Virus record (IMG/VR): IMGVR_UViG_3300045988_033415
Location: 1-62,366 of that record
Length of the DNA stretch: 62,366 bases
Strand: one strand, 5' to 3'
DNA from: a virus
The notes under the pieces: generated by a model
Databases searched by the model: none
Seen by the model: the letters and a program-made list of their open reading frames with translations, nothing else
Told to the model about the DNA's origin: nothing
Program-made: the position numbers and the translations under genes
Shown here: piece after piece, positions 1 through 62,366 of the stretch
Layout: every line of letters begins with the position of its first letter
Numbering within the stretch: the first letter of the stretch is position 1

Positions 1-119
1 ACAAGATTTATTTGTTATGGTTCTGGATTTAATTCACTAGAAAAGACAGAACCTATTGTGTTATATCAGAAATAAGCAGAAGGGAGCTGAGAAGCTCCTT
101 TTTGTTTGCAAAAAAAAAT
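1..119. repeat. Terminal direct repeat copy 1 (= 62248..62366); genome is circularly closed or terminally redundant, 62247 bp unique
   Basis: First 119 nt read identical to last 119 nt (last 24 codons + TAA of ORF 60874..62322 plus its terminator). Confidence 0.95.
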
Positions 120-130
120 TAAAAAAGGGC

Positions 131-172
131 TTGACTTTTTGTAGCGACAGTATTATATTTATTGTAGCGACA
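131..172 (+). promoter_or_regulatory. Sigma70-type promoter TTGACT(131-136)-17 nt-TATATT(154-159) bracketed by 11-bp direct repeat TTGTAGCGACA (139-149 and 162-172); candidate operator for the downstream RHH protein
   Basis: Hexamers, spacing and repeat read directly; lies just upstream of the RBS of 193..372. Confidence 0.55.
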
Positions 173-192
173 AAAAGAAGAGAGGTGATTAA

Positions 193-372
193 ATGTCGCC
201 AAGAACAGGCAGACCTAAGACTGATAACAACAAAGACACGATGCTTAGAGTTAGACTTGATGATGATATGGTTGAGAAACTGGAAATTGCATCAAGGAAT
301 CTGAATATCACAAAGTCAGATGTTGTCAGAAATGGTATAGAAAGTGAGTACCAAAGGTCAATAAAAAAATAG
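193..372 (+). CDS. Ribbon-helix-helix (CopG/Arc-like) DNA-binding protein, 59 aa (below ORF-track cutoff)
   Basis: Hand translation MSPRTGRPKTDNNKDTMLRVRLDDDMVEKLEIASRNLNITKSDVVRNGIESEYQRSIKK; RBS AGAGGTGA; strand-helix-helix pattern. Confidence 0.75.
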   Translation: MSPRTGRPKTDNNKDTMLRVRLDDDMVEKLEIASRNLNITKSDVVRNGIESEYQRSIKK

Positions 373-502
373 AGCGGTTGCTAATGATTTGACGGTCAAG
401 CAACCACTCTAGTACACCAATCCACAAAGGAATTGATAAATCTATACTATCATTCCTTTGCGGAGAAATCAAGAGGTTTTTAACAGAAAGGAATGGTATG
501 AT

Positions 503-742
503 ATGGCAAGAATTAACTGGAGAGAAGAATTTGACAAGGTAGACGAGGAAAACATGAGACTGCTTTGCGAGTGCAGAAAAGAGCAGTTGAGAAAAATCAT
601 TATGCAGGTTATCTTGGATTGCGATAACGAGAAGTACTTAGACAATATCGCAATTTTCGCCGCCGCTACGAATGACAAGAGCGTAGAGCGTGTCATGGGT
701 GGCTATGAACTTACCTCAAAAGAAAAGGCAGGTGTTGCATAA
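503..742 (+). CDS. Hypothetical protein (80 aa from ATG 503; track ORF starts at TTG 458)
   Basis: ORF track; RBS GAAAGGAA before ATG 503. Confidence 0.6.
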   Translation: MARINWREEFDKVDEENMRLLCECRKEQLRKIIMQVILDCDNEKYLDNIAIFAAATNDKSVERVMGGYELTSKEKAGVA

Positions 743-855
743 TGGAAGATAATAGAGCATTACTCCACAAGATGATTGACAGCATAACAAGCTGCGGAAC
801 GCTTGAATACCTCGCAACTTTTGTGAGATTATTCTTAGAAAAGTGGGGTGACTGA
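742..855 (+). CDS. Small hypothetical protein, 37 aa (MEDNRALLHKMIDSITSCGTLEYLATFVRLFLEKWGD)
   Basis: Hand translation; TAATG overlap with previous stop, ends 2 nt before next start; resembles small ORF 8901..9023 in pattern. Confidence 0.5.
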   Translation: MEDNRALLHKMIDSITSCGTLEYLATFVRLFLEKWGD

Positions 856-856
856 T

Positions 857-1564
857 ATGGCAGAGCTTGTAAAGATTGAGGGAACAGAGCTGGCAATCCG
901 TGAGTACAACGGACAGAGAGTTGTCACATTCAAGGATATTGACACAGTACATCAGAGACCAAGCGGAACGGCGAGAAGAAACTTCAAACATCACCAAAAG
1001 TATTTTGAAGAAGGGAAACATTATTTTGCCCTTAAAGCGGACGAAACCACACAAGAAAATCCTAATGTACGAAATTCGCACATTAGAAATATTGTTGTAC
1101 CAAACAGAGGTATAACAGTATTGACAGAGCGTGGCTATCTGATGTTGGTAAAAGCCTTTACGGATGATTTGTCTTGGAAAGTGCAGGACGAGTTGATAAG
1201 CGGTTACTTCAAGGCTAAGACACAGCCGCAGACAGCGGTTGCGCCAGTGCAGGTTGAGGACACCAAGTACAACACAAGCAATACGCTGGTGCCTAAGGTC
1301 AAGAGTTGGTATATCCGCAACAGAAGCAACCTTGAATGGGTAGCGTACAAGACGAATTGCAAGCTTTCATACGTTTGCCATAGGCTTTTAAAGCGTATAG
1401 GCGAAGAATACGACCTAGATGCGGCAAAGAAGATATACGAGGAAGAAACAGGACATGCACCGCAGTACCCACTTGATGTTGTGGACTATTTCCCTCAATT
1501 ATCAGCAATGGCTACATGGTGGTTGAATGACCTGATTAAAGTAATTGAGGAAGAAAATAAATGA
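857..1564 (+). CDS. ORF6N-domain antirepressor-like protein
   Basis: IREYNGQRVVTFKDIDTVHQRPSGTARRNFKHHQKYFEEGKHYF matches ORF6N pattern; RBS GGGGTGA before ATG 857. Confidence 0.8.
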   Translation: MAELVKIEGTELAIREYNGQRVVTFKDIDTVHQRPSGTARRNFKHHQKYFEEGKHYFALKADETTQENPNVRNSHIRNIVVPNRGITVLTERGYLMLVKAFTDDLSWKVQDELISGYFKAKTQPQTAVAPVQVEDTKYNTSNTLVPKVKSWYIRNRSNLEWVAYKTNCKLSYVCHRLLKRIGEEYDLDAAKKIYEEETGHAPQYPLDVVDYFPQLSAMATWWLNDLIKVIEEENK

Positions 1565-1571
1565 AAAGATG

Positions 1572-1599
1572 GCACCCCGGAAATGGGGTGCTGTTTTTT
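1572..1599 (+). terminator. Rho-independent terminator GCACCCC-ggaaat-GGGGTGC + T6
   Basis: Hairpin and T-run read directly 8 nt after stop of 857..1564; two further hairpins follow (1615-1630, 1652-1666). Confidence 0.8.
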
Positions 1600-1703
1600 G
1601 TAAGCAATTTTTAATGGGACAATTTGTCCCTTTTAAGCATTGCAAAGGTATGTACGTTAAACGTACTTTTAAAATGTATTGTTTGATGAAAGGAGCATAA
1701 GCG

Positions 1704-1925
1704 ATGGAAAATTCAAGAATTGAAATCAAAACAGACGGAGCTTTTTCACAGATATTCATTGATGGCAAGAAGCTCAATGGTGTAAGGAACTATAAGTTAG
1801 AACATGCAGCAGGTAAAGCACCAACATTAACACTAGACCTCAACGCATTTGATTTAACCGTTGATGGACAAATGCTATTGATGCAGAAGGGTGTCGGTGA
1901 GATTGATGTGAGTATAAAGGGGTAG
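1704..1925 (+). CDS. Hypothetical protein, paralog of 43347..43574 (shared N-terminus ME..I.I..DG...QIFIDGKK.N)
   Basis: ORF track; RBS AAAGGAG; N-terminal ~25 aa similarity to second copy. Confidence 0.7.
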   Translation: MENSRIEIKTDGAFSQIFIDGKKLNGVRNYKLEHAAGKAPTLTLDLNAFDLTVDGQMLLMQKGVGEIDVSIKG

Positions 1926-1945
1926 CTGATAACTACCCCACAGTT

Positions 1946-2146
1946 TTAGCCCGAAATGCTTTCAGGAGCATTTGAAGCAATAGGACATTGAGGTAAATTA
2001 CAATCATTGCCACAGCTAGTATAATCGCAACTTGCAATACCTTTGGCATACTCAAAGCGTTCAGTTGTTGAAGCGTTGATGTAATTAACTCTAATCGAAT
2101 AGTCCTTGTTTTGGGTTGGGCAAAAACCATATACTCTTTTGTACAT
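1946..2146 (-). CDS. Cys-rich hypothetical protein (66 aa), sole minus-strand gene in this island
   Basis: ORF track; RBS GAGAGGAGG upstream on minus strand; convergent with 1704..1925. Confidence 0.6.
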   Translation of the reverse strand: MYKRVYGFCPTQNKDYSIRVNYINASTTERFEYAKGIASCDYTSCGNDCNLPQCPIASNAPESISG

Positions 2147-2217
2147 AATACACCTCCTCTCAACGGAGATTGTAACACGAAAAATAATTAAAATCCACTT
2201 TTACGATTTACTATACT

Positions 2218-2286
2218 AAAATCTGTATACATTTTGTCAACAAAGTGTAACCTAGATTAGATAAGAATAGTATAGATAAGATTAAT
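2218..2286 (+). promoter_or_regulatory. Conserved non-coding element copy A: 39-bp core AAAATCTGTATACAttTTGTCAACAAAGTGTAaCCTAGA followed by AGATAAGATTA-type repeats
   Basis: 35/39 identical to 38149..38187; both copies sit ~190-280 nt upstream of a structural-gene operon start. Confidence 0.6.
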
Positions 2287-2351
2287 ATGTATATATATTA
2301 TATATAAATATATATATTAATAAATACAGTTTATATAGATAATATAAAGGG

Positions 2352-2376
2352 CAGTCCGTGTGGGCTGTCTTTTTTA
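2352..2376 (+). terminator. Hairpin CAGTCC-gtgt-GGGCTG + T-run (terminator/attenuator in leader of 2411 operon)
   Basis: Read directly; one G-U pair in 6-bp stem. Confidence 0.45.
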
Positions 2377-2410
2377 TTAAATAAAATTAGACACATGGAG
2401 GAATAAGACT

Positions 2411-3166
2411 ATGAATATCGGTAACAGAGTATTTGCGGTTCAAGGCTACGCTGTGACACAGACCTACGCACGGCATGTTGAAACTGTCAAGAACGGCGGT
2501 TATGCGCAGGGAGTTGACCTTGTTCCGCAGAAGGACAACAGATACATTCAGAGCGACATAGTGGCTCATTCAGACGGCACAGTGCTTTACGCTGGCAAAG
2601 GTGACGGCTATGGCAACGCTGTGTGGATTCTGCATAATGGCAACTATGTGACTGGCTACGGACACATGAGAGAGCTTAGGGTTAAGACAGGCGATGTGGT
2701 TAAGTGTGGTGATGTGATTGGCGTTGTTGGCAACACCGGTCATTCAACAGGAATACATTTACATTTCGAGCTGAGGAAGTACACCAAGGCTTACAAGGTT
2801 GATGCAAGCGACTTTTGGGGTGCTAATTCGTTTATGAATACCTCTAAGTTCAGTTGGATAGACCCGACACCGTACATCAACGCTGATTTACCTAATCAGA
2901 CACCAAAGATTGAGGCAACCACTGACAAGTACTATCGTGTGCAGGTCGGAGCTTTCGAGAACAAGGTTTACGCAGTGAACATGGCAAGAGGCGTGCGCTC
3001 TAAGGGATTTGATACAATAATCAAGTATTACGAGGGCAATTACCATGTACAGGTTGGAGCATACGAAGTCTACTGGCGTGCTACGGCAACAAGGCTCAGG
3101 CTGTTAGCGTCCGGCTACAAGGGAGCATTTATTACAAATAAGACAGGACAGGACATAGCATTTTAG
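2411..3166 (+). CDS. M23 (LytM) peptidoglycan endopeptidase with C-terminal SPOR domain
   Basis: GYGHM...GNTGHSTGIHLHFELRK M23 motifs; C-terminal YYRVQVGAF...YHVQVGAY SPOR-like repeats; RBS GGAGGA. Confidence 0.85.
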   Translation: MNIGNRVFAVQGYAVTQTYARHVETVKNGGYAQGVDLVPQKDNRYIQSDIVAHSDGTVLYAGKGDGYGNAVWILHNGNYVTGYGHMRELRVKTGDVVKCGDVIGVVGNTGHSTGIHLHFELRKYTKAYKVDASDFWGANSFMNTSKFSWIDPTPYINADLPNQTPKIEATTDKYYRVQVGAFENKVYAVNMARGVRSKGFDTIIKYYEGNYHVQVGAYEVYWRATATRLRLLASGYKGAFITNKTGQDIAF

Positions 3167-3182
3167 CATCTATCATTGATAG

Positions 3183-3632
3183 GTGCTTTTATTATGCCCT
3201 AGAAAGGCGGTAAAGGTGGCATACGGCGGTTTCTTAATTAAGGTGGGAGAATATATCATCCCGCAAAAATTTATCAAGGCTGACACATATAAGGCGTATG
3301 TGAACATGCAAGACATAGACGATTACCCGGATGCTAACGGCTATCTGCACCGTAACGCCGTGGAATTGAAAGCACTAAAGGTTGAGTTTGATGTGCGTGC
3401 CATGCTGACAGGCAGTGAATTAGAGGAGCTTATGTCGAACATTCGCAACAGTTACACTAATTCAAGGGGTAGAGAGTGTATAATCACAGTTTTTATTCCT
3501 GAGTACAACGATTATGTAACGCAAAAAGGCTACCTTGCCGACTTTCAACCGCAAATATACGGCACATACGGCGGTGAGCTTCATTACAGCTCATTCCACA
3601 TGTCTTTTATAGGAGGCGTATACAATGGTTGA
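3183..3632 (+). CDS. Small tail component, putative distal tail (Dit-like) protein; start uncertain (GTG 3183 or GTG 3216)
   Basis: ORF track; position immediately upstream of and overlapping the large tail protein. Confidence 0.45.
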   Translation: MLLLCPRKAVKVAYGGFLIKVGEYIIPQKFIKADTYKAYVNMQDIDDYPDANGYLHRNAVELKALKVEFDVRAMLTGSELEELMSNIRNSYTNSRGRECIITVFIPEYNDYVTQKGYLADFQPQIYGTYGGELHYSSFHMSFIGGVYNG

Positions 3633-6600
3633 TTACAGCTTACAGGAATTGTTCTATACTGCCAACACAGATAAGCAACTCATTATTGCAACAGATGACG
3701 GCTCTGTGACAATCACCAACACGGAGCTCCATCAAGAGAGCTTTGAGCTGACAGAGAGCTTATGCTCCGAGAATGAGCTAACATTTGGAGCATGTGAAGC
3801 GGCGACGGTTAAGTTCACAATTTCAAATATTTTCACTTCACTGAAAGACAAGTGGATAACTGTCAAGATAATCCTTGATGGCAACAGCGATAATTCGTTC
3901 ATTTTAGGGCGTTATAAAGTTGTGTCTGATAAACCTACGGCAGACCGAATAAAACGCGAGATTGAGGCTTACGATGCGTTGTACGATATGATTAACACCG
4001 ATGTGGTTGATTGGTACAACAGTATCTTGCCGACAACGGACACTTACATCACTTTCAAGACTTTCAGAGACAGTTTTTTTGCTCATTTTGGCATCACGCA
4101 AAAAGAGATTACTCTTGCTAACGATACTATGACTGTAAGCAGAAGTGTTTACACTGACGAACTTAGCGGCGGTCAAGTCCTCAATGCTATCTGCGAGATT
4201 AACGGTTGCTTGGGGCATATCGGCAGAAGTGGGCAATTCGAGTTTGTATATCTTAGCAACACGGCACCTATAACAATCAACAAGAGCTACTACACAAGTG
4301 CTGATTATCAAGACTACATTGTGTCACAGATTGACAAGTTGCAAATTAGACAGGACGAGAACGATATAGGAGCTATTGTCGGCACAGGCAGTAACACTTA
4401 CGTTATCGAGAATAACTTTCTTGTGTACGGCAAGGATGCGGCGACACTAAAGACTATTGCAACTAATATATTCGACAAGATTAAAGGCATAACGTACCGT
4501 CCGGCGGAGATATCAAGTTCCGGAAACCCATGTATCGAAGTCGGTGATGCAATTAAGCTATCAAGCAAGTATGCAGAGATAAACACTTATGTCTTAGAAC
4601 GCATCCTAAAGGGCATACAAGCCCTTACAGACAGTTATACGGCACAAGGCGAACAATTACGCACCACACAAGTAAATAGCTCTAATAAGTCAATTACGCA
4701 GCTTAAAGGCAGGGTAAACCGACTAATCCGTGATGTAGACCAGAACAAAGCGGAAATATCGAATGTTGAAGCCGGATTAAAGAATGAGATAACACAGACC
4801 GCATCGGAACTGGATGTAAAGATACAGAGTTTGCAATCGCAGATAGATGGCGAGATAACCGTCATCAACGGTCACGGAGTACCAACACTCTATAATTACC
4901 CGGCATACAACTGGGTAGCCGGCCCCAAGGTTGGCGATATACTTGTTGAGGGCACAAAGTTCACTTATTCGGATGAGGTGTATCGTAAACACCAGAGGAC
5001 ATTGTTTTTCGATGAGGATACGGCGACTACATACCGTTTTATAAAAAAGGATGATATGTGGATATGGGAGCCGATAGCCGACACTGAATATTCGGTGATT
5101 CAGAAGCAGATAGCAGACCTTAATGTAACTGCACAAGGAATTACTCAGAGCGTTGAGCAGCTGTCAACCAAGGTGACGAATGAGTATATCACACAGATTG
5201 ATGCCAAGACACTTGTAGCGACCACAGCAGACGGAATTAAGGAAGATATATCTAAGACGTATACTACTAGGGATTATGTCAACACACTGAGTGCAGAGTT
5301 CAACAGGACAGCAGAGGGACTTACTGCACAGATAAGTGAGGTTAATGAAGCTCTTGATGGTGCCAATGAGGTCTACACCATACAAGGAACCCCAACCTTA
5401 CAAAATTATCCGGCGTACAACTGGACATCGGGACCAGTGGTGGGTGATAAGCTTACGCAGGGATTGAGGTTTACTTATTCAGACGCAAGCTATAAGAAAC
5501 ACAACAGAGCACTTGTTTATGATGAGGTTGCCGGCAAGACGTACAGGTTCATCAAGAACGGTGACACATGGGGGTTTTCCGATGTTGGCGATACCGAATT
5601 TTCGTGGGTCAATAAGAAGTTAGCTGAGTATAAAGCTACGGCAGACGGACTATCTGCTGATTTATCAAAGTTCGAGACTAAGGTTAACTCAGATTACATA
5701 ACCAAGATTGATGCTCAGGCGAGCATTAAACTCTCAGCGGATGAACTGAAAGAGGACTTTAGCAAGACAATAAGCAATTATTCAACCACTACGCAGATGA
5801 ACTTAGCGATAAGCGAAAGCGCAGAGGGCATTATGACGAATGTAAGCAAGACTTACGCAACAAAAGGGGTTGTCAGCAGACTGGAAACGTCTATCAAAGC
5901 TACGGCAGAAGGGCTAGAAACCAAAGTGTCGAAAGACAAGCTTGTAACCGAAATCAACGCCAGTGCCGAAAAAGTATTGATTTCATCGAGCAAGCTTGAT
6001 TTAAAAGGGCTTGTCACAATATCGGCATTACAAGAAAGCGGACAGACTGTAATCAATGCTGATAATATAACAACCGGAACAATTAAAGGGCGGCGACTTG
6101 AAGCGTGTGCAATGGACGGCGGAGCCATTGCAATAGGGGCAAACAACATTGTAATGAATGAAGCGGGACTGTGGGTAATAGGTGAATGTTCAGTAGACAA
6201 GCCGGCTTACCAAGTTAATAACAGAGGTGAGATAATGCAATACTGGACAGATGGTATACGCCGATTCTACTCTAACGGTTTAGGCGTGAGCGGAACATGG
6301 GTAACACATTTTGACGAATACACCGCATCATCGGATTGGTACAAGATATGCATTGCCGCTAATAATACATCAGATGCACGATACAAGAACACAATCAAAA
6401 GTCTGGACGATGAAGAACACATGGAAGAACTTTTTAATAGTCTAAAGCCATCAGCATTTTATTATAACAAAGGCACAGAATACGTGGAAACCCAAAGACA
6501 CCTGGGCTTCATCGCACAAGACATTGAGAAAGCGATTACAGAAGCAGGAATCGAGGCAGACATGGCATTATTTGACCATATCAACGAGGATAAACTTGGA

Positions 6601-6696
6601 GTTAATAAGCAAGAGTTAATAGCCCTGTGTGTATGGCAAATACAAAAACTTAAAGCCCGCGTAACCGAGCTTGAAAAGAAAGGGGAGGTAGCATGA
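3625..6696 (+). CDS. Tail-associated protein/tail fibre (1023 aa) with internal tandem duplication and C-terminal S74 intramolecular chaperone domain
   Basis: C-terminus SDARYKNTIKSL...LGFIAQDIEKA...LIALCVWQIQKLKARVTELE matches S74 autocleaving chaperone pattern; coiled-coil repeats. Confidence 0.8.
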   Translation: MVDYSLQELFYTANTDKQLIIATDDGSVTITNTELHQESFELTESLCSENELTFGACEAATVKFTISNIFTSLKDKWITVKIILDGNSDNSFILGRYKVVSDKPTADRIKREIEAYDALYDMINTDVVDWYNSILPTTDTYITFKTFRDSFFAHFGITQKEITLANDTMTVSRSVYTDELSGGQVLNAICEINGCLGHIGRSGQFEFVYLSNTAPITINKSYYTSADYQDYIVSQIDKLQIRQDENDIGAIVGTGSNTYVIENNFLVYGKDAATLKTIATNIFDKIKGITYRPAEISSSGNPCIEVGDAIKLSSKYAEINTYVLERILKGIQALTDSYTAQGEQLRTTQVNSSNKSITQLKGRVNRLIRDVDQNKAEISNVEAGLKNEITQTASELDVKIQSLQSQIDGEITVINGHGVPTLYNYPAYNWVAGPKVGDILVEGTKFTYSDEVYRKHQRTLFFDEDTATTYRFIKKDDMWIWEPIADTEYSVIQKQIADLNVTAQGITQSVEQLSTKVTNEYITQIDAKTLVATTADGIKEDISKTYTTRDYVNTLSAEFNRTAEGLTAQISEVNEALDGANEVYTIQGTPTLQNYPAYNWTSGPVVGDKLTQGLRFTYSDASYKKHNRALVYDEVAGKTYRFIKNGDTWGFSDVGDTEFSWVNKKLAEYKATADGLSADLSKFETKVNSDYITKIDAQASIKLSADELKEDFSKTISNYSTTTQMNLAISESAEGIMTNVSKTYATKGVVSRLETSIKATAEGLETKVSKDKLVTEINASAEKVLISSSKLDLKGLVTISALQESGQTVINADNITTGTIKGRRLEACAMDGGAIAIGANNIVMNEAGLWVIGECSVDKPAYQVNNRGEIMQYWTDGIRRFYSNGLGVSGTWVTHFDEYTASSDWYKICIAANNTSDARYKNTIKSLDDEEHMEELFNSLKPSAFYYNKGTEYVETQRHLGFIAQDIEKAITEAGIEADMALFDHINEDKLGVNKQELIALCVWQIQKLKARVTELEKKGEVA

Positions 6697-6917
6697 GTAA
6701 TTATGACATAAGGGCATTCAGAAGTTCACTTGCACAGTACATCAATCAGTCGCCGATTGAAACTGAGGTAAAGCTACTTGCACTTAAGGATTTGACTACA
6801 CAGTTAGAGAAAGAAGCAGATGCCGCAGTTGCCAGAGAAGTGGCAGAATTGGAAAAAGCGGCGCAACTTAAAAGAAATGCCGATAAGGCAACAGAGAAGA
6901 AAGAAAGCGAGGTATAA
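6693..6917 (+). CDS. Hypothetical coiled-coil protein
   Basis: ORF track; ATGA overlap with tail fibre gene. Confidence 0.65.
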   Translation: MSNYDIRAFRSSLAQYINQSPIETEVKLLALKDLTTQLEKEADAAVAREVAELEKAAQLKRNADKATEKKESEV

Positions 6918-6920
6918 ACT

Positions 6921-7271
6921 ATGGCAGTAGAATATAATCAGCATACATGGGGGTACGGCGAGGAGCTTACGCCAGATAAATTTAATAATATTGAGGGCGG
7001 TGTTAAGGCAAATGCGGATGCAATTAATGAGGTAAATAATAATTTAGCCCGTTCCAGACTTGCTCAAATGCGTTTTCAAACCAAAAGGCGTACAGATGGT
7101 AACGAGGTAGCTGAATTTAACAGTATTGATACTACACAATACATAGCTTTTGTGCTAACTAATACGGGGGATATATTGCTCTCCAAGAAAATACTTAGCG
7201 ATTCAAGTTTTGCATTCGACTGGAGTGAGGATAAAGGTAATATTGGCTTGGTTATTGTTGCAGAATATTAG
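6921..7271 (+). CDS. Small tail-fibre-like protein
   Basis: N-terminus NQHTWGYGEELTPDKFNNIEGGV resembles conserved fibre N-termini (recollection). Confidence 0.5.
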   Translation: MAVEYNQHTWGYGEELTPDKFNNIEGGVKANADAINEVNNNLARSRLAQMRFQTKRRTDGNEVAEFNSIDTTQYIAFVLTNTGDILLSKKILSDSSFAFDWSEDKGNIGLVIVAEY

Positions 7272-7296
7272 CAATGTAGTAGGATAATGTTGACAA

Positions 7297-7587
7297 TCAG
7301 GGAGTATCCACAATTAATGTATCAATACATATTCCAGTACAATGATCAGACCAATCTTGTGTGATTATTCCTTGATTCACCAGACAGTAAGCTGGCATCC
7401 AATTATCATTAAGTCTAATCATACATGGAATTTTTTTGGTTATATGTTGTGGCAAGTAAGCAATATCTGTTCCGATGGGACATTCTATATCATAATATAG
7501 GGCGAGTGTAACGTGTATAGTGTTAATAGATATACGTTCATAACTATTGATATAACAAGTGTATTGCGACGTTAAAGCCTTGGACAC
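7297..7587 (-). CDS. Hypothetical protein downstream of integrase (possible lysogenic-conversion gene)
   Basis: ORF track; co-oriented with recombinase. Confidence 0.5.
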   Translation of the reverse strand: MSKALTSQYTCYINSYERISINTIHVTLALYYDIECPIGTDIAYLPQHITKKIPCMIRLNDNWMPAYCLVNQGIITQDWSDHCTGICIDTLIVDTP

Positions 7588-7650
7588 CGGAACTTCGTGA
7601 ATATCCGATACAATTAATCCTGATAAATTATTATTTACATGGCTACGACA

Positions 7651-8643
7651 TTACACCGTAGCCACATATTTCTCAAAGATATTCCGGGTATGTTCTTCAC
7701 CTATATAGCTGTAATGCTTGCCGGTAACACTTTGGTCTTTGTGTCCAAGATATTCCCCAGCATCATGCACCGAACCACCACGCTTGATGATGTTGGTGGC
7801 GGTGGTCTTACGGAATAGGTGAGGATATATGCGGCGGTCAATCCTTGCGTTGTTCTTAATGCGTGTAAGCGTTGCCCTTACGCTATCTTCACTCATTGAC
7901 TTATCTGTGCGGCTTTGGGTAAAAAGCGGCTTATCGGGGCTGTTAGAGCCGTTCCTTGACACGATATAGTCGCGCAGATACTTGTAAGCCACATCATCAA
8001 GATAGACTGTTCTGTAATTCTGCGTTTTGGGTGCGAATATCCGCACTGTCTTATTATTCCAGTCCACATCGGACACTTTCACATTGATTAGCTCACCGAC
8101 ACGGACAGCGGTTGAACGAAGAAATTCTATAATTGCCCTGTCCTTAGGAGCAGTGCAACCGCTTTTTAATTGTTCATATTCTGTCGGCTCCATGTGGTCA
8201 ATCGGCTTTTCAATTTCCTTGTATGCCTCGATTGCGTCACATGGGTTGCGGTCAATTATATTCTGTTTGCACAACCAACGATAAAATGCCGATATATTAC
8301 GGCGGTGATTGTTAAGCGATACAGCGGAATTGTTAGGTGCAAGACTGCCTAAGAAGCCCTCAATGTCGATTGAGGTTATATCGGCTATTGACTTGTTAGC
8401 GTATTTGATAAGTTTGTTGACAGTATCAAGGTAATAGCTTGCAGTTTTGGGCGATATTTTCGGTGCTTTTATCTTATTAAACAAGTCAAATATCTGCTCA
8501 TCAGTGTAAGTGCTTGGTTTATCCACAATATTCACAGTCAACAGTTCACAGCTTATGGCATCAACCAAGACAGCCATAGCCTTAGCTGACAGAAAATCGG
8601 TCATTTTGGTTACAACATTGTTAATAATTGTCGCTTTGTTCAT
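7651..8643 (-). CDS. Tyrosine recombinase/integrase (XerC/D-like)
   Basis: RSTAVRVGEL (Arg), HLFRKTTAT (HxxR), LGHKDQSVTGKHY (His...Tyr) catalytic signature; RBS GGAGG. Confidence 0.9.
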   Translation of the reverse strand: MNKATIINNVVTKMTDFLSAKAMAVLVDAISCELLTVNIVDKPSTYTDEQIFDLFNKIKAPKISPKTASYYLDTVNKLIKYANKSIADITSIDIEGFLGSLAPNNSAVSLNNHRRNISAFYRWLCKQNIIDRNPCDAIEAYKEIEKPIDHMEPTEYEQLKSGCTAPKDRAIIEFLRSTAVRVGELINVKVSDVDWNNKTVRIFAPKTQNYRTVYLDDVAYKYLRDYIVSRNGSNSPDKPLFTQSRTDKSMSEDSVRATLTRIKNNARIDRRIYPHLFRKTTATNIIKRGGSVHDAGEYLGHKDQSVTGKHYSYIGEEHTRNIFEKYVATV

Positions 8644-8821
8644 AGTAAAACCTCCGTATTTTGTAATGTTTTGTCAAATTTTGGTTGTCGATTGTTCAGA
8701 TTTTAGTACAATAAAGTGCTATTATGGACTTGTCCAATAAGGACAGGTTCAAGCTTTGGTGAGCAAGGGGCAATGTTGATTGGCGTTGGCATTGTTCCTT
8801 GCAAGTGGGGAGTATTGATTG

Positions 8822-8850
8822 TTGACATTGGCGAACAAATGTTCTATAAT
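8822..8850 (+). promoter_or_regulatory. Consensus sigma70 promoter TTGACA-17 nt-TATAAT
   Basis: Hexamers at 8822-8827 and 8845-8850 read directly; points at small ORF 8901. Confidence 0.7.
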
Positions 8851-8900
8851 TGGGACATCGCTACTGGAAAACGTGTGGTTGTAAAGGGGAAATGCAAAAC

Positions 8901-9023
8901 ATGAAAAAAGATGCGGATTACTACCGAAGAAAAATAATTGCCTTAATTAACAAAACGGATGATTTGTGGATATTGGACCATATCCTAAAATTTGTTCAAG
9001 GAATGACAAAGGAGAGGGAATAA
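8901..9023 (+). CDS. Small hypothetical protein, 40 aa (MKKDADYYRRKIIALINKTDDLWILDHILKFVQGMTKERE)
   Basis: Hand translation; downstream of consensus promoter; stop lies inside bidirectional terminator. Confidence 0.5.
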   Translation: MKKDADYYRRKIIALINKTDDLWILDHILKFVQGMTKERE

Positions 9024-9037
9024 CCCTCTCCTCTTTT
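9011..9037. terminator. Bidirectional terminator GGAGAGGG-aataa-CCCTCTCC between convergent genes
   Basis: 8-bp perfect stem read directly; T-rich on + side. Confidence 0.7.
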
Positions 9038-9398
9038 ACTCATCTAACAGTTTCTTTGCTATTTCAGCAAGATTTTCCCAGTCTTTGACGGTTAGCCTTG
9101 TTAAGGCTGATACAAATTTTTTCTGGAAATTGTCATCTTTTAAAGCCATCGTCTCACTGACGAAAGCTCCGATTTCCTGCTCCTTGGTTCTTGATTTGAA
9201 CATTTCCCCGATGCCATTCCGAAGCCACTCTTCATTGACGTTAAATTCTTTACATATCAATGCTATAGCTGAATCACTAGGAATACTTCTACCCATTTCG
9301 TATGTTGCAACAGTGTTTCTTTTCACTTTTATTTTGTCAGCAAATTCTTGTTGCGTCAAATTCAGAGCATTTCTTATCTTCCTAATACGCTCATTCAT
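9036..9398 (-). CDS. CI-like repressor, XRE-family HTH
   Basis: IRKIRNALNLTQQEFADKIKVKRNTVATYEMGRSIPS HTH pattern; divergent from early operon. Confidence 0.85.
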   Translation of the reverse strand: MNERIRKIRNALNLTQQEFADKIKVKRNTVATYEMGRSIPSDSAIALICKEFNVNEEWLRNGIGEMFKSRTKEQEIGAFVSETMALKDDNFQKKFVSALTRLTVKDWENLAEIAKKLLDE

Positions 9399-9440
9399 TT
9401 ATTTTCACACCTCCTTCCTGCAAATTTATATTATCACGCC

Positions 9441-9495
9441 TTGTTGAAAAAATCAACAAAAATATGTTGACAAATGTTTTTTAATGACATATAAT
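9441..9495. promoter_or_regulatory. Genetic-switch region: palindrome TTGTTGA-aaaaa-TCAACAA (9441-9459) plus rightward consensus promoter TTGACA(9467-9472)-17-TATAAT(9490-9495)
   Basis: Read directly; a leftward TTGATT-17-TAATAT promoter overlaps the palindrome on the other strand. Confidence 0.7.
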
Positions 9496-9527
9496 TGTTT
9501 TACAATCAACAGGAAAGAGGTGAGAAC

Positions 9528-10202
9528 GTGAACGAACTTGTACATTTAGAGCATGATGAAGCTGTATGCAGCAGTTTGGAGGTTGCTGAAAAGTTTGGTA
9601 AAAGACATGACAAGCTGATTTCAGAAATAGAAAGAATGTACTCTGATTTAATTGGAAAAGGGTGTGTCCAAAATGGTGGAGACCCCCTATTTGTAAAAAG
9701 TAGTTACATTCATCCGCAAAATAAACAGGAATATCCAATGTACCTTATGAACCGAGACGGCTTTTCATTATTGGTAATGGGATTTACTGGAAAGAAAGCG
9801 TTAGATTGGAAACTTAAATACATAAACGCTTTTAATCAGATGGAGAATTACATCAGAGAGAAACAGTCGCAGTCTTGGATTGAAACAAGAGCAGTCGGTA
9901 AGCTGTCGAGAAAAGCTGAAACAGATGTATTGAAACAGTTAGTTGAATATGCCAAACAGCAGGGAAGCGAACACGCTGATATGCTGTATATGACATATTC
10001 AAAACTGGCAAATAAAACTGTCGGTGTGGCTGATAGAGATACCGCAACCGCTAAACAACTGATGAACTTATCCGTCACAGAAAATATCATATTGAAAGTA
10101 GTTGAAGAAGGTATCAACCAACAGCTCCATTATAAAGAGATTTACAAGAATTGTAAAGACCGATTGGCAATAGTCAATCAGTTAGCGTATTTGACAGTGT
10201 GA
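9528..10202 (+). CDS. Rha-family phage regulatory protein
   Basis: SSLEVAEKFGKRHDKLISEIE...PMYLMNRDGFSLLVMGFTGKKALDWKLKYINAFNQME; GTG 9528 after RBS AAGAGGTGA. Confidence 0.85.
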   Translation: MNELVHLEHDEAVCSSLEVAEKFGKRHDKLISEIERMYSDLIGKGCVQNGGDPLFVKSSYIHPQNKQEYPMYLMNRDGFSLLVMGFTGKKALDWKLKYINAFNQMENYIREKQSQSWIETRAVGKLSRKAETDVLKQLVEYAKQQGSEHADMLYMTYSKLANKTVGVADRDTATAKQLMNLSVTENIILKVVEEGINQQLHYKEIYKNCKDRLAIVNQLAYLTV

Positions 10203-10217
10203 AGGGAGGTGAATTAA

Positions 10218-10367
10218 ATGAGTGAGCAGGAAAAAGAGATTATTCGTAAGCTGTCCGACACAATCCCTAAGCTTGACGATAACAAGAAGAACTACATTCT
10301 TGGTGTAGCCGAGGGAATGGCAATAGCTAGAGAAGCAGAGAAAAGCGAAAACAGCAGAAAGGAGTAA
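10218..10367 (+). CDS. Small hypothetical protein, 49 aa
   Basis: Hand translation MSEQEKEIIRKLSDTIPKLDDNKKNYILGVAEGMAIAREAEKSENSRKE; RBS GGGAGGTGA. Confidence 0.6.
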   Translation: MSEQEKEIIRKLSDTIPKLDDNKKNYILGVAEGMAIAREAEKSENSRKE

Positions 10368-10370
10368 GAC

Positions 10371-11156
10371 TTGAACGAAGTTAAGACAGTAGAAACAAGA
10401 ACGCCGATTGAGATTGCCCTTGACATTGACAGCGAGGGCATGACAACGGCGAGAAAGCTTTATGAGTTTTTAGAGCTTGCGCCACAGCATTATGCAAGGT
10501 GGTGTAAGTCAAATATTACCGAGAACGAGTTTGCAGAGGAAAATGTTGATTATTGGGCATTCACCATTAATGGGGAATGGGGTGGACAGGCTACGACAGA
10601 TTACAAGCTCACAGCTCACTTCGCCAAGAAGTTATCCGTCAAGGGTAACGGCGAGAAAGCAGAACAGGCAAGGGAATATTTTACGGCGGTTGAGGAGAAA
10701 GTCAAGCAGACTGCTATTGACCGTTCACAGTTATCACCACAGCTACAGCTTATGAACATGCTTGTTGAGAGCATGAACAAGGCGGAGCTTGAACAGAAGC
10801 GACAGGCACAGCAGATTGAGCAGGTACAGACAACAGTTGACAACATGAAAGAAATCTTTACACAGCCGATTGGGGACTGGCGGAATGAAATCAATGCACG
10901 GATAAGGGAAATCTCAATCAAGAGCGGTATTGACTATCAGACACTTTACAACGAGCTTTACGGACGGCTTGAAACGATAGCTCATTGTAGCCTACAGCGG
11001 TTACAGGACAACAAGAGGTCACGCATGGAAAAGGCGGGCAACACCAAGACGGCGATAAGAGAGGCAACCACGAAGATTGCAATTATCTACGAGAAGCCAC
11101 AGCTTAAAGCGATATTTGAGGACGTTGTTAGACGGTATGCGATGGCTTATGCGTAA
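10371..11156 (+). CDS. AntA/AntB-type phage antirepressor
   Basis: ARKLYEFLELAPQHYARWCKSNI...DYKLTAHFAKKLSVKGNGEKAEQAREYF pattern; TTG start. Confidence 0.75.
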   Translation: MNEVKTVETRTPIEIALDIDSEGMTTARKLYEFLELAPQHYARWCKSNITENEFAEENVDYWAFTINGEWGGQATTDYKLTAHFAKKLSVKGNGEKAEQAREYFTAVEEKVKQTAIDRSQLSPQLQLMNMLVESMNKAELEQKRQAQQIEQVQTTVDNMKEIFTQPIGDWRNEINARIREISIKSGIDYQTLYNELYGRLETIAHCSLQRLQDNKRSRMEKAGNTKTAIREATTKIAIIYEKPQLKAIFEDVVRRYAMAYA

Positions 11157-11165
11157 GGAGGTACA

Positions 11166-11576
11166 ATGTCAATTCTATACTTATTGATGGTGCTGATACA
11201 GATAACAACAGCAGTACCGAACAGCATAGAGAAGTCCGTGGACTATACAAGTGCTATGTCGGGTCTGTCTAAGGGAATATCGGACGAATGGCAATCATTT
11301 ACCATAACCGCCTACTGTGGTTGTGAGAAATGCTGTGGTAAGACTGACAGGATAACAGTAACAGGTGCGCACGCTGTTGAGGGCGTTACCATAGCGGTTG
11401 ACCCTGCGGTTATTCCTTACGGCTCACTGGTTGACATTGAGGGTATCGGAACATTTGTTGCTGAGGACTGCGGCGGTGCCATCAAGGGTAACAAGATTGA
11501 TATTTACTTTGAGCGACATGAGGACGCTTTAAAATTCGGAGTTTGGGAAGATTGGAGAGTGAGGATAAGAGAGTGA
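11166..11576 (+). CDS. 3D-domain cell-wall-binding/lytic protein with N-terminal TM/signal segment
   Basis: AVDPAVIPYGSLVDIEGIGTFVAEDCGGAIKGNKIDIYF matches 3D-domain pattern. Confidence 0.8.
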   Translation: MSILYLLMVLIQITTAVPNSIEKSVDYTSAMSGLSKGISDEWQSFTITAYCGCEKCCGKTDRITVTGAHAVEGVTIAVDPAVIPYGSLVDIEGIGTFVAEDCGGAIKGNKIDIYFERHEDALKFGVWEDWRVRIRE

Positions 11577-11737
11577 AACAGCCAAAGAAATTGACACGCA
11601 AGCGGAAAGACATCGTATCGTCGTACAGGCTTAATGCAAATGACTGGATGCTGGAGAAAGAGACAGATTTTTACTTGTACCTTATGAGCAAGGACGGAAC
11701 CAAAAAGAAAATCATAGACAAATTTAAAAGGAGGTAA
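11573..11737 (+). CDS. DUF6906-like small basic protein
   Basis: VKQPKKLTRKRKDIVSSYRLNANDWMLEKE... resembles DUF6906 of Clostridia mobile elements (recollection); GTG start overlapping previous stop. Confidence 0.5.
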   Translation: MKQPKKLTRKRKDIVSSYRLNANDWMLEKETDFYLYLMSKDGTKKKIIDKFKRR

Positions 11738-11742
11738 GCACA

Positions 11743-11865
11743 TTGACTGAAATGAATGAATTACCAGTTGAATGGTTGATTTTTATATGCAAGGCTTCAA
11801 AAACGAGGCTTGTTATTGAGGATGGTAAGATTACAGGAACCGTTCAGAAGGAGGAAGAGGAATGA
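11743..11865 (+). CDS. Small hypothetical protein, 40 aa
   Basis: Hand translation; RBS AGGAGG 8 nt before TTG 11743 (ATG 11752 alternative); ATGA overlap with next gene. Confidence 0.45.
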   Translation: MTEMNELPVEWLIFICKASKTRLVIEDGKITGTVQKEEEE

Positions 11866-13790
11866 ATATTAAGCTTTTGAACATGAAGTTAGAGAACTTC
11901 ATGTGCTACGCAAGTAAGAATTTTGATTTTTACGCCATTACAAAGATTATGGCTAAGAACGGTGTCGGCAAGTCAACAATAGCCACAGCTTATTTGTGGT
12001 GCTTATTTAACTGCGATTATGAGTTAAAGGACAATCCGGTTGTCAGAAGAGAGGTTGACGGAGTATCAGTTGATGATATGGATGTATCTGTTGAGCTTGT
12101 ACTGGATGCAGATGGTAAGGAAATTACCATGAAGAAAGTGCAGAAGAGAACTTACAGCAAGGATGGAAACAGCTATAAGGATGACAATAAGTATTTTGTC
12201 AATGATGTGCCTAAGACATTAAAGGATTTCAACGCATACCTTGATGTTGATATGAATGTATTCAAGATGTGCAGCAATGTGAACGCTTTCCTTAATCAGA
12301 AGCCAGCTGAAATGAGAGAATACTTATTCGGTCTTGTAGGAGATGTTACAGACCTTGATATTGCTTCACAGAAAGCTGAATTAGCCGAGTTAGTTCCTTT
12401 ACTTAATAAGTATACAGTTGAAGAATTATCCGCTATGAATAAGGCTACCAAGACCAAAATTACAAAGGATTTGCCTATTCTTGACGGACAAATCAAGGAA
12501 AAAGAACGCGATATTCAGCTTAAACAGGGTATCGAAGTATCTGACCTTGAATTACAGAGGAACAGCCTTAAAGAACAGATTGCTGATTGCGTGGCAAAGC
12601 AGACCGACAATGACAAGCTGATGGCTGAATATGACAAGGCTAGTTCGGATATTCTAAACTTGAAGTTTGAGCTTAGTGATATGAGCCGCAAGGCTAACGA
12701 GGACAATATTAAGGCTAGGCGAGAGATTGAGGACAAGATTTCTGATAAGCAGTTCCTTGTTAGGCAGACAGAAAAGACTATCAGCGAGACAGAACACTGC
12801 ATTGAATTGTCGAAGCAGACTATTGAGAGTATAACCGGATATCTCAATGCGGAACGTAAGAAGTGGACGGAGGAGAATAACCGCCAGTTTGATGAGAACA
12901 GCCTTATCTGCCCTTACTGTGGCAATGAATATAGTGAGGATAAAAAAGAGCAGTTAAGAGCCGACTTCAAGAAACACAAGGCTGACACGCTAAAGGCTAT
13001 CACCGATAACGGAAACCTTTACGCAGACAGATTGAGCAAGGAGAAGAAAACACTTGCAGACCTCGAAGCAGAGTTACCGGAGCACAAGGAAAGCCTTGGG
13101 ATGCTGAATACGGCTATTGAAGTCCTTACAGAGCAGTTATTGGAGTTGCCACAGGAAATTGATGTAACAACCACAGAAGAATACAAAGCACTTGAACAGC
13201 AGATAGCAGAAAAAGAAGAAGCTATGCACAAAGCTAATGATATTTCAGCAGTTAAGGCAGAGTTAAAGGCACAGGAAACAGCTTTAAGGCAGCAGTTGTC
13301 TGATTGCGAAACCAAGATTGCAGCAAGCAATACCGCAATGGAGGAGGAACGCTTAGAGGAGCTGCGCAATCGGCAGAGGGATATGGGGCAGAGTAAGACT
13401 AACGCAGAGAAAATCCTTGATTTACTTGATGAACTGGATAAGGCAAAGAACGAAGCCCTGACAGAAGCAGTAAACAGCCATTTTGGTTTGGTTAAGTGGC
13501 AGTTGTTTGAATATGCCAAGAATGGCAATTACAAAAGCTGCTGTATACCTACTGTTGACGGAAAGTCAATTCTTACAACAATGAGTAACAAAGGGAACAG
13601 AATACTTGGTAGGGTTGACATTTGCAATTCTATCCAGAAGATTAGCGGCATTACTTGCCCAGTATGGCTTGATGACGCAGAGAGCCTTGACGAGAACAAT
13701 CAGAGCAAGGTTGCACAGATGGTTGGCGGACAGACAATTATGCTTATTGTGGACAGCAAATATAAGAATTTAGAGATTATGGAGGGATAG
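11862..13790 (+). CDS. SMC/Rad50/SbcC-like AAA ATPase with coiled coil and CxxC hook
   Basis: Walker A AKNGVGKST; long coiled coil; LICPYCGNEY mid-coil; C-terminal VWLDDAESLD Walker B. Confidence 0.75.
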   Translation: MNIKLLNMKLENFMCYASKNFDFYAITKIMAKNGVGKSTIATAYLWCLFNCDYELKDNPVVRREVDGVSVDDMDVSVELVLDADGKEITMKKVQKRTYSKDGNSYKDDNKYFVNDVPKTLKDFNAYLDVDMNVFKMCSNVNAFLNQKPAEMREYLFGLVGDVTDLDIASQKAELAELVPLLNKYTVEELSAMNKATKTKITKDLPILDGQIKEKERDIQLKQGIEVSDLELQRNSLKEQIADCVAKQTDNDKLMAEYDKASSDILNLKFELSDMSRKANEDNIKARREIEDKISDKQFLVRQTEKTISETEHCIELSKQTIESITGYLNAERKKWTEENNRQFDENSLICPYCGNEYSEDKKEQLRADFKKHKADTLKAITDNGNLYADRLSKEKKTLADLEAELPEHKESLGMLNTAIEVLTEQLLELPQEIDVTTTEEYKALEQQIAEKEEAMHKANDISAVKAELKAQETALRQQLSDCETKIAASNTAMEEERLEELRNRQRDMGQSKTNAEKILDLLDELDKAKNEALTEAVNSHFGLVKWQLFEYAKNGNYKSCCIPTVDGKSILTTMSNKGNRILGRVDICNSIQKISGITCPVWLDDAESLDENNQSKVAQMVGGQTIMLIVDSKYKNLEIMEG

Positions 13791-13795
13791 CAAGA

Positions 13796-14395
13796 ATGAG
13801 TAAGGCATTAGATATGGCAAGAGAGCTTGTCAAGCAGTTAGAAGAAGCTGAAAAAGCTAACAAGGTACAGTTATCAGAGCTTAAACCGGGTGAGGTATTC
13901 AAGATAGGAGAGCATGATTTTATTGTTCTTGAACAGAAGAATGGAGCTACAAAGGTAATATCTAAGAACTTCATGGCGGAGGATGCTGTTTTTGACGAAG
14001 ATACGAGAGATTACAACAAATCCAATCTTAAGAAAGTCATTGAGAACGAAATACAGCCTATTATTGAAGCTGAATTAGGAGCAGATAATCTTGTCGAGCA
14101 TATTGTTGATTTAACTTCGGTTGATATGCAGCATGAGTTTAAACTTTGTACTTGCAAGGTAAGACCTATCACGTTTGATGAAGCAAGGCAGTACAATGGT
14201 TTACTTGTTAATAAGGAATTAGGCGATGGGTGGTGGACTTGTACGCCTTGGTCTACGGCTGAAAGAGGTTGGACGTACGCAATAGCCGTTGTTTATCCAA
14301 CTGGCGATTTAAGCAACCACAGCTATGACGTCTTCAACGGTGTTCGCCCAGTTTGTATCTTAAAATCTAATATCTTTGTATCGAGAGGAGAATGA
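13796..14395 (+). CDS. DUF6273-like protein, paralog 1
   Basis: WWTCTPWST...NGVRPVCILKSNIF pattern shared with next gene. Confidence 0.55.
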   Translation: MSKALDMARELVKQLEEAEKANKVQLSELKPGEVFKIGEHDFIVLEQKNGATKVISKNFMAEDAVFDEDTRDYNKSNLKKVIENEIQPIIEAELGADNLVEHIVDLTSVDMQHEFKLCTCKVRPITFDEARQYNGLLVNKELGDGWWTCTPWSTAERGWTYAIAVVYPTGDLSNHSYDVFNGVRPVCILKSNIFVSRGE

Positions 14396-15018
14396 CAATT
14401 ATGGCTACATTAACAATGGAGATGTTGCAGGAGCAGATAACCGAATTAAGCAATAGGATAGCTGTGCTTGAAGGTAATGTTAAGGTTAAGGCAAGAAAGT
14501 GTTTTGCTGGGTTAAAGGTCGGAGATACGTTTGAGCTTGCAGGGCTTAACTGGAAGATACTTGATATTACAGCCGAGGGTTATATGTGCCTTGCGGACAA
14601 GCTTACAGATAAGATGATATTTGATGAGAACTCTAACGATTGGGTTCAGAGCCAGTTAAGAGAATATCTCAATACCGAATTTATTGAGAAGATTGCCGAT
14701 GAGATAGGCGAAGAAGATATAGTCTCATTTAAGCGAGATTTGTTTTCGCTTGACGGGCAGACTGAGTACGGCGAGTGCGAGGACAAGGTATCGCTTCTTA
14801 CGGTTGATGAATACCGCAAGTATAGAAAACTGATACATAACACAGATGATTATTGGTGGTGGCTGATTTCACCATGGAGCACAGCTTGTAATGATTGGAG
14901 TATGAGTGTAACCGTTGTTTCCTCGTCCGGCGGTGTCGGCAACTACTTCTGTGACAACGACCTCGGTGTTCGCCCGGTTTGTATTTTTTCCTCTTCAATC
15001 TTTAAATCAGAGGAATAA
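14392..15018 (+). CDS. DUF6273-like protein, paralog 2 (N-terminal coiled coil)
   Basis: YWWWLISPWST...LGVRPVCIFSSSIF; ATGA overlap with paralog 1. Confidence 0.55.
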   Translation: MTIMATLTMEMLQEQITELSNRIAVLEGNVKVKARKCFAGLKVGDTFELAGLNWKILDITAEGYMCLADKLTDKMIFDENSNDWVQSQLREYLNTEFIEKIADEIGEEDIVSFKRDLFSLDGQTEYGECEDKVSLLTVDEYRKYRKLIHNTDDYWWWLISPWSTACNDWSMSVTVVSSSGGVGNYFCDNDLGVRPVCIFSSSIFKSEE

Positions 15019-15060
15019 TAGAACATTTAAAATAAATCAATTAGAAAGGCAGGAACAATT

Positions 15061-16182
15061 ATGGCAGAGAATACAGCAGTTGCAGAGAAGAAAGCGTTTA
15101 CCACTTCGTTGAGTGAGTGGAGCAATGCAATTACAGGTCTTATCATTGATGATTACAAGGCTTGTGGAATGGATATGGACGATTACGCCAAGGAATGTGC
15201 CATGGAAGCTATGACAAGCATTTTCAGCCTTGTTAAAAACAACCCTAAGGTTAATATGGGCAGCCTTGACACAAGCAATTTGAGGGGCATTGTGAAGCGC
15301 TGTGCAAGCCTTAAACTTAACGCAAGCGCATACCCGAGAGAATGTTACTTCCAGTTGCGGAATGTGAACATCGGGAAAGATGCCGACGGAAAAGAAATTT
15401 GGCAGCAGCAGGTTGAAATGGGAATTGAAGGCAGTGGTTATGATTCCCTACTTGCTAACTACGGAAAAGATGTTAAGCAGGTTTATCCATATTGGGTAAT
15501 TAAAGAGGGTGACAAGTACATACCACCTAAGCATAAAGGACTTACAGTTACAGAGCCAGAGTGGGAAGAGAATGGATTATCTGATAAGGCAGTAAGAGTT
15601 GTATATCCTGTTAAGCTGTTAGATGGAACAGTAACATATCTTTCTGCTAATAGAGATAGCGTTAAGGTTAATCTTTTGGCGCACGTAAAACAGAATATGA
15701 TGAACGAAACATTTGGGGTAATTACCGGAACTAAAAAGCAGTATAACAAGGAAGTTGCAAGAACACGTTACGATGCTACACCGGAAGAAAAAGCGAAAAT
15801 AAAGGAAAAGAAAGAGGAAGTCCTCAATGCTTTAAGAAGCTGTAAAACAGTGGATGAAATGCTTGAGTGTGAGCTTGCAAGACCATTTATTAGTGGTGCG
15901 TGGCTTGATACCCCAGAGAGCATGATACAGAGAAAAATGTGCAACAATGCCACAAGGAAATATCCTAAGAATTATGACCCAATGGCAAGACAGGCACAGG
16001 TTGAGATGGACGAAGTATATCAGGTCACACAGGCTGAAATTGCCGAAAATGCTAATTCTGTCGAGTTCATAGAGGATAAGGCAGATGTCGTCGACACCGC
16101 GGCAACAGAAGCAACCGAAGAACAGGCAGATAGCACGTTACTTACCGCCATTCATGCAGGCAGAATAGGAGATTGGATATGA
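15061..16182 (+). CDS. Putative single-strand annealing protein (RecT-like)
   Basis: ASLKLNASAYPRECYFQLRN...VEMGIEGSGYDSLLANYG resembles RecT core; sits between ATPase and MBL nuclease. Confidence 0.45.
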   Translation: MAENTAVAEKKAFTTSLSEWSNAITGLIIDDYKACGMDMDDYAKECAMEAMTSIFSLVKNNPKVNMGSLDTSNLRGIVKRCASLKLNASAYPRECYFQLRNVNIGKDADGKEIWQQQVEMGIEGSGYDSLLANYGKDVKQVYPYWVIKEGDKYIPPKHKGLTVTEPEWEENGLSDKAVRVVYPVKLLDGTVTYLSANRDSVKVNLLAHVKQNMMNETFGVITGTKKQYNKEVARTRYDATPEEKAKIKEKKEEVLNALRSCKTVDEMLECELARPFISGAWLDTPESMIQRKMCNNATRKYPKNYDPMARQAQVEMDEVYQVTQAEIAENANSVEFIEDKADVVDTAATEATEEQADSTLLTAIHAGRIGDWI

Positions 16183-16433
16183 CAGTATACGAGTTAATAC
16201 AGGAATTAAGTAGCTATAATGCAGATACAGAAGTCAGATTTAATTTCAAAGGAAAATTTGAAACTGATGTAAAGGCAACATTTGATAGAGATAGCGAAGA
16301 TGATGAACAGGAAGTGACCGCAGAAGTTGAGTTTGATGATTACTTAGATTATGAAAATATCAGTGATTACGAACCAATGCGTTCAAGAACTTGGCAGAAA
16401 GAACCATACATTGTTGTTAATTTATCTTATTAA
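16173..16433 (+). CDS. Hypothetical acidic protein
   Basis: ORF track; overlaps previous stop. Confidence 0.65.
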   Translation: MDMTVYELIQELSSYNADTEVRFNFKGKFETDVKATFDRDSEDDEQEVTAEVEFDDYLDYENISDYEPMRSRTWQKEPYIVVNLSY

Positions 16434-16444
16434 GGAGAACTGAT

Positions 16445-16783
16445 ATGAGAGTAATTTCACAGGACGGAACAGTAGATGTTCCATATGATAATTCTTCATT
16501 GACTATGCCTAGTGGGAAATATAAAGATGTAGAAGTGGCATATATCTATTGCTACAATTTATCATCACTGAATGGTACGAAATTAGCTGAATACTCAACT
16601 AAAGCAAAAGCAATTAAGGCTATGGAAATGTTGAGAAAAGCATATGAAAATAATGAGTTTTATCATCATACGTCTCCCACAGATGTCTTTAAAGACGTTG
16701 CAAGTCTTTTGAGTAATGAAGAATTCAACAAGTTAACGAGCGAGTATTTCCAGTTTCCACAGGATGATGAAATCGAGGTGTGA
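16445..16783 (+). CDS. Hypothetical protein
   Basis: ORF track; RBS AAGGAGAA. Confidence 0.65.
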   Translation: MRVISQDGTVDVPYDNSSLTMPSGKYKDVEVAYIYCYNLSSLNGTKLAEYSTKAKAIKAMEMLRKAYENNEFYHHTSPTDVFKDVASLLSNEEFNKLTSEYFQFPQDDEIEV

Positions 16784-17433
16784 GTATGCCTGCAAAAAGC
16801 CACGGAGAATCAAAAGCAAGACTTTATTGTGCTTGGCAAAATATGAAAGCTAGGTGCTACAGGAAGTCAACTAGAGAATACAACAATTATGGCGGCAGAG
16901 GAATAACAGTATGTGATGAATGGATTCATAGCTACGAAAATTTCAAAGGCTGGTCTATTCAAAATGGATATTCAGACAAGCTAACATTGGACAGAATTGA
17001 TGTAAATAAAGGGTATTCGCCAGATAATTGCAGATGGATAACAAATAAAGAACAGCAGAACAACAAGAGGGATAATGTTATTTACACATTTAACGGAGAA
17101 ACGCTTACGCTTGCACAATGGTCGGAAAAACTTGGAATTTGTTATAAAACTTTACAAAAAAGAATAAGGAAATGGGGCGTAGAAAAGGCTTTGGCTACGC
17201 CACTGAGAACAAGCCAAGTGATTGATTTAACAGGTCAAAAGTTTGGAAGATTAACAGTTGTTTCGCTAGTTTCAACGAAAGGCGGAGCTAGATTTCAATG
17301 CATATGTGATTGCGGGAACATAACAATTCAAAGAGGCGATTCTTTGAGAAGTGGAAAGGTTGTTAGTTGTGGCTGCTATAACAGGGAACAATTAAAAAAA
17401 TATTGGGAAAGGAAAAGATGTAAATGCACTTAA
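16780..17433 (+). CDS. Phage DNA-binding/homing-endonuclease-like protein with YNNYGGRGI...CDEW...DRID...NCRW motif; paralog of 32762..33496
   Basis: Motif block shared by both copies; function assignment from recollection only. Confidence 0.4.
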   Translation: MSMPAKSHGESKARLYCAWQNMKARCYRKSTREYNNYGGRGITVCDEWIHSYENFKGWSIQNGYSDKLTLDRIDVNKGYSPDNCRWITNKEQQNNKRDNVIYTFNGETLTLAQWSEKLGICYKTLQKRIRKWGVEKALATPLRTSQVIDLTGQKFGRLTVVSLVSTKGGARFQCICDCGNITIQRGDSLRSGKVVSCGCYNREQLKKYWERKRCKCT

Positions 17434-18146
17434 AATGTTTAGGCTCATCATCAGCCGGAAATTGCTATCTGCTGACTTCCAACAGCGGAGAAACGCTCAT
17501 CCTTGATTGCGGAATACCGATTAAGGAAATCAAGAAAGGCTTAGATTGGAACATTAAAGATGTTGTGGGTGTGTTATGCACCCATAAACACCTTGACCAC
17601 AGCAAGTCACTAGAAAATTTTAAAAAAATGTCAATACCGGTATTTGCACCCTACCAGAGAAACTATAACAAGAAGAATTATGGCGGATTCACAATTTATC
17701 CGTTTCCATTACAGACATTGGATGGAAATTGGACACACACCAATGCAAATGGCGAGCCTTGCCCGATATACGGCTTTCTGATAACTCACAAGGAAATGGG
17801 GAGAATGCTTTACATAACGGATTGTGAGGTTGTCAAATGGAGATTTAAAGACATAAACCACATTCTCTTAGGCGTGAATTATGACAAGGATTTAATCGAC
17901 AGAGACACAGGTAAAGCTAATCACGTTTTCAGAGGTCACTTAAGTATTGATACAGCTTGCGATTTTGTTAAAGCAAATTATTCAGATAGCTTGCAGAATG
18001 CCATAATGTGCCACTTATCAAGTGAAAACGCTGATAGTGATAGTTTTATCGAGAAAATGAAAAAAGTTGCTTATGGGGCGAACGTAGATGTTGCGGAGCC
18101 GGGCAAGGAATGGGTTTTAAGGAAAGGAGATGAATGTCCGTTTTGA
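17424..18146 (+). CDS. Metallo-beta-lactamase-fold hydrolase (putative recombination exonuclease)
   Basis: THKHLDH (HxHxDH) motif; ILDCG. Confidence 0.8.
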   Translation: MHLKCLGSSSAGNCYLLTSNSGETLILDCGIPIKEIKKGLDWNIKDVVGVLCTHKHLDHSKSLENFKKMSIPVFAPYQRNYNKKNYGGFTIYPFPLQTLDGNWTHTNANGEPCPIYGFLITHKEMGRMLYITDCEVVKWRFKDINHILLGVNYDKDLIDRDTGKANHVFRGHLSIDTACDFVKANYSDSLQNAIMCHLSSENADSDSFIEKMKKVAYGANVDVAEPGKEWVLRKGDECPF

Positions 18147-18847
18147 TTAGAGAAAACAGAGATAACTACTGGATGTTAAATTGGCTCGATAAATTTATGG
18201 AAGGGCATAAAGGATTTATATGTGGCGGTTGCTTCAAGAATATTTTTAATCAAGAGAAAGTGAAAGACCTTGATATATTCTTTCAAAATGAGGGCGATAG
18301 AGAGGAAGCAGTTGATTACTTTGATAGTATGACAGCCGGATATACTGATGGAACAATGGAAGATGCTGTTTCGGAAGATGAAGCTAAATACAAGTTCTTG
18401 TATGAAAATGATAATGTAAAGGCTTATGTTCACAAAGAAACAGGAATAAGGCTCGAGTTAATCAGTAAAATCTATGGAACAGCAGAGCAGATTATAAGCC
18501 AATTTGATTTTTCTATCACTAAATTTGCCTACTACAAAGCAGAGATTGAAGATGAAACAGGGGCAGAAGTGGAAGAAATACCTTTTGATAATGGCGATAA
18601 AACGGAAACTCATATTGAATACAGGGTTATATATGATGATAAGTTTTTTGAACACTTACATCTCAAAAGGCTTGTCATTGATGATAAAATTCCATTCCCA
18701 ATGAGTACATTTGAAAGAATGTTGAGATATGCAAAGTACGGATATTTCCCTTGCAGAGAAACAAAGTTAAAGCTGATTAAGGTTTTAAATGAGTTAAATA
18801 GCAGAGAGATTGAAGTATCTGAAAGTCTTTATAAGGGCTGGGATTAA
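18134..18847 (+). CDS. Putative Pol-beta-superfamily nucleotidyltransferase (CCA-adding-enzyme-like head)
   Basis: ICGGCFKNIFNQEKVKDLDIFF = GG-x12-DxD spacing as in CCA/polyA NTases; later QFDFSITKFAY resembles the DFTINA block. Confidence 0.4.
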   Translation: MSVLIRENRDNYWMLNWLDKFMEGHKGFICGGCFKNIFNQEKVKDLDIFFQNEGDREEAVDYFDSMTAGYTDGTMEDAVSEDEAKYKFLYENDNVKAYVHKETGIRLELISKIYGTAEQIISQFDFSITKFAYYKAEIEDETGAEVEEIPFDNGDKTETHIEYRVIYDDKFFEHLHLKRLVIDDKIPFPMSTFERMLRYAKYGYFPCRETKLKLIKVLNELNSREIEVSESLYKGWD

Positions 18848-18884
18848 ATCCTAATGAGTGCCCTTTTTAGAAAGGAAAATTGAT

Positions 18885-19220
18885 ATGAAGAAATCTGAAC
18901 CAAAAATGATTTTAAATATGTCTCTCAATAGCGAGGAAATTGAAGAAAAGGTCAAGATTGCTATGGACGAATATGCAGAGAAAGTTATTTATAAAAATCT
19001 TGATGAAGAAATTACAAAAATCGTTGACAGAAGAATTGAAAGGCTTGTATCTGCTTCGAGTTGGGGTAGTGACAGGAAAATACAAGGTGTTTCTTTTGAG
19101 CAGTTCGTGAAAGATAGGACTGAAAAAACTATCGGCGATTTTGTAGAAAAGAATATCAAAGAAATTCTTGCTAAGAGATTTGCTGAAATTATGACAGATA
19201 GGAGTTTTGACAATAATTAA
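18885..19220 (+). CDS. Hypothetical protein
   Basis: ORF track; RBS GAAAGGAAA before ATG 18885. Confidence 0.65.
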   Translation: MKKSEPKMILNMSLNSEEIEEKVKIAMDEYAEKVIYKNLDEEITKIVDRRIERLVSASSWGSDRKIQGVSFEQFVKDRTEKTIGDFVEKNIKEILAKRFAEIMTDRSFDNN

Positions 19221-19241
19221 AGATAGAAAGGAGAGAACAGT

Positions 19242-19904
19242 ATGAGTCATAGCAGTTTGTTTGGAATTAAAGAAAATTATACAGGAGAAATTATTTGTGA
19301 TTTTAAAAATTCATGGCTATTCTCGCCTGTAGTTATGGGGATTCTTCCGGATAAATATATCCCCGAGTTTATTACAACACCCTTTGGCTTTAAGAAAAGC
19401 ATTATATCAGACATAACAGGAGAGGTATATAAGCGAACAAATCACGAGGTAAATATCTGCAAGAATACAGCAGATAGAATTTGTTGGGAACTTGCAAATC
19501 AGCAGATATTCTTCACAAAAGACAAACAGATTGTTTCTGACAGCATCAGAAAATTTGTTAAACAGAATACGGATTACGATAAATCGGACGAGGATGGATT
19601 GTCTACTCTTGAAAGAGAACATATTGTTGAAAGGTTTAATGAGATTGCGGACAGCATTTTAGAACTTGACGAAAACAAATATCCATTCTTTGTGTTTAAA
19701 AACACGAGCTGTGATGATGGAGTGGAAAGATGGTTTGAACAATATGACGATAAGTGTGGCGAATATGTAGAGTGCTCCATGAAAGATAATACAGACAATT
19801 TCTATGCGGAATTTGTAGTTATCGAAAATGGAGAAATTGTAAAGTTTATTACAAACAGAGATTTTGAATATCAAGGCGGAAAGGAGCAGGAATGGAGAGA
19901 TTAA
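19242..19904 (+). CDS. Hypothetical protein
   Basis: ORF track; RBS AAGGAGAG. Confidence 0.7.
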   Translation: MSHSSLFGIKENYTGEIICDFKNSWLFSPVVMGILPDKYIPEFITTPFGFKKSIISDITGEVYKRTNHEVNICKNTADRICWELANQQIFFTKDKQIVSDSIRKFVKQNTDYDKSDEDGLSTLEREHIVERFNEIADSILELDENKYPFFVFKNTSCDDGVERWFEQYDDKCGEYVECSMKDNTDNFYAEFVVIENGEIVKFITNRDFEYQGGKEQEWRD

Positions 19905-20476
19905 CACGGACGAGTGATTCTGGTGAAGCTGCGTTTACATTTAACTTATACATAAATTGCATGCCAAGCGAAGCAGAGAAAATCCTTAATGTGGCAACAA
20001 AGTTAAAAGAATATGAGGACTTAGAGGAACGGCTTAATAAGGTGTATGGAGAGTGTGACGGATTACTGTTGAGAGTGGTAGAAATGCTTGAGAAGCACCC
20101 ATGCATTGATATGGCAAGCAACACATTGAAGTCACGGCTTCTTACTGATGGAGATGTCGACAAATGGGAGGAATACAAGCAGTTAGAGGAACAGGGCAGA
20201 CTTATCAAATTCCTTTGTAGGGTGGGAGATATGCTTTATTATCCAGACAAGGAATTTAACATAATTATCCCTGTGAGACTAACTGAAATTGTTATAAAGT
20301 TCAACGGTCTTGATACAAGTTCTTGTCAGTATAATTGCAGTGGTTTTGACGAATGTGGAGATGTTTATGAAGAATATGAATTTGACACAAACGACTTTGG
20401 AAAGAGTGTATTCCTCACGAAACCCGAAGCCGAAGCAAAACTGAAAGAATTGAGAGGTAATGATAATGGCAAATAG
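19892..20476 (+). CDS. Hypothetical protein
   Basis: ORF track; overlaps neighbours. Confidence 0.7.
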   Translation: MERLTRTSDSGEAAFTFNLYINCMPSEAEKILNVATKLKEYEDLEERLNKVYGECDGLLLRVVEMLEKHPCIDMASNTLKSRLLTDGDVDKWEEYKQLEEQGRLIKFLCRVGDMLYYPDKEFNIIIPVRLTEIVIKFNGLDTSSCQYNCSGFDECGDVYEEYEFDTNDFGKSVFLTKPEAEAKLKELRGNDNGK

Positions 20477-20891
20477 AGCATTGTTACATATAAACAAATT
20501 AAAAGATTTTGAAAAATGGCTTGAAAAACAGGGATATATGATTTTGCCAACATCTAAAAATCCATATGAAGTTTTAAGAGCAAAAAAAGATAAAGATACA
20601 GTAATTATCTATCAAAAAGGTGACAGCAAAGAGCATTTATCAATTATGGATAAAGATTATCCTTTGATACACAAGTTTATAACAGAAAGCAAGTCAAAGA
20701 CCAATGCCGACAGGATAAGGAATATGTCGGATGAAGAGTTAGTAAAGTTTATTCAGAAAATGGAATACACTTGCTTTGTAAATTTTATAGGATGTGCAAA
20801 TAAAGACTGCGGGCAAGGTAAAATTTCTTGTAGAGATTGCCGAGCAAAAGCACCAACAATACTTGAATGGCTTCAATCAGAAGCGGAATAG
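20460..20891 (+). CDS. Hypothetical protein
   Basis: ORF track. Confidence 0.7.
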   Translation: MIMANRALLHINKLKDFEKWLEKQGYMILPTSKNPYEVLRAKKDKDTVIIYQKGDSKEHLSIMDKDYPLIHKFITESKSKTNADRIRNMSDEELVKFIQKMEYTCFVNFIGCANKDCGQGKISCRDCRAKAPTILEWLQSEAE

Positions 20892-20899
20892 GAGAGAAT

Positions 20900-20986
20900 A
20901 TGGAAGATAGATATTTGTACAAGGCAAAGAGGATTGACGATGGAGAATGGGTTGTAGGACATTATGTAAAAGGTTTAAAGAATTAG
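20900..20986 (+). pseudogene. Truncated YopX-like N-terminal fragment (28 aa: MEDRYLYKAKRIDDGEWVVGHYVKGLKN)
   Basis: Hand translation; N-terminus resembles YopX-family starts (RYLFRAKRIDNGEWV, recollection) but stops after 28 codons. Confidence 0.3.
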
Positions 20987-21006
20987 TAGAAAGTGAGGAA
21001 AAGTAG

Positions 21007-21444
21007 ATGAACAAGGTTATTTTAATGGGCAGATTGACCCGTGACCCGGAGATAAGGGTAAGTGTAGCAACAAATATTACAACCGCAAAATTCACACTTG
21101 CGGTTGACAGAAAATATAAGAAGGAGGGTGAACAGCAGACAGCGGATTTCATAAACTGTACGGCATTCGGCAAAACCGCAGAAAGCATTGGACGATATCT
21201 TCATCAAGGAACTAAGATTGCGGTTGTCGGACGTATTCAGACTGGAAGCTACACTAATAAGGACGGCAATAAGGTGTACACCACAGACATTGTTGTTGAG
21301 GAATACGAGTTTGCGGAGAGTAAGAACGCTAACGGCAGCAGCCCAAGCCAGCCGGCTTCAAATATGTCTGCCCCGGCAATGGCAAGTGACGGCTTCATGA
21401 ATTTGCCATTGGGTGTAGAAGATACAGGTTTACCGTTCAACTAA
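21007..21444 (+). CDS. ssb: Single-stranded DNA-binding protein
   Basis: MNKVILMGRLTRDPE...OB-fold pattern and acidic C-terminal tail ending DTGLPFN. Confidence 0.95.
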   Translation: MNKVILMGRLTRDPEIRVSVATNITTAKFTLAVDRKYKKEGEQQTADFINCTAFGKTAESIGRYLHQGTKIAVVGRIQTGSYTNKDGNKVYTTDIVVEEYEFAESKNANGSSPSQPASNMSAPAMASDGFMNLPLGVEDTGLPFN

Positions 21445-21458
21445 GGAGATGGGACAGC

Positions 21459-21638
21459 ATGGCGAAACAAAAGAAATGTAGCACATGTAAATACAGTTGC
21501 CGCATAAGCTTTGAGGGCGGTGATAGGTTCTGCCAGTACATATTGATAACCGGACACAGAAGACCGTGTCCGGGAGGTGATGAATGTACGGTGTATGAGA
21601 AGAGCAAGCGGCTAAAGGAATATAATTTTGGCGATTAA
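21459..21638 (+). CDS. Cys-rich small protein, 59 aa (below track cutoff)
   Basis: Hand translation MAKQKKCSTCKYSCRISFEGGDRFCQYILITGHRRPCPGGDECTVYEKSKRLKEYNFGD; RBS AAGGAGATGGG. Confidence 0.6.
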   Translation: MAKQKKCSTCKYSCRISFEGGDRFCQYILITGHRRPCPGGDECTVYEKSKRLKEYNFGD

Positions 21639-21654
21639 ACTAGGAGGAGATAAT

Positions 21655-21849
21655 TTGGACATTCGGGAAGCGATTGAAATTCTTCGTGATGAACAAAAGC
21701 TGTTAATAAATGTGATAGCGGTATACAACAGCGATTACTTAGGATTGAGTGAAGCAAAGAAAAGAGAGCTTACAATGATAAACAAAAAAAGAATTGAAGC
21801 TATTAACATGGCAATTGAAGCACTGGGAGGTAGAGAAGATGAAGTCTAA
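21655..21849 (+). CDS. Hypothetical protein (start moved to TTG 21655 after AGGAGGAG; track start TTG 21628)
   Basis: ORF track frame; stronger RBS at 21642-21649. Confidence 0.55.
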   Translation: MDIREAIEILRDEQKLLINVIAVYNSDYLGLSEAKKRELTMINKKRIEAINMAIEALGGREDEV

Positions 21850-21967
21850 GAATGGTAGCATGAGTGCATTTATCTACGGCAAGCCAACAGGTGGCAGCAG
21901 ATATGTAGGGAGCAAAAAGAAGCGTAAGACTACAAGAATTAACAAGAGTAAGAAGGTGGTTTCATGA
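21839..21967 (+). CDS. Small basic protein, 42 aa
   Basis: Hand translation MKSKNGSMSAFIYGKPTGGSRYVGSKKKRKTTRINKSKKVVS; RBS GGAGG; ATGA overlap with next gene. Confidence 0.45.
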   Translation: MKSKNGSMSAFIYGKPTGGSRYVGSKKKRKTTRINKSKKVVS

Positions 21968-22272
21968 ATGAACAAGAAGCGATGGAAACATTGGAAAGAT
22001 TATTTTCGGATTCAACTAATGAGGATTATCCTTTTACGGAATGTTTTGCAGAGGCTTTAACTATTGTGCTACAGGCACTTGAAAAGCAGATACCAATAAA
22101 ACCCGTGAGAAAGTTAAGAAGTGGAATGGGATGGGAGTATAAGGACTACTATTGCTCTTGTGGAAGATTCATAGGACCTGAACCGCACATAAAATCAATA
22201 TTAGAAAAGGGCGAAATACCTGCGAAATATTGCGATGATTGCGGACAAAGATTAGATTTTGAGGAAGTGTAG
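21964..22272 (+). CDS. Hypothetical protein with C-terminal zinc-ribbon (CSCG...CDDCG)
   Basis: ORF track. Confidence 0.65.
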   Translation: MNEQEAMETLERLFSDSTNEDYPFTECFAEALTIVLQALEKQIPIKPVRKLRSGMGWEYKDYYCSCGRFIGPEPHIKSILEKGEIPAKYCDDCGQRLDFEEV

Positions 22273-22441
22273 AAATATGGAATTTGTAAACTTTTTATAC
22301 ACAAAAAATCGTGTTCCTAATGTTCCTATTGATGTTTAAGAAATTGCAAATATTCAACAGGCATTACAAACAACGCTTACGAATTTGGAGCGTGTGATGC
22401 TTTAAATGATGCGATTAAAATTATAAAGGCAGGTGCGACAA

Positions 22442-22633
22442 ATGAAAGCTAGACCTAGAAACGGAGTTATGTATATGTTCGGCGGCACGCTATATCCGTG
22501 CTATATTCATTGCTATCCGCAGCAGAAATGGGATTATGTCTATAAGGGCGATAAAGTTGAACTTAGGTACAAGAACATGACTATAACAATAACAACGGAC
22601 GATTTTAAGGAACATTGGTTGGAGGTAAATTAA
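22442..22633 (+). CDS. Hypothetical protein
   Basis: ORF track frame; ATG 22442. Confidence 0.55.
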   Translation: MKARPRNGVMYMFGGTLYPCYIHCYPQQKWDYVYKGDKVELRYKNMTITITTDDFKEHWLEVN

Positions 22634-22672
22634 ATTAAATGAAAAAATAGAATTTGATTGGAGCGATGAGCC

Positions 22673-22933
22673 ATGAATATAACGCAGACAAGGGTTAAGC
22701 AGTACAACAGCACATATAAGACGGTGATTTCTGTTGACGGAGTACCGGTTTGCATCACGCAGGGCAACAAGAAAGCAAGTGATATTGTTTCTTATTTATC
22801 AGGCTACGAAGTTGAGATATATGATGGCAAATTAAAACGGCAACTGGACAAAATCAAAAGTAAAAATGGTTGGGATATTAAAAAAATACTAACTACCCCA
22901 ACACAAATAAAGAATCGAGGTGGTAAAAAGTGA
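22673..22933 (+). CDS. Hypothetical protein
   Basis: ORF track. Confidence 0.65.
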   Translation: MNITQTRVKQYNSTYKTVISVDGVPVCITQGNKKASDIVSYLSGYEVEIYDGKLKRQLDKIKSKNGWDIKKILTTPTQIKNRGGKK

Positions 22934-23457
22934 TACTTCTTGAAGATACAAGAAATCAAGTTGGCAAACACGATAAGAAAAATGAATATTTTTATAAAAA
23001 CGGAATTGAGGTTCGCAGAACTAAATTATACTGTGGAGATTATACATTGCCGACAAACCAGAGCGTGTGTATTGACACAAAAAAGGACATACAGGAGCTT
23101 ATAGGAGATATATGTGGGAAATCGCACGAAAGGTTCAGAAATGAGCTTATAAGGGCACAGAAAAGCAATATAAAGCTAATCATTCTTACTGAAGATGATG
23201 GATGTTATTGCGACCGTAAAAAAACAATATACAACAAGCCTGTGACTTGCATAAATGACTTGTTCAGTTGGAAAAATCCGAGATTATTTATATGGCAAGG
23301 TGGAAAACAGAAATATCCAAAAGCTACAAAAGGACAGACATTGGCAAAGTGCTTGCTTACATTACAAGAAAAGTATGGCTGCGAATTTGCATTTACAACA
23401 AAGAAAAATAGTGGTTCGGAAATTTTAAAGCTTTTAAGTGTCGCAGAAGCAGTATGA
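22930..23457 (+). CDS. ERCC4-type nuclease (putative Holliday junction resolvase)
   Basis: YCGDYTL...VCIDTKKDIQELIGDI...ERFRNEL resembles GDY / ERK-x3-D ERCC4 motifs. Confidence 0.6.
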   Translation: MILLEDTRNQVGKHDKKNEYFYKNGIEVRRTKLYCGDYTLPTNQSVCIDTKKDIQELIGDICGKSHERFRNELIRAQKSNIKLIILTEDDGCYCDRKKTIYNKPVTCINDLFSWKNPRLFIWQGGKQKYPKATKGQTLAKCLLTLQEKYGCEFAFTTKKNSGSEILKLLSVAEAV

Positions 23458-23477
23458 GAAATTTATGTCTCTTATGA

Positions 23478-23927
23478 ATGGTGGTGAATATGATGGAAAT
23501 TAGACCAATAACCTTTTCGAGTGCCTGTGATTTTATCAATAAAAACCACAGGCACCATAAGGCAACGGTTGGGTGCAAATTTTGTATTAGTTTATATGAT
23601 AATGAAAAACTTGTTGGGGTTGCTGTATGTGGCAGACCTGTTTCAAGAAAATTAGACAATGGAATCACTTGTGAAATCAATAGGCTGTGTACAGACGGAA
23701 CATATAATGCTTGTTCAATGCTATATGGAGCTTGCTGTAGAGTGGCAAAAGAAATGGGTTATAAGAAGATAATTACATATATTCTTGAATCCGAAAATGG
23801 CGCAAGCCTTAAAGCGAGTAATTTTCGGTGTGATGGAGTTGCAGGAGGTACGCATTGGACTGGAGAAAGAAATAAAGATCAGGATATACCAAGAGAAATG
23901 AAAACAAGATGGAGCAGAGAGTTATGA
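23478..23927 (+). CDS. GNAT-fold, XF1762-like phage protein (function unknown)
   Basis: NKNHRHHKATVGCKFCISLYDNEKLVGVAVCGRPVSRKLDNGITCEINRLCTDGTYNACSMLYGA...GYKKIITYILESENGASLKASNF pattern (recollection of family). Confidence 0.5.
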   Translation: MVVNMMEIRPITFSSACDFINKNHRHHKATVGCKFCISLYDNEKLVGVAVCGRPVSRKLDNGITCEINRLCTDGTYNACSMLYGACCRVAKEMGYKKIITYILESENGASLKASNFRCDGVAGGTHWTGERNKDQDIPREMKTRWSREL

Positions 23928-23963
23928 GAAGTTTATGAATTTATTGAAGGCAGGTGAAGAGTA

Positions 23964-24248
23964 ATGGGTGTAATTGCAGACAAATTAAAGGATTTGCAGA
24001 AAACATACAAAGAAAACAACTATGCAGAATACGACCAAATACTTGATTTTGCCATTGAAATTGCAGATAGTGAAGAAAACAAGCAGTGTGAATGGTATGT
24101 TAATCATACACCCATGGGGTTTCCATTTTTTACTACAGAGTGCGGAAAAATGAGACTTAGTTGTGCAACAGGCATTGATATTTACTGCAATGCTTGTGGC
24201 AGGAAAATCAAGATTGTTGATGATAAGAAAGTTGGTGAAAGTGAATGA
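23964..24248 (+). CDS. Hypothetical protein with C-terminal CxxC
   Basis: ORF track. Confidence 0.65.
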   Translation: MGVIADKLKDLQKTYKENNYAEYDQILDFAIEIADSEENKQCEWYVNHTPMGFPFFTTECGKMRLSCATGIDIYCNACGRKIKIVDDKKVGESE

Positions 24249-24613
24249 GCGGAATTAAAGGCTATACAGTGGAAGAAGTCGCACGAATTGCAAAGGAAAA
24301 ACTTATTAGCGATTATGAATTTTGCAAGGGCAATTTAGCTAAAATCAGACAGCGGGAAAAAGAAATCGCAGATATAAGGCTTGATTACAATTCAAAGATA
24401 GCAAGGTACAGGATAGAAAGCGTAGACAGAGTTCTTGACTTCATAAGAAGTGAATACAAGGCAGGGAGAGTTTGTGACCTTGAAGTATTATTATGTCACT
24501 GCCAAAACAAACTGAACGGCAATATTGACGGAATAGAATTAGACCTTGACGAGCATTTAAGAGGAGTTCCTTTTAAGAAAGTAGGTGAGAACGATGCTAA
24601 TTCCGAAAGTTAA
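24245..24613 (+). CDS. Hypothetical protein
   Basis: ORF track. Confidence 0.65.
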   Translation: MSGIKGYTVEEVARIAKEKLISDYEFCKGNLAKIRQREKEIADIRLDYNSKIARYRIESVDRVLDFIRSEYKAGRVCDLEVLLCHCQNKLNGNIDGIELDLDEHLRGVPFKKVGENDANSES

Positions 24614-24887
24614 AGCCGAAGAGTTTGAAAAATTCGGATTCAAGAAATGTAAGGGCGAATATGGTAAGCAGGGTTGCTACTATCTTTGCATTTCAAAGGG
24701 GTGCAAAATGCTTTTTGTGAGCAATGTATTTTTTGGTGTTAATGATTGGAGAGATAATGACCCAAGAATACACAAGGACGCAAATTGCAGATACAGAGAC
24801 CGCAGGACATATCTTGATATTATTTATGAACTTATTAAGGCAGATATGCTTGTAAGTGATTGTTTGAAAGAAGGTAGGAGCGAATGA
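24594..24887 (+). CDS. Hypothetical protein
   Basis: ORF track frame; RBS AGGTGAG before ATG 24594. Confidence 0.6.
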   Translation: MLIPKVKAEEFEKFGFKKCKGEYGKQGCYYLCISKGCKMLFVSNVFFGVNDWRDNDPRIHKDANCRYRDRRTYLDIIYELIKADMLVSDCLKEGRSE

Positions 24888-25189
24888 GTGGTGGAAGTTG
24901 GAACTATTTATATGCAGAAGAGATTGGCGACCTCATGCAGTACAGGGACATTGAATTGCTGGAAAAAATGGCTGATTATCTCAACCAAAACGGATATGAA
25001 GATGTGGCAAAAGATACAAGGCGGTTAGTTGAATATATCAAATCAGCTAAAATAAGAGTGGAAACGCTCTTTGAAATGTTAAGTCCTGTTTTCAAAGCTG
25101 TTGAATGGTGCTGTAGTGGGGATTGGGGCAAAGATAGAGTTGGCAAGGCAATAGAAGAATATAGGAATGGAAAAGGTGATTCAGAGTGA
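24884..25189 (+). CDS. Hypothetical protein
   Basis: ORF track. Confidence 0.65.
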   Translation: MSGGSWNYLYAEEIGDLMQYRDIELLEKMADYLNQNGYEDVAKDTRRLVEYIKSAKIRVETLFEMLSPVFKAVEWCCSGDWGKDRVGKAIEEYRNGKGDSE

Positions 25190-25416
25190 GTAAAGCATAC
25201 AGATGTGATGTTTGTGGCAAATTTTGTAGCGATTGTTATGAAATAAATGGTTTTGATATTTACACTGATGATTACGCAAAAAGAGGCTATTCAAATGTTG
25301 ATAAAAAGACAGTGATAAATGAAATATGTAGTGATTGCTATAACGATATTAAGACCTACATTCATGATAAGGTATTTGAAGCAGCTAAAAAGCGTATAAA
25401 AAATTCAATTAACTAG
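25186..25416 (+). CDS. Hypothetical zinc-ribbon protein
   Basis: ORF track; CDVCGK...CSDC. Confidence 0.65.
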   Translation: MSKAYRCDVCGKFCSDCYEINGFDIYTDDYAKRGYSNVDKKTVINEICSDCYNDIKTYIHDKVFEAAKKRIKNSIN

Positions 25417-25478
25417 AAATCAAAGAAAGGAATAGGTTGTGCGCACATAAAACCGAGGTTTCCTTTTGGTAGATTTGA

Positions 25479-26332
25479 ATGTATAAGAAAAAAGTTAAAT
25501 GCGAGATATATCGTGATTCTATGCAGAATTACAAGAAATATGCAATACCGCCAGCACAGCTTATTATTGCTGATGTTCCTTACAATGTAGGAACTAACTT
25601 CTATGGAAGTAACCCTATGTGGTATAACGGTGGCGATAACAAGAATGGCGAGAGCAAACTTGCGAAAAGGCGGCTTTCAATTCAGATTTTAACTTTAATT
25701 TGTATGAATACTTCCATTTTTGTTCAAAGATGTTGAAGAAAGAGGACACAAAGCCTATCGCAAGGGGCAGAAGTAGCAATAGCCCTTGTATGATTGTATT
25801 TTGTTCATTTGAACAGTTATCAACATTGATTGCCGCCGCAAAGAAACACGGATTCGTTAATTACATACCGCTTGTATTCTGTAAAAATTACAGTCCACAG
25901 GTGCTTAAAGCTAATATGCGTATCGTTGGTGCTACGGAATATGCACTCGTGCTGTATCGAAATAAGTTACCGAAATTCAGAAACGGCTTGCAGATTGATG
26001 AAAACGGAAAGAATATCAGGGGTACAGGACACATGATTTTCAATTGGTTCACTTGGGAGAAAGACGGAAAAGATATACCAAAAATTCATCCAGCACAAAA
26101 GCCTGTTACAGTTCTTAAAAAGCTGATTGAGATTTTTACAGACGAGGGAGATGTTGTTATTGACCCTTGTTGCGGTAGCGGTAGCACGCTAAGAGCCGCC
26201 GCAGAACTTGGCAGAAGTGCATACGGATTCGAGATTGACAGAAACTTTTACGAGCGTGCAAAGAATGAAATGCTTGTATTTGAAAAGGACAGTCAAATGA
26301 ATATAAGTGATTTTATAGGAGATACAGTATGA
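25479..26332 (+). pseudogene. Beta-class N6/N4 DNA methyltransferase split by a -1 frameshift at GCGAAAAGG (A4 at 25665-25668)
   Basis: Frame A carries IIADVPYN (motif IV); frame B carries VIDPCCGSGST (motif I) and HPAQKP; frame B is open back through the A4 run giving ...ESKLAK|KAAFNSDF... Confidence 0.8.
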
Positions 26333-26589
26333 CACAGGATGGACAGTTTGAATTAACCGACTTTTTGAGCAAGAAGATTGAGAGTAAATCTGTTATGGAT
26401 TTGACAACTTGGATAAATAGTCAAGGCAAAGCACAGTATACGCAGATTGGCGAAGTTGTAAGAAATGCTTACAATTTAAACAAAGATAGTGGAGAACTTA
26501 TTGAAAGACTTACAAATGCTGTATCGGTGTATGTTCTTAATCAGTCTATGGGATATATGGATTATTTGCGCGCTGTATCAAAGGAATAA
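26329..26589 (+). CDS. Hypothetical protein
   Basis: ORF track. Confidence 0.65.
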   Translation: MTQDGQFELTDFLSKKIESKSVMDLTTWINSQGKAQYTQIGEVVRNAYNLNKDSGELIERLTNAVSVYVLNQSMGYMDYLRAVSKE

Positions 26590-26615
26590 AATCAAACGAA
26601 AAAGGAGATTAAGTG

Positions 26616-27113
26616 ATGGCAGACAAGCGAATGTTCAGTAAAAAGTTAATAGATTCGGATGCGTTCCTTGATATGCCAATATCGGCGCAGGGTTTGTTCT
26701 TCCACTTGTGCATGAGAGCAGATGATGACGGCTTCGTGGATGCACCTAAGAGGATTGCGAGGGAATGTCAAGCGTCAAGTGAGGACTTGCAGATGTTAAT
26801 TGACAAGCGGTATATTTTGACGTTCCCTAACTCTAATGTCATTGTAATTAAGCATTGGCGGCTACATAACACCATTCCTAAAGACAGATATAAGCCTACG
26901 CTGTACACGGAGGAAAAATCGCAGATAGGTGTTAAGCCTAACGGAGCCTACACGGATGACCCGGCTAAGATGGCGAGTATGAGTACAACTCAGCACGTAA
27001 CACCTAAGACAAAGAACTCATTTAACCGCTGTTCGCAGAGACAGTACAGTAGTGAACAGTTTGAAGAACTTGAAAGGCAACTGACCCAGAAAGGAGCTAA
27101 AGATGGCGGCTAA
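26616..27113 (+). CDS. Phage replisome organizer N-terminal-domain protein
   Basis: KRMFSKKLIDSDAFLDMPISAQGLFFHLCMRADDDGFV pattern; RBS AAGGAGA. Confidence 0.7.
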   Translation: MADKRMFSKKLIDSDAFLDMPISAQGLFFHLCMRADDDGFVDAPKRIARECQASSEDLQMLIDKRYILTFPNSNVIVIKHWRLHNTIPKDRYKPTLYTEEKSQIGVKPNGAYTDDPAKMASMSTTQHVTPKTKNSFNRCSQRQYSSEQFEELERQLTQKGAKDGG

Positions 27114-27471
27114 TGAAATATATTATAAGCGCAAGGCGAACCACGAATGTACATACTGTGGAACAAAACTGCCAGATAATTACAAGCGTTCAAAGTGTGA
27201 GAATTGCTTGAAAGCTGATAGCGAAATGACTAAATACGCAAGAAAGATGGCGTTAAAGGCAGGATTATGTACAATATGCAAGACAAGGAAAGCGCGCCCC
27301 GGTAGGGTAACTTGCGAATTGTGCGGACGAAAGAAATCAGACGAGGGTCTGGCGCGGCGGAAGCGGCTCAAAGCACAAGGATTATGTGTCATGTGTGGGA
27401 AAGTACCGCACACGGAAAGCTCCTGCCTATGCGAGGAGTGCAAAATCAAATGGAGGGGGTATAACTATTGA
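27103..27471 (+). CDS. Cys-rich multi-zinc-ribbon protein
   Basis: Five CxxC pairs across 122 aa. Confidence 0.65.
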   Translation: MAANEIYYKRKANHECTYCGTKLPDNYKRSKCENCLKADSEMTKYARKMALKAGLCTICKTRKARPGRVTCELCGRKKSDEGLARRKRLKAQGLCVMCGKVPHTESSCLCEECKIKWRGYNY

Positions 27472-27638
27472 TGGCAACGACAATAGCTTTTTTGGCTGGA
27501 ACGATATTATCAGCTATGGCAACATTTCTGATAGTGGGAGCAAGCAAAAATAATGCAATCATTGAAGCATACGAAGAGGGCTACAGAGATGGGCTAAATG
27601 TAGCCGGAAACGGAGTGAAATATGACGAGGTTCGCTGA
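27471..27638 (+). CDS. Small membrane protein, 55 aa (below track cutoff)
   Basis: Hand translation MATTIAFLAGTILSAMATFLIVGASKNN...; one TM segment. Confidence 0.5.
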   Translation: MATTIAFLAGTILSAMATFLIVGASKNNAIIEAYEEGYRDGLNVAGNGVKYDEVR

Positions 27639-27825
27639 CAATCTCCGGGTGCTCATGGCAAGGCAAAAGGTGTCGCAGTTTAAACTTGCCAGTGATTTGG
27701 GCTTGTCCCAGGCACAGGTGAGCAAGTATTTATGCCGCAAGGCATACCCTAGACCACATACGTTAGATAAGATAGCAACCTACTTTAATGTGAGTACTGA
27801 TGAACTGGAATGCGAAAGAATGTGA
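27622..27825 (+). CDS. XRE-family HTH protein
   Basis: FADNLRVLMARQKVSQFKLASDLGLSQAQVSKYL. Confidence 0.75.
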   Translation: MTRFADNLRVLMARQKVSQFKLASDLGLSQAQVSKYLCRKAYPRPHTLDKIATYFNVSTDELECERM

Positions 27826-27838
27826 GGAGTGACAGACA

Positions 27839-28231
27839 ATGGCTAAGAGCGACAAGAAGATACATGAATATAGAATGTCGGGTGCGGCGTGGATATTAGA
27901 TATCGCGCAGCGATACGGCATTGATGAAGCAGTTAAGGAGTTGAAGCAGAGGAACGCCGAGTTTATTCCGCTTGAAGTATCGCACGAAGAATTAGAAGCG
28001 TGCACCAAGCGGATAAAGAACAATATTGTTGATTCTATATGCCTGTTATCAGCAGTCACGCTCCGAGATGAGTTCGACTTCGGGCGTTCAAGATTAAACC
28101 GATTTATAGATAGGTTTAATACCAAGGCAGAATGCCTTGCTGATGACGATGTGAGTTGGGCGGACATGAGACAGACCATGCGTGAAGAGTGCGGCTTGGA
28201 CTTTAACTGGCGAAGGGAAGAGGGAGAATAG
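27839..28231 (+). CDS. Hypothetical protein
   Basis: ORF track. Confidence 0.7.
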   Translation: MAKSDKKIHEYRMSGAAWILDIAQRYGIDEAVKELKQRNAEFIPLEVSHEELEACTKRIKNNIVDSICLLSAVTLRDEFDFGRSRLNRFIDRFNTKAECLADDDVSWADMRQTMREECGLDFNWRREEGE

Positions 28232-28246
28232 GAGGAATAACGGCTT

Positions 28247-28450
28247 ATGAAGCTGTCAAAGCTGACTAAGCCAGAGCTTGAACATATTAGCAGCAACGCC
28301 AATTTTACAGAGGAAGAGCTAGAAGTGTTTAAACTTCTAGCTAAAGGGAAAACTATTACAGAGATTGCTCAACAAATATCCGTGTGCAATAGAACTGTGA
28401 ATAGAAGAATAAGCAAAATAATGTCAAAAATCAGCAGATTGGAGGGGTAA
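28247..28450 (+). CDS. Sigma-70 region-4/LuxR-type HTH regulator (candidate late-gene activator)
   Basis: EELEVFKLLAKGKTITEIAQQISVCNRTVNRRISKIMSKI. Confidence 0.6.
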   Translation: MKLSKLTKPELEHISSNANFTEEELEVFKLLAKGKTITEIAQQISVCNRTVNRRISKIMSKISRLEG

Positions 28451-28452
28451 TC

Positions 28453-28554
28453 ATGGTGGTTGTGACACAGAATGGCAAGGAAATCAAGGTAGGTGAAATC
28501 AAATTGCCGGACAAGACAAAAGAGCTGATTGCATCAATAATTGACAATCAGTAA
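28453..28554 (+). CDS. Small hypothetical protein, 33 aa
   Basis: Hand translation MVVVTQNGKEIKVGEIKLPDKTKELIASIIDNQ; RBS GGAGGGG. Confidence 0.4.
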   Translation: MVVVTQNGKEIKVGEIKLPDKTKELIASIIDNQ

Positions 28555-28565
28555 GCATGGGAGTA

Positions 28566-28604
28566 GAATGTGCCGTAACGCGATAAGTACGGCACATTCT
28601 TTTT
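28566..28604 (+). terminator. Strong rho-independent terminator GAATGTGCCGTA-loop-TACGGCACATTC + T5
   Basis: 12-bp perfect stem read directly. Confidence 0.9.
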
Positions 28605-28623
28605 AGTAAGAGGAGGTTAAACG

Positions 28624-29985
28624 ATGGAATGTGTTGTGTACATGAGAGTATCAACAGAGAAGCAAGTCGAAGAAGGCAACGGACTAGAAAGCCAAAAAAG
28701 AGATATTCTCGACTACTGCTCTAAGAACGAGCTGATTGTGACAGATTGGTATGTTGACGATGGCTACACCGGGGCAAATATGAACCGCCCTGAGCTTCAA
28801 AGGCTTGTTGCCGACTGCAAGCACAAGAGGATATCTTGTGTGGTGGCTTTTAAGCTCGACAGATTATCAAGGAATATGATTGACGGGCTATATATGATTG
28901 AGAAGATATTCCAGCCAAACGATGTACAGTTTAAGTGCGTACATGATAGCGTAAGCTATGATAGTCCAATGGAGCAGGCGTATACACAAATGATGGCGGT
29001 TTTTGCACAGCTTGATAAGAATACAATGATGTTGCGTATGCGTGGTGGCATGTTGGAAAGAGTAAAACAAGGCTACTGGCCGGGTGGCGGTAATACGCCT
29101 TATTGCTATTCTTATAGCAAAGACCAAGGTATATTAATACCTATCCCAGAACGCGCAGAACAAGCAAGAAAAGGTCTTGAATTGTACATCAAAGGATATT
29201 CGGATATAAAAATTTGCAAAATATGTGGATATAAAGGCGAGAAAGTTGTCCGGCAGATACTCACAAGCCCGGTAAATATCGGTATGATACCATACAAAGG
29301 CAAGATATATCAAGGTTTACATGAGCCTATTTTTGATAAAGAGCTGTTTGAGCTTGCGCAGCAGTTGAGGAAATCCCGAAGTCTTAATAAGGCAAGCTGT
29401 ATAACTGAACCGAACTTATTGACAGGGCTGTGTTACTGCGGCGTGTGTGGATGCGCTATGCGGTATCAGAAGTGGACACATGGAAAGCACAAGATATATT
29501 GCATGTCAAGAAATAAGGCTATGTCTTATTTGCCAAACCACAACCCGGACTGCAGCAATTCACTTGAATGGGCGGACGATATAGAGGAGCAAGTTGAGAG
29601 AGAAATACTCAAAATATCGCTTGACTTATCATCGTACAAGCCTAAAGAAAAGGAAACAAAGCTTGATATTATGCAGTCACAGCTTGACAAGGAGCAGACA
29701 AAATTGAAAAGGCTGTATGGCTTGTATGCTGATGGGAATGACACAGTACTGAGTATGATTAAGGAGCTTGAAGGGAATATATCTGCGATTAAGGATAACA
29801 TTGCAGGAGAACGGAAGAATTTTTCGGCAAAACAGAAGAATGCTATCGTTTATGATGAAATAAAAAAACTTGCCGATGTTTGGGACAGCATCGACAAGAA
29901 ACAAAAAAATATGATACTTAAAACTATAATTGACAAGATAATCATTGTCAACGGAAACATTGAGATACAGTTAAAGAGTTTTTAG
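28624..29985 (+). CDS. Large serine recombinase
   Basis: VYMRVSTEKQ nucleophile motif, KLDRLSRN, recombinase domain and CGVCG...zinc ribbon, C-terminal coiled coil. Confidence 0.9.
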   Translation: MECVVYMRVSTEKQVEEGNGLESQKRDILDYCSKNELIVTDWYVDDGYTGANMNRPELQRLVADCKHKRISCVVAFKLDRLSRNMIDGLYMIEKIFQPNDVQFKCVHDSVSYDSPMEQAYTQMMAVFAQLDKNTMMLRMRGGMLERVKQGYWPGGGNTPYCYSYSKDQGILIPIPERAEQARKGLELYIKGYSDIKICKICGYKGEKVVRQILTSPVNIGMIPYKGKIYQGLHEPIFDKELFELAQQLRKSRSLNKASCITEPNLLTGLCYCGVCGCAMRYQKWTHGKHKIYCMSRNKAMSYLPNHNPDCSNSLEWADDIEEQVEREILKISLDLSSYKPKEKETKLDIMQSQLDKEQTKLKRLYGLYADGNDTVLSMIKELEGNISAIKDNIAGERKNFSAKQKNAIVYDEIKKLADVWDSIDKKQKNMILKTIIDKIIIVNGNIEIQLKSF

Positions 29986-30080
29986 CACTTACTGTATGCG
30001 GTGCCGATAGCAGTATGCTAGTGCTAATGCCGTATTTATCGCGTTTTTCAAAAGGAAAATAAAATATTTGTCGCTTTTAT

Positions 30081-30113
30081 GTCGCCAAGCTGTCACTTTG
30101 GGCGGCTTTTTTT
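30081..30113 (+). terminator. Terminator GTCGCC-loop-GGCGGC + T7
   Basis: Read directly. Confidence 0.6.
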
Positions 30114-30145
30114 ATGCCAAAATATAAGCAAAGGAGGGATAACAG

Positions 30146-30307
30146 ATGTTGTCGGACAAAGTGAAAGAAAAACTTTTCGCAAAGAAAGAAATACAACAGC
30201 TTGACCTGATGACAGTATCCCTTGTCATTAGCGCGATTGATGAAGCAACAGAGGAGGTAGAAGAAGATGCAGTTAAACAGTCCTCAATATATGAACAGCG
30301 TGTATAA
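30146..30307 (+). CDS. Small hypothetical protein, 53 aa
   Basis: Hand translation; RBS AAAGGAGGG; overlaps next gene by 41 nt. Confidence 0.45.
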   Translation: MLSDKVKEKLFAKKEIQQLDLMTVSLVISAIDEATEEVEEDAVKQSSIYEQRV

Positions 30308-30806
30308 TCCACAAGGGTTTTATCCACAGCAGTACGGCAATTATGCGCCATATCAACAGATACAGCAACAGAGATTTCAACCGCAAGAGCAATATCAGGC
30401 AATGCAGAATCAGCAGGCGATACCCCAGCAGACAATAGGGCTTAACGGACGCATTGTGCAAGTTGTCGAAAACATCAATGCCAACGAGGTCCCTATGGAT
30501 GGCAGTATGGCATTTTTCCCAAAGCAGGATTTATCAGAAATATATGTCAAAGGTTGGAACGCTGACGGAACAATCAAGACGATTGTGTATAAGCCCCAAA
30601 TAGACAATAAATCTGTGCAAGCGGTAAATACTTCACTTGATACGGAAAAACTCAAAATTGACCTGTCAGAACAAGCCACAGCAGGCATTATGCAACGCTT
30701 TGATGACTTATCGGCAAAGATTGAGCAGTTGGAAAACAAGGTAGCTTTAGGAACGCAAAGAAAAAATTCACAATCGCAAAGTAAAAAGGAGAGTGATGAG
30801 GCATGA
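30267..30806 (+). CDS. Protein with Q/N/Y/P-rich prion-like N-terminus (~57 aa) and globular C-terminal part
   Basis: MQLNSPQYMNSVYNPQGFYPQQYGNYAPYQQIQQQRFQPQEQYQAMQNQQAIPQQ...; RBS GAGGAGG. Confidence 0.75.
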   Translation: MQLNSPQYMNSVYNPQGFYPQQYGNYAPYQQIQQQRFQPQEQYQAMQNQQAIPQQTIGLNGRIVQVVENINANEVPMDGSMAFFPKQDLSEIYVKGWNADGTIKTIVYKPQIDNKSVQAVNTSLDTEKLKIDLSEQATAGIMQRFDDLSAKIEQLENKVALGTQRKNSQSQSKKESDEA

Positions 30807-31039
30807 TGAACCCGATGCAATTAATTCAAATGATGCGTGGCGGCAATCCGCAGCAGTTCTTACAGCAGATGATGGGGAATAACAGCGTAATGAGCAACCC
30901 TATGGCTAGAAATGCTATGCAGATGGCTCAAAAAGGAGATTCCAAGGGCATAGAGCAGATGGCTAGGAATTTGTGTCAAGAAAAAGGGTTAAACCCCGAT
31001 GACATTATAAAGCAAATTAAAAGTGGATTTGGAATATAG
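30803..31039 (+). CDS. Met/Gln/Asn-rich small protein
   Basis: MMNPMQLIQMMRGGNPQQFLQQMMGNNSVMSNPMARNAMQMAQ... Confidence 0.7.
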   Translation: MMNPMQLIQMMRGGNPQQFLQQMMGNNSVMSNPMARNAMQMAQKGDSKGIEQMARNLCQEKGLNPDDIIKQIKSGFGI

Positions 31040-31097
31040 CATATTAGAGGAAAACCCGGGAACCTCTTTATGAATAAATTAAACAGGAGGACAAAAT

Positions 31098-31913
31098 ATG
31101 TTCAACTCAAATTGTGCATCGGTTCCGTTGGTCGCCAATATCGACGGAAACAATAATAATGGCTGGGGAGCTGACGGCGGATGGCTTTGGTTTATAGTCG
31201 TTATCTTTGCGATTTTCGGTGGCTGGGGCGGTGGCTTCGGCGGCTGGGGCAACAATGGCGGCGGTGCTATGCAGGGCTACGCTACGCAAGCAGATATTCA
31301 GCGCGGATTTGATAATCAGGCGGTTATCTCAAAGCTTGACGGATTATCAAACGGCTTATGTGATGGCTTCTACGCTATGAATAACAGTGTACTTACTGGT
31401 TTCAACGGTATTAACACAAATATCATGCAGACCGGTTATGGCATCCAGCAGGCTATTAACGCTGATACAGTTGCTAACATGCAGAATACCAATGCTTTAC
31501 AAGCGCAGCTTGCTAACTGCTGCTGCGAGACGAGAGAAGCCATTCAGGGTGTAAACTACAACATGGCAACCAACACCTGCGCTTTGCAGAACACCATGAA
31601 TAATAACACAAGAGACATTATTGACAGCCAGCAGGCAGGAACGAGGGCAATCCTTGACTTCTTGACGCAGGACAAGATAGCAACACTCACAGCAGAGAAT
31701 AACGACTTACGCAGAGCTGCTTCACAGGATAGACAGAATGCACTTCTGACTACAGCTATGACAGCACAGACAAGTCAAATTCTTGACGCTGTAAGGCCTA
31801 CACCAGTTCCGGCATATCCAGCAGCTTCACCTTGCGGGCTTGGCAATTGGTCACCGAATGTGTTAGCAAATGGCTGTGGCTACAACAATGGCTGTGGCGG
31901 TTGCAACTGCTAG
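31098..31913 (+). CDS. Gly/Asn/Trp-rich membrane protein with CCC motif and C-terminal Cys cluster
   Basis: GGWLWFIVVIFAIFGGWGGGFGGWGNNGGG TM/Gly region; LANCCCETREAI; ends NGCGYNNGCGGCNC; RBS CAGGAGGA. Confidence 0.75.
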   Translation: MFNSNCASVPLVANIDGNNNNGWGADGGWLWFIVVIFAIFGGWGGGFGGWGNNGGGAMQGYATQADIQRGFDNQAVISKLDGLSNGLCDGFYAMNNSVLTGFNGINTNIMQTGYGIQQAINADTVANMQNTNALQAQLANCCCETREAIQGVNYNMATNTCALQNTMNNNTRDIIDSQQAGTRAILDFLTQDKIATLTAENNDLRRAASQDRQNALLTTAMTAQTSQILDAVRPTPVPAYPAASPCGLGNWSPNVLANGCGYNNGCGGCNC

Positions 31914-32058
31914 TTACAACTGAATAATTGAGTATCTTAATTGAGTTTAACTCGATTATGTCTGCTATGCAGTATTACGTTGGTACCGACATTGATGTCG
32001 GGAGCATGGGGCAGACTTGTATGGTTTGCCCTTATTTTTGTGAAAGAGAGGAAATAAA

Positions 32059-32487
32059 ATGGCTGAATTTTCAAGCGTTGCAACACAGACAGTTGCAGTA
32101 AACGGAAATGTATTATTTACAGATACACCAACATCAATTTGCAATAAAGGATATATCACGCATAGAACTGGAAGTGGTTTAATCAATGTAAAGGGGGCAA
32201 CGAACACTTGCAGGGCAAAGTACAGAGTGGAATTTAATGGAAATATTGCAGTTCCTACAGGTGGAACAGCAGAAGCAATTTCATTAGCTATTGCTGTCGA
32301 GGGCGAGCCAGATTTATCTACACTGGCAATCTCTACACCGACAGCAGTTGAAGCATTTAACAATGTGTCTATGGCTACAGATGTATGGCTTCCTTGCGGT
32401 TGCTGTCAAGCAATTTCTGTTAAGAATACATCTGAACAGGCTATCAGCGTTGCTAATGCTAACATTACAGTTAATCGTGTTGGATAG
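32059..32487 (+). CDS. BclA-C-terminal/C1q-TNF-like jelly-roll candidate
   Basis: QTVAVNGNVLF...HRTGSGLINVKG...YRVEFNGNIAV...ISVKNTSEQAISVANANITVNRV alternating-strand pattern resembling BclA CTD (recollection). Confidence 0.45.
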   Translation: MAEFSSVATQTVAVNGNVLFTDTPTSICNKGYITHRTGSGLINVKGATNTCRAKYRVEFNGNIAVPTGGTAEAISLAIAVEGEPDLSTLAISTPTAVEAFNNVSMATDVWLPCGCCQAISVKNTSEQAISVANANITVNRVG

Positions 32488-32638
32488 ACTTGTTTGGAAT
32501 GTATGCAATAAGCGCATTATCAACAATTCTGCTGATTGGTATTAGAGTTTGCTTAGAGTACTCTTTCAACTGCTTTTCAACCTCTTTGTCAAGAGTTGTA
32601 GAAAAACGAATGCGGTTTTTAAGTTCATCTTTCGGCAT
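32471..32638 (-). CDS. Ribbon-helix-helix protein (55 aa from ATG 32638)
   Basis: MPKDELKNRIRFSTTLDKEVEKQLKEYSKQTLIPISRIVDNAL; RBS AAAGGTGGTG. Confidence 0.7.
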   Translation of the reverse strand: MPKDELKNRIRFSTTLDKEVEKQLKEYSKQTLIPISRIVDNALIAYIPNKSIQHD

Positions 32639-32660
32639 ATTTACACCACCTTTCATAAAT

Positions 32661-32744
32661 TTAATTAAGTTTAACACAATTTCTTGTTGAATACAAGAAA
32701 ATAATCTGATATAATTTAATTAAGATTAAATAAACTTAATTAAG
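32661..32744. promoter_or_regulatory. Three AAnTTAATTAAG boxes (32661, 32716, 32736) around promoter TTGAAT(32687)-17-TGaTATAAT(32710-32715)
   Basis: Read directly in the divergent region between RHH gene and 32762..33496. Confidence 0.6.
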
Positions 32745-32761
32745 GAAAGCGAGGTAAAGTT

Positions 32762-33496
32762 ATGCCATTTGCCAAAGGACATAATCTTAATCCCGGTAAA
32801 TATGTGGCTGGGTATGAAGACGAATTTGTCACAATTAAAAAAAGAATTGAAGACACATTTAGACCAAGCGGAGAGACTGTGAGAAACTATATTTGCATAT
32901 GTAAAGAATGTGGTAAAGAGTTTTCGACATCTCACACTATGATAAGAGACCACTTCGCAACTTTTTGCAAAGAATGTAAAAAAGAAAGAAGAAAGGAAAA
33001 GAAAAATAAATATTACGGTACAAGAATTTATTCAATTTGGAGAAGCATGTTGAATAGATGCTATTGGGAAAAACATAAACATTATAACAATTATGGCGGT
33101 AGAGGAATAGCAGTATGTGATGAATGGAGATTTAACTCTACTGCTTTTGGAGATTGGGCGATAAGTAATGGATATGCGGACAATCTATCAATAGACCGAA
33201 TTGATAATAATGGAAACTACTGCCCCGAAAATTGCAGATGGGTTACTTGGAAAGAGCAAATGAAAAATAGAAGACCTTTCAGTCGCAACACCAGTAGCAG
33301 AAAGGCTAATAACAGAAAGATTAATAGTAAGAGAAGTCAAAATGCACTTATTGAAATAAATGGTATTATCAAAACAAGGAATGAATGGTGCGATTTTTAC
33401 GGTATTTCAAGAAAAACCGTAGATAAAAGAATTTATGAATTAAAATGGGATGTTGTAGAAGCTATTACAACACCTCCTAGAAAGAGAGGAAAATAA
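32762..33496 (+). CDS. Paralog of 16780..17433 (YNNYGGRGI...CDEW...DRID...NCRW motif protein) with N-terminal zinc-ribbon
   Basis: IYSIWRSMLNRCY...HYNNYGGRGIAVCDEW...SIDRIDNNGNYCPENCRWVTWKEQ. Confidence 0.4.
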   Translation: MPFAKGHNLNPGKYVAGYEDEFVTIKKRIEDTFRPSGETVRNYICICKECGKEFSTSHTMIRDHFATFCKECKKERRKEKKNKYYGTRIYSIWRSMLNRCYWEKHKHYNNYGGRGIAVCDEWRFNSTAFGDWAISNGYADNLSIDRIDNNGNYCPENCRWVTWKEQMKNRRPFSRNTSSRKANNRKINSKRSQNALIEINGIIKTRNEWCDFYGISRKTVDKRIYELKWDVVEAITTPPRKRGK

Positions 33497-33497
33497 A

Positions 33498-34229
33498 TTG
33501 CATATTGAGAGAATACATAGAATGATTGAGTGCCTTACGGAAAAGACACTGTCCGAACTTGACAAAGGCATCGAAAACGTAAATGTTGAGGAAATGTCTG
33601 AAGCCGTTGATATGATTAAGGATTTATGCGAAGCGGAATATCGCGCGGTTATTGTAAAGTCAATGAAAGAAGCAGATGAGGAAGAGAAAGAGCATGACAA
33701 AGAACTTCTTAGAGTTTTAAAAGACGAATACGGCGAAGAGGGTGGCAGACGCTACTACGATGAATACCGCTATATGCGTACTGGCAGGTACGCACCAAAA
33801 GGCAAGGGCAGTTATGTAGGCAGACGTGGTTATGAGGAACCGCCATATTGGCACAGATACCCGGGCGATATGACAGATATGGATTATGACAGCATGGAGC
33901 GCATGAGAGACATGGATAGATTGAGCCGGGGCAAAATGTATTACACCGACATGTCAGACCGCATGGGAATGATTGACCAGCCGAGAAACGGCAGTTCTAC
34001 GGAACGTGATATGCGTGAGGGCAGAAGTGGCATAAGCCGCAAGCATTACATGGAGGCTAAGGAACAGCACAAGGCAAACACTCAGCAGGACAAGGATGCC
34101 AAAATGCAGTCACTTGACGAGTACATGAAGGAGTTGAGCACTGATATGACAGAGCTTTTAACTGATATGACACCTGAGGAACGCACAATGCTGAAAAGCA
34201 AAATGTCAGTGCTTATGACTAAGATTTAA
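33498..34229 (+). CDS. Highly charged, Met/Asp/Arg/Tyr-rich hypothetical protein
   Basis: ORF track; TTG start after GAGAGGA (ATG 33522 alternative). Confidence 0.65.
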   Translation: MHIERIHRMIECLTEKTLSELDKGIENVNVEEMSEAVDMIKDLCEAEYRAVIVKSMKEADEEEKEHDKELLRVLKDEYGEEGGRRYYDEYRYMRTGRYAPKGKGSYVGRRGYEEPPYWHRYPGDMTDMDYDSMERMRDMDRLSRGKMYYTDMSDRMGMIDQPRNGSSTERDMREGRSGISRKHYMEAKEQHKANTQQDKDAKMQSLDEYMKELSTDMTELLTDMTPEERTMLKSKMSVLMTKI

Positions 34230-34276
34230 TTTTTAAAGGTAGGGGCAGAAATGCTCCTACCATTGTGAGGTGCATT

Positions 34277-34597
34277 ATGTTTACAATTAACGGCATTAAC
34301 TGGAACTTAATATTTGTAAATGGCGCAAGCCACGATTTATTGCGTTCAGACGGCACTACAAGCCTTGCTGTGACTGATTGGAACCGCAGGAGTATATTTG
34401 TATCAACCGCACCAAAAGGGACGTATTTAAGGCGCATAATCGCTCACGAACTATGCCACGCATTTTGTTTCAGCTATGACATATCAATGCCGATTGAACA
34501 GGAAGAATATCTTGCGGGCTGGATAAGCCTTTACGGCACTGATTTAGTATATTTGCTTGACGACATCATGTCAAGCCTAGCACGGAGGGCAGTATGA
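34277..34597 (+). CDS. Small HExxH metallopeptidase-like protein (paralog of 51899..52228)
   Basis: IIAHELCHAF motif; RBS GAGGTG before ATG 34277. Confidence 0.55.
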   Translation: MFTINGINWNLIFVNGASHDLLRSDGTTSLAVTDWNRRSIFVSTAPKGTYLRRIIAHELCHAFCFSYDISMPIEQEEYLAGWISLYGTDLVYLLDDIMSSLARRAV

Positions 34598-34734
34598 CAG
34601 CGGAACAGTTATTAGAGTACATAAGGAGAACCAACCCGGAAATGACCATGGAGCGTATGCTATACGAACTTAGTCAAAGCATATATGCGGCTAAAGCTGT
34701 GGTTTTTACTGCACAGAATCAAGTTGAAAAATAA
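34594..34734 (+). CDS. Small hypothetical protein, 46 aa
   Basis: Hand translation MTAEQLLEYIRRTNPEMTMERMLYELSQSIYAAKAVVFTAQNQVEK; ATGA overlap. Confidence 0.5.
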   Translation: MTAEQLLEYIRRTNPEMTMERMLYELSQSIYAAKAVVFTAQNQVEK

Positions 34735-35188
34735 TTAAAAAATTTTGATGTAAAAATTTTTAATACCCCCTACCTATGAAAATGAAAAATAAAAAATCGA
34801 AGTCAAATTCTTGTGAAATTTGGCTCCGATTTAGTGTCATTTTGTCTGATTTTCTCGATATTTTTTTCAAAAAATTTTCCTAAAATTTTCGGGTCAACAT
34901 TTTTGGTACGCCCCTATACCCGGAACGCAAATTTTGAAAATTGATTTCAGATTTTCGCAAAACTCGGCTCTGATTTGGTGTTGTTTTTGAGCCTAAAATG
35001 GCTCTGTGTGACGGCGGGACCAGTAGAATATCACGCCCAAAGCCACCCGGCTCTGCCTATGACAATAAAGTTAGGCGCAACGAACAGACCACCAAACAGC
35101 ATTGCGTTACAAGCTGTCGCCCATTAAGGGCGCAGTTGTCCGCTTGATGATAAAATAGCACTTCGATTTCAATTTGTCAAGGAACGAC

Positions 35189-35219
35189 AAAAAGAGAACT
35201 TTTTAGAAGTTCTCTTTTT
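35189..35219. terminator. Bidirectional terminator AAAAAGAGAACTT-tttag-AAGTTCTCTTTTT
   Basis: 13-bp stem flanked by A-run and T-run; ends minus-strand operon. Confidence 0.85.
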
Positions 35220-35225
35220 AACTAC

Positions 35226-35387
35226 TTATTCCTCCTCAATGGTATCAAGCACCATCTGAATGGCGTACTCACGGGAGCACATCTCGGCACCATCCCATCT
35301 GTTCGCCTCAACCATCTTGTTGGCTTCGGTTTCTGCATCAGCACGAGTGTAGCCGCAGCTCATGAGCCAATTAATTATCTTGTCCAT
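35226..35387 (-). CDS. Small hypothetical protein, 53 aa (below track cutoff)
   Basis: Hand translation MDKIINWLMSCGYTRADAETEANKMVEANRWDGAEMCSREYAIQMVLDTIEEE; RBS GGGAGGA. Confidence 0.65.
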   Translation of the reverse strand: MDKIINWLMSCGYTRADAETEANKMVEANRWDGAEMCSREYAIQMVLDTIEEE

Positions 35388-35483
35388 GGTGTAAATCCTC
35401 CCTTGCTAAATTTTCAAGCCCCAAAGCGGAGCTGATACCGCCGCCCGGTAATGAGCCGGGGACATTCTCTGCGGCGGTGAATT
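35388..35483 (-). repeat. Intergenic GC-rich hairpin module, copy 1 (homologous to 36163..36263)
   Basis: Minus sense: ACCGCCGCAGAGaATG...GGCGGCGGT, second hairpin, AAAATTT, then RBS; same block order in the other copy. Confidence 0.7.
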
Positions 35484-35786
35484 TTACAAGCCGTAAAAGC
35501 TGAGAAGTTCAGCCTTGCGGCTATCATCGAACACGACCTCTGTTTTGCGGACACCAAAATCACAAAATAGCCAAGTGTCGCCGGCAACTATCGAAGCTGC
35601 TAACCCTCCCATCAATGCGTGGTCGACACAGCCAGCGACTGCATAAGCCAGCATCTCAGTTGTACCCTTTGACAGGCAAGTCAACATAAGTGCCTCGCTT
35701 GTAGCTGTTTTTTTGGCTACAAGCTCCATAATTTCATTACTAGACGCAAATACGTCATCGCAATTATAAATGTCTAGTTTCTTCAT
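35484..35786 (-). CDS. Hypothetical protein (100 aa)
   Basis: ORF track; RBS GGAGGT. Confidence 0.7.
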   Translation of the reverse strand: MKKLDIYNCDDVFASSNEIMELVAKKTATSEALMLTCLSKGTTEMLAYAVAGCVDHALMGGLAASIVAGDTWLFCDFGVRKTEVVFDDSRKAELLSFYGL

Positions 35787-35836
35787 ATTCTAATACCTCC
35801 GTATATTTAATTATATAGCCGACTTTATCGGCTGAA

Positions 35837-35884
35837 AAGTGACGGGCGGAATCGAACCGCCCACGTTGGCACCTGCCGTCACTT
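35837..35884 (-). ncRNA. tRNA-like minihelix: 7-bp acceptor-like stem AAGTGAC/GTCACTT, 15-nt linker, canonical T-arm GGGCGG-TTCGATT-CCGCCC
   Basis: Read on minus strand between two small ORFs; no D or anticodon arm; followed by hairpin AGCCGA-taaag-TCGGCT. Confidence 0.5.
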
Positions 35885-35886
35885 GG

Positions 35887-36162
35887 CTAGTTTGATAAAA
35901 TCATTCTAGCCGTGTTATAAACATACAGCCTGTTGTGGCTGTGGCGTTTAAAATCTCCATTTTCAGCAATCACGCGCCCGATATTCTCATATTTGAGGCT
36001 CACAAGCATTAAATACTTGTCGAGCAGTTCATCCGGGCATTTCAGACACTCGATGGCGTTTTCTATCTCGTCTTTCTTGCTGTTATAATAAATGCCCTCG
36101 ATTTTCACGCCCTTGCTGTCTTGAAGCTTTTCAAATTCCTGCATCAATTCTGCTTTCGTCAT
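35887..36162 (-). CDS. Hypothetical protein (91 aa)
   Basis: ORF track; RBS AAGGAGGAA. Confidence 0.7.
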   Translation of the reverse strand: MTKAELMQEFEKLQDSKGVKIEGIYYNSKKDEIENAIECLKCPDELLDKYLMLVSLKYENIGRVIAENGDFKRHSHNRLYVYNTARMILSN

Positions 36163-36263
36163 AAAAATTCCTCCTTATAATGTTAAAATTTTAATACCCC
36201 TATAAAGAGGGGAGAACCGCCGCCAGTATCGGTCTGGCTGGCATCCTCTGCGGCGGTTTTCAC
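36163..36263 (-). repeat. Intergenic GC-rich hairpin module, copy 2
   Basis: AACCGCCGCAGAGgATG...GGCGGCGGTT plus CCCCT-ctttat-AGGGG hairpin, AAAATTTT, RBS; partial third/fourth copies near 34752-34774 and 34901-34923. Confidence 0.7.
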
Positions 36264-36473
36264 TTAAATAATCTCTGAATATCCTAAGATTTTAACATCT
36301 GCTGGAATGCAGAAGAACATCACACCGGACGGCTCATAATCTGGAACGTAAGAAGCGTTATAACTTCTTCCGTCATTTCCAATTGCCAGATATTCGCCGG
36401 CTGTATGCTTCTTTGCGATTTCCTCAAAACTTATTAAATCCTCTGTATTTATCTTTCTTTCTACAACTGTCAT
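36264..36473 (-). CDS. Hypothetical protein (69 aa)
   Basis: ORF track. Confidence 0.65.
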   Translation of the reverse strand: MTVVERKINTEDLISFEEIAKKHTAGEYLAIGNDGRSYNASYVPDYEPSGVMFFCIPADVKILGYSEII

Positions 36474-36552
36474 ATCTATTCTCTTTCTGGTCTGCCATCA
36501 TCAGAGCCGGGAGACCATCCCACGGCTGACGCTCCGAAATGGAGCGTTTCGG

Positions 36553-36732
36553 CTATCTTTTTCGGCTGTAAAAATTCTCGCAAACCTCATCAAACTCCTC
36601 CGGCTTGGCGATAAAACGGACGCGGTAGCCGTTGCCTCGGAGAGCATCTGCATAGGCTCTCTTCGTTGTAAAAGTATCATTTTTTACAACTTGTATCTCG
36701 CCCTCATATCTCACGCTTGCCATTAACATCAT
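36553..36732 (-). CDS. Small hypothetical protein, 59 aa (below track cutoff), first gene of minus-strand operon
   Basis: Hand translation MMLMASVRYEGEIQVVKNDTFTTKRAYADALRGNGYRVRFIAKPEEFDEVCENFYSRKR; RBS GGAGGTGA. Confidence 0.65.
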   Translation of the reverse strand: MMLMASVRYEGEIQVVKNDTFTTKRAYADALRGNGYRVRFIAKPEEFDEVCENFYSRKR

Positions 36733-36822
36733 ATATAGTCACCTCCTTATTTTTGGGTACAACAAACACATGTTTTGTATTTGTTCTATTTCCCTTTTGT
36801 TGATATTATAATAGCATATATA

Positions 36823-36927
36823 ATGCACTTATACAATATGCAACATTCACAAATAATGCACTTATATGTTGTGCAAAGTGTATAATGCACTTATAATCTT
36901 GACAATCTCATGCACTTATATTATAAT
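36823..36927. promoter_or_regulatory. Four ATGCACTTAT boxes (36823, 36856, 36885, 36910) and consensus promoter TTGACA(36899)-17-TATAAT(36922); box 4 lies in the spacer
   Basis: Read directly; divergent region between minus operon and RHH gene. Confidence 0.75.
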
Positions 36928-36958
36928 ATGAGCATTAAAAGACAGGAGGCATTATTAT

Positions 36959-37165
36959 ATGAATAAAATAGACGAACCTAAAACGCCACAGTCACAGCGC
37001 GACGCTGTACGGCGGTACGAGAAGAACAACGACCGCATTAATGTCATATTTCCAGCAGGGACCCGCGCCAAAATGGCGGAGCTTGGAATTGACAAGCCGG
37101 GCGCATTCATTAAGGAGGTAGTTGCTGCGGAGCTTGGGCGAATTGAAAAGTATAAAAATAATTAA
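36959..37165 (+). CDS. Arc/MetJ-type ribbon-helix-helix repressor candidate
   Basis: NDRINVIFPAGTRAKMAELGIDKPGAFIKEVVAAEL strand-helix-helix pattern; flanked by its putative operators. Confidence 0.6.
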   Translation: MNKIDEPKTPQSQRDAVRRYEKNNDRINVIFPAGTRAKMAELGIDKPGAFIKEVVAAELGRIEKYKNN

Positions 37166-37170
37166 AAATA

Positions 37171-37215
37171 ATGCACTTATATACTTGACATTCTAATGCA
37201 CTTATGATATTATAA
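37171..37215 (+). promoter_or_regulatory. Two more ATGCACTTAT boxes (37171, 37196) with promoter TTGACA(37185)-17-TATTAT(37208); box 6 in the spacer
   Basis: Read directly; drives 37296..37607. Confidence 0.7.
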
Positions 37216-37295
37216 TGATGTCGGAAGGGAGAAGATAAGAATTTCCGAACGTGTGTTTGCTACACGAAAAATTAAAATTCAGGAGGAATAAAATC

Positions 37296-37607
37296 ATGAC
37301 AGTTAAGGAGTACGTTAATAGTTGTTTACAGTTTGCAGAGGATACAAGAGAATGGGGCGGGCTTAATGAATATCACTTCTACAGCACGACGGAGGGCTGC
37401 GGCTACTGGTATGAATCCTGCGACAATGCCGAGGGTGGACTTGATGTAAGTTGGGCTTTCAATTTAACAGCAGAGCAGATACGAGACGAGGGAGCGCAGC
37501 ATTTTGTTGATGAACTAGCAACGCTGATAAGATGTACCGCTGACCAGTGCGAGGACGAGCGCGACACTGAAATGTTGTACAGCGATTTAAAGTATTTTGA
37601 GCATTAA
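37296..37607 (+). CDS. Hypothetical acidic protein (103 aa from ATG 37296)
   Basis: ORF track frame; RBS AGGAGGAA. Confidence 0.7.
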   Translation: MTVKEYVNSCLQFAEDTREWGGLNEYHFYSTTEGCGYWYESCDNAEGGLDVSWAFNLTAEQIRDEGAQHFVDELATLIRCTADQCEDERDTEMLYSDLKYFEH

Positions 37608-37610
37608 AAA

Positions 37611-37650
37611 AACGAACCGGGCGAGGTTAAGAACTTTCCCGGTTCGTTTT
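37611..37650 (+). terminator. Terminator AACGAACCGGG-loop-CCCGGTTCGTT + T-run
   Basis: 11-bp perfect stem read directly. Confidence 0.85.
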
Positions 37651-37820
37651 CTGCTGTAAAGTGCCTATTAAATTAAATAATAAATGGCTCCTGCCAAGTC
37701 ACGACCGATTAAACAACGATACCAAGCGACATTAACGGTCGGCACTTCCAGCTCTCATAGCATACATGATTTACGGCTGGTTGTCAACGTATCAGATAGT
37801 ATATTGATGTATTTTAAGCA

Positions 37821-37964
37821 TTGACAAGTCCACGGCTAACTGGTATTATCATAGACGGGCGAGGGCGAAGAACTCATGGCAGTATCGCAAATAGCACAAT
37901 GACAACCGCATATCTCACACACCTATAATTTTAGACCAATAACAATCCGTTATGTGGTCTTTTT
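37821..37964 (+). ncRNA. Candidate ~110-nt sRNA: promoter TTGACA(37821)-17-TATTAT(37844), no ORF >7 codons, terminator AGACCA-loop-TGGTCT + T4 (37933-37964)
   Basis: Promoter and terminator read directly; no RBS-led ORF between them. Confidence 0.5.
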
Positions 37965-38148
37965 GTCGTTCTGTTAATATCTTAACAATGTATCTTATTT
38001 AATCCCATGTCTTTAAGTTATTTATGTATCGTATATTATTATAAAATTTACTGTCATAGATTAAGAGCCTGAGCCCTTATATTATATTTATTAATACATA
38101 GGGCTGCTGGGCAGATGAACACAGCCCACATCATTGCATTAACGTGAT

Positions 38149-38225
38149 AAAATCTGTATACAAACTGTCAACAAAGTGTAGCCTAGAGAAGACTAGATAA
38201 GATTAGACAAGGTAAGATTAATGAG
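38149..38225 (+). promoter_or_regulatory. Conserved non-coding element copy B (core 38149-38187) with AAGATTA repeats (38199, 38214; again 38397, 38403)
   Basis: 35/39 identity to 2218..2256; upstream of terS. Confidence 0.6.
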
Positions 38226-38430
38226 AATGTGTAAATAAATAATCGGTTTTTTAAAAACGTATATAATTATATACTGTATATGCGATTAGTACCAAAGTAC
38301 TATGCATAAATACCCCAAAGTTATATTTTATATACTTTATGTATATAGTCATGTCACCAATCATGTGATATGATAATTTCATGTGTGAGAGAGATTAAGA
38401 TTAAGATTATGATTTGGAGGTGATTATATT

Positions 38431-39057
38431 ATGAGTAACGATAATAATAGTTATGATATTCAGACAATTAGAACTGTAGACGATATGCGTATTATCGCTA
38501 GTGATATAGTCACTAATTACTGTGATAGACATGGTATTGATGAAAATGATATATTCCCGTCTATATGGGCTGACATAATTACAGAGTTAAACATATTATT
38601 ATTTACTCCATGTAATAAAGTACTTAAAAAAGTAGACGGTACTCATAATGAGTATGACATAGACAAAGTTGAATATGTTTATAATTATATATATAAACGA
38701 TTGTGTAATAGTCATTGTCAAGAAGTGACATTAAAAGGGTTCCTTGATATGACTGGTATACATAGACAGACATTATACGACTGGGAGAGCGGTGCGCTTA
38801 GCTCTCAGCGTTCCGATTTGCACGAAAAAATCATGCAGGATAACGAGGAGAGTCTGTTTAACCTGATGAAAGACCGCCGATATAATCCGATGAAAATACT
38901 GCCGAAGCTGAACAAGGTGCACCACTGGAACATGCCGGGTGTCAAGGTTGAGAAGCCAGCCGAAGCGCTCGGAGCCGATGCCCTGATACAGCTTGGACAG
39001 CAGCCAAGACCGCTTGAGCTGTCAGATAATAGCTCAGTGATAGACAGTGATAATTGA
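38431..39057 (+). CDS. terS: Terminase small subunit (putative)
   Basis: HTH-like TLKGFLDMTGIHRQTLYDWES and C-terminal NPMKILPKLNKVHHWN block; first gene of structural operon. Confidence 0.6.
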   Translation: MSNDNNSYDIQTIRTVDDMRIIASDIVTNYCDRHGIDENDIFPSIWADIITELNILLFTPCNKVLKKVDGTHNEYDIDKVEYVYNYIYKRLCNSHCQEVTLKGFLDMTGIHRQTLYDWESGALSSQRSDLHEKIMQDNEESLFNLMKDRRYNPMKILPKLNKVHHWNMPGVKVEKPAEALGADALIQLGQQPRPLELSDNSSVIDSDN

Positions 39058-39428
39058 TGTTTTGCCACTGACAGTTGTCACACAATTTAATACAATTCAC
39101 AAATGCCCTATTTACAAGGGTTTGCGGATTTACAGCCTATTGTAAACTATTCGCAAAAGTTAGGTTTAACGAATAGTTAAGCAAAACAGAATGGAATAAT
39201 AACGCTATTGCATGAATTGTTTGAGAATTGTGTATAAACAGACTGATGGCACGGGACCAGACCGGGTGGGGGTTATATGGTTGCTAGATACGCCCCCTCT
39301 AAGTGCCAAAAACTCCGACAAAAATAAAAAGCCATGGCATAGATAGGGTAGCTCCCAACAAGCTATAAGCCTTAATAGCTTCTATGCCATTCACAATAAG
39401 GCAAATATCAGAAAGGCAGGTATAAGCG

Positions 39429-40115
39429 ATGAATGAGTTGAAGATTTTTGGGAAAAAGGATTTTTGTAAGATAAAGGATTTTCAAAAAGAAAAGCCAAAC
39501 TCGGTTGTAGGGATTATATATGTGATAGGATATAACAACAGTTTTTGCAAAATTGGTATGTCTTCGTTGCCGGCAGATAGAACATTGGCTTTACGTCATT
39601 ATATTTCTGACTATATGCAGATGTCAGTTGACAAGATAGCTATAAGCAGCTGGCACACAAATTACAAGCAAAACGAAAAACTATTACATGAAAATTTTTC
39701 AAGTTGTCGTATACCGAATACTGAATTGTTTTCATGTGATATCCAAGAAGTTACTGAATTTATACAAAATGATGGCATCAAGTTTGAAGATAATTCTGAA
39801 GAGATTTTGAAGAATATACAAAGAGGTAGCGATGCAGTTGTTGAATTTGGAAAAGCTATCATGCGGGGCGATTTTGAGCAGAAAAGCGAAAATACTTTTG
39901 ATGAAAAATACAATAAAATGTTAAAAGAGTCAAATAAATTAACTGACGAAATCCTTTTTTCGGCGAGGTTTTTAGTTGATAGCTATAAAGAAGCATTAGA
40001 AACTCGCATGGAAAAAGAACTGAATGCACTTAAAGGGTATTTTGTTGATAAATGGATACAACACGGACTAATAGATAAAGAAAGTGTTTTTGATTCACAG
40101 CAAAAAAATGACTGA
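39429..40115 (+). CDS. T5orf172/GIY-YIG-like domain protein
   Basis: GIIYVIGYNNSFCKIGMSS...NEKLLHENFSSCRIPNTELF pattern. Confidence 0.6.
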   Translation: MNELKIFGKKDFCKIKDFQKEKPNSVVGIIYVIGYNNSFCKIGMSSLPADRTLALRHYISDYMQMSVDKIAISSWHTNYKQNEKLLHENFSSCRIPNTELFSCDIQEVTEFIQNDGIKFEDNSEEILKNIQRGSDAVVEFGKAIMRGDFEQKSENTFDEKYNKMLKESNKLTDEILFSARFLVDSYKEALETRMEKELNALKGYFVDKWIQHGLIDKESVFDSQQKND

Positions 40116-40142
40116 AAAGCTTTTAATCGGAGGAGTAACAAA

Positions 40143-40517
40143 ATGACAGGCAAAGAATATCAGCAGTTGGCGATGAGAACCAACGATGGACTTAATAGAT
40201 TGCGTTTAGAGGACGCAATCGCAAATCAGGGTGACATATCGGTATCACAGTTGCTTAACGGAGCATTAGGGCTTACTGGTGAAGCCGGAGAAGTCTCAGA
40301 CCTCATAAAGAAAGGCATATTCCACGAAAAAGGCATAGACCTTGAACATCTCAAAAAGGAGCTGGGTGATTGCGCATGGTACTTGGCAATGATATGTGAC
40401 GCTTGCGGATTTACGCTTGATGATGTCATGCAGACGAACATTGATAAACTCAAGGCGCGTTATCCCGAGGGCTTTGACACATACAGAGCTAACAACAGGA
40501 CGGAGGGTGATATATGA
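40143..40517 (+). CDS. mazG: MazG-like nucleotide pyrophosphohydrolase
   Basis: LGLTGEAGEVSDLIKK...LKKELGDCAWYLAMI...NIDKLKARYPEGF. Confidence 0.8.
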   Translation: MTGKEYQQLAMRTNDGLNRLRLEDAIANQGDISVSQLLNGALGLTGEAGEVSDLIKKGIFHEKGIDLEHLKKELGDCAWYLAMICDACGFTLDDVMQTNIDKLKARYPEGFDTYRANNRTEGDI

Positions 40518-40711
40518 TAACGGATTTGGTAGTATTTGGAATTTTATGTATGCTTGAAGCTCCTGTATGGTGCTTCGTGGCAATCGGTATATCGGTTTTA
40601 ATCAGGGTAATCAGCTTTGGTATGAACTTGGGTGCCAGACAATCAGAAAAAGCCTTAGATGAGGCAATAAAGAGGTCATTAAATGAAATATCAAGGCAGA
40701 GAGATAAATGA
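40514..40711 (+). CDS. Small membrane protein
   Basis: ORF track; two hydrophobic segments; ATGA overlap with mazG. Confidence 0.6.
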   Translation: MITDLVVFGILCMLEAPVWCFVAIGISVLIRVISFGMNLGARQSEKALDEAIKRSLNEISRQRDK

Positions 40712-40859
40712 TGAGTGCTCATGTTGCGGTAACATATTTGAGTGTGTGCTATTCCTCAAAGGTCACGGCATAGGCACAGAGCGTGAGCATGTGGCGGATA
40801 TGATTAAATGCCAATTTGAGCACAAAGAAAGGAATGATAAAAGCAATGGGGATAATTAA
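40683..40859 (+). CDS. Small Cys/His-rich protein, 58 aa (below track cutoff)
   Basis: Hand translation MKYQGREINDECSCCGNIFECVLFLKGHGIGTEREHVADMIKCQFEHKERNDKSNGDN; RBS AGAGGT. Confidence 0.4.
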   Translation: MKYQGREINDECSCCGNIFECVLFLKGHGIGTEREHVADMIKCQFEHKERNDKSNGDN

Positions 40860-40971
40860 ATTTCTCGGTCTGACAGTTCTGGGGATATTTATAATTGGCG
40901 TAATAATAGTACTCATAGTGAGTTTTGCCATAGCCATAAAGGCACTTATACAGATATTCAAAGACATGTAA
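40846..40971 (+). CDS. Small single-TM protein, 41 aa
   Basis: Hand translation MGIIKFLGLTVLGIFIIGVIIVLIVSFAIAIKALIQIFKDM; preferred over antisense track ORF 40749..41000. Confidence 0.4.
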   Translation: MGIIKFLGLTVLGIFIIGVIIVLIVSFAIAIKALIQIFKDM

Positions 40972-40974
40972 TTT

Positions 40975-41046
40975 TGGGCTATCGCCAAGCGGTAAGGCAC
41001 AGCACTTTGACTGCTGTATTCGTGGGTTCGAATCCCACTAGCCCAG
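40975..41046 (+). tRNA. tRNA-Gln (anticodon TTG), no encoded CCA
   Basis: Hand-folded cloverleaf: TGGGCTA/TAGCCCA acceptor, loop CTTTGAC, T-arm GTGGG-TTCGAAT-CCCAC. Confidence 0.9.
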
Positions 41047-41282
41047 CTTGGTCATTTATGACCACTGTTTTACTCACATTGTCATGTGGCGTAAAACCTC
41101 CTTTACGATACCTATTAGCGGAAAACTGTTAAGAGCCGTCACAAGGCTCGATAGGTTTACGGGTTTTGTTGCTGTAGTTCCCCAGTGTTCCATAACATAC
41201 TAAAAGAATAGCAACAGTGCGGACAACATAAGCCGGGAAGCTTGCGACACTGCTGATTCTCGCTGTCGCCCGTCTGCACTTA

Positions 41283-41356
41283 CGGAATATAGCTCAGTTT
41301 GGCAGAGCGCTCCGCTTGGGACGGAGAGGTCGTAGGTTCAAATCCTGCTATTCCGA
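41283..41356 (+). tRNA. tRNA-Pro (anticodon TGG), no encoded CCA
   Basis: CGGAATA/TATTCCG acceptor, D-arm GCTC..GAGC, loop CTTGGGA, T-arm GTAGG-TTCAAAT-CCTGC. Confidence 0.9.
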
Positions 41357-41448
41357 CTGCCTCGAATGAGGCACAAAGCAATACCCCTTTTGATTCAATT
41401 TTCGTGTAGCCTTGCCACCGCTCGGCAAGTAAAACAAAGAGCGGATAC

Positions 41449-41520
41449 GGCGCATTAGTCAAGTGGTTAAGACACCGCCCCTTCACGGCGGAGGCGTGAG
41501 TTCAATTCTCTCATGCGTCA
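41449..41520 (+). tRNA. tRNA-Glu-like (anticodon TTC), atypical: C at position 33 and a U-U mismatch in the T-stem; no CCA
   Basis: GGCGCAT/ATGCGTC acceptor (one G-U), anticodon stem CCGCC/GGCGG, loop CCTTCAC. Confidence 0.6.
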
Positions 41521-41540
41521 TTTAGACATAAACTGTCTAT

Positions 41541-41613
41541 TGGCATGTAGCTCAGTTGGTAGAGCAATCGGCTGTTAACCGACGTGTCGTGGGTTCAATC
41601 CCCACCTTGCCAG
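41541..41613 (+). tRNA. tRNA-Asn (anticodon GTT), acceptor U-U and 27-43 A-C mismatches; no CCA
   Basis: D-arm GCTC-AGTTGGTA-GAGC, loop CTGTTAA, T-arm GTGGG-TTCAATC-CCCAC. Confidence 0.8.
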
Positions 41614-41623
41614 CTAATTATTT

Positions 41624-41706
41624 GCCAACATGGTGTAATGGTATCACAGCGGCTTGCTAAGCCGTCCAACAGAAATGTTGTACAGGTTCAAATCCTGTTG
41701 TTGGCG
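41624..41706 (+). tRNA. tRNA-Ser (anticodon GCT), class II with variable arm CAACA-GAAA-TGTTG; no CCA
   Basis: GCCAACA/TGTTGGC acceptor, loop TTGCTAA, T-arm ACAGG-TTCAAAT-CCTGT. Confidence 0.85.
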
Positions 41707-42063
41707 TTTCGCATACAAGTGAAATGGAAATAGAGTTGTTGGTTACCTTTATTATCCTAAAACCAACCGGTATGCGAGTTGATGTGTGGCGGAAAAGGTA
41801 GACGATAATCAGATATACAAGACTTCGCTCGGTGAGACTGCGTAACGATATATGCAAGCGAGATAGCGTGAAACATCCCCTTAATTGGTTGCAAAAGCAA
41901 TGCTACCCATTATACCAATGGATGCGGAAAGTTTGGAAGATGTTCCCATAGACTTGCACGAAGGGTAAAACGAGGCGTCGGTACACGCCTATTGTATATT
42001 ATGTGTGGTGCAAATCCACACCACATCAATTTTTCAATCAAAATCGAATTACGGAGGACTACG

Positions 42064-42282
42064 ATGGACTATTTTGGCATGTATAGAGATATATGGACAT
42101 TCCACAAGAAGTACATCGACAAGATAAAATTTGCCGATGATAAGATGTGGGCTGAAATAGTAGCAGAAAGTAGTGAACTCGGAAAGAAATATGATAACTG
42201 TGGTTTTATTTTGGCATTGACAGTGAACGAGGTGAATGAGTTTGAGGAGATTAGCAAATCTGTACATTCGATGCAAAACTAA
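42064..42282 (+). CDS. Hypothetical protein (72 aa from ATG 42064)
   Basis: ORF track frame; RBS GGAGG. Confidence 0.65.
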   Translation: MDYFGMYRDIWTFHKKYIDKIKFADDKMWAEIVAESSELGKKYDNCGFILALTVNEVNEFEEISKSVHSMQN

Positions 42283-42310
42283 AAACTTAAAGAGAATACC
42301 ATTGTTTACG

Positions 42311-42475
42311 ATGATGTTTGATTACCGCAAATACAAGGCACAAGGTAAGAAAGACAGTTGCACAATGTATTGTCATCCAGACATAGCGAAAGATGAATTT
42401 GTAAAGAGCAAATTGCAGGAAGTTGTTGACTATATCAGAGATAATTATGATTTGGAGATTTTTACGAAGATTTGA
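42311..42475 (+). CDS. Hypothetical protein (54 aa from ATG 42311)
   Basis: ORF track frame; weak RBS. Confidence 0.45.
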   Translation: MMFDYRKYKAQGKKDSCTMYCHPDIAKDEFVKSKLQEVVDYIRDNYDLEIFTKI

Positions 42476-42483
42476 GGTGCGAT

Positions 42484-42702
42484 ATGTGTAAGTTTTGTAA
42501 AGGTAAATCTAAAACTATAATTGCTGATTTAAAAGTATATAAAGACAGAACTGTAACGGTTACTTCCACAATAGTAAACGGCAACACCTTAAAGTTTTTT
42601 GCAACTTTGCAAAGCGGACATTTTGTCGGGCTCATTCCGTTAGAAGCAGAAACAAAAATATCTTACTGCCCAATGTGCGGTAGAGAGTTGGTGAAAGAAT
42701 GA
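42484..42702 (+). CDS. Zinc-ribbon hypothetical protein
   Basis: MCKFCKG...CPMCG; RBS GAGGTG. Confidence 0.6.
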   Translation: MCKFCKGKSKTIIADLKVYKDRTVTVTSTIVNGNTLKFFATLQSGHFVGLIPLEAETKISYCPMCGRELVKE

Positions 42703-42869
42703 AACATCAAAAAGAATGGCGCACTTGCGACAGATGCGGAAAAGAAATAAAAGCAGGCTTGTTGTGTACGAATTCAATCACAAGAAACGGCATTTTTAAT
42801 ATAACCTACGATTTATGTAATGAGTGCATGGAAGATTTTAAGAGGTTTATAAAGAATGAGCAAGATTAA
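42699..42869 (+). CDS. Small zinc-ribbon protein, 56 aa (below track cutoff)
   Basis: Hand translation MKHQKEWRTCDRCGKEIKAGLLCTNSITRNGIFNITYDLCNECMEDFKRFIKNEQD; ATGA overlap. Confidence 0.55.
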   Translation: MKHQKEWRTCDRCGKEIKAGLLCTNSITRNGIFNITYDLCNECMEDFKRFIKNEQD

Positions 42870-43134
42870 AGAAATACTTCATTGTTTGCAACTTAATAGC
42901 AGAATAAGGCACAATATAAGATATGCACAAAAAGAATGGTTCTTTTCGTACTTTAAGCACTTTAGAAGAGATTTAAACATGCCACTACTCAATAGCATTA
43001 AGCAAGCAAGAGGAATATCAAAAAATATTTTAGAGTTGGGGTATATGCCGGACCTTATACATGATTCTGTAATGCGTATTAGATATTCAAGGAGATGCAA
43101 TACTCGTGTGTGCAGAGCTGCTAGGAATGATTAG
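42856..43134 (+). CDS. Hypothetical basic protein
   Basis: ORF track; RBS AAGAGG. Confidence 0.5.
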   Translation: MSKIKEILHCLQLNSRIRHNIRYAQKEWFFSYFKHFRRDLNMPLLNSIKQARGISKNILELGYMPDLIHDSVMRIRYSRRCNTRVCRAARND

Positions 43135-43147
43135 AGGTTTATGAGAA

Positions 43148-43363
43148 ATGAATAACATTGACAAATCTTTATCCAAGTATCAATCTTCACCTAAAGAAGC
43201 ATTAAGAGATTTTGGTATAGATATTTCCAAGGAAGCGGTAGAAAAATACGCTTTGGAAAAGTTTGGCAGACTGCCACAAAGCCACTCTGAAATGACTTCC
43301 GCCAGAGACTCTAAGATAATTGAGGAAGCAAAGGGGTTTATAAGTAATGGAAGAAAAAATTAA
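43148..43363 (+). CDS. Hypothetical protein
   Basis: ORF track. Confidence 0.6.
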   Translation: MNNIDKSLSKYQSSPKEALRDFGIDISKEAVEKYALEKFGRLPQSHSEMTSARDSKIIEEAKGFISNGRKN

Positions 43364-43574
43364 GATAATATCTGACGGCAAAACTGCACAAATATTTATT
43401 GACGGCAAAAAGGTAAACTGCACGGATATGGAGTTACATTTTATCGGCCATTCAAACCAGAGTCCGATGATTAGAGTTGATGCACGTTGGCATAAAATGG
43501 ATGAAAATGGAAACACAATTCTGAATGAGAATAAAACCGGCATATTGACAGAGGGTATCAAAATAAATTGCTAG
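43347..43574 (+). CDS. Hypothetical protein, paralog of 1704..1925
   Basis: MEEKIKIISDGKTAQIFIDGKKVN vs MENSRIEIKTDGAFSQIFIDGKKLN. Confidence 0.7.
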   Translation: MEEKIKIISDGKTAQIFIDGKKVNCTDMELHFIGHSNQSPMIRVDARWHKMDENGNTILNENKTGILTEGIKINC

Positions 43575-43584
43575 GAGTGGAAAT

Positions 43585-43815
43585 GTGAAAATATCAATAC
43601 AGGAAATAGTACAAGAAGCGGCTGACAAGGCATTAGACGATGTCAAAATCAATAATATCCCTTTTCGTGAATGGATTGATAATGTAAATAATGCTTATGA
43701 AAATAAAAAGTGTAATTTAGCTTCATGCCGATACAATGCAGATGGCAAATGCACCAATGACGAGAAGAGAAAAGAATGTATTGAAGTTTCTGAAAAAGTG
43801 TTGTGTATAAAATGA
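43585..43815 (+). CDS. Hypothetical Cys-containing protein (GTG start)
   Basis: ORF track; RBS AGGAG. Confidence 0.6.
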   Translation: MKISIQEIVQEAADKALDDVKINNIPFREWIDNVNNAYENKKCNLASCRYNADGKCTNDEKRKECIEVSEKVLCIK

Positions 43816-43826
43816 AAGGAGATTTT

Positions 43827-44208
43827 ATGAAAAAGAAAATTTTAGTATTAGGAATGATAATCTGCATTGCACTTGGAATGGTTGGTTGTAGAACTGCAGA
43901 TGTCGTAAACCACAATCTGTCAAAAGATGGAGATGAGTTCAATCTCTATCGAAAAATTACAGTTACAAATGCAAGAACAGATACAATTATGTTGCAGGCA
44001 GAGGGATACATGAGCCTTAGCAATAACAGTAGTAATGAACTTGTAGTTACTATCAAAACAGGCGAGAACACATATTATAAAGAATATATATCTTAACGAT
44101 TGGACTTGTTATGTTATGGAGCAAACAGAACCGGTTGGAACAGATAAGTATCATTATGAATTAGTTTTTTACCCTGAAAGATTAATACCAAATATTGATA
44201 TTAAATAA
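43827..44208 (+). pseudogene. Beta-sandwich-type lipoprotein disrupted by a +1 frameshift in the TATATAT run at 44085-44093
   Basis: Signal + lipobox LGMVGC; frame 0 stops at 44094-44096, next frame continues LNDWTCYVMEQTEPVGTDKYHYELVFYPERLIPNIDIK to 44208, matching the family C-terminus (recollection). Confidence 0.6.
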
Positions 44209-44277
44209 ATAATATATTACCGCCGCATAAGAGATTTGCGGTGCTAACCTAAAACAATTATAGGCAGAGGTCTATAA

Positions 44278-44313
44278 GCACCTTTGCTGCGAAAGCGAGG
44301 TGCTTTTTCTTTT
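44278..44313 (+). terminator. Terminator GCACCT-loop-AGGTGC + T5CT4, overlapping the annotated terL start
   Basis: Read directly. Confidence 0.7.
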
Positions 44314-46057
44314 GGCATCTGATTATCTAAAAAAAACAATCCAAGGATATGAAAACTACATAACACAGAGCGGAATTGATGATACGGTCATTGACGCATA
44401 TATAGAAGCGTCAAGAACAGCTTATTTGAACGAAAAGGATATAGAGTATGGCTTGGTACTTTCAAAACGTGCTAAGGAGCTTATAGAGCATTATGTGTTT
44501 AATTTAGCAAAGATGACTATATGGGACTTGGATTATTATCAATTCAAGAACGAAACCACACCGTATTCAATAAGAGATAAATACTTTAGTTTATTGTTAC
44601 TTGAAAGCCATTATCTTTTTGAGAGCTTTATGCTTTACATGGAAAAAAACAGAAGTCCATGGGAAAGATTTTATCTTCCAAGAAGAAATCCATTAAAGCA
44701 GGTAGCAGACCTTATTCAGGACCTATATGATGATAAACTTGACGAGGGTATGGTATTTTGCCCCGGACGTATTGGTAAGACACAAATAGTTAAGATGGGG
44801 AATTTGTGGTTTGGTTCTAACAGACCAGAACGCTCTAATCTTTATTCAGCTTATTCCGACAAGATAACAGGCGGATTTTATGACGGTACATTAGAAATGA
44901 TTACTGACCCAACATATACATACGCCGAAATCTATCCTGATAACACAACAAAAGGCTTGACGGACGGAAAAGACCTTACTATTGACATAAATCGAAAAAA
45001 AACATACCCAACATTCACAATGCGTTCCATATATGGAACGCTAAACGGAGCTTGTGACTGTGATGGGCTTGGAATATATGATGATTTATTCAGCGGTATT
45101 GATGAAGCATTGAGTGAAGACAGGCAAAACACAGTTTGGACTAAATTTGATAATAACTATATGCCTAGAATTAAGCCAGGGAAAGCTAAATTGATGGGAA
45201 TTGGTACAAGATGGGCTCCAAGAGACGTGCAAGGACGAAGATTAGCATTGCTTGAAAACGACACGGAATATGCCACCGTAAGGCATAGGGAAATTATTAT
45301 TCCAGCACTTAACGAAGATGGAGAAAGCAATTTTGATTATCCTTACAAGTTAGGCTATACAACGCAGGACTATAAAAGAAGAATGGCTTCATTTGAAAGC
45401 AATGATGATATGGCTTCATGGTTTGCACAGTATCAACAAGAACCGATTGAACGTAAAGGACAAATGTTTAATGTTGATACTATGAATTTTTTTAAACCAG
45501 AAGAAATTGAAGGAATAAAACCTGACAGAATATTCGCTGCTAATGACCCCGCTTATGGTGGCGGCGATTTTGTATCAATGCCTATTTGCTATGAAATCAG
45601 TGGAGAATATTATGTTCCTGATGTTGTTTACAATGATGGTGATAAGGATATTACAATTCCGGAAGTAACAAGTAGAATAGAACACCACCTAGATAAATTT
45701 CCAAGAAAAACGGCAGAAGTGCATTTTGAAGAAACAAAAACAACATCTGGCTATCGTCTAGAATGTGAAGATATATGGAAAAAAGATGGCTATCCAATAT
45801 TGACAAGTCACGACCCGGCGGACAATCAGACAGCCAAAATGGACAGAATTAAAAATCATGCTCCAGATATCAGAAGATTACATTTCGTAGATATGAAGTA
45901 CCAAACCAAAGAATACAGAAAATATTTTCAAAATATTCTTTCATGCACTTATGAAGGAAAGATGAAGCATGATGATGGAGTAGACTCTACAGCACAGTTA
46001 TGTGACATGATTTACTCGCATAAACGAAAAGCATCTATTATATCAAGTCCTATATAG
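44300..46057 (+). CDS. terL: Terminase large subunit; true start uncertain (GTG 44300 is inside the terminator stem; TTG 44312 follows GAGGTG)
   Basis: Walker A-like FCPGRIGKTQ, Walker B LGIYDDLF, C-terminal nuclease-like acidic residues. Confidence 0.8.
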   Translation: MLFLLASDYLKKTIQGYENYITQSGIDDTVIDAYIEASRTAYLNEKDIEYGLVLSKRAKELIEHYVFNLAKMTIWDLDYYQFKNETTPYSIRDKYFSLLLLESHYLFESFMLYMEKNRSPWERFYLPRRNPLKQVADLIQDLYDDKLDEGMVFCPGRIGKTQIVKMGNLWFGSNRPERSNLYSAYSDKITGGFYDGTLEMITDPTYTYAEIYPDNTTKGLTDGKDLTIDINRKKTYPTFTMRSIYGTLNGACDCDGLGIYDDLFSGIDEALSEDRQNTVWTKFDNNYMPRIKPGKAKLMGIGTRWAPRDVQGRRLALLENDTEYATVRHREIIIPALNEDGESNFDYPYKLGYTTQDYKRRMASFESNDDMASWFAQYQQEPIERKGQMFNVDTMNFFKPEEIEGIKPDRIFAANDPAYGGGDFVSMPICYEISGEYYVPDVVYNDGDKDITIPEVTSRIEHHLDKFPRKTAEVHFEETKTTSGYRLECEDIWKKDGYPILTSHDPADNQTAKMDRIKNHAPDIRRLHFVDMKYQTKEYRKYFQNILSCTYEGKMKHDDGVDSTAQLCDMIYSHKRKASIISSPI

Positions 46058-46067
46058 GAGGTACACC

Positions 46068-46499
46068 ATGACAGACAAGGATTTAACTCAATATCTCGAC
46101 TTAAAAAAAGAAATCGAGGAAATCGAAAGCAAAATTGCAAAGCTTGAAAGTGATATCCTGAGGATTGAAGATGGTGAATGTGTTGTTGATAGTGTCACAG
46201 GAGGTAACGGTGGTAAGCAACACTTCAAAATTGAAGGCATACCGTTTCCTGAATATCGCCATAAAAGAACACTTCTTTACTCACGCAAAGCTACGCTTGA
46301 ACTATTAAAGGAAGATTTGCTTGAACGGACAAATGAGGTTGAGAAATTTATTGCAAGCGTATCGGATAGTCGCATTAGAAGAATAATTAACCTTAGATTT
46401 CTTGAAGATATGTCGTGGAACCAAGTTGCAGACCGTATTGGTGGCGGTAACACAGAAGACAGCGTGAGAAAAGCTTATAAAAGATATGTCGAAAAATAA
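46068..46499 (+). CDS. Sigma-70 region-4-like HTH regulator with N-terminal coiled coil
   Basis: SRIRRIINLRFLEDMSWNQVADRIGGGNTEDSVRKAYKRYVEK. Confidence 0.55.
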   Translation: MTDKDLTQYLDLKKEIEEIESKIAKLESDILRIEDGECVVDSVTGGNGGKQHFKIEGIPFPEYRHKRTLLYSRKATLELLKEDLLERTNEVEKFIASVSDSRIRRIINLRFLEDMSWNQVADRIGGGNTEDSVRKAYKRYVEK

Positions 46500-46639
46500 A
46501 AGTTGTCCGATATGTCCGCTTTTTCTGCGATATTATTATACTTGAAAGAAATAACAAAGTTTCTTGATAGCTTAATATCTCCTTGAAAGAAGCACTGTTG
46601 CATTTTGCAATGGTGCTTTTTGCGTGAAATGAGGGTTTT

Positions 46640-46849
46640 ATGAAGAAAAAGACAAAATCAAATAAATACACAATATACTGTCCGCAATGCCACCGCAGAG
46701 TTGCGGAGTGGGACGGAAAGTATTCAAGCAATGTAATTGTCGGATGCCGTAAGTGTCACAAAAAGATTGTATACCATACAGACACAGGCATTACGGATAT
46801 TAAGCCGTGGGAGCCAAGGCGAACAGCAAGCGGCATGACATATCTTTAG
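46640..46849 (+). CDS. Cys-rich KTR-like/Com-like zinc-ribbon protein
   Basis: YCPQCHRRV-x17-GCRKCHKKIVY, then ITDIKPWEPRRTASG tail resembling KTR family ends (recollection). Confidence 0.5.
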   Translation: MKKKTKSNKYTIYCPQCHRRVAEWDGKYSSNVIVGCRKCHKKIVYHTDTGITDIKPWEPRRTASGMTYL

Positions 46850-46860
46850 GAGAAGTTAAA

Positions 46861-48420
46861 ATGCAGAGAGGACGCAATATCTTATTTACAGAGGAACCGG
46901 AAATTACATACGAGAATGTATTAGATGTATTGCGTAATGTTTTTCCGGCTCACATACAAAACGCAACTCAAATACAATTCTTACTTGATTATGACAACGG
47001 ACAGCAACCGATAATTCGTAAAACTGCTAAGACATATAGACCGGATATTGATTGTGAATGTTCAGATAATGTGGCTCATCAAGTTTCGGATTTTTGGACT
47101 TCTTATGCATGGGGAAATCCGATAAGTTTAGTCCAGAACGGCGATAGCGTTAATAACATTATTGCCGAAGGAATAACAGAACTTAACAAGCAATATGAGC
47201 TTGCTAAAATCAAGTCCAAGACACAAGAAATAGGAAGATTTGTTGAGATAGGCGCTACATGTAATGTGCTAATTGATGTAAACACCGAATGGAAACCGGG
47301 AAAATGTTATTTTAGCCTTGATGTATTAGACCCAAGAACATCGTGCATTATTCGTTCAAGCTATTATTCAGACAAACGACCGATGATGGGAGTTACATAC
47401 AGACACAGTAATACAACTGGTAATACATATTTTACTTGTATTACTAAAGATTACAGATTTGAAATTATCAATCTTCAAGAAATTTCCAACGGAGATTATA
47501 CAAAAAAAGAGGCGTGGCAGCATCAACAGCGCAGCGGCGAAGTAAATCCGTTAGGCGTTGTGCCGATTGTTGAATATTTTCGTTCGTATGACCGCATGGG
47601 CGTGTGGGAACACCAGTTGTCCGAAATGGATAACCTTAATTTGTTGATTTCCGACTTCACAAACGATGTCGAACAAAACACGCAAGCTGTATGGCACACT
47701 AACGATGTGGAATTTCCAACTATTTTCAACAAAAGCGAAGATGGAACAGCAACAGAAGAAGTTAGGAAACCTAAATCAGGTGAATGGTTACAGACCTATA
47801 CATCGCAAAATGGCAAAACACCAATGGTCGAACCACTTACTATCAATTACGATTACACAGGTATGCTTAATAATATTCAGTACCGCAGGGACAAAATATT
47901 AGAAAAATGCAATGTTCCATTAACCAACAGCAATGCCTCTAATATGACAGGTGTTGCATCCAACAACGCTTCCGGTTGGGACCATGCTGAGGCAGCTGCA
48001 TCTAAACAGCAAATGATAACCGAAAGTTGCAAGATAGACGAGCTAGAGGTTGTGCTTGCCGCTTTGCAAAATAGTTCATTTTTGCCTGTGGACAGTCCAT
48101 TACGACAACTAAACCTTGGCGACATTGAGGTAAATATCAAGCGTCAGAAATTATATGAGTTGTCAACAAAAGCTAACAGCATTGCCACGCTTATCAATAT
48201 TGGTCTTAACGGCGGCAAGGTGCTTAATGCTATCCCGATATTTGATGACCCTAATGAAGTATGGGAAGCAAGTAAAGACACAGTCTGTAAGATACAGGAA
48301 AGCAAGATTACGTCTGGCAATAGCAATACTGTATCGCCAAACAGTGGTAGAACAATGCAGGACTTGTCAGACCAAATTAGCAACAGTCCACTAATTGATA
48401 AAAACAGGACAACCAAATAA
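46861..48420 (+). CDS. Portal protein
   Basis: Size, position after terL; RBS AGGAGAAG before ATG 46861. Confidence 0.75.
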   Translation: MQRGRNILFTEEPEITYENVLDVLRNVFPAHIQNATQIQFLLDYDNGQQPIIRKTAKTYRPDIDCECSDNVAHQVSDFWTSYAWGNPISLVQNGDSVNNIIAEGITELNKQYELAKIKSKTQEIGRFVEIGATCNVLIDVNTEWKPGKCYFSLDVLDPRTSCIIRSSYYSDKRPMMGVTYRHSNTTGNTYFTCITKDYRFEIINLQEISNGDYTKKEAWQHQQRSGEVNPLGVVPIVEYFRSYDRMGVWEHQLSEMDNLNLLISDFTNDVEQNTQAVWHTNDVEFPTIFNKSEDGTATEEVRKPKSGEWLQTYTSQNGKTPMVEPLTINYDYTGMLNNIQYRRDKILEKCNVPLTNSNASNMTGVASNNASGWDHAEAAASKQQMITESCKIDELEVVLAALQNSSFLPVDSPLRQLNLGDIEVNIKRQKLYELSTKANSIATLINIGLNGGKVLNAIPIFDDPNEVWEASKDTVCKIQESKITSGNSNTVSPNSGRTMQDLSDQISNSPLIDKNRTTK

Positions 48421-48431
48421 TTATTGTTATC

Positions 48432-48462
48432 AAGCCATTAGGAACTGTTCTAATGGCTTTTT
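48432..48462 (+). terminator. Terminator AAGCCATTAG-loop-CTAATGGCTT + T-run
   Basis: 10-bp perfect stem read directly. Confidence 0.8.
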
Positions 48463-48537
48463 ATATTGCACAGAGAAGTGGGTAAAACACAAGCGGCAGA
48501 GAAGCCAATAAAACACAGAAAGAACGAGGTACATATC

Positions 48538-49116
48538 ATGGAAACAGAAGTAACTAATTCAACCAATGCAACAGAGACAAACGCAGTAGAAACAGCTCCT
48601 CAGTCTGATAGCGATAACAAGCCGACAGTTGAAGAACTTTTGGCGCAGTTAGCAGCGGAAAGAGCAGCCAACGCCAAGAACAAGCAGGCACTTGACAAGG
48701 CACTCAAGGAAAAAGGAGATGTAACCAAGGCATTGAGAGCCAAGCAGACGGCAGAAGAGCAGGAAGCAGAAGCTAAGGCGGAAGCAGAACGTATTCAGAA
48801 TGAGAAGTACGAGGCGACGGTTAAAGAACTTAATCACATTAAGGCGGTTGCGGCGTATAGAAATTTTTCGTCCGAAAATGCGATTGAAAGCATGATTGAG
48901 GCGGTTGCGGATGGAGACCACGGTGCTATTGCAGCATTGATTGACAATGAGGTTAAGGCAGCTACCACAGCGGCTAAAGCTGAATGGATGAAGTCAAGAC
49001 CAAGAATGAATGTCGGCGGTGAATATTCAGGCATGACAAAGGAACAAATAATGGCAATCCCGGACAGAGCAGAGCGTAGAAGAGCTATTGCGATGAATCC
49101 GAGCTTATTTAATTAG
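48538..49116 (+). CDS. Scaffolding protein
   Basis: Ala/Glu/Lys-rich coiled coil between portal and capsid genes; RBS GAGGT before ATG 48538. Confidence 0.7.
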   Translation: METEVTNSTNATETNAVETAPQSDSDNKPTVEELLAQLAAERAANAKNKQALDKALKEKGDVTKALRAKQTAEEQEAEAKAEAERIQNEKYEATVKELNHIKAVAAYRNFSSENAIESMIEAVADGDHGAIAALIDNEVKAATTAAKAEWMKSRPRMNVGGEYSGMTKEQIMAIPDRAERRRAIAMNPSLFN

Positions 49117-49130
49117 GAGGACAGATAAAT

Positions 49131-49994
49131 ATGGCAGCAGAAACAGGATTAATCAAGAAGGAAGACCTTGCAAGAGCAAGGGAAGTTGAGTTTGTCGAAA
49201 TGTTCGGCTACTCAATTAAGAAGTTAATGGAAGCACTTGGCGTGACCCGCAAAATTCCCAAGGTAGCAGGAACGGTGTTAAAGACCTACAAGGCGAGTGG
49301 AACACTCGAAGACGGCAAGGTTGGAGAGGGCGAATTAATTCCGCTTTCTCATTATACAGTAGAGGCTGTATCTTACAAGGAAATTGAGCTCAAGAAGTGG
49401 AGAAAAGCAACGTCGGCAGAGGCGATTATTGAGAAGGGATATGACCAGGCGGTTGAAATGACTACGGACGCACTGCTCAGGGATGTCCAGAAGGGTATTC
49501 GTAAGGATTTCTTCACTTTTCTTGCAACAGGAACAGGAACAGCAAGCGGAGCGACATTCCAGAAAGCTATTGCTCAGGCGTGGGGGCAGTTACAGGTCAA
49601 GTTCGAGGATGACGAGATAGAGGCGGTTTATTTCATGAATCCGCTTGATGCGGCTGACTATCTTGGTGATGCAACTATTATCACCCAGAACGCTTTCGGT
49701 ATGAGCTACGTTGAAAACTTCCTCGGACTTGGAACTGTTATTTTCAACAGCTCTGTAACCAAGGGGAAGATATACGCGACCGCTAAGCAGAACCTTGTAC
49801 TTTACTATATCCCGGTAAATGGTGCAGACCTTAGTGAAGCATTTACGTTTACATCGGATGCAACCGGGCTTATTGGTATCCATGAAGCTCCTGACTATCC
49901 ACACATGACAGCGGAGGATGTTGTTGCGTCGGGTCTTACTCTTTTTGCCGAGAGAATAGACGGCGTTATTATTTCGTCTATTGTTGGAGCTTAG
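49131..49994 (+). CDS. Major capsid protein
   Basis: Position after scaffold, size 287 aa, strong RBS AGGAGGA. Confidence 0.7.
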   Translation: MAAETGLIKKEDLARAREVEFVEMFGYSIKKLMEALGVTRKIPKVAGTVLKTYKASGTLEDGKVGEGELIPLSHYTVEAVSYKEIELKKWRKATSAEAIIEKGYDQAVEMTTDALLRDVQKGIRKDFFTFLATGTGTASGATFQKAIAQAWGQLQVKFEDDEIEAVYFMNPLDAADYLGDATIITQNAFGMSYVENFLGLGTVIFNSSVTKGKIYATAKQNLVLYYIPVNGADLSEAFTFTSDATGLIGIHEAPDYPHMTAEDVVASGLTLFAERIDGVIISSIVGA

Positions 49995-50001
49995 GCAGTA
50001 G

Positions 50002-50322
50002 ATGTATCAGGTAACAGAATTATTCGCGGATTTACAGGATAATTCGCACGTCTATATTCCGGGGGATATATTTCCCCGGAAAGGCGTTGAAGTCTCTGAC
50101 AAGAGATTAGAAGAGCTGTCAACCTGTAACAATCTGCGTGGAATACCACTTATTAAGGTGGTTGGAAATGAAAGAAAAAGTAGTAGCTACACCAAGACCG
50201 ACATTAACCGCATGAGTACGGCAGATTTACAGACGCTTGCCAAGGAACAGGGCATTGGCGGTGCCGAACTGTTAAGCGGTGCAGAACTCAAAAAGCTGTT
50301 AATTGAGAGGTTCAATTTATAG
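50002..50322 (+). CDS. Head-associated protein with C-terminal Rho-N/SAP-like motif
   Basis: LSGAELKKLLIERF C-terminus. Confidence 0.5.
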   Translation: MYQVTELFADLQDNSHVYIPGDIFPRKGVEVSDKRLEELSTCNNLRGIPLIKVVGNERKSSSYTKTDINRMSTADLQTLAKEQGIGGAELLSGAELKKLLIERFNL

Positions 50323-50332
50323 GAGGTTAGTC

Positions 50333-50710
50333 ATGTACACAACATTAGAGCAGGTCAAAATCAGACTTCACCAATACCATATTGATACAGTCAAGAATGA
50401 TGATAGCGACACCACGACTAATGTTGTGGTATTTGATAACATTGAGGACAATCCTTTAATTGAACAGCTTATTGAGCAGTCAAGGCAGGAAATAATCAGC
50501 CTAAGAAATTATCCGAGTAGTTATACACAAGAGCAAATTGACAATGACATGACTAAATATGAAAACGTCATTGTTAATCTCACCGTGTATGACCATTCGC
50601 AAGCTGGTGAGAACTACATGGCGAGTATGAACGAGGGCGGTGTAAACCGCACTTGGAAAAACCGCAATGATTTACTTGCCGGGGTATTTCCACTGGTCAA
50701 AGTATTTTAA
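50333..50710 (+). CDS. Head-tail connector (gp6-like) protein
   Basis: Position; RBS AGGAGG before ATG 50333. Confidence 0.5.
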   Translation: MYTTLEQVKIRLHQYHIDTVKNDDSDTTTNVVVFDNIEDNPLIEQLIEQSRQEIISLRNYPSSYTQEQIDNDMTKYENVIVNLTVYDHSQAGENYMASMNEGGVNRTWKNRNDLLAGVFPLVKVF

Positions 50711-50843
50711 CAGAGCCTAAAGGGCATTAAATAATAAGAAGATTGTGCGTTATCATGTTGCTGATGTCGGCAATATGATAGCAGGCGGTACACATTAAGG
50801 GTGGTGGGCGGTGTGCCAAAATTATACGAAAGGCGGTATATCA

Positions 50844-51167
50844 ATGCCAACAGCAGTAATTATAAGCATCGTATCAGTTGCTTTTTCCGTCTTTTTCGGA
50901 CTGTTTACCTTAGGACTTAATCTTAAGAACAACAAAAAGTCTGACAATGCAGAACTTACGGAGCGTGTAAAGGAAAATACACGCATAAATATGAAACTTG
51001 ACACAATATCAGGCAACACAACAGAGATAAAAAATGAAGTTATAGAAATGAGAAAAGAGCTTAATTCTCATGATAACCGAATTGTCAAGGTTGAGGAGAG
51101 CGTCAAGTCGGCTCATCACAGAATAGATGGGCTTGAAACAAGGATTAACAGTGATAAGGAGGACTAA
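50844..51167 (+). CDS. XhlA-like membrane-anchored coiled-coil lysis-associated protein
   Basis: N-terminal TM then heptad coil ...IKNEVIEMRKELNSHDNRIVKVEESVKSAHHRIDGLE; directly upstream of holin. Confidence 0.5.
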   Translation: MPTAVIISIVSVAFSVFFGLFTLGLNLKNNKKSDNAELTERVKENTRINMKLDTISGNTTEIKNEVIEMRKELNSHDNRIVKVEESVKSAHHRIDGLETRINSDKED

Positions 51168-51170
51168 GAC

Positions 51171-51440
51171 ATGGATTTCACACAGGTATCAACAGTAGTT
51201 GCAATCGTTGTAATTACATATCTGATAGGCTTAGGAGCCAAGGTAATTCCGCAGATTAAGGATAATTTCATTCCTATAATTGTCGGCATTGCAGGTGGCA
51301 TCTTAGGCGTTGTCGGAATGTATGTAATACCTGATTTCCCAGCAACAGATGTTCTCAATGCAATAGCAGTAGGTATTGTGTCGGGACTGTCCAGCACTGG
51401 TGTAAATCAAATTTACAAGCAGGTAAAGAAAAATGCTTGA
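51171..51440 (+). CDS. Holin (putative, 2-3 TM)
   Basis: VVAIVVITYLIGLGAKVIP...IPIIVGIAGGILGVVGMYVIP...AIAVGIVSGL, charged C-terminus KQVKKNA. Confidence 0.6.
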   Translation: MDFTQVSTVVAIVVITYLIGLGAKVIPQIKDNFIPIIVGIAGGILGVVGMYVIPDFPATDVLNAIAVGIVSGLSSTGVNQIYKQVKKNA

Positions 51441-51897
51441 AATTAACAAGCAAAACATGAAGTGTTCACGGCAAGGACAGCGTGTAACCATCTATGAGAC
51501 TGACGATGACGGCAATATCATATATGAGGGCTATACCGACAGTGAGGGCAACTTTACACCGTACCTTGACAGCGAGGGTAATAAGATACCTCGTATCAAA
51601 GATGAATATGTCGGTTATTCCTTGCCGGTTGACTTCCGGGCAAACATATCATTTAGTGGTGGTGAAGCACAGGCGCAGGAGTACGGCTTCGATGTAGCTG
51701 ATTTTGACGCAGTTATGATTACAGACCGCAACAAGTTTCCATTTGGCAAAGGCGACATTATATGGCTTGACAGCGAGGTTGGCTATAAGGACGAGGATAA
51801 GGCACATGTTGATGAGCTTACATCGGATTTCATTATTGTGGGTGTTAAGCCGTCACTTACATCTACCAAGTATGTATTAAAGGCGAGGACGAAATAG
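51433..51897 (+). CDS. Head-tail joining protein (putative)
   Basis: Position only. Confidence 0.4.
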   Translation: MLEINKQNMKCSRQGQRVTIYETDDDGNIIYEGYTDSEGNFTPYLDSEGNKIPRIKDEYVGYSLPVDFRANISFSGGEAQAQEYGFDVADFDAVMITDRNKFPFGKGDIIWLDSEVGYKDEDKAHVDELTSDFIIVGVKPSLTSTKYVLKARTK

Positions 51898-51898
51898 T

Positions 51899-52228
51899 AT
51901 GGAAAAGAAATCAATTATTGTTCTTGGTACAGAGTATGTTATCGAGCCGAGAGAACTTAATGACGATGATATTGATGGTTTTACCGATTACACGTCAAAG
52001 CTAATAGTAATCCGTTCAGATAATTACAATAAAGTTGGTGATTTTGAAGCGTTGCAGAAAAAGCAGCTAAGGCATGAAATTATACATGCGTTTTTGTCTG
52101 AAAGCGGATTGCAAAGCAACTGGCAACATGCAGAAATGATGGGACATGAAGAAACAACGGTTGATTGGTTTGCTATCCAGTTTCCTAAAATACTCAAAGT
52201 CTTTAAAGCTCTTGGAATAGAGGAGTAA
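51899..52228 (+). CDS. Small HExxH metallopeptidase-like protein (paralog of 34277..34597)
   Basis: QLRHEIIHAF motif. Confidence 0.55.
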   Translation: MEKKSIIVLGTEYVIEPRELNDDDIDGFTDYTSKLIVIRSDNYNKVGDFEALQKKQLRHEIIHAFLSESGLQSNWQHAEMMGHEETTVDWFAIQFPKILKVFKALGIEE

Positions 52229-52235
52229 GTGTTTT

Positions 52236-52766
52236 ATGGCAAAAAAGACGATTAAATTAAATTATTTTTCGCAAATCTCTGTTCAAAACGCAATAAAAGC
52301 CTTGCAGAGCTATCAAGACAGCTTGACGTATAAATGCCAGCTTCTTGCGGAAAAGCTTGCGGAAAAGGGCGTAGAAATCGCAAGAGTGCAGATTGCTGAC
52401 CTTGACGCAATATTCACTTCGGAATTGCTTCAAAGCGTTCATTCCGAATACAAGGGCAGTATAAAAGGCGGTGGTGTGTGGGCTGTTGTGGCGGACAGTT
52501 CACATGCGTTGTACGTTGAGCTGGGCACAGGAATTATCGGCAAGGCAAATCCATATAAAGGAACATTGCCTGAAGGTGTTGATTGGCAGTATGCAAGCGG
52601 TAAAACCATTCGGCAGCTTGCTGATGGTCGCTATGGTTGGTTTTACCAAGGTAAAGATGGCAACTGGTATTTCACTGAGGGTATGCCGTCAAGGCCGTTC
52701 ATGTACAACACCGCAAATGAGCTGAGGTCAATTATTGTGAGTACTGCGAAGGAGGTATTTGGCTGA
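52236..52766 (+). CDS. HK97 gp10-like tail completion protein
   Basis: ALYVELGTGIIG block. Confidence 0.55.
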   Translation: MAKKTIKLNYFSQISVQNAIKALQSYQDSLTYKCQLLAEKLAEKGVEIARVQIADLDAIFTSELLQSVHSEYKGSIKGGGVWAVVADSSHALYVELGTGIIGKANPYKGTLPEGVDWQYASGKTIRQLADGRYGWFYQGKDGNWYFTEGMPSRPFMYNTANELRSIIVSTAKEVFG

Positions 52767-53182
52767 TGGCAAGCGAAAATTCATGGGCTTATGACATTGA
52801 GACTACAATATATTCCATTGTCAAGAGTAAGACGTATTCGGCAATTCAGAAGAAATACCATAATCTGCTGTTCACTGACAAGGGGCAAAGTGATAGCTCA
52901 CCAGTATTTCCGACGGTGTACATTCACATGTTAGCACCGACCGAACAGGGACGGACGATTGATGGACAATCAATTAACGGCTTGCTTGTGACGGCACAAG
53001 TTGATGTGACAACGAATACTAGCGGTTCAGATGCACGTTGGGTTATGGCTAAAGTTGCCGAAGCGTTCAAGGAATTGCGATTTGAGGCTAAGCCGATGCC
53101 TGAGCTTACTTATTCAGACAAAATATATAGAAGCACCGCACGTTTTAGGCGTGTTATCGGTGCAAATGACAGATTGTTGTAA
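52766..53182 (+). CDS. Tail terminator-like protein
   Basis: Position before major tail protein. Confidence 0.4.
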   Translation: MASENSWAYDIETTIYSIVKSKTYSAIQKKYHNLLFTDKGQSDSSPVFPTVYIHMLAPTEQGRTIDGQSINGLLVTAQVDVTTNTSGSDARWVMAKVAEAFKELRFEAKPMPELTYSDKIYRSTARFRRVIGANDRLL

Positions 53183-53185
53183 TTA

Positions 53186-53206
53186 AGAGCCGAAAAGCTC
53201 TTTTTT
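53186..53206 (+). terminator. Short hairpin AGAGC-cgaaaa-GCTCT + T6
   Basis: Read directly. Confidence 0.55.
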
Positions 53207-53231
53207 ATTTTAAGACAGGAGGATTAAACAG

Positions 53232-53720
53232 ATGGCTATTACATCTTATTTATCGCGTGTGATTTACAAGAAGCACACAGGGAACCTTAAAAACGTAGAT
53301 TTTGCGGGAACATATAACTTACTTCTTGCTGCAAAGTCTATTCCGTCACCAACATCGGCTCCAAACATGGTTGAGAGCACTACAACCGAAGACGATACTC
53401 AGACATACGAAATGGGTATTAAGCAGACAGATTCTAAGGAGTTCACAGGTAATCTTGACAAGGATGATTTTGACAGACTTCTCGAAGTGGAAGGTCAGAA
53501 GTGCTGCATTATTCAGCTTTACGGCACAGATGGAATTGGCGGTACTGCTAAGTCGGCTTATGTTGGTCAGATTACACCGACAGTTAACGATATTGGCGGT
53601 GCGGATGAAATTGTTGAAATGACAGCCACAGTGGCGCAGAACACAGCCCCTAAGTGGGTAACAGATGATTTGACCGTTGTTGATAACGGCAATGGTACTT
53701 TTACAGTAGCCACAGTTTGA
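53232..53720 (+). CDS. Major tail protein
   Basis: Position upstream of chaperone pair and TMP; strong RBS AGGAGGA. Confidence 0.6.
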   Translation: MAITSYLSRVIYKKHTGNLKNVDFAGTYNLLLAAKSIPSPTSAPNMVESTTTEDDTQTYEMGIKQTDSKEFTGNLDKDDFDRLLEVEGQKCCIIQLYGTDGIGGTAKSAYVGQITPTVNDIGGADEIVEMTATVAQNTAPKWVTDDLTVVDNGNGTFTVATV

Positions 53721-53801
53721 TAGCTGGTAATTTTGACAGGCAAGGGCGGTCTACGGACTGCCCCTTTTCCTATGACAAGCATAGGAGAAAAGGAGAGCAT
53801 A

Positions 53802-54254
53802 ATGATAACATTTGATATTGATAACAAGGAATATAAGTTAGAGTTTGGCTTTGACGCGGCAGAGAACAAAGACATTGTTCAGAAGATGTTCGATTACATG
53901 ACAGGAGCGTATATCTACAAGGAGACTGGAAACACGATTACTGCAACATCTAACGGTGCGGCTAAGATGGTGGCTGATTACAGCGAAGTATGTCAGTTGG
54001 CTTTTTATGCCGGATGTTTACAGCACAATTCGGTTACAAGAGCAGAAGCTAAGACTTTGACTAGAGCATATATCACACAGAAGAGAAAGGCTGATAGCAA
54101 GTACGGTTACTATCAGTTGTTTGAGGATATTAAGATTGCTATGGCAGACGATGGTTTTTTCGAGCTGAGCGGCTTGGCGCAGACGGTAGAGGAGATGAAC
54201 AAGTCGGCGGCGGAACAGTTGGAGAAGATGCAGAAAGAAAAGTCAAAGAAGTAA
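53802..54254 (+). CDS. Tail assembly chaperone (gpG-like)
   Basis: Position; RBS AGGAGA before ATG 53802. Confidence 0.7.
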   Translation: MITFDIDNKEYKLEFGFDAAENKDIVQKMFDYMTGAYIYKETGNTITATSNGAAKMVADYSEVCQLAFYAGCLQHNSVTRAEAKTLTRAYITQKRKADSKYGYYQLFEDIKIAMADDGFFELSGLAQTVEEMNKSAAEQLEKMQKEKSKK

Positions 54255-54634
54255 ACTTCCACAAGCTGATATGGGAAGAATACTTTCCACTTGCTTTTTC
54301 AATCGGAATCAGTCTTGAACAGTTTAAAAAGCTTACGCCTAAGACACTCGGATACTGCCTTAAAGGCGAAGAGTTGCGGCGTAAAGAGTATGATAGTGAG
54401 ATGTGGTCTTGGTGGGGAAATTATGGTATATCAGCAGTTACATGTGCACTTGACCACTGCTTGAATGGCAAGAAAGCAAAAACAAAATACATTAAAAAAC
54501 CTTTATTGCAAGGCAAGTCAAAGCCAAAAGACAGTTTTACCGAAGCGGACATTCAAAAAGCAATTCTAATTGAACAGCAATATATGAATAGGGCAAAACA
54601 ACGCGGATTGCCCGAGACAATATTAAAAAAGTAG
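54237..54634 (+). CDS. gpT-like extension expressed as gpGT by -1 frameshift (A_AAG motifs at 54239-54242 and 54245-54248)
   Basis: The -1 frame is open from before the gpG stop to 54634 with no own ATG/RBS (track start is TTG 54374). Confidence 0.65.
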
Positions 54635-54685
54635 GCGGTACGGAGTAATCCGTGCGGCTTTTATTTTGAGCAGGGAGGTGAGAGT

Positions 54686-55963
54686 GTGGCAGAGATAGAC
54701 AGCTTGGAGATACAACTTCAAGCGAACGCTCAAAAGGCAAACACGGCAATAGACAGCCTTATAACTAAGCTTAGCAGCCTTGCAACATCGCTTGGACGTG
54801 TTAACGGTTCAGAACTTAATACGTTGTCAATGAATGTCACTAACCTAAGCGCATCCATGAGAGCCATTAACGATGTAGGTACGGCAAGCTTCTCAAGACT
54901 TGCTAAAAACATCGGAAAAATAGCAAGCGTTGACAGTTCGGCGCTTAATGCAGTTGCAAGCTCACTTAATTCCACAGCAAGCGCATTTAATCAGTTTACA
55001 GCGGTGTCTGAGAACGCAGCACAGATTGGTGAAGTCGCTAAGAACATAGCAAAGCTTGGCAACAAGAGTGTTCAAACCTCAATTACGAATATGCCGCAGT
55101 TGGCAACCTCGCTCACGAACTTACTCACAACGCTTGCGAGCGCACCAACAGTAAGTAATAACGTCATTCAGATGACCAATGCACTGGCGAATTTAGCCAG
55201 TCAAGGTTCAAGGGTAGGTTCTGCTTCACGGACAATCCAAAGAAGCCTAAATGGGGTTCACAGAAGCGCACAGACGGCAACTAAGAGCACATGGTCACTG
55301 GCTAAGGCTTTCGGTAAATTTTACGCGTCATACTTTATGGTTGTGCGCGGAGCTAAGAGTTTGTGGAAATCCATTGAAAGCACCACGGATTACATCGAGG
55401 CATTTAACTATTATGCGGTTGCATTTGGCAAGATTGGTTCCGAATGGGGCAAGGATTTTGAAAAGTTCGGCTATGACAATGCTACCGATTATGCGAACAG
55501 CTTTTCGGATAGAGTAAGTGCGTTGCTTGGTAAGCTTTCAGGATTACAGGTTGATGTTGAGGGTGGATTGCTCGCGGCAGACGGCGCAAAGAACTTGGGC
55601 TTGAATATCCAAGAGGTTACGGAGTTTGCGTCACAGCTTGCTTCGGTGACTAATTCACTCGGACAGACAGGAGAGACAACCACGGCAGTAGCAAAGTCAA
55701 TGACAATGCTTGCAGGCGATATAAGCTCTCTTTTCAACATAGACTATACATCCGTAGCCACCAACATTCAAAGTGGCTTAATCGGTCAATCAAGGGCATT
55801 GTACAAGTATGGTATTGATATTACCAATGCTACATTGCAGACATACGCTTACAACTTAGGTGTTGAGAAATCCATAAGTGAAATGACGCAGATGGAAAAG
55901 CAGCAGTTAAGAGTACTTGCTATACTTGACCAGTCTAAGGTGTCATGGGGTGATTTAGCTAAT
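54686..55963 (+). CDS. Tape measure protein, exon 1 (426 codons, ends ...VSWGDLAN)
   Basis: GTG start after GGGAGGTG; track ORF then runs 16 non-conserved codons to TAA 56009-56011. Confidence 0.7.
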
Positions 55964-56302
55964 AAACGGAAGAAAGTTTATAAATTAACTTATCTTCCAA
56001 GTGTTGCATAAGAATAGAAATATCTTATGGCAATCGGGCAATATCGGTGAAGGCTAAGGCTTTAGGCTATGCTAATACCGAGGTAACTCAATAGATTGCG
56101 AGCAGGCTATTGAGTATCGTAACGAGTAGGAAGTGAATAAATATAATCTTCCCAAGAGTGTCCGACACTACTGCATGTAGGGCAGTATGAGGTGGAAGTG
56201 GCTACCACCAAACCAAACGTAATACGTGGGTGATAATGTACTCTGAACTTATAGGAAACTATAAGAAGTATAGGATAAAGAGCCTATACGATAACATAAT
56301 TG
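55964..56302 (+). ncRNA. Candidate ORF-less group I intron (339 nt) inside the tape measure gene
   Basis: Follows a U, ends in G. Helices: 55968-73/55993-98; 56087-94/56107-14; 56191-95/56205-09; 56249-54/56259-64 with GAAA loop; 56268-74/56283-89. Removal restores frame. Confidence 0.6.
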
Positions 56303-59300
56303 ACAATCAATTCCCCAAGTAACATGATTAGGCAATTCAACACAAACGTCAAAGAGACAGGCATGGTATTAGGGCAGATTTTTATACCCGTTCTTCAAAA
56401 GGTTATGCCTGTTGTCAATGGTACAACAATCGCAATTAAACGTATGCTTGTGGGCATTGCAAGCCTTATGGGTGTTAAGATTGATTTTGATGCTTTCGGG
56501 CAGAACGGTTATAAGGATACCTCTGACGGATTAGAGGATATAGCAAATGGCTATGACGATGTGGCAGATGCGGCTAAAAACGCACAAAAGGGTGTTCGTG
56601 GATTTGACGAACTTGAAAATAGAACCACAGGAACAAGTAAAAGCGGTGCTTCCACTGGCACAGGTGACACAATCGACCTCACAGACGAGATTGTCAAGGC
56701 TACGGAAGAATATGAAAAAGTATGGAACGATGCTTTTGACAAGATGGAAAATAAAGCTGAGGCATGGGCGGATAAAATAGTCAAGGCTCTATTTCCTGTT
56801 AAAAGTATTTTTAAAAATTTTGTTGCAGGAGATTTCTTTGCGGCAGGGCAAGATACATCATCACTTGTCAGCGGCTTATTTAACTGGGTTGCCGGCGCAA
56901 TAGACGATGTTCCTTGGTTTACAATCGGCAGGAATGTAGGAAAATACCTTGCCGGACTTGATTGGACGGAGATATTAAAATCGGCGGCTAAGGTTTTATG
57001 GGAAGGCTTCAAGGGTGCATTGGAGTTTTATGCCGGAATGTTCACAGCGGCACCGCTGGAAACAGTTGTTGTATCATTCATGGCTATGCCGGGATTGCTT
57101 AAAGCTATCACAGCAAGTAAGTTCGTGACGGGCGTTAAGAAACTTTGGTCAAATTTCAAGGCTTTTGGAACGGTTGTTAATAATACAGCCCTTGCGCTTT
57201 CGGGCGATGCGGCAGCAACAGCCACACTTGCTACTATGTTTCCTAATCTTTCGTCCAAGGTAACAGCGGTCAAAACAGCGTTCACGAATTTAGCAACTTC
57301 CATTCAAAACAAAGGCTTATGGAGAGGTATTAATGACAGCATAACATCGCTGAGGAACAAGCTCACAGGCTTTCAGAAAGGACTTATTGGCGTTGCGTCA
57401 ACAGCAATAGAGTTCACGGTGCTCAAAGATGCGTTCAATGACCTCACTGTTGGTAGTGACAATATGCTATTGTCCATTGGCAAGATTGCTGGAGTTAGTG
57501 CGGCGGCAGCTGGTGCCATGTATCTTGCTTTCGGACCGGCAGGCATCGCAATAGCAGGAATAACAGGCGTGGTTGCGGCTATAAGCGGAATTAAAAAAGG
57601 CTTAGATGAAGTAGAACAAAGCTCGATGATTTCAGCACTTTCTATAGAGGGAGGAGCTACGCTTGAAGAGTTTAACCAAAAAGCAACCAGCACATTTGAT
57701 AATGTAAAAGAAAAAGCAGAAGAAACAACTCAAAAAATATCTGAAATTGACACTGTAAAAAGCAATATTGCCGATACTGTTGAAAGCATTGGAACAATAT
57801 ATACAGCCGTTGAAAGTGGAGCTAAGAATGCCGAAGATGAAATACCAAGATTTAAGTCTGCGTTCGAGCAACTTAAAACCGACACCGAAAGTGTTTTAAA
57901 ACAGGAATACGATGTAATTGTTGGATATATACTTGGAGCGGTTTCAGATACGACAGAAGCACTTGGAGGTGAAACACCGAAAGCCGTAGCAAATGCTTTA
58001 GGCGAATTATACGGCGTTCAAGAAGGCATGTTAAATTCTTTAGCTGATACAAGAGAAGAATACGATAGACTTATGACTGCCTTAGATAACGGTGAAATTT
58101 CAATGAATGAGTTTATCGAAAAAGCTACTCCTCTTGCAGAAAAACTATCATTAACCGGTACAGAAGCAGAAACTGCCGTTGACAAGATTGCTTCTTATGG
58201 TAAAGCACTTGATTTATCGCAATATATTTCTGACAATAAATTTGATGTAGAAAGTTTTACGACCGATATAAATGCAGTGGCTCAATCGGCGCAAGATGGG
58301 GTTGACGCAGTAAAAACCGCAAATGAAAATTTCAACAAAACATTTGATGAATGGAAAGCAAACGCTGAAAAACAAGGTCAAGAAATTAGCGAAAAATCCC
58401 AAAACATAATTGATAGTTATATCGGCAAAGACCTAGACAAAAATCTTCAACAAATAAACGATGCTTATACAGAATATGCAAATGCTGTTCAATATGGTTT
58501 GCTTGAACAATTACCATCTGTAATTGAAAAAGCAACTGAGGGATACGAAAATTTAAACTGGTTTTCTAAAGCGTTTACAACAGAAACAGGATATGTTAAT
58601 AAAGTCATTGGCAAATGGCAAAATGATGTGTTAAATCCAACAAGCAAAGCAATCCAAGAAGGATTTAATCAGCTTGGTATTGAAGCTACACCTTTTGCCG
58701 GAGAAGCGGCTAAAAAGATTTATGGCGAACTATTTGATGAAAAATATATAGGATTTGGAGAAGTACCGGTTTATGTTCTTAAAAGCAACTACGAAAGTAT
58801 AATAAGCGATGCTACGGCAAATTTACCGAATTATGTAAATACAAAAATGCAAAATGTAGGAGAGTCAAGCGTTACTGGCTATGTTGGCGGTGTAAATAGC
58901 AATTCTCAACAGCTTATTAAGCCAGTAGCCGGACTTGCCAACTTATCCCTTAGTACTTTTATGGAGGCTCAAGGTTCGCAAGGTGATAAACCGTCATCGG
59001 GTTTTAATAGTATTGGTCAAAATTCTATATTAGGGTATATGGAAGGCATTAAAGCGCTTACTTTAGCAGTGACAGATAAAATGAAAAAACTTGGAGGAAT
59101 GGCAAGTACTGCTTTTGCTGATAAAGTAACTGTTGGTATGCCAAGTGTAGGTGTCCAAGTAATGAACGGATTTATGAACGGCTTATCGTCTATGGAAACC
59201 ACACTATACTCTAAGGTTGATGAGATAGCGGCTAATGTGGCTACAACGATGCAGAAAGCACTTGACATCCATTCACCATCAAGGGTGATGTTTGAGCTTG

Positions 59301-59665
59301 GTGCCTACACCACAGAGGGCTTCAAAGATGGCATGGAGAGCCTTTATGAGGCAACGCAGTTGTCGGCAAAGGATTTTGGCTTTGGTGTTGTTGAAGCTGT
59401 ACACCCACAGCAGTTGTACAGTGGTTATGCCGATTACACGCCGAGCGTAAGCACATCGACAAGTACCACCACACAGAACTATTACAATACAAGTTCGAGT
59501 GTGGACAATGCCGAGACAAACGCACTACTGAGAGAGCAGAACGAGTTATTGCAACGCATACTTGCCAAGGAATACGGCATAAGCAAAAGCGATATAGGCA
59601 AAGCTTCAAGAGAGTATGCGAGAGACTTTTTTAAGCGGACAGGGCGTGACGCTTACACATTTTAA
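56303..59665 (+). CDS. Tape measure protein, exon 2 (starts TINSPSNMIRQF...)
   Basis: No ATG/GTG and no Shine-Dalgarno at the 5' end of this 1121-codon frame; long helical/TM-rich TMP-like sequence. Confidence 0.7.
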   Translation, partial: TINSPSNMIRQFNTNVKETGMVLGQIFIPVLQKVMPVVNGTTIAIKRMLVGIASLMGVKIDFDAFGQNGYKDTSDGLEDIANGYDDVADAAKNAQKGVRGFDELENRTTGTSKSGASTGTGDTIDLTDEIVKATEEYEKVWNDAFDKMENKAEAWADKIVKALFPVKSIFKNFVAGDFFAAGQDTSSLVSGLFNWVAGAIDDVPWFTIGRNVGKYLAGLDWTEILKSAAKVLWEGFKGALEFYAGMFTAAPLETVVVSFMAMPGLLKAITASKFVTGVKKLWSNFKAFGTVVNNTALALSGDAAATATLATMFPNLSSKVTAVKTAFTNLATSIQNKGLWRGINDSITSLRNKLTGFQKGLIGVASTAIEFTVLKDAFNDLTVGSDNMLLSIGKIAGVSAAAAGAMYLAFGPAGIAIAGITGVVAAISGIKKGLDEVEQSSMISALSIEGGATLEEFNQKATSTFDNVKEKAEETTQKISEIDTVKSNIADTVESIGTIYTAVESGAKNAEDEIPRFKSAFEQLKTDTESVLKQEYDVIVGYILGAVSDTTEALGGETPKAVANALGELYGVQEGMLNSLADTREEYDRLMTALDNGEISMNEFIEKATPLAEKLSLTGTEAETAVDKIASYGKALDLSQYISDNKFDVESFTTDINAVAQSAQDGVDAVKTANENFNKTFDEWKANAEKQGQEISEKSQNIIDSYIGKDLDKNLQQINDAYTEYANAVQYGLLEQLPSVIEKATEGYENLNWFSKAFTTETGYVNKVIGKWQNDVLNPTSKAIQEGFNQLGIEATPFAGEAAKKIYGELFDEKYIGFGEVPVYVLKSNYESIISDATANLPNYVNTKMQNVGESSVTGYVGGVNSNSQQLIKPVAGLANLSLSTFMEAQGSQGDKPSSGFNSIGQNSILGYMEGIKALTLAVTDKMKKLGGMASTAFADKVTVGMPSVGVQVMNGFMNGLSSMETTLYSKVDEIAANVATTMQKALDIHSPSRVMFELGAYTTEGFKDGMESLYEATQLSAKDFGFGVVEAVHPQQLYSGYADYTPSVSTSTSTTTQNYYNTSSSVDNAETNALLREQNELLQRILAKEYGISKSDIGKASREYARDFFKRTGRDAYTF

Positions 59666-59679
59666 AATTGCGTAACTCA

Positions 59680-59876
59680 TTGAAAATTATGCAATTATAA
59701 TGTATAATGAAGTCACAATTTAATTTGTAACATTATAACGAAAGCATTAAAGAATACCAGTCGGCGGGCTGGCGGCAGAGTTGGTGTTACGAACAGTAAG
59801 AGGATGCAGGCAGAGTGAGCTTGAAGTAATTCCCTCAGCAGATACATTGTAGAAGTGTACCTGTTGAGGGTTTTTT
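59680..59876 (+). promoter_or_regulatory. Promoter TTGAAA(59680)-17-TGtTATAAT(59703-59708), ~125-nt GC-rich leader, then terminator CCCTCAGCAG...CTGTTGAGGG + T6 (59832-59876), upstream of Rha gene
   Basis: Read directly; no ORF in leader. Confidence 0.6.
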
Positions 59877-59908
59877 ATTACAAATCATCAACAGAAAGGA
59901 ATGATATT

Positions 59909-60559
59909 ATGTTAGTAGAAACAAGAAAAATCGCAAAAAGTAAGGAAACAATAGTTGTTAGCAGCCTTGATGTAGCGGAGACATTTGAGAAAGAGCACAA
60001 GCGAGTGTTGCAAGATATACGAGAGCTTGCTTGCAGTGAAGAGTTTAGACAGCACAATTTCGTGCAGTCGGAATATCTGAATCAGCAGAATCATAAGCAA
60101 CCTATGTATTACATCACAAGAGACGGATTTGTCTTGCTTGCCATGGGCTATACTGGCGAAAAAGCCATGAAGTTCAAAGAGGCATACATCAACCAGTTTA
60201 ACGCTATGCAAGAGCTTCTTACAGGAAAACTGATTGAGCGCGAAAAGGGCATTGCAGTAAGGCAGTCACTTACTAAGGCTATCCAGCAGTCAAATGAGAA
60301 TGAGCGTATGCACGGACACGCTTATTCTACATATACCGACATTATTTACAAAGTGATATTCGGCAAAACAGCAAAGCAGTTAAGGGAAGAATACGGCATT
60401 GACAAAAAGGCTAATTTAAGAGACTGTTTTACGGCTGAGGAGCTTGCGAAAGTTCAGTCCATAGAAATGATTGTCAGCGGTCTTGTAAACTGCGGTTGGG
60501 GTTATGACGATATAAAAAGTTTTATCGCTAATCCGACAAAAAAATTTCTTGTCGCATAA
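59909..60559 (+). CDS. Rha-family phage regulatory protein (second copy)
   Basis: SSLDVAETFEKEHKRVLQDIRE...PMYYITRDGFVLLAMGYTGEKAMKFKEAYINQFNAMQ. Confidence 0.85.
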   Translation: MLVETRKIAKSKETIVVSSLDVAETFEKEHKRVLQDIRELACSEEFRQHNFVQSEYLNQQNHKQPMYYITRDGFVLLAMGYTGEKAMKFKEAYINQFNAMQELLTGKLIEREKGIAVRQSLTKAIQQSNENERMHGHAYSTYTDIIYKVIFGKTAKQLREEYGIDKKANLRDCFTAEELAKVQSIEMIVSGLVNCGWGYDDIKSFIANPTKKFLVA

Positions 60560-60560
60560 G

Positions 60561-60589
60561 TTGACATACCTCTTATATCGTGTAATAAT
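60561..60589 (+). promoter_or_regulatory. Promoter TTGACA(60561)-16/17-TGTAATAAT; shares TAATGAAGTCAC with the 59703 promoter
   Basis: Read directly. Confidence 0.6.
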
Positions 60590-60622
60590 GAAGTCACTAC
60601 ATTATATGGGAGGTATTGTTAT

Positions 60623-60871
60623 ATGGAAGAAAAAGCCACTAAAACCGACAATCAAAGCAAAAGCAGTGAGGATATCAAAATAAATGTAATATCCATACTG
60701 CTTGGTTTAGCTTTTTTGTTAGGTGTATTTTTAGCTTTAACTGGCAGATTTATGATTTTATTGTGGATAATAGGCATTTTTTTAAGCCTGTTTTGCTTAT
60801 TTTTAGGCATAAGACTGTGCTTTGATGTCCATGCAATCAGAAAGCACTTTGACAGCAAGGAGGGCAGATAA
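60623..60871 (+). CDS. Small two-TM membrane protein
   Basis: ORF track; ISILLGLAFLLGVFLALTGRFMILLWIIGIFLSLFCLFLGI. Confidence 0.7.
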   Translation: MEEKATKTDNQSKSSEDIKINVISILLGLAFLLGVFLALTGRFMILLWIIGIFLSLFCLFLGIRLCFDVHAIRKHFDSKEGR

Positions 60872-60873
60872 TT

Positions 60874-62322
60874 ATGAAAGCGCTTAAAGCTGGAGTGGTT
60901 GTTCTATCTGTCACTTTAATGGTTTGCGGTTGCAATAGTCCTCAGGATAATGCAGAGACAACTATACCGGCAGAAACAACTACAGAACTACTAACGGAAA
61001 AAGCTTCTGAAAATGTTCCTAAAACAGTAAATGAGACAACTACGGAAAGTAAAAACATTGAAACCGAAAGTAAGGCAGGAGAATACATAGACGGATTTGA
61101 AGTAGCTGATTATGATAAATTTAATTCTTATGCGTCAGAAAATGGGCTTGACGGAACTTATGTGTATATTGAAGGTAAAGTTTTAAATCAAACAAAGTTA
61201 GCCGACACGGAATTCCCGATTATTTCATTAACTGTCGAGCAGGAAGATGGCAACAGATGGAGCGTAGCGTTTGTATCTGAAGAAAAATTGGATATTTCAG
61301 AAAAAAATGTAAGAGCATTTGGCATGTATGCCGGGTATTCTGATGTAGTAAATCTGCCTGTCATAAATATATTAACTGAAGATTTAGATAAAATAGATAA
61401 AGTAAGGATTGAAGCACTAGAAAATGAAAAATGGATAAATATTTATACTTATGCCGACTACCTGAAAACTCAACCTATTGTCGGTAAACTTTATGACGGC
61501 GAATTGACGACAAGGACAATACAAGATATTTGTTTTGATATCCCAATAGTGTTTCAAGATGAAGTAAGTCAAGAAGGAGATTGGACATATTTTTATTATG
61601 AGGATATAATGCTTGCAATTAATAGCAGAGTTGATGTTGATGGTATAAGTGATAGTTTTATTGAAAATAGTGATGAGTTTGTAGACGGAATGTTAAAAGC
61701 TGCTACGGATTCTATGCTTATAGAAAAAAATAATATACAGATAAACACAGGTGATGCTATAAAAGTTAAGATGGAATATACAATAGATGGTGAAAGGTAT
61801 CTTTGCGATTCTCTTAATTTTATGTATAATGGCTATTATTACAGTTTTGGACTTTTAAGAAGTGTTTATACGCCGTATGACTATTCAGAAGATTTCACAG
61901 ATCTTACTAAATCGATAAGGGCTAATAGTGTTTTGGCAGATAAAGAAGAACAAACAAAGCAATCAACTAATGAAAACATAGTTTATGAGGATGAATACAT
62001 AAGAGTGGAATATAACGGTGTTGAAAAAACGAGATATAGCGATGGCAGCTATGATATAATCGTCACAGTAGAGAACTTGACAGACCAAAGTATGACAGTG
62101 CAAGCAAGAGAAATGTCTATAAATGGTTACATGGTTGACCCAATTTATTCTTGTGACATTGCGGCTGGAAAGAAGTCTAAGGAGGGAATGAGGATAAGTT
62201 CCGACAACGCAAAGGATTGTCCAATATCTGATATTGAAAATATTGAGACAAGATTTATTTGTTATGGTTCTGGATTTAATTCACTAGAAAAGACAGAACC
62301 TATTGTGTTATATCAGAAATAA
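60874..62322 (+). CDS. Secreted lipoprotein (482 aa), candidate superinfection-exclusion/surface protein
   Basis: Signal peptide + lipobox VLSVTLMVCGC; Thr/Glu-rich linker. Confidence 0.75.
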   Translation: MKALKAGVVVLSVTLMVCGCNSPQDNAETTIPAETTTELLTEKASENVPKTVNETTTESKNIETESKAGEYIDGFEVADYDKFNSYASENGLDGTYVYIEGKVLNQTKLADTEFPIISLTVEQEDGNRWSVAFVSEEKLDISEKNVRAFGMYAGYSDVVNLPVINILTEDLDKIDKVRIEALENEKWINIYTYADYLKTQPIVGKLYDGELTTRTIQDICFDIPIVFQDEVSQEGDWTYFYYEDIMLAINSRVDVDGISDSFIENSDEFVDGMLKAATDSMLIEKNNIQINTGDAIKVKMEYTIDGERYLCDSLNFMYNGYYYSFGLLRSVYTPYDYSEDFTDLTKSIRANSVLADKEEQTKQSTNENIVYEDEYIRVEYNGVEKTRYSDGSYDIIVTVENLTDQSMTVQAREMSINGYMVDPIYSCDIAAGKKSKEGMRISSDNAKDCPISDIENIETRFICYGSGFNSLEKTEPIVLYQK

Positions 62323-62366
62323 GCAGAAGGGAGCTGAGAAGCTCCTTTTTGTTTGCAAAAAAAAAT
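62248..62366. repeat. Terminal direct repeat copy 2 (= 1..119)
   Basis: Identical to window start. Confidence 0.95.
62330..62350 (+). terminator. Terminator GGAGCT-gaga-AGCTCC + T5 (also at 83..103)
   Basis: Read directly. Confidence 0.75.

Follow-up and report, generated by a model that had tools for sequence, protein, structure and literature searches.

In the endospore appendages of Bacillus, C1q-headed tip proteins are coupled to the fibres by CC motifs, and the ExsF trimer holds a fibre protein by one of its terminal peptides (PMC12357932). Among phage fibre knobs and collagen-like proteins of giant viruses, a C1q/TNF-like fold is likewise frequent, and it is, therefore, no hallmark of spores. 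A protein predicted to adopt this fold is the last of five consecutive genes at 30146-32487 of the DNA analysed here, which is the complete 62,366-nucleotide stretch of the virus record IMGVR_UViG_3300045988_033415 (hereafter, the window). An earlier note had seen in these genes a conceivable phage-borne module for decorating or cross-linking a cell, spore, or virion surface. According to the present analysis, the five genes represent, in the window, an accessory cassette that is conserved in gut phages and the order of which is fixed across many phages.

Organization of the Locus

The five genes are located on the plus strand and are termed P1 to P5. P1 (30146-30307) is an ORF for an acidic protein of 53 amino acids with a net charge of -5. 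P2 (30267-30806; 179 amino acids; phrog_21718) starts with a Q/N/Y/P-rich N-terminus, these four residues making up 65% of positions 1-57, and continues with a conserved domain of ~55 amino acids, a predicted helix, and a basic/acidic tail. P3 (30803-31039; 78 amino acids) consists to 40% of Met, Gln, and Asn. The reading frames of P1 and P2 overlap, as do those of P2 and P3, with the start of P3 overlapping the P2 stop codon. The core of the cassette is P4 (31098-31913; 271 amino acids; phrog_16490), which is separated by a spacer of 145 nt from P5 (32059-32487; 142 amino acids; phrog_20016), the predicted stand-alone C1q/TNF-like beta jelly roll. The earlier note had correctly located all five reading frames of odd composition; residue counts bore out its description of the acidic, the Q/N/Y/P-rich, and the Met/Gln/Asn-rich protein, and the GGW-repeat membrane region, the CCC motif, and the C-terminal Cys cluster of the 271-amino acid protein were recovered as well. 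The wider context, with a serine recombinase gene upstream, an RHH gene downstream, and the structural genes set apart, is as it had been described.

A small GerE/sigma-70 region-4-like regulator is encoded upstream at 28247..28450 (plus strand), the assignment being based on a Pfam GerE match of the identical gene in locus L004. Similar small regulators are found 5' of the cassette in ~43 of 86 related loci; regulator-type neighbour families at -1.4 and -1.6 kb occur in 23 and 20 loci, respectively, and one of them has a Sigma70_r4 match. The large serine recombinase (28624-29985, plus strand; Resolvase, Recombinase, and Zn_ribbon_recom domains) is found 5' of P1 only in the window and in L007, L010, and L058, corresponding to four lineages. 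Because it is placed between the regulator and P1 in these four lineages only, the recombinase gene was probably inserted and is probably not part of the cassette proper. A consensus scan, and this only, predicts a terminator-like hairpin with a T-run 3' of the recombinase gene (30087..30108, plus strand), a strong AAAGGAGGG ribosome-binding site between this hairpin and P1, and a further terminator-like hairpin within the P4-P5 spacer (32008..32032, plus strand), just 5' of the P5 ribosome-binding site.

On the downstream side, the P5 stop is overlapped by the RHH gene on the minus strand (32471-32677), next to which an HNH endonuclease is encoded (32762-33496, plus strand; domain/PHROG search). 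In the close relatives L007, L010, and L011, P5 directly abuts the counterpart of the following gene (33498-34229, plus strand), and in L039 the RHH and HNH genes are found at the same place as in the window. The two genes are, thus, a mobile pair, the insertion of which has separated P5 from the next gene of the cassette. The latter encodes a 243-amino acid protein with helical ends around an acidic and R/G/S/Y-rich low-complexity centre. The unit thus exceeds the span given in the earlier note, as it continues past the inserted pair into 33498-34229. The adjacent gene at 34265..34597 (plus strand; phrog_1233) codes for a 110-amino acid protein with a weak SprT/IrrE-like HExxH metallopeptidase signature, the Pfam matches of which are weak and under the curated cut-offs; its relatives are frequent downstream neighbours and are present at ~+2.3 kb in 19 loci.

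The terminase gene of the window starts at 44300. Because the cassette lies ~12 kb upstream of it, after the replication genes, and has putative terminators before P1 and before P5, its window copy is considered neither late nor structural. The position of the cassette differs between phages, being after the replication genes, after the lysis genes, or among the tail genes, and therefore no single expression class can be deduced. When the codon usage of the cassette was compared with the tRNA genes clustered in the phage (Gln, Pro, Glu, Asn, Ser), no specific match emerged.

Conservation of the Cassette

The recurrence of the genes elsewhere, which the earlier note had proposed as a check, was found in 86 independent loci. 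Without exception, the genes are arranged as (P1)-P2-(small protein)-P4-(small beta protein), and a relative of 33498-34229 usually comes next. All of the contexts found are phage or prophage, and most of the carrier genomes are Clostridia. P2 is located upstream of P4 on the same strand in ~78 loci, and P1 relatives are found directly upstream of P2 in ~15, which makes P1 an optional member. A protein of ~75 amino acids lies between P2 and P4 in 75 loci; this slot is occupied by P3 relatives in ~30-36 loci and by a different 73-amino acid family (phrog_22984) in 45. Homology of P3 to this family was rejected (hhalign probability 7%; HMMs without cross-detection). Directly 3' of P4, P5 is encoded in 42 loci and an alternative Cys-rich beta protein in 38. 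Homology was also dismissed for these two (hhalign probability 0.3%), and they are taken as positional analogues only. The 33498-like protein is encoded just 3' of P4/P5 in 66 loci, including all 42 with P5; a relative at another locus matches phrog_28802, and the window protein itself has no significant PHROG match. HNH genes invade the cassette repeatedly, and this invasion by homing endonucleases fits its strong conservation.

P4 (E = 7.7e-58, residues 8-269), P5 (7.5e-47, 1-142), and P2 (2e-15, 13-162) are clear members of the PHROG families named above, all three of which are listed with "unknown function". Their linkage into one cassette has no record in PHROGs. Counted as 90%-identity clusters in public data, there are 659 related proteins for P5 and more than 8000 for P4, and P4 has 1757 representatives at 50% identity. 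In view of the PHROG matches and the hundreds to thousands of related public clusters, the genes are real rather than chance ORFs. Nothing significant was obtained from Pfam, NCBIfam, and PADLOC for P1-P5 or neighbours, and all of the PHROG families matched are of "unknown function"; among the PADLOC defence models, there is only a weak match of the P4 helical region to ZorA (E = 0.015) and none of the other proteins. PDB sequence and profile searches yielded no significant match for P2, P4, P5, the alternative beta protein, the 33498-like protein, or the Cys-peptidase-like neighbour. In agreement with the earlier note, to which none of the five looked like a standard virion or replication protein, none of the members of the block matches a known family of this kind in the profile libraries. 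A literature search using the PHROG identifiers, the crAss "spike/glycoprotein" annotation, and phage BclA/C1q proteins retrieved no paper on the cassette.

The Membrane Protein P4

P4 is predicted to cross the membrane once and to form a long stalk from an amphipathic helix; its CCC motif is invariant, and its tail is rich in Cys. A short N-terminal tail precedes its one hydrophobic Gly/Trp-rich segment (~28-52), the predicted transmembrane segment, which is followed by a Gly-rich linker and by helices at 74-100 and 109-232. Eleven residues are Cys (4.1%, compared with 1.75% in the rest of the phage), including C141-C142-C143 and the C-terminal NGCGYNNGCGGCNC. Sequence motifs are the invariant C141-C143, C161, PxPVPAY, and a C-terminal GCGxCxC cluster; among the homologues, the CCC is invariant and the Cys tail is conserved. 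The AlphaFold monomer model, from which the helix 109-232 is taken, is poor (pLDDT 59, pTM 0.24). The hydrophobic periodicity of 3.60-3.65 is coherent over 124 residues, which 0.9% of shuffled sequences attain as well. As there is no signal at a period of 3.5, a canonical heptad coiled coil was rejected.

The membrane segment and the CCC helix recur in homologues that are encoded by phages of Clostridium perfringens, Butyrivibrio, and Bacteroides, by crAss-like phages, and by viruses assigned to the archaeal Methanomassiliicoccales. The Cys-rich tail is kept in all of these groups except the archaeal one. Named carriers are the crAss-like cr53_1, Bacteroides phage C3_41T2LP, C. perfringens phages, and Butyrivibrio phage Ceridwen, the last of which possesses the P2-P4-P5 set. 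Outside the phages of Bacillota, only P4 is demonstrably shared. The proteins gp67 and gp65 of cr53_1 had been considered as homologues of the 33498-like and the alternative beta protein, for which there is no detectable homology. Long hydrophilic extensions precede the membrane segment in the homologues of archaeal viruses (~80 amino acids) and Bacteroides phages (~55 amino acids), and on account of these an orientation with the N-terminus inside and the C-terminus outside would be favoured. That the extensions are fused P3 domains was discarded, with no HMM match even with filters off.

The Beta Protein P5

The AlphaFold2 model of P5 is all-beta (pLDDT 89.4, pTM 0.84). The residues C115-C116 are invariant and C51 is nearly so. 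A Foldseek search against the PDB returned 144 matches at E <= 1e-3, and nearly all of the best 50 of the 144 are C1q/TNF-type domains (i.e., BclA/ExsF, EDA, 4-1BBL, C1q; TM up to 0.75), headed by F-BclA-CTD (E = 1e-7), ExsF/BxpB (TM 0.70-0.75), EDA-A1, and BclA-CTD. Judged from this model, P5 is a free-standing jelly roll of the C1q/TNF type, with membership of the structural superfamily at the level of the fold, and to that extent the BclA- or C1q/TNF-like fold surmised earlier proved right. By analogy with every C1q/TNF domain, it would presumably be trimeric.

P5 has the same fold and size as BclA-CTD, F-BclA-CTD, and ExsF/BxpB (1wck, 9h38, 9h3d, 8d02, 7r1m; E = 1e-7 to 1e-5, TM 0.63-0.75), but the sequence identity is only 9-18%. 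Like ExsF, it is a free-standing domain, and it shares a CC motif with the C1q-headed proteins of the Bacillus appendages. In contrast to BclA, P5 is devoid of a collagen-like region and of an exosporium leader, and it is phage-encoded, including phages of non-spore-forming hosts. Almost the same predicted fold (TM 0.80-0.90) and an equal size are found in BFVD proteins of 130-145 amino acids from uncultured gut phages that are named "BclA protein" or uncharacterised (e.g., A0A8S5U2A1, A0A8S5S925). They probably form the same family as P5 or a sister family; none of these stand-alone proteins is characterised, and their names come from automatic annotation. No signal peptide was found in P5 or in the alternative beta protein.

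Proposed Function and Alternative Explanations

As a tentative best reading, which we regard as possible rather than probable, a membrane-anchored P4 stalk and an exchangeable beta partner would act together at the host membrane during infection. P4 would oligomerise via its glycine-zipper-like membrane segment and its long helix, would be locked by its cysteines (either as disulfides or with bound metal), and would, in infected cells, project from the cytoplasmic membrane. The beta protein encoded directly 3' of P4 would be the putative exchangeable partner or head, which would be P5 in about half of the loci and the unrelated Cys-rich beta protein in the other half; P2, P3, and the 33498-like protein may help to assemble or to regulate the complex. 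Since P4 occurs in viruses of monoderm and of diderm bacteria as well as of Methanomassiliicoccales, the complex would target something common to all of these hosts, either the cytoplasmic membrane or components of the phage itself, and not a wall or spore layer. The most likely guess at its role, admittedly a speculation, is an envelope-level function in the infection cycle, e.g., the exclusion of other phages or a control over the integrity of the membrane. Against a stalk with its partner, it has to be considered that P4 tails of almost the same sequence are found with both types of beta protein, and no co-variation of P4 tail class with partner type was found across the loci. Furthermore, having no signal peptides, neither P5 nor the alternative protein could get to a P4 stalk outside the cytoplasm until the cell is lysed, and a Cys-rich exported domain is unusual for Firmicutes. 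The poor monomer model of P4, the varying position of the cassette, and the restriction of the shared part to P4 outside the phages of Bacillota also weigh against this reading.

The missing signal peptides would be accommodated if the proteins were virion-associated, which is rather doubtful. P4 would then either form the shaft of a fibre or be ejected and insert into a membrane, with P5 or the alternative protein as distal knob, and the cysteines would cross-link the structure after it has left the reducing cell. TNF-like jelly rolls are common as fibre knobs (8ke9, 9eul; fibritin and tail-fibre matches in BFVD), the P4 homologue is located beside tail genes in cr53_1 and in the archaeal viruses, crAss homologues were annotated as "viral fiber" or "spike protein" by their depositors, the cassette follows a Phage_Mu_F head gene in L092, and the repeated invasion by HNH genes is also met in other conserved phage genes. 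However, in the window, in Dulem virus 39, in the C. perfringens phages, and in C3_41T2LP, the cassette belongs to the early or replication region and is distant from the structural genes; the strongly hydrophobic segment of 15-20 residues in P4 is atypical of a soluble fibre, and no structural PHROG was matched.

A late role in lysis or egress, with P4 perturbing the membrane in the manner of a holin with large ectodomain (T4 T), of an i-spanin, or of a fusogen, is considered unlikely. The architecture of P4, i.e., an N-terminal membrane segment, long helices, and conserved Cys, resembles that of the T4 holin T and of lambda Rz. The cassette is positioned 3' of the lysis genes in Ceridwen and Dulem virus 33 and two genes from annotated holin and LysB-like genes in cr53_1. 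P4 is also present in the viruses assigned to Methanomassiliicoccales; these archaea lack a cell wall, and therefore only the membrane would need breaching. On the other hand, P4 has no holin match in the Pfam and PHROG libraries and was rejected as the phage's holin, because a canonical one is encoded elsewhere in the window (51171-51440; phrog_1129, E = 1e-21) and no endolysin adjoins the cassette there. Most of these hosts have no outer membrane, on which spanins depend, and no lipoprotein partner as in two-component spanins was found in the cassette. In several phages, moreover, the cassette is found among early genes.

Likewise of low probability is a P4 that faces the cytoplasm, as an intracellular membrane-tethered scaffold like phi29 p16.7 or as a membrane-bound condensate. 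By recruiting P5 and the two low-complexity proteins (P2, 33498-like), it would organise replication or assembly. This would agree with the proximity of the cassette to replication or recombination genes in four phage groups, with partners that carry no signal peptide, with Cys-rich domains, which suit the reducing cytoplasm, and with the aromatic/R/Q/N/G-rich disordered regions of three cassette members. It is opposed by the long N-terminal extensions of the archaeal-virus and Bacteroides-phage P4 homologues, which point to a stalk outside the cell, and profile searches detected no DNA-binding domain.

A module for the spore surface is very unlikely. It is true that the closest solved structures to P5 are Bacillus exosporium proteins, that its partners are Cys-rich, that the carriers are mostly Clostridia, and that a serine recombinase adjoins the cassette in the window, but the recombinase is adjacent in the four lineages only. 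At the level of sequence, neither Pfam BclA_C nor any spore family is matched by a protein of the block. P5 does not match BclA_C (PF18573) at E <= 1, nor BclA, F-BclA, and ExsF in the PDB, either by single sequence or by family profile; the cassette proteins have no sequence-level match to the ExsF, CotY/ExsY, and Ena families, and Ena (DUF3992) and F-ENA (DUF4183) gave no Pfam match to P5 or the alternative Cys-rich beta protein. A collagen-like GXY stalk is absent from P5, which is a globular domain only, and there is no collagen-like ORF in or beside the block. As regards the hosts, P4 homologues are found in Bacteroides phages, crAss-like phages, and archaeal viruses, whose hosts do not sporulate, and the P2-P4-P5 set is present in Ceridwen, the host of which is a non-sporulating rumen bacterium. 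Ceridwen is, in addition, regarded as virulent by its authors (PMC7372960). The block of the window should, accordingly, not carry a spore-associated annotation.

That unrelated small ORFs lie side by side by chance, for which one might adduce that no function is known for any of them and that P1 and P3 are not universal, is hardly conceivable and already refuted by the identical order and strand in 86 loci from many genera, next to which the P1/P2 and P2/P3 frame overlaps also argue against it.

Comparison with Known Systems

The P4 family spans phages of dominant gut Clostridia, crAss-like and Bacteroides phages, and viruses assigned to gut methanogens. With its four to six genes and its recurrence across such dissimilar envelopes, the conserved cassette is likely to be needed for some general step by which infection proceeds in the anaerobic gut. 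Direct functional tests are feasible with the cultured pairs Butyrivibrio/Ceridwen and B. uniformis/C3_41T2LP as well as with C. perfringens phages.

With T4 holin T, the lambda i-spanin Rz, and phi29 p16.7, P4 has in common that a membrane segment at the N-terminus leads into long helices; conserved cysteines are also present in T and Rz. There is no sequence similarity to these proteins in any library, and P4 differs from them in its larger size, in the CCC motif and the Cys tail, and in a host range that includes cells with and without outer membranes. The TNF-like knobs of the cyanophage A-1(L) short tail fibre (8ke9) and of the phi812 central spike (9eul) share the jelly roll with P5. They sit, presumably as trimers, on the end of an elongated protein and belong covalently to a fibre protein whose gene is found among the tail genes, whereas P5 has a gene of its own that is not part of the structural module.

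In the preferred reading of a membrane-anchored stalk with an exchangeable partner, P4 and P5 together would match the layout of membrane-bound TNF ligands such as EDA-A1 (1rj7), in which a type II anchor is followed by a stalk and a TNF-like head. The phage version would be split over two genes, its stalk would be helical instead of collagen, and there is no homology between the two systems. With some reserve, we see a possibility that P4 and the beta protein encoded next to it form a two-gene, membrane-anchored "stalk plus head" device that consists of a helical stalk, a lock in the form of an invariant CCC ring, and a swappable head, either a C1q/TNF-like trimer or the unrelated Cys-rich beta protein. 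The P4 stalk family would then be a membrane machine that is independent of the type of envelope and common to viruses of Bacillota, Bacteroidota, and gut methanogens. Such a device would be a viral analogue of membrane-bound TNF/EDA or of BclA-type fibres, albeit built on a helical stalk in place of a collagen one.

Gene Organization in the Phage Genome

The five consecutive genes, all located on the plus strand, encode P1 (30146-30307, 53 aa), P2 (30267-30806, 179 aa), P3 (30803-31039, 78 aa), P4 (31098-31913, 271 aa), and P5 (32059-32487, 142 aa), with overlapping reading frames for P1/P2 and P2/P3. A strong AAAGGAGGG ribosome-binding site precedes P1, and a terminator-like hairpin lies between the serine recombinase gene and P1. 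The positions and unusual compositions described in the earlier note are borne out: the net charge of P1 is -5, Q/N/Y/P account for 65% of residues 1-57 of P2, and M/Q/N for 40% of P3. P4 contains 11 cysteines (4.1%, versus 1.75% for the remaining phage proteome), including C141-143 and the terminal NGCGYNNGCGGCNC, and only one Gly/Trp-rich hydrophobic segment. The neighbours are likewise as described, namely, the serine recombinase upstream and, on the downstream side of P5, an RHH gene on the minus strand, which overlaps the P5 stop codon and is followed by an HNH endonuclease gene. In the P4-P5 spacer, a terminator-like hairpin (32008-32032; 10 pairs and a T-run) is found directly ahead of the ribosome-binding site of P5 and might determine in what ratio P4 and P5 are expressed.

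The window is the circularly permuted genome of a siphovirus of approximately 62 kb. A tyrosine integrase (7651-8643, minus strand) and an adjoining CI-like repressor (9036-9398, minus strand) occupy 7.6-9.4 kb, and recombination and replication genes extend from 11 to 27 kb. The P1-P5 block comes after these replication genes and precedes the terminase gene (44300) by 12 kb. Genes for the portal, the major head protein, the tape measure protein (split), and a tail protein follow that of the terminase. The tape measure protein is apparently encoded by two ORFs (54686-56011 and 56300-59665) about 290 nt apart, both of which match tape-measure PHROGs. Besides the tyrosine integrase, the phage possesses a large serine recombinase (28624-29985, plus strand) in the middle of the early region, and a recombination directionality factor match (phrog_478, E = 8.5e-24) is found at 43803-44096 (plus strand), just upstream of the terminase. 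Comparison of codon usage revealed no specific link between the Q/N-rich genes of the block and the cluster of five tRNA genes at 41 kb (40975-41707; Gln-TTG, Pro-TGG, Glu-TTC, Asn-GTT, Ser-GCT). The canonical holin (51171-51440, phrog_1129) is preceded by a protein with a membrane segment and a helical region; this pair (50811-51440) is placed between the head and tail genes, not 3' of the tail genes, and no endolysin adjoins it, candidate lysins being an M23-type peptidase (2411-3166) and a small M15-like peptidase (11166-11576). There are four paralogues of an Ant/Rha-like anti-repressor (848-1564, 9495-10202, 10371-11156, and 59855-60559), two of them embedded among tail genes.

A Conserved Gene Cassette

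None of P1-P5 has a significant match in Pfam, NCBIfam, or PADLOC. P2, P4, and P5 are clear members of PHROGs 21718, 16490, and 20016, respectively, all labelled "unknown function"; the proteins are ordinary members of such existing families. Relatives of P5 form 659 clusters at 90% identity, every one of about 141 aa, and those of P4 more than 8000 clusters at 90% identity, with 1757 representatives at 50% identity. Near-identical copies of the proteins are present in public metagenomes. Among GenBank phages, tblastn placed P4 next to P5 in at least 13 records; in several, P2, P3, and P4 were collinear.

For a broader comparison, 79 loci from GTDB genomes, nearly all of Lachnospiraceae, Oscillospiraceae, Acutalibacteraceae, Ruminococcaceae, and other Clostridia, were pooled with phage loci and analyzed by iterated HMMs and all-against-all clustering. 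Gene order and strand are invariant across the 86 loci. P2 is found upstream of P4 in about 78 loci, and a protein of about 75 aa is encoded between the two in 75 loci, being P3 in 30 and the unrelated phrog_22984 in 45. The slot directly 3' of P4 is occupied by P5 in 42 loci and in 38 by an alternative beta protein, which is Cys-rich, all-beta, and about 134 aa long; P1 is present in only about 15. Relatives of the product of gene 33498-34229, a protein with an acidic and R/G/S/Y-rich centre between helical ends, are encoded downstream in 66 loci, including all 42 with P5, and a small sigma-70 region-4/GerE-like regulator (28247-28450 in the window) upstream in about 43. Directly upstream of P2, 42 loci (7029-7412 in locus L092, and 41 others) encode a 127-129-aa protein that has no counterpart in the window; it belongs to phrog_3754 (unknown function) and displays a Cys...His...Asp pattern like that of papain. 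From these conserved neighbours it is evident that the five genes do co-occur elsewhere, as the earlier note had proposed to check, and that the conserved unit is larger than the span delimited there. The five genes and their neighbours constitute one conserved cassette of fixed order in many phages.

In the window, this cassette is broken at two places. The serine recombinase separates the regulator from P1, an arrangement confined to four lineages, and the RHH+HNH pair parts P5 from the 33498 gene, the two genes abutting in close relatives. The intergenic site of the cassette at which HNH homing-endonuclease genes are inserted varies from phage to phage (window, 32471-33496; L002, 6097-6960; L014, 3689-4678; L031, 4945-6669; L039, 7540-8658; L053, 4964-5809; L083, 5119-5796); the window and L039 share the same RHH+HNH pair, in both cases between the beta protein and the 33498-like gene.

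Architecture of P4 and P5

In an alignment of 34 diverse relatives, several features of P4 are conserved. The N-tail is short and almost devoid of charge, and a Gly-rich linker comes after the membrane segment, which is rich in Gly and Trp. The CCC (141-143) is invariant and C161 nearly so, and a PxPVPAY motif and, at the C-terminus, a GCGxCxC cluster are also conserved. The monomer model, poor as a whole (pLDDT 59), contains a membrane helix (28-40) and one continuous helix (109-232), with pLDDT 70-89 over residues 150-240. Family-averaged hydrophobicity along the latter helix has a sharp periodicity of 3.60-3.65 residues, matched by only 0.9% of shuffles, and no signal at 3.5. Instead of a canonical heptad coiled coil, such a pattern points to an unbroken amphipathic stripe of the kind typical of surface-bound helices or of non-heptad (hendecad-containing) bundles. 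P4 is predicted to cross the membrane once and has invariant cysteines and a long amphipathic helix. In one representative of the P4 family (P0294, 399 aa), a GDSL/SGNH-hydrolase-like domain forms the C-terminal part and is joined to the N-terminal half of a P4 homologue, which ends shortly after the CCC; the fusion is a natural head swap or else a chimera produced by assembly.

P5 is modelled confidently by AlphaFold2 as an all-beta protein (pLDDT 89.4, pTM 0.84), and C115-C116 are invariant and C51 nearly invariant among 28 family members. Top Foldseek matches in the PDB are the C-terminal domain of F-BclA (9h38, E = 1e-7, TM 0.68), ExsF/BxpB (9h3d, 8d02, 7r1m; TM 0.70-0.75), EDA-A1, and BclA-CTD (1wck, 3twi), followed by other TNF and C1q domains and two phage fibre knobs (8ke9, 9eul). 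In BFVD, proteins of 130-145 aa from uncultured gut phages, free-standing and in some cases auto-named "BclA protein", match best (TM 0.8-0.9); phage fibre proteins and the collagen-like/C1q proteins of giant viruses rank next. P5 is therefore predicted to be a C1q/TNF-type jelly roll, and the guess of a BclA-like fold was right. That P5 belongs to the BclA_C family is not supported: sequence identity is 9-18%, neither a match in Pfam nor a sequence match in the PDB, even with the family profile, was obtained, and P5 is devoid of the collagen-like stalk of BclA.

Distribution among Viruses

P4 homologues that share its membrane segment and CCC helix are encoded by C. perfringens phages (for example, the cultured XP41-N3 and HMD-PC1), Butyrivibrio phage Ceridwen, crAss-like phages such as cr53_1, the cultured Bacteroides uniformis phage C3_41T2LP, and viruses assigned to Methanomassiliicoccales. 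In the archaeal-virus homologues, CCC occurs twice and the N-terminus is extended by about 80 aa, whereas the Cys tail is missing. In cr53_1 (locus L003), the P4 homologue (4665-5579), which reads through recoded TAG, and the next gene (5597-6037) contain in-frame TAG codons, consistent with the stop-codon recoding known in this crAss lineage. Beyond phages of Bacillota, P4 is the sole demonstrably shared member of the cassette; the neighbours of the crAss homologue have no detectable relationship to the alternative beta protein or the 33498-like protein.

The cassette is located 3' of replication genes in the window and Dulem virus 39, in the early region 5' of Gam/Erf in C. perfringens phages, 3' of RecT and a resolvase in C3_41T2LP, 3' of lysis genes in Ceridwen and Dulem virus 33, next to tail and DGR genes in cr53_1 and archaeal viruses, and 3' of a Mu-F head gene in L092. 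No single expression class can be deduced from these positions. Since it is carried by phages regarded as virulent, among them Ceridwen, judged so by its authors (PMC7372960), it is not merely lysogenic-conversion cargo. In L092 (3325-11205; one genome group), the cassette lies at the edge of an island of only about 8 kb, comprising the Mu-F-like gene, the regulator, and the cassette, with host genes on either side; a similar island (L094) is found beside three consecutive serine recombinase genes. These islands may be prophage remnants or small mobile elements.

Possible Function

P4 would oligomerize, because a 124-residue helix cannot stand alone, and its cysteines would lock it, either by bound metal or by disulfides such as those of many helical bundles outside the cell. 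In the archaeal and Bacteroides homologues, the N-terminal extensions are long, which would favour an N-in/C-out topology. The product of the adjacent beta-protein gene would be the exchangeable partner of P4. A stalk-head membrane complex of P4 and the beta protein is put forward tentatively, since signal peptides were found neither in P5 nor in the alternative beta protein and the same P4 tail classes occur with either partner. If such a complex existed, an envelope-level role, in the exclusion of other phages or the control of membrane integrity, would be a guess.

Somewhat less probable is that P4/P5 represent a virion fibre or an ejected protein. An accessory function in lysis or egress and an intracellular membrane-tethered scaffold are equally doubtful and rank lower still; the host spread of P4 argues against any role bound to one envelope type, such as that of a spanin. 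Decoration of spores, the interpretation of the earlier note, is very improbable and unsupported, mainly because P4 homologues occur in viruses of Bacteroides and methanogens, which do not sporulate, and also considering that P2, P4, and P5 are all carried by Ceridwen, a phage regarded as virulent whose host is a non-sporulating rumen bacterium.

The libraries and papers searched do not record that these PHROG families form one conserved cassette, that the beta-protein slot holds a predicted BclA/TNF-like domain in half of the cases, or that the core membrane protein P4 is common to viruses of three very different host groups. For the stalk-head complex of P4 and its beta partner, an analogy would be provided by the appendages of Bacillus, in which C1q-headed tip proteins are coupled to fibres by CC motifs and the ExsF trimer holds a peptide at the terminus of a fibre protein (PMC12357932).

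Follow-up and report, generated by a model that had tools for sequence, protein, structure and literature searches.

A probable ORF-less group I intron interrupting the tape measure protein gene of a phage

Background

The classic group I introns of phages are those in the td, nrdB and sunY genes of T4. Genes encoding the tape measure protein (TMP) also contain such introns. In prophages of the B. cereus group, group I introns occupy three sites of the TMP gene, named TMP-IVS1, IVS2 and IVS3a/b (Tourasse & Kolstø 2008, PMC2504315). Their structure is IA1/IA2; some copies have a complete endonuclease gene and others lack one, and related introns are fitted to different sites through changes in P1 and in the internal guide sequence (IGS) (PMC2504315). 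In the Vibrio phage ICP1, a homing endonuclease gene (HEG) interrupts the TMP gene; RNA-seq and RT-PCR revealed that the TMP transcript is spliced, and the gene is, according to the authors, one that is often interrupted (Barth et al. 2023, PMC10448857).

Here we analyse a stretch of viral DNA of 62,366 nucleotides (IMG/VR record IMGVR_UViG_3300045988_033415), below called the window. The original prediction, made from the letters of this stretch, was that its TMP gene is interrupted by a 339-nt candidate group I intron. This is supported by the exon junction, by the alleles of the site in related viruses, by a fold with covariation and by homology to phage introns. The segment 55964..56302 is very probably a group I intron that is spliced out of the TMP RNA. 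On the other hand, the prediction described introns in tape measure genes as rarely reported; they had in fact been published, both for the B. cereus-group prophages (PMC2504315) and for ICP1 (PMC10448857).

Results

The tape measure gene and the exon junction

Judged by homology and gene order, the ORFs around the insert are two halves of one tape measure protein. Among the PHROGs matched by the two halves, 1535, 1686, 5493, 58 and 1272 are families of the tail length tape measure protein. The order of the matches is colinear: exon 1 covers positions 1-345 and exon 2 positions 359-1007 of PHROG 1535, the corresponding positions in PHROG 28918 being 2-195 and 193-455. The major tail protein gene (PHROG 158) lies upstream, at 53232-53717; the gene thus has both the homology to tape-measure families and the position after the major tail protein gene that mark a TMP. 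No tape-measure domain was matched in a Pfam search of the two halves.

The upstream ORF, 54686..56011, starts with GTG and encodes 441 aa. It reads ...SKVSWGDLAN, then 15 unrelated codons, KRKKVYKLTYLPSVA, then TAA; the 16 codons counted in the original prediction are correct if the stop is included. The exon-2 frame is open from 56300, and protein sense starts with TINSPSNMIRQF at 56303. As predicted, the second ORF has no ATG or GTG start: its sole "start" is the TTG at 56300, formed mechanically by the final three bases of the insert. An internal ATG occurs eight codons into exon 2 (MIRQF). On inspection of the sequence, no Shine-Dalgarno box was found upstream of the TTG or of 56303, nor upstream of this internal ATG.

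Deletion of the 339 nt 55964..56302 joins the codons AAT/ACA in frame and fuses the two ORFs into a single one of 1546 aa, as had been proposed. The junction of the spliced TMP is ...SKVSWGDLAN/TINSPSNMIRQF..., and the peptide spanning it is ...DLANTINSPSNMIR.... The base preceding the insert is T55963 and its last base is G56302. A search with the spliced junction region yielded intact homologues (P0001, P0002, P0003 and P0005; 65-70% identity). In the alignment all four are unbroken across the junction, reading SKVSWGDLANTINSPSNMIRQF or ...LAILDQSKVSWGDLANTINSPSNMIRQF..., which places the junction exactly at AAT/ACA; the contiguous block WGDLxxTIxxPxN, named in the prediction, is found in each of them. 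In a tblastn search, 47 phage records had one uninterrupted piece over the junction. Other relatives are split in the same way as the window: the junction-region search returned many proteins of 439-441 aa ending with WGDLAN and a short junk tail, and many proteins beginning at M(I/L)RQF, that is, the downstream half of the same split.

One could take such splits at face value, as the gene callers do. They annotate 441/439-aa and about 679-aa products in the relatives, starting the second one at the ATG eight codons into exon 2, and the tape-measure annotations are split also in the phages 6ec and phiCP13O. The TMP function would then be divided between two proteins, of 441 and about 1113-1121 aa, each translated on its own, and the 339 nt would be an unremoved spacer, perhaps the relic of a dead intron. 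This is very improbable. The second protein would lack a Shine-Dalgarno box ahead of both 56303 and the internal ATG, the 15 junk codons at the end of the first one derive from the intron RNA, and the break lies inside one of the most conserved TMP blocks, continuous in the intact homologues. No relatives with two proteins and a real start signal were found: the site is either empty (precisely so in about half of the closest relatives) or holds variants of the same RNA. Finally, compensatory changes are observed throughout a complete group I fold (see below), and a relic would not retain them.

The ORF immediately following the TMP gene (59855-60556, plus strand) encodes a 234-aa anti-repressor/Rha-like "transcriptional regulator" (phrog_2657, E 4e-73). 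This location within the tail module is unusual; a moron or some other mobile insertion is a possible explanation.

Alleles of the insertion site in related viruses

Eighty related IMG/VR loci were fetched using the last 95 residues of exon 1, and both exon edges were located. The site is empty in 45 loci, contains an insert of 337-341 nt in 23, and an insert of 1272-1276 nt in 12. The set of short forms (n=25) comprised these 23 loci, the window and locus L004; locus L006 (coverage 1x, frameshifts) was left out.

Empty alleles whose flanks have 90-96% nucleotide identity show the sequence GAT TTA GCT AAT/ACA ATA AAC.... They read straight through GCTAAT/ACAATA, and thus the insert is absent to the base. 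Among the short forms, 19 of 25 have a length not divisible by three. Exons 1 and 2 of these genomes are in different frames, and the conserved protein can be made only if the insert is removed precisely from the RNA. An in-frame stop occurs at codon 15-16 in 37 of 37 intron copies.

The long form consists of a sequence 99% identical to the window insert (over positions 1-100 and 103-339) and an additional 936 nt in loop L5. The addition encodes a 310-aa protein with matches to GIY-YIG (E 2.7e-9) and NUMOD1 (E 2.4e-14), a combination of domains typical of homing endonucleases. The ORF is intact in 10 of the 12 long copies and frameshifted in the remaining two (L009 and L062). An endonuclease of this kind, GIY-YIG with NUMOD and encoded in a peripheral loop, is similar to I-TevI in td. 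In the long alleles (L008, L014, L035 and others) this ORF occupies intron positions about 133-1065 and extends into the ribozyme core. The 3' strands of P5 and P4, together with P6 and the beginning of P6a, supply its final nine codons (SYANTEITQ, then stop), and thus this stretch doubles as protein code and catalytic RNA.

The exon positions flanking the insert are uniform. The position -1 is U in all 37 located intron copies (the exon ends GCTAAT in 36 and AAT in one), whereas the empty alleles have T, C, A or G. Exon 2 starts with ACAAT in the intron copies, whereas the empty alleles vary synonymously (e.g. C at -1, ACGATT). This fits constraint by P1 or by the endonuclease target, or else co-conversion. 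A G closes all 37 intron copies and the related introns as well. The insertion after U and the terminal G, which had been offered as group I splice-site features, are therefore invariant in the family.

The family as a whole shows both features of mobile introns, a homing endonuclease in a peripheral loop and alleles with and without the intron. The window copy has no ORF and so is not autonomously mobile. As read from the sequences of these loci, the allele set is that expected of a mobile group I intron which is gained, then suffers decay of its endonuclease and finally loses it.

Fold of the intron

All helices of the group I core, P3-P4-P5-P6 and P7-P8-P9 with the P3/P7 pseudoknot, could be assigned in the window (Table 1). 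The assignment was derived from the Rfam alignment, prediction of the minimum free energy (MFE) structure and related introns. The helices P1 to P9.1, left unassigned in the original prediction, are drawn here, the assignment being backed by covariation; the hairpins named in it are present and correspond to P9 with its GAAA loop, P6a and P9.1.

Table 1. Coordinates of the TMP exons and of the elements of the candidate intron. Feature names follow the proposed group I assignment.
Feature	Window coordinates	Strand	Intron positions	Description
TMP exon 1	54686..55963	+		426 codons, GTG start; end ...TGG GGT GAT TTA GCT AAT
TMP exon 2	56303..59665	+		1120 codons + TAA; start ACA ATC AAT TCC CCA = TINSP
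Probable ORF-less group I intron	55964..56302	+	1-339	339 nt; window coordinate = 55963 + intron position
P1, 5' strand	55960..55964	+		candidate pairing; exon UAAU + intron A1; 5' splice site after U55963
P1			-4..+1 / 39-43 (candidate)	U-1·G40
L1 extension hairpin	55968..55998	+	5-9/31-35, 11-15/24-28	in loop L1; MFE
Internal guide sequence (candidate)	56002..56006	+		U39 G40 U41 U42 G43
P10 (candidate)				U39, G38 with exon-2 A+1, C+2; 2 bp
P2 hairpin	56007..56029	+	44-53/58-66	GAAA tetraloop; MFE, covariation
P3, 5' strand	56034..56040	+	71-77	pairs with 196-202 (56159-56165)
P3, 3' strand	56159..56165	+	196-202	7-bp P3, continuous
P4	56044-49/56076-81	+	81-86/113-118	encloses P5
P5	56052-54/56071-73	+	89-91/108-110	3/3 pairs change on both sides
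Loop L5	around 56063-56066	+		site of homing endonuclease gene in relatives
P6	56082-83/56117-18	+	119-120/154-155
P6a	56087-94/56107-14	+	124-131/144-151	8/8 pairs change on both sides across relatives
P7, 5' strand	56124..56128	+	161-165	GAGUA; pairs with UACUC 56239-56243 (276-280)
P7.1 hairpin	56129..56152	+	166-170/185-189	GGAAG/CUUCC, between P7 and P3'; 4/5 pairs compensated
P8	56166-69/56229-32	+	203-206/266-269	region 56166..56232
J8/7 and P7, 3' strand	56233..56243	+		AUAAUG + UACUC
P9 hairpin	56248..56265	+	285-302	GAAA tetraloop; compensated in 6ec and S. thermophilus phage 2972
P9.1 hairpin	56268..56289	+	305-326	56268-74/56283-89; 3 pairs change on both sides
Terminal guanosine (omega-G)	56302	+	339	3' splice site

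P7, pseudoknotted with P3, is the expected guanosine-binding helix. The hairpin P2 includes the in-frame TAA (56009-56011), upstream of the P3-P9 core. The loop of P7.1 is conserved (UGAAUAAAUAUAAU). P8 bears a peripheral insert of about 60 nt with three hairpins (56170-86, 56191-209 and 56217-27); the relatives have a plain hairpin in the place of P8 and do not have this insert.

Some helices of the Rfam alignment were not retained. Its first helix (intron 26-30/45-49) was replaced by the nested L1 hairpin (5-35) and P2 (44-66), which are predicted by MFE and compensated. The bulged P3 was replaced by the continuous one. A distal P5 pair, 95/104, is unsupported, as it pairs in 6 of 21 sequences.

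The insert is rich in structure, in agreement with the prediction: its MFE is -98.3 kcal/mol, compared with -74.5±5.2 in 100 shuffles (z = -4.57). The unconstrained MFE structure recovers P2-P6a, P7.1, P9 and P9.1. Covariation was assessed by pair counting in a MAFFT alignment of 23 sequences, 19 family variants and four distant relatives. Standard pairs are found in 97.9% of cells. Changes on both sides occur in 31 of 89 pairs; column shuffles give 7.6±2.1, and none of 500 attains 31. When the partners are displaced by 1-3 columns, the paired cells amount to 33-41% and the pairs with both-side changes to 1-5. Both controls flatter the fold somewhat, as it was built on the window sequence and the alignment consists mostly of close relatives. 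The variety of compensated pairs among the four distant relatives is independent of this.

Compensation is seen in P1a, P2, P3 (1/7), P5, P6, P6a (8/8), P7 (2/5), P7.1 (4/5), P8, P8a, P8c and P9.1. P4, P8b and P9 do not vary in the 23-sequence set. For example, G6-C34 of the L1 extension hairpin is A-U in two sequences, the indels in this hairpin being confined to its tip; A53-U58 of P2 is G-C in L042, and G74-C199 of P3 is A-U in L087. In P7, GAGUA/UACUC is replaced by GCGUA/UACGC, GCAUA/UAUGC and GACUA/UAGUC. Compensation was also tabulated helix by helix for eight related phage introns.

These data bear on the possibility that the TMP gene is a pseudogene in a defective prophage or in a non-viable genome. 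The loss of the homing endonuclease gene, the weakness of P1 and P10 and the low Rfam score (see below) could be read in this way. However, both exons are still open, over 426 and 1120 codons, the short ORF-less copies occur in 23 viral contigs as several variants with the pairing kept by compensatory changes, and the core helices, J8/7, U-1 and the terminal G are all intact. A pseudogene is thus hardly credible.

Rfam and other matches of the insert

In a search of 551 nt around the insert, the Rfam model RF00028 (Intron_gpI) matched 55986..56265 over its full length (1-253) with 43.6 bits (E 6.9e-10). The curated gathering threshold of this model is 50 bits, and thus the insert stays outside strict Rfam membership. 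The covariance-model hit named as a check in the original prediction was therefore obtained over the complete model, but with a score below gathering, and it was lost in the scan of the whole window: Rfam scans of the window with gathering and E-value thresholds did not report the intron, as it was removed by the filters. Similarly, a Rfam scan of 11 loci reported only two related introns. Since the 551-nt scan yields the full-length match, these misses reflect the behaviour of the filters and are no sign of absence.

A family profile found one intron copy in the window (nhmmer). No further copies or other introns were detected in the window with this profile or with Rfam on 21-29 kb and 34-39.5 kb. 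In BLASTN, many Firmicutes phages have intervening sequences that match parts of the insert with 75-92% identity. The closest genome matches are Firmicutes bacterium CAG:882, Clostridium sp. CAG:510 and Lachnospiraceae MAGs, and the host of the phage probably belongs to the gut Clostridia, of Lachnospiraceae type.

Nothing beyond the interruption of the gene speaks for an intein, a group II intron, a translational bypass element or an insertion sequence, and these can be dismissed: the exon-frame stops after 15 codons and the out-of-frame length variation exclude an intein or read-through, the 551-nt region has no match to a group II intron or any other Rfam family, the short form has no transposase or any other ORF, and 339 nt far exceeds known ribosomal hops.

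P1, P10 and the subgroup

The short pairing of the exon with the guide sequence, named as a weak point in the original prediction, is one indeed. The candidate P1 is formed by UAAU and A with UGUUG; it has 5 bp, two of them G·U, and possibly C4-G38 in addition. The candidate P10 consists of A+1-U39 and C+2-G38 only (2 bp). The bases of P1 and P10 are invariant in the family, and thus these pairings rest on position and on analogy with the relatives, not on covariation. A guide sequence directly 5' of P2 or P3, with U·G at the splice site, is also present in the related introns L088 (GCCCA) and L089 (GCCAUG); in L088, a tape-measure intron of a Staphylococcus phage, it forms a 6-bp P10. G13-U15, with a loop of 12 nt closed by P1, was considered as an alternative guide and rejected, as a knot with the compensated 5-9/31-35 helix would result and as this guide is destroyed in the variants L058, L067 and L074.

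In the Michel-Westhof classification, subgroup IA is marked by two additional pairings, P7.1 and P7.2, located between P7 and P3'. No second hairpin (P7.2) was found between P7 and P3' of this intron; as there is a single hairpin, the subgroup is left as IA-like. With this reservation, the window intron appears to be of the phage IA type and an ORF-less derivative of a mobile intron.

Other features of the window

A full-length type II hammerhead ribozyme (RF02276) is present at 36486-36554 on the minus strand, with 65 bits vs. the cut-off of 37 (E 3e-11). It sits in a stretch of roughly 1.1 kb, 36163-37250, without ORFs of at least 80 aa and with small ORFs around. This stretch is one of three gaps of 0.8-1.1 kb without such ORFs in the gene-poor region 34598-38430, the others being 34598-35483 and 37608-38430. 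No second ribozyme was found near the hammerhead, and Rfam reported nothing else over 34598-38430.

Five tRNA genes are located at 40975-41707 on the plus strand: Gln-UUG, Pro-UGG, Glu-UUC, Asn-GUU and Ser-GCU. No suppressor anticodons are found among the five. The stretch 41001-41991 is gene-poor.

Proposed mechanism

We infer that the intron is catalytic, that it is spliced in vivo and that it homes. The steps below are textbook group I chemistry applied to its anatomy. The TMP gene would be transcribed as one RNA, in which the intron would fold into the P3-P9 core with the P3/P7 pseudoknot. The last bases of exon 1, UAAU, would pair with the guide sequence GUUG, placing U-1 opposite G40. 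An external guanosine bound in P7 would attack after U55963, and then the freed 3'-OH of exon 1 would attack after the terminal G56302. The ligated mRNA, ...GCU AAU/ACA AUC..., would be translated into one TMP of 1546 aa. Ribosomes translating the unspliced RNA would read 15 extra codons and halt at the TAA in P2.

In the relatives, the GIY-YIG/NUMOD1 enzyme encoded in L5 would cut empty alleles, and repair would spread the intron. The window copy, in which the endonuclease gene has been lost, would spread passively with the phage, or possibly through an endonuclease acting in trans from a co-infecting relative.

One possibility is that the intron, beyond being a passive parasite, serves as a checkpoint. 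The weak P1 and P10, together with the clade-specific L1 hairpin and the P8 insert of about 60 nt, would in that case make splicing contingent on translation or on a factor from the host or the phage, and splicing would time or throttle the production of the full-length TMP and hence tail assembly. Such a role, however, is unlikely, and the gating of tail assembly by splicing, stated in the original prediction, is no more than a possibility.

Comparison with known systems

Homologous introns were found in the TMP intervening sequences of phages like Staphylococcus phage 6ec (Sextaecvirus: 6ec, PG-2021_67 and the "Arcanobacterium" phage TPWB06) and of the C. perfringens phages phiCP13O and phiCP34O. 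The 6ec-like and phiCP introns are 77-89% identical to the window intron over P7'-P9.1, and that of PG-2021_67 also in the P3-P4 region. They share its helix plan, with compensatory changes, and its ends, AAA... and ...GAUAACAnnnnG. The insertion site is different: introns of the 6ec type are inserted after ...IVNLG, which is spliced to NNMA..., whereas the window intron follows ...WGDLAN. Their guide sequence is GCCCA with a strong 6-bp P10, whereas the P10 of the window is weak, and they have neither the L1 hairpin nor the P8 insert. In TPWB06 and PG-2021_67, P1 is clear (UGGGU/GCCCA) and P10 has 6 bp. The endonuclease is also different, HNH in the 6ec type and GIY-YIG in the window family. 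In 6ec the HNH endonuclease ORF lies in the gap; TPWB06 and PG-2021_67 are ORF-less, with 254 nt.

Similarity was also observed in the insert splitting the terminase large-subunit gene of S. thermophilus phage 2972, which shares P9-P9.1 and the 3' tail (58 nt, 84.5% identity). It differs in the host gene and in the sequence of the P3-P8 core. This insert scores 53.3 bits with RF00028, above the cut-off.

In several of these genomes the interrupted gene is annotated as two CDSs with no intron. This is the case for 6ec (L001, NC_024355 20536-28605) and TPWB06 (L002, PQ358086 20953-27692), as well as for phiCP13O (L090, JF767208 gp23/gp24) and phage 2972 (L091, gp03/gp04). Unannotated TMP splits, as in the metagenomic relatives, 6ec, TPWB06 and phiCP13O, inflate gene counts and corrupt inferences about tail length that are based on the length of the TMP. 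In the window, the two ORFs are to be joined as one TMP of 1546 aa.

A milder reading than the checkpoint is that one conserved 3' module (P7'-P9.1), with the guide sequences swapped, may have colonised differing TMP sites in phages of Staphylococcus, Clostridium and Lachnospiraceae. If this is true, the intron family is a tractable natural case of site-switching. Further, the gut-phage population shows the homing cycle at one site, where empty, endonuclease-bearing, decaying and ORF-less alleles coexist.

The TMP introns of the B. cereus group, compared here by their published description, resemble that of the window in the phage TMP host gene (>1200 aa) and the patchy distribution; they are of IA type, that of the window IA-like, and in both families only some copies carry a complete homing endonuclease gene (PMC2504315). 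They differ in the hosts, Bacillus vs. the presumed gut Clostridia and Lachnospiraceae of the window family. ICP1, also compared by description, has a TMP gene split by a HEG-bearing intervening sequence, like the window family; however, it is a phage of a Gram-negative host, and its HEG is of the HNH-3 type (PMC10448857). As TMP group I introns and TMP splicing in ICP1 are already documented, the locus opens no new question; what is new here is the host clade and the insertion site after ...WGDLAN.
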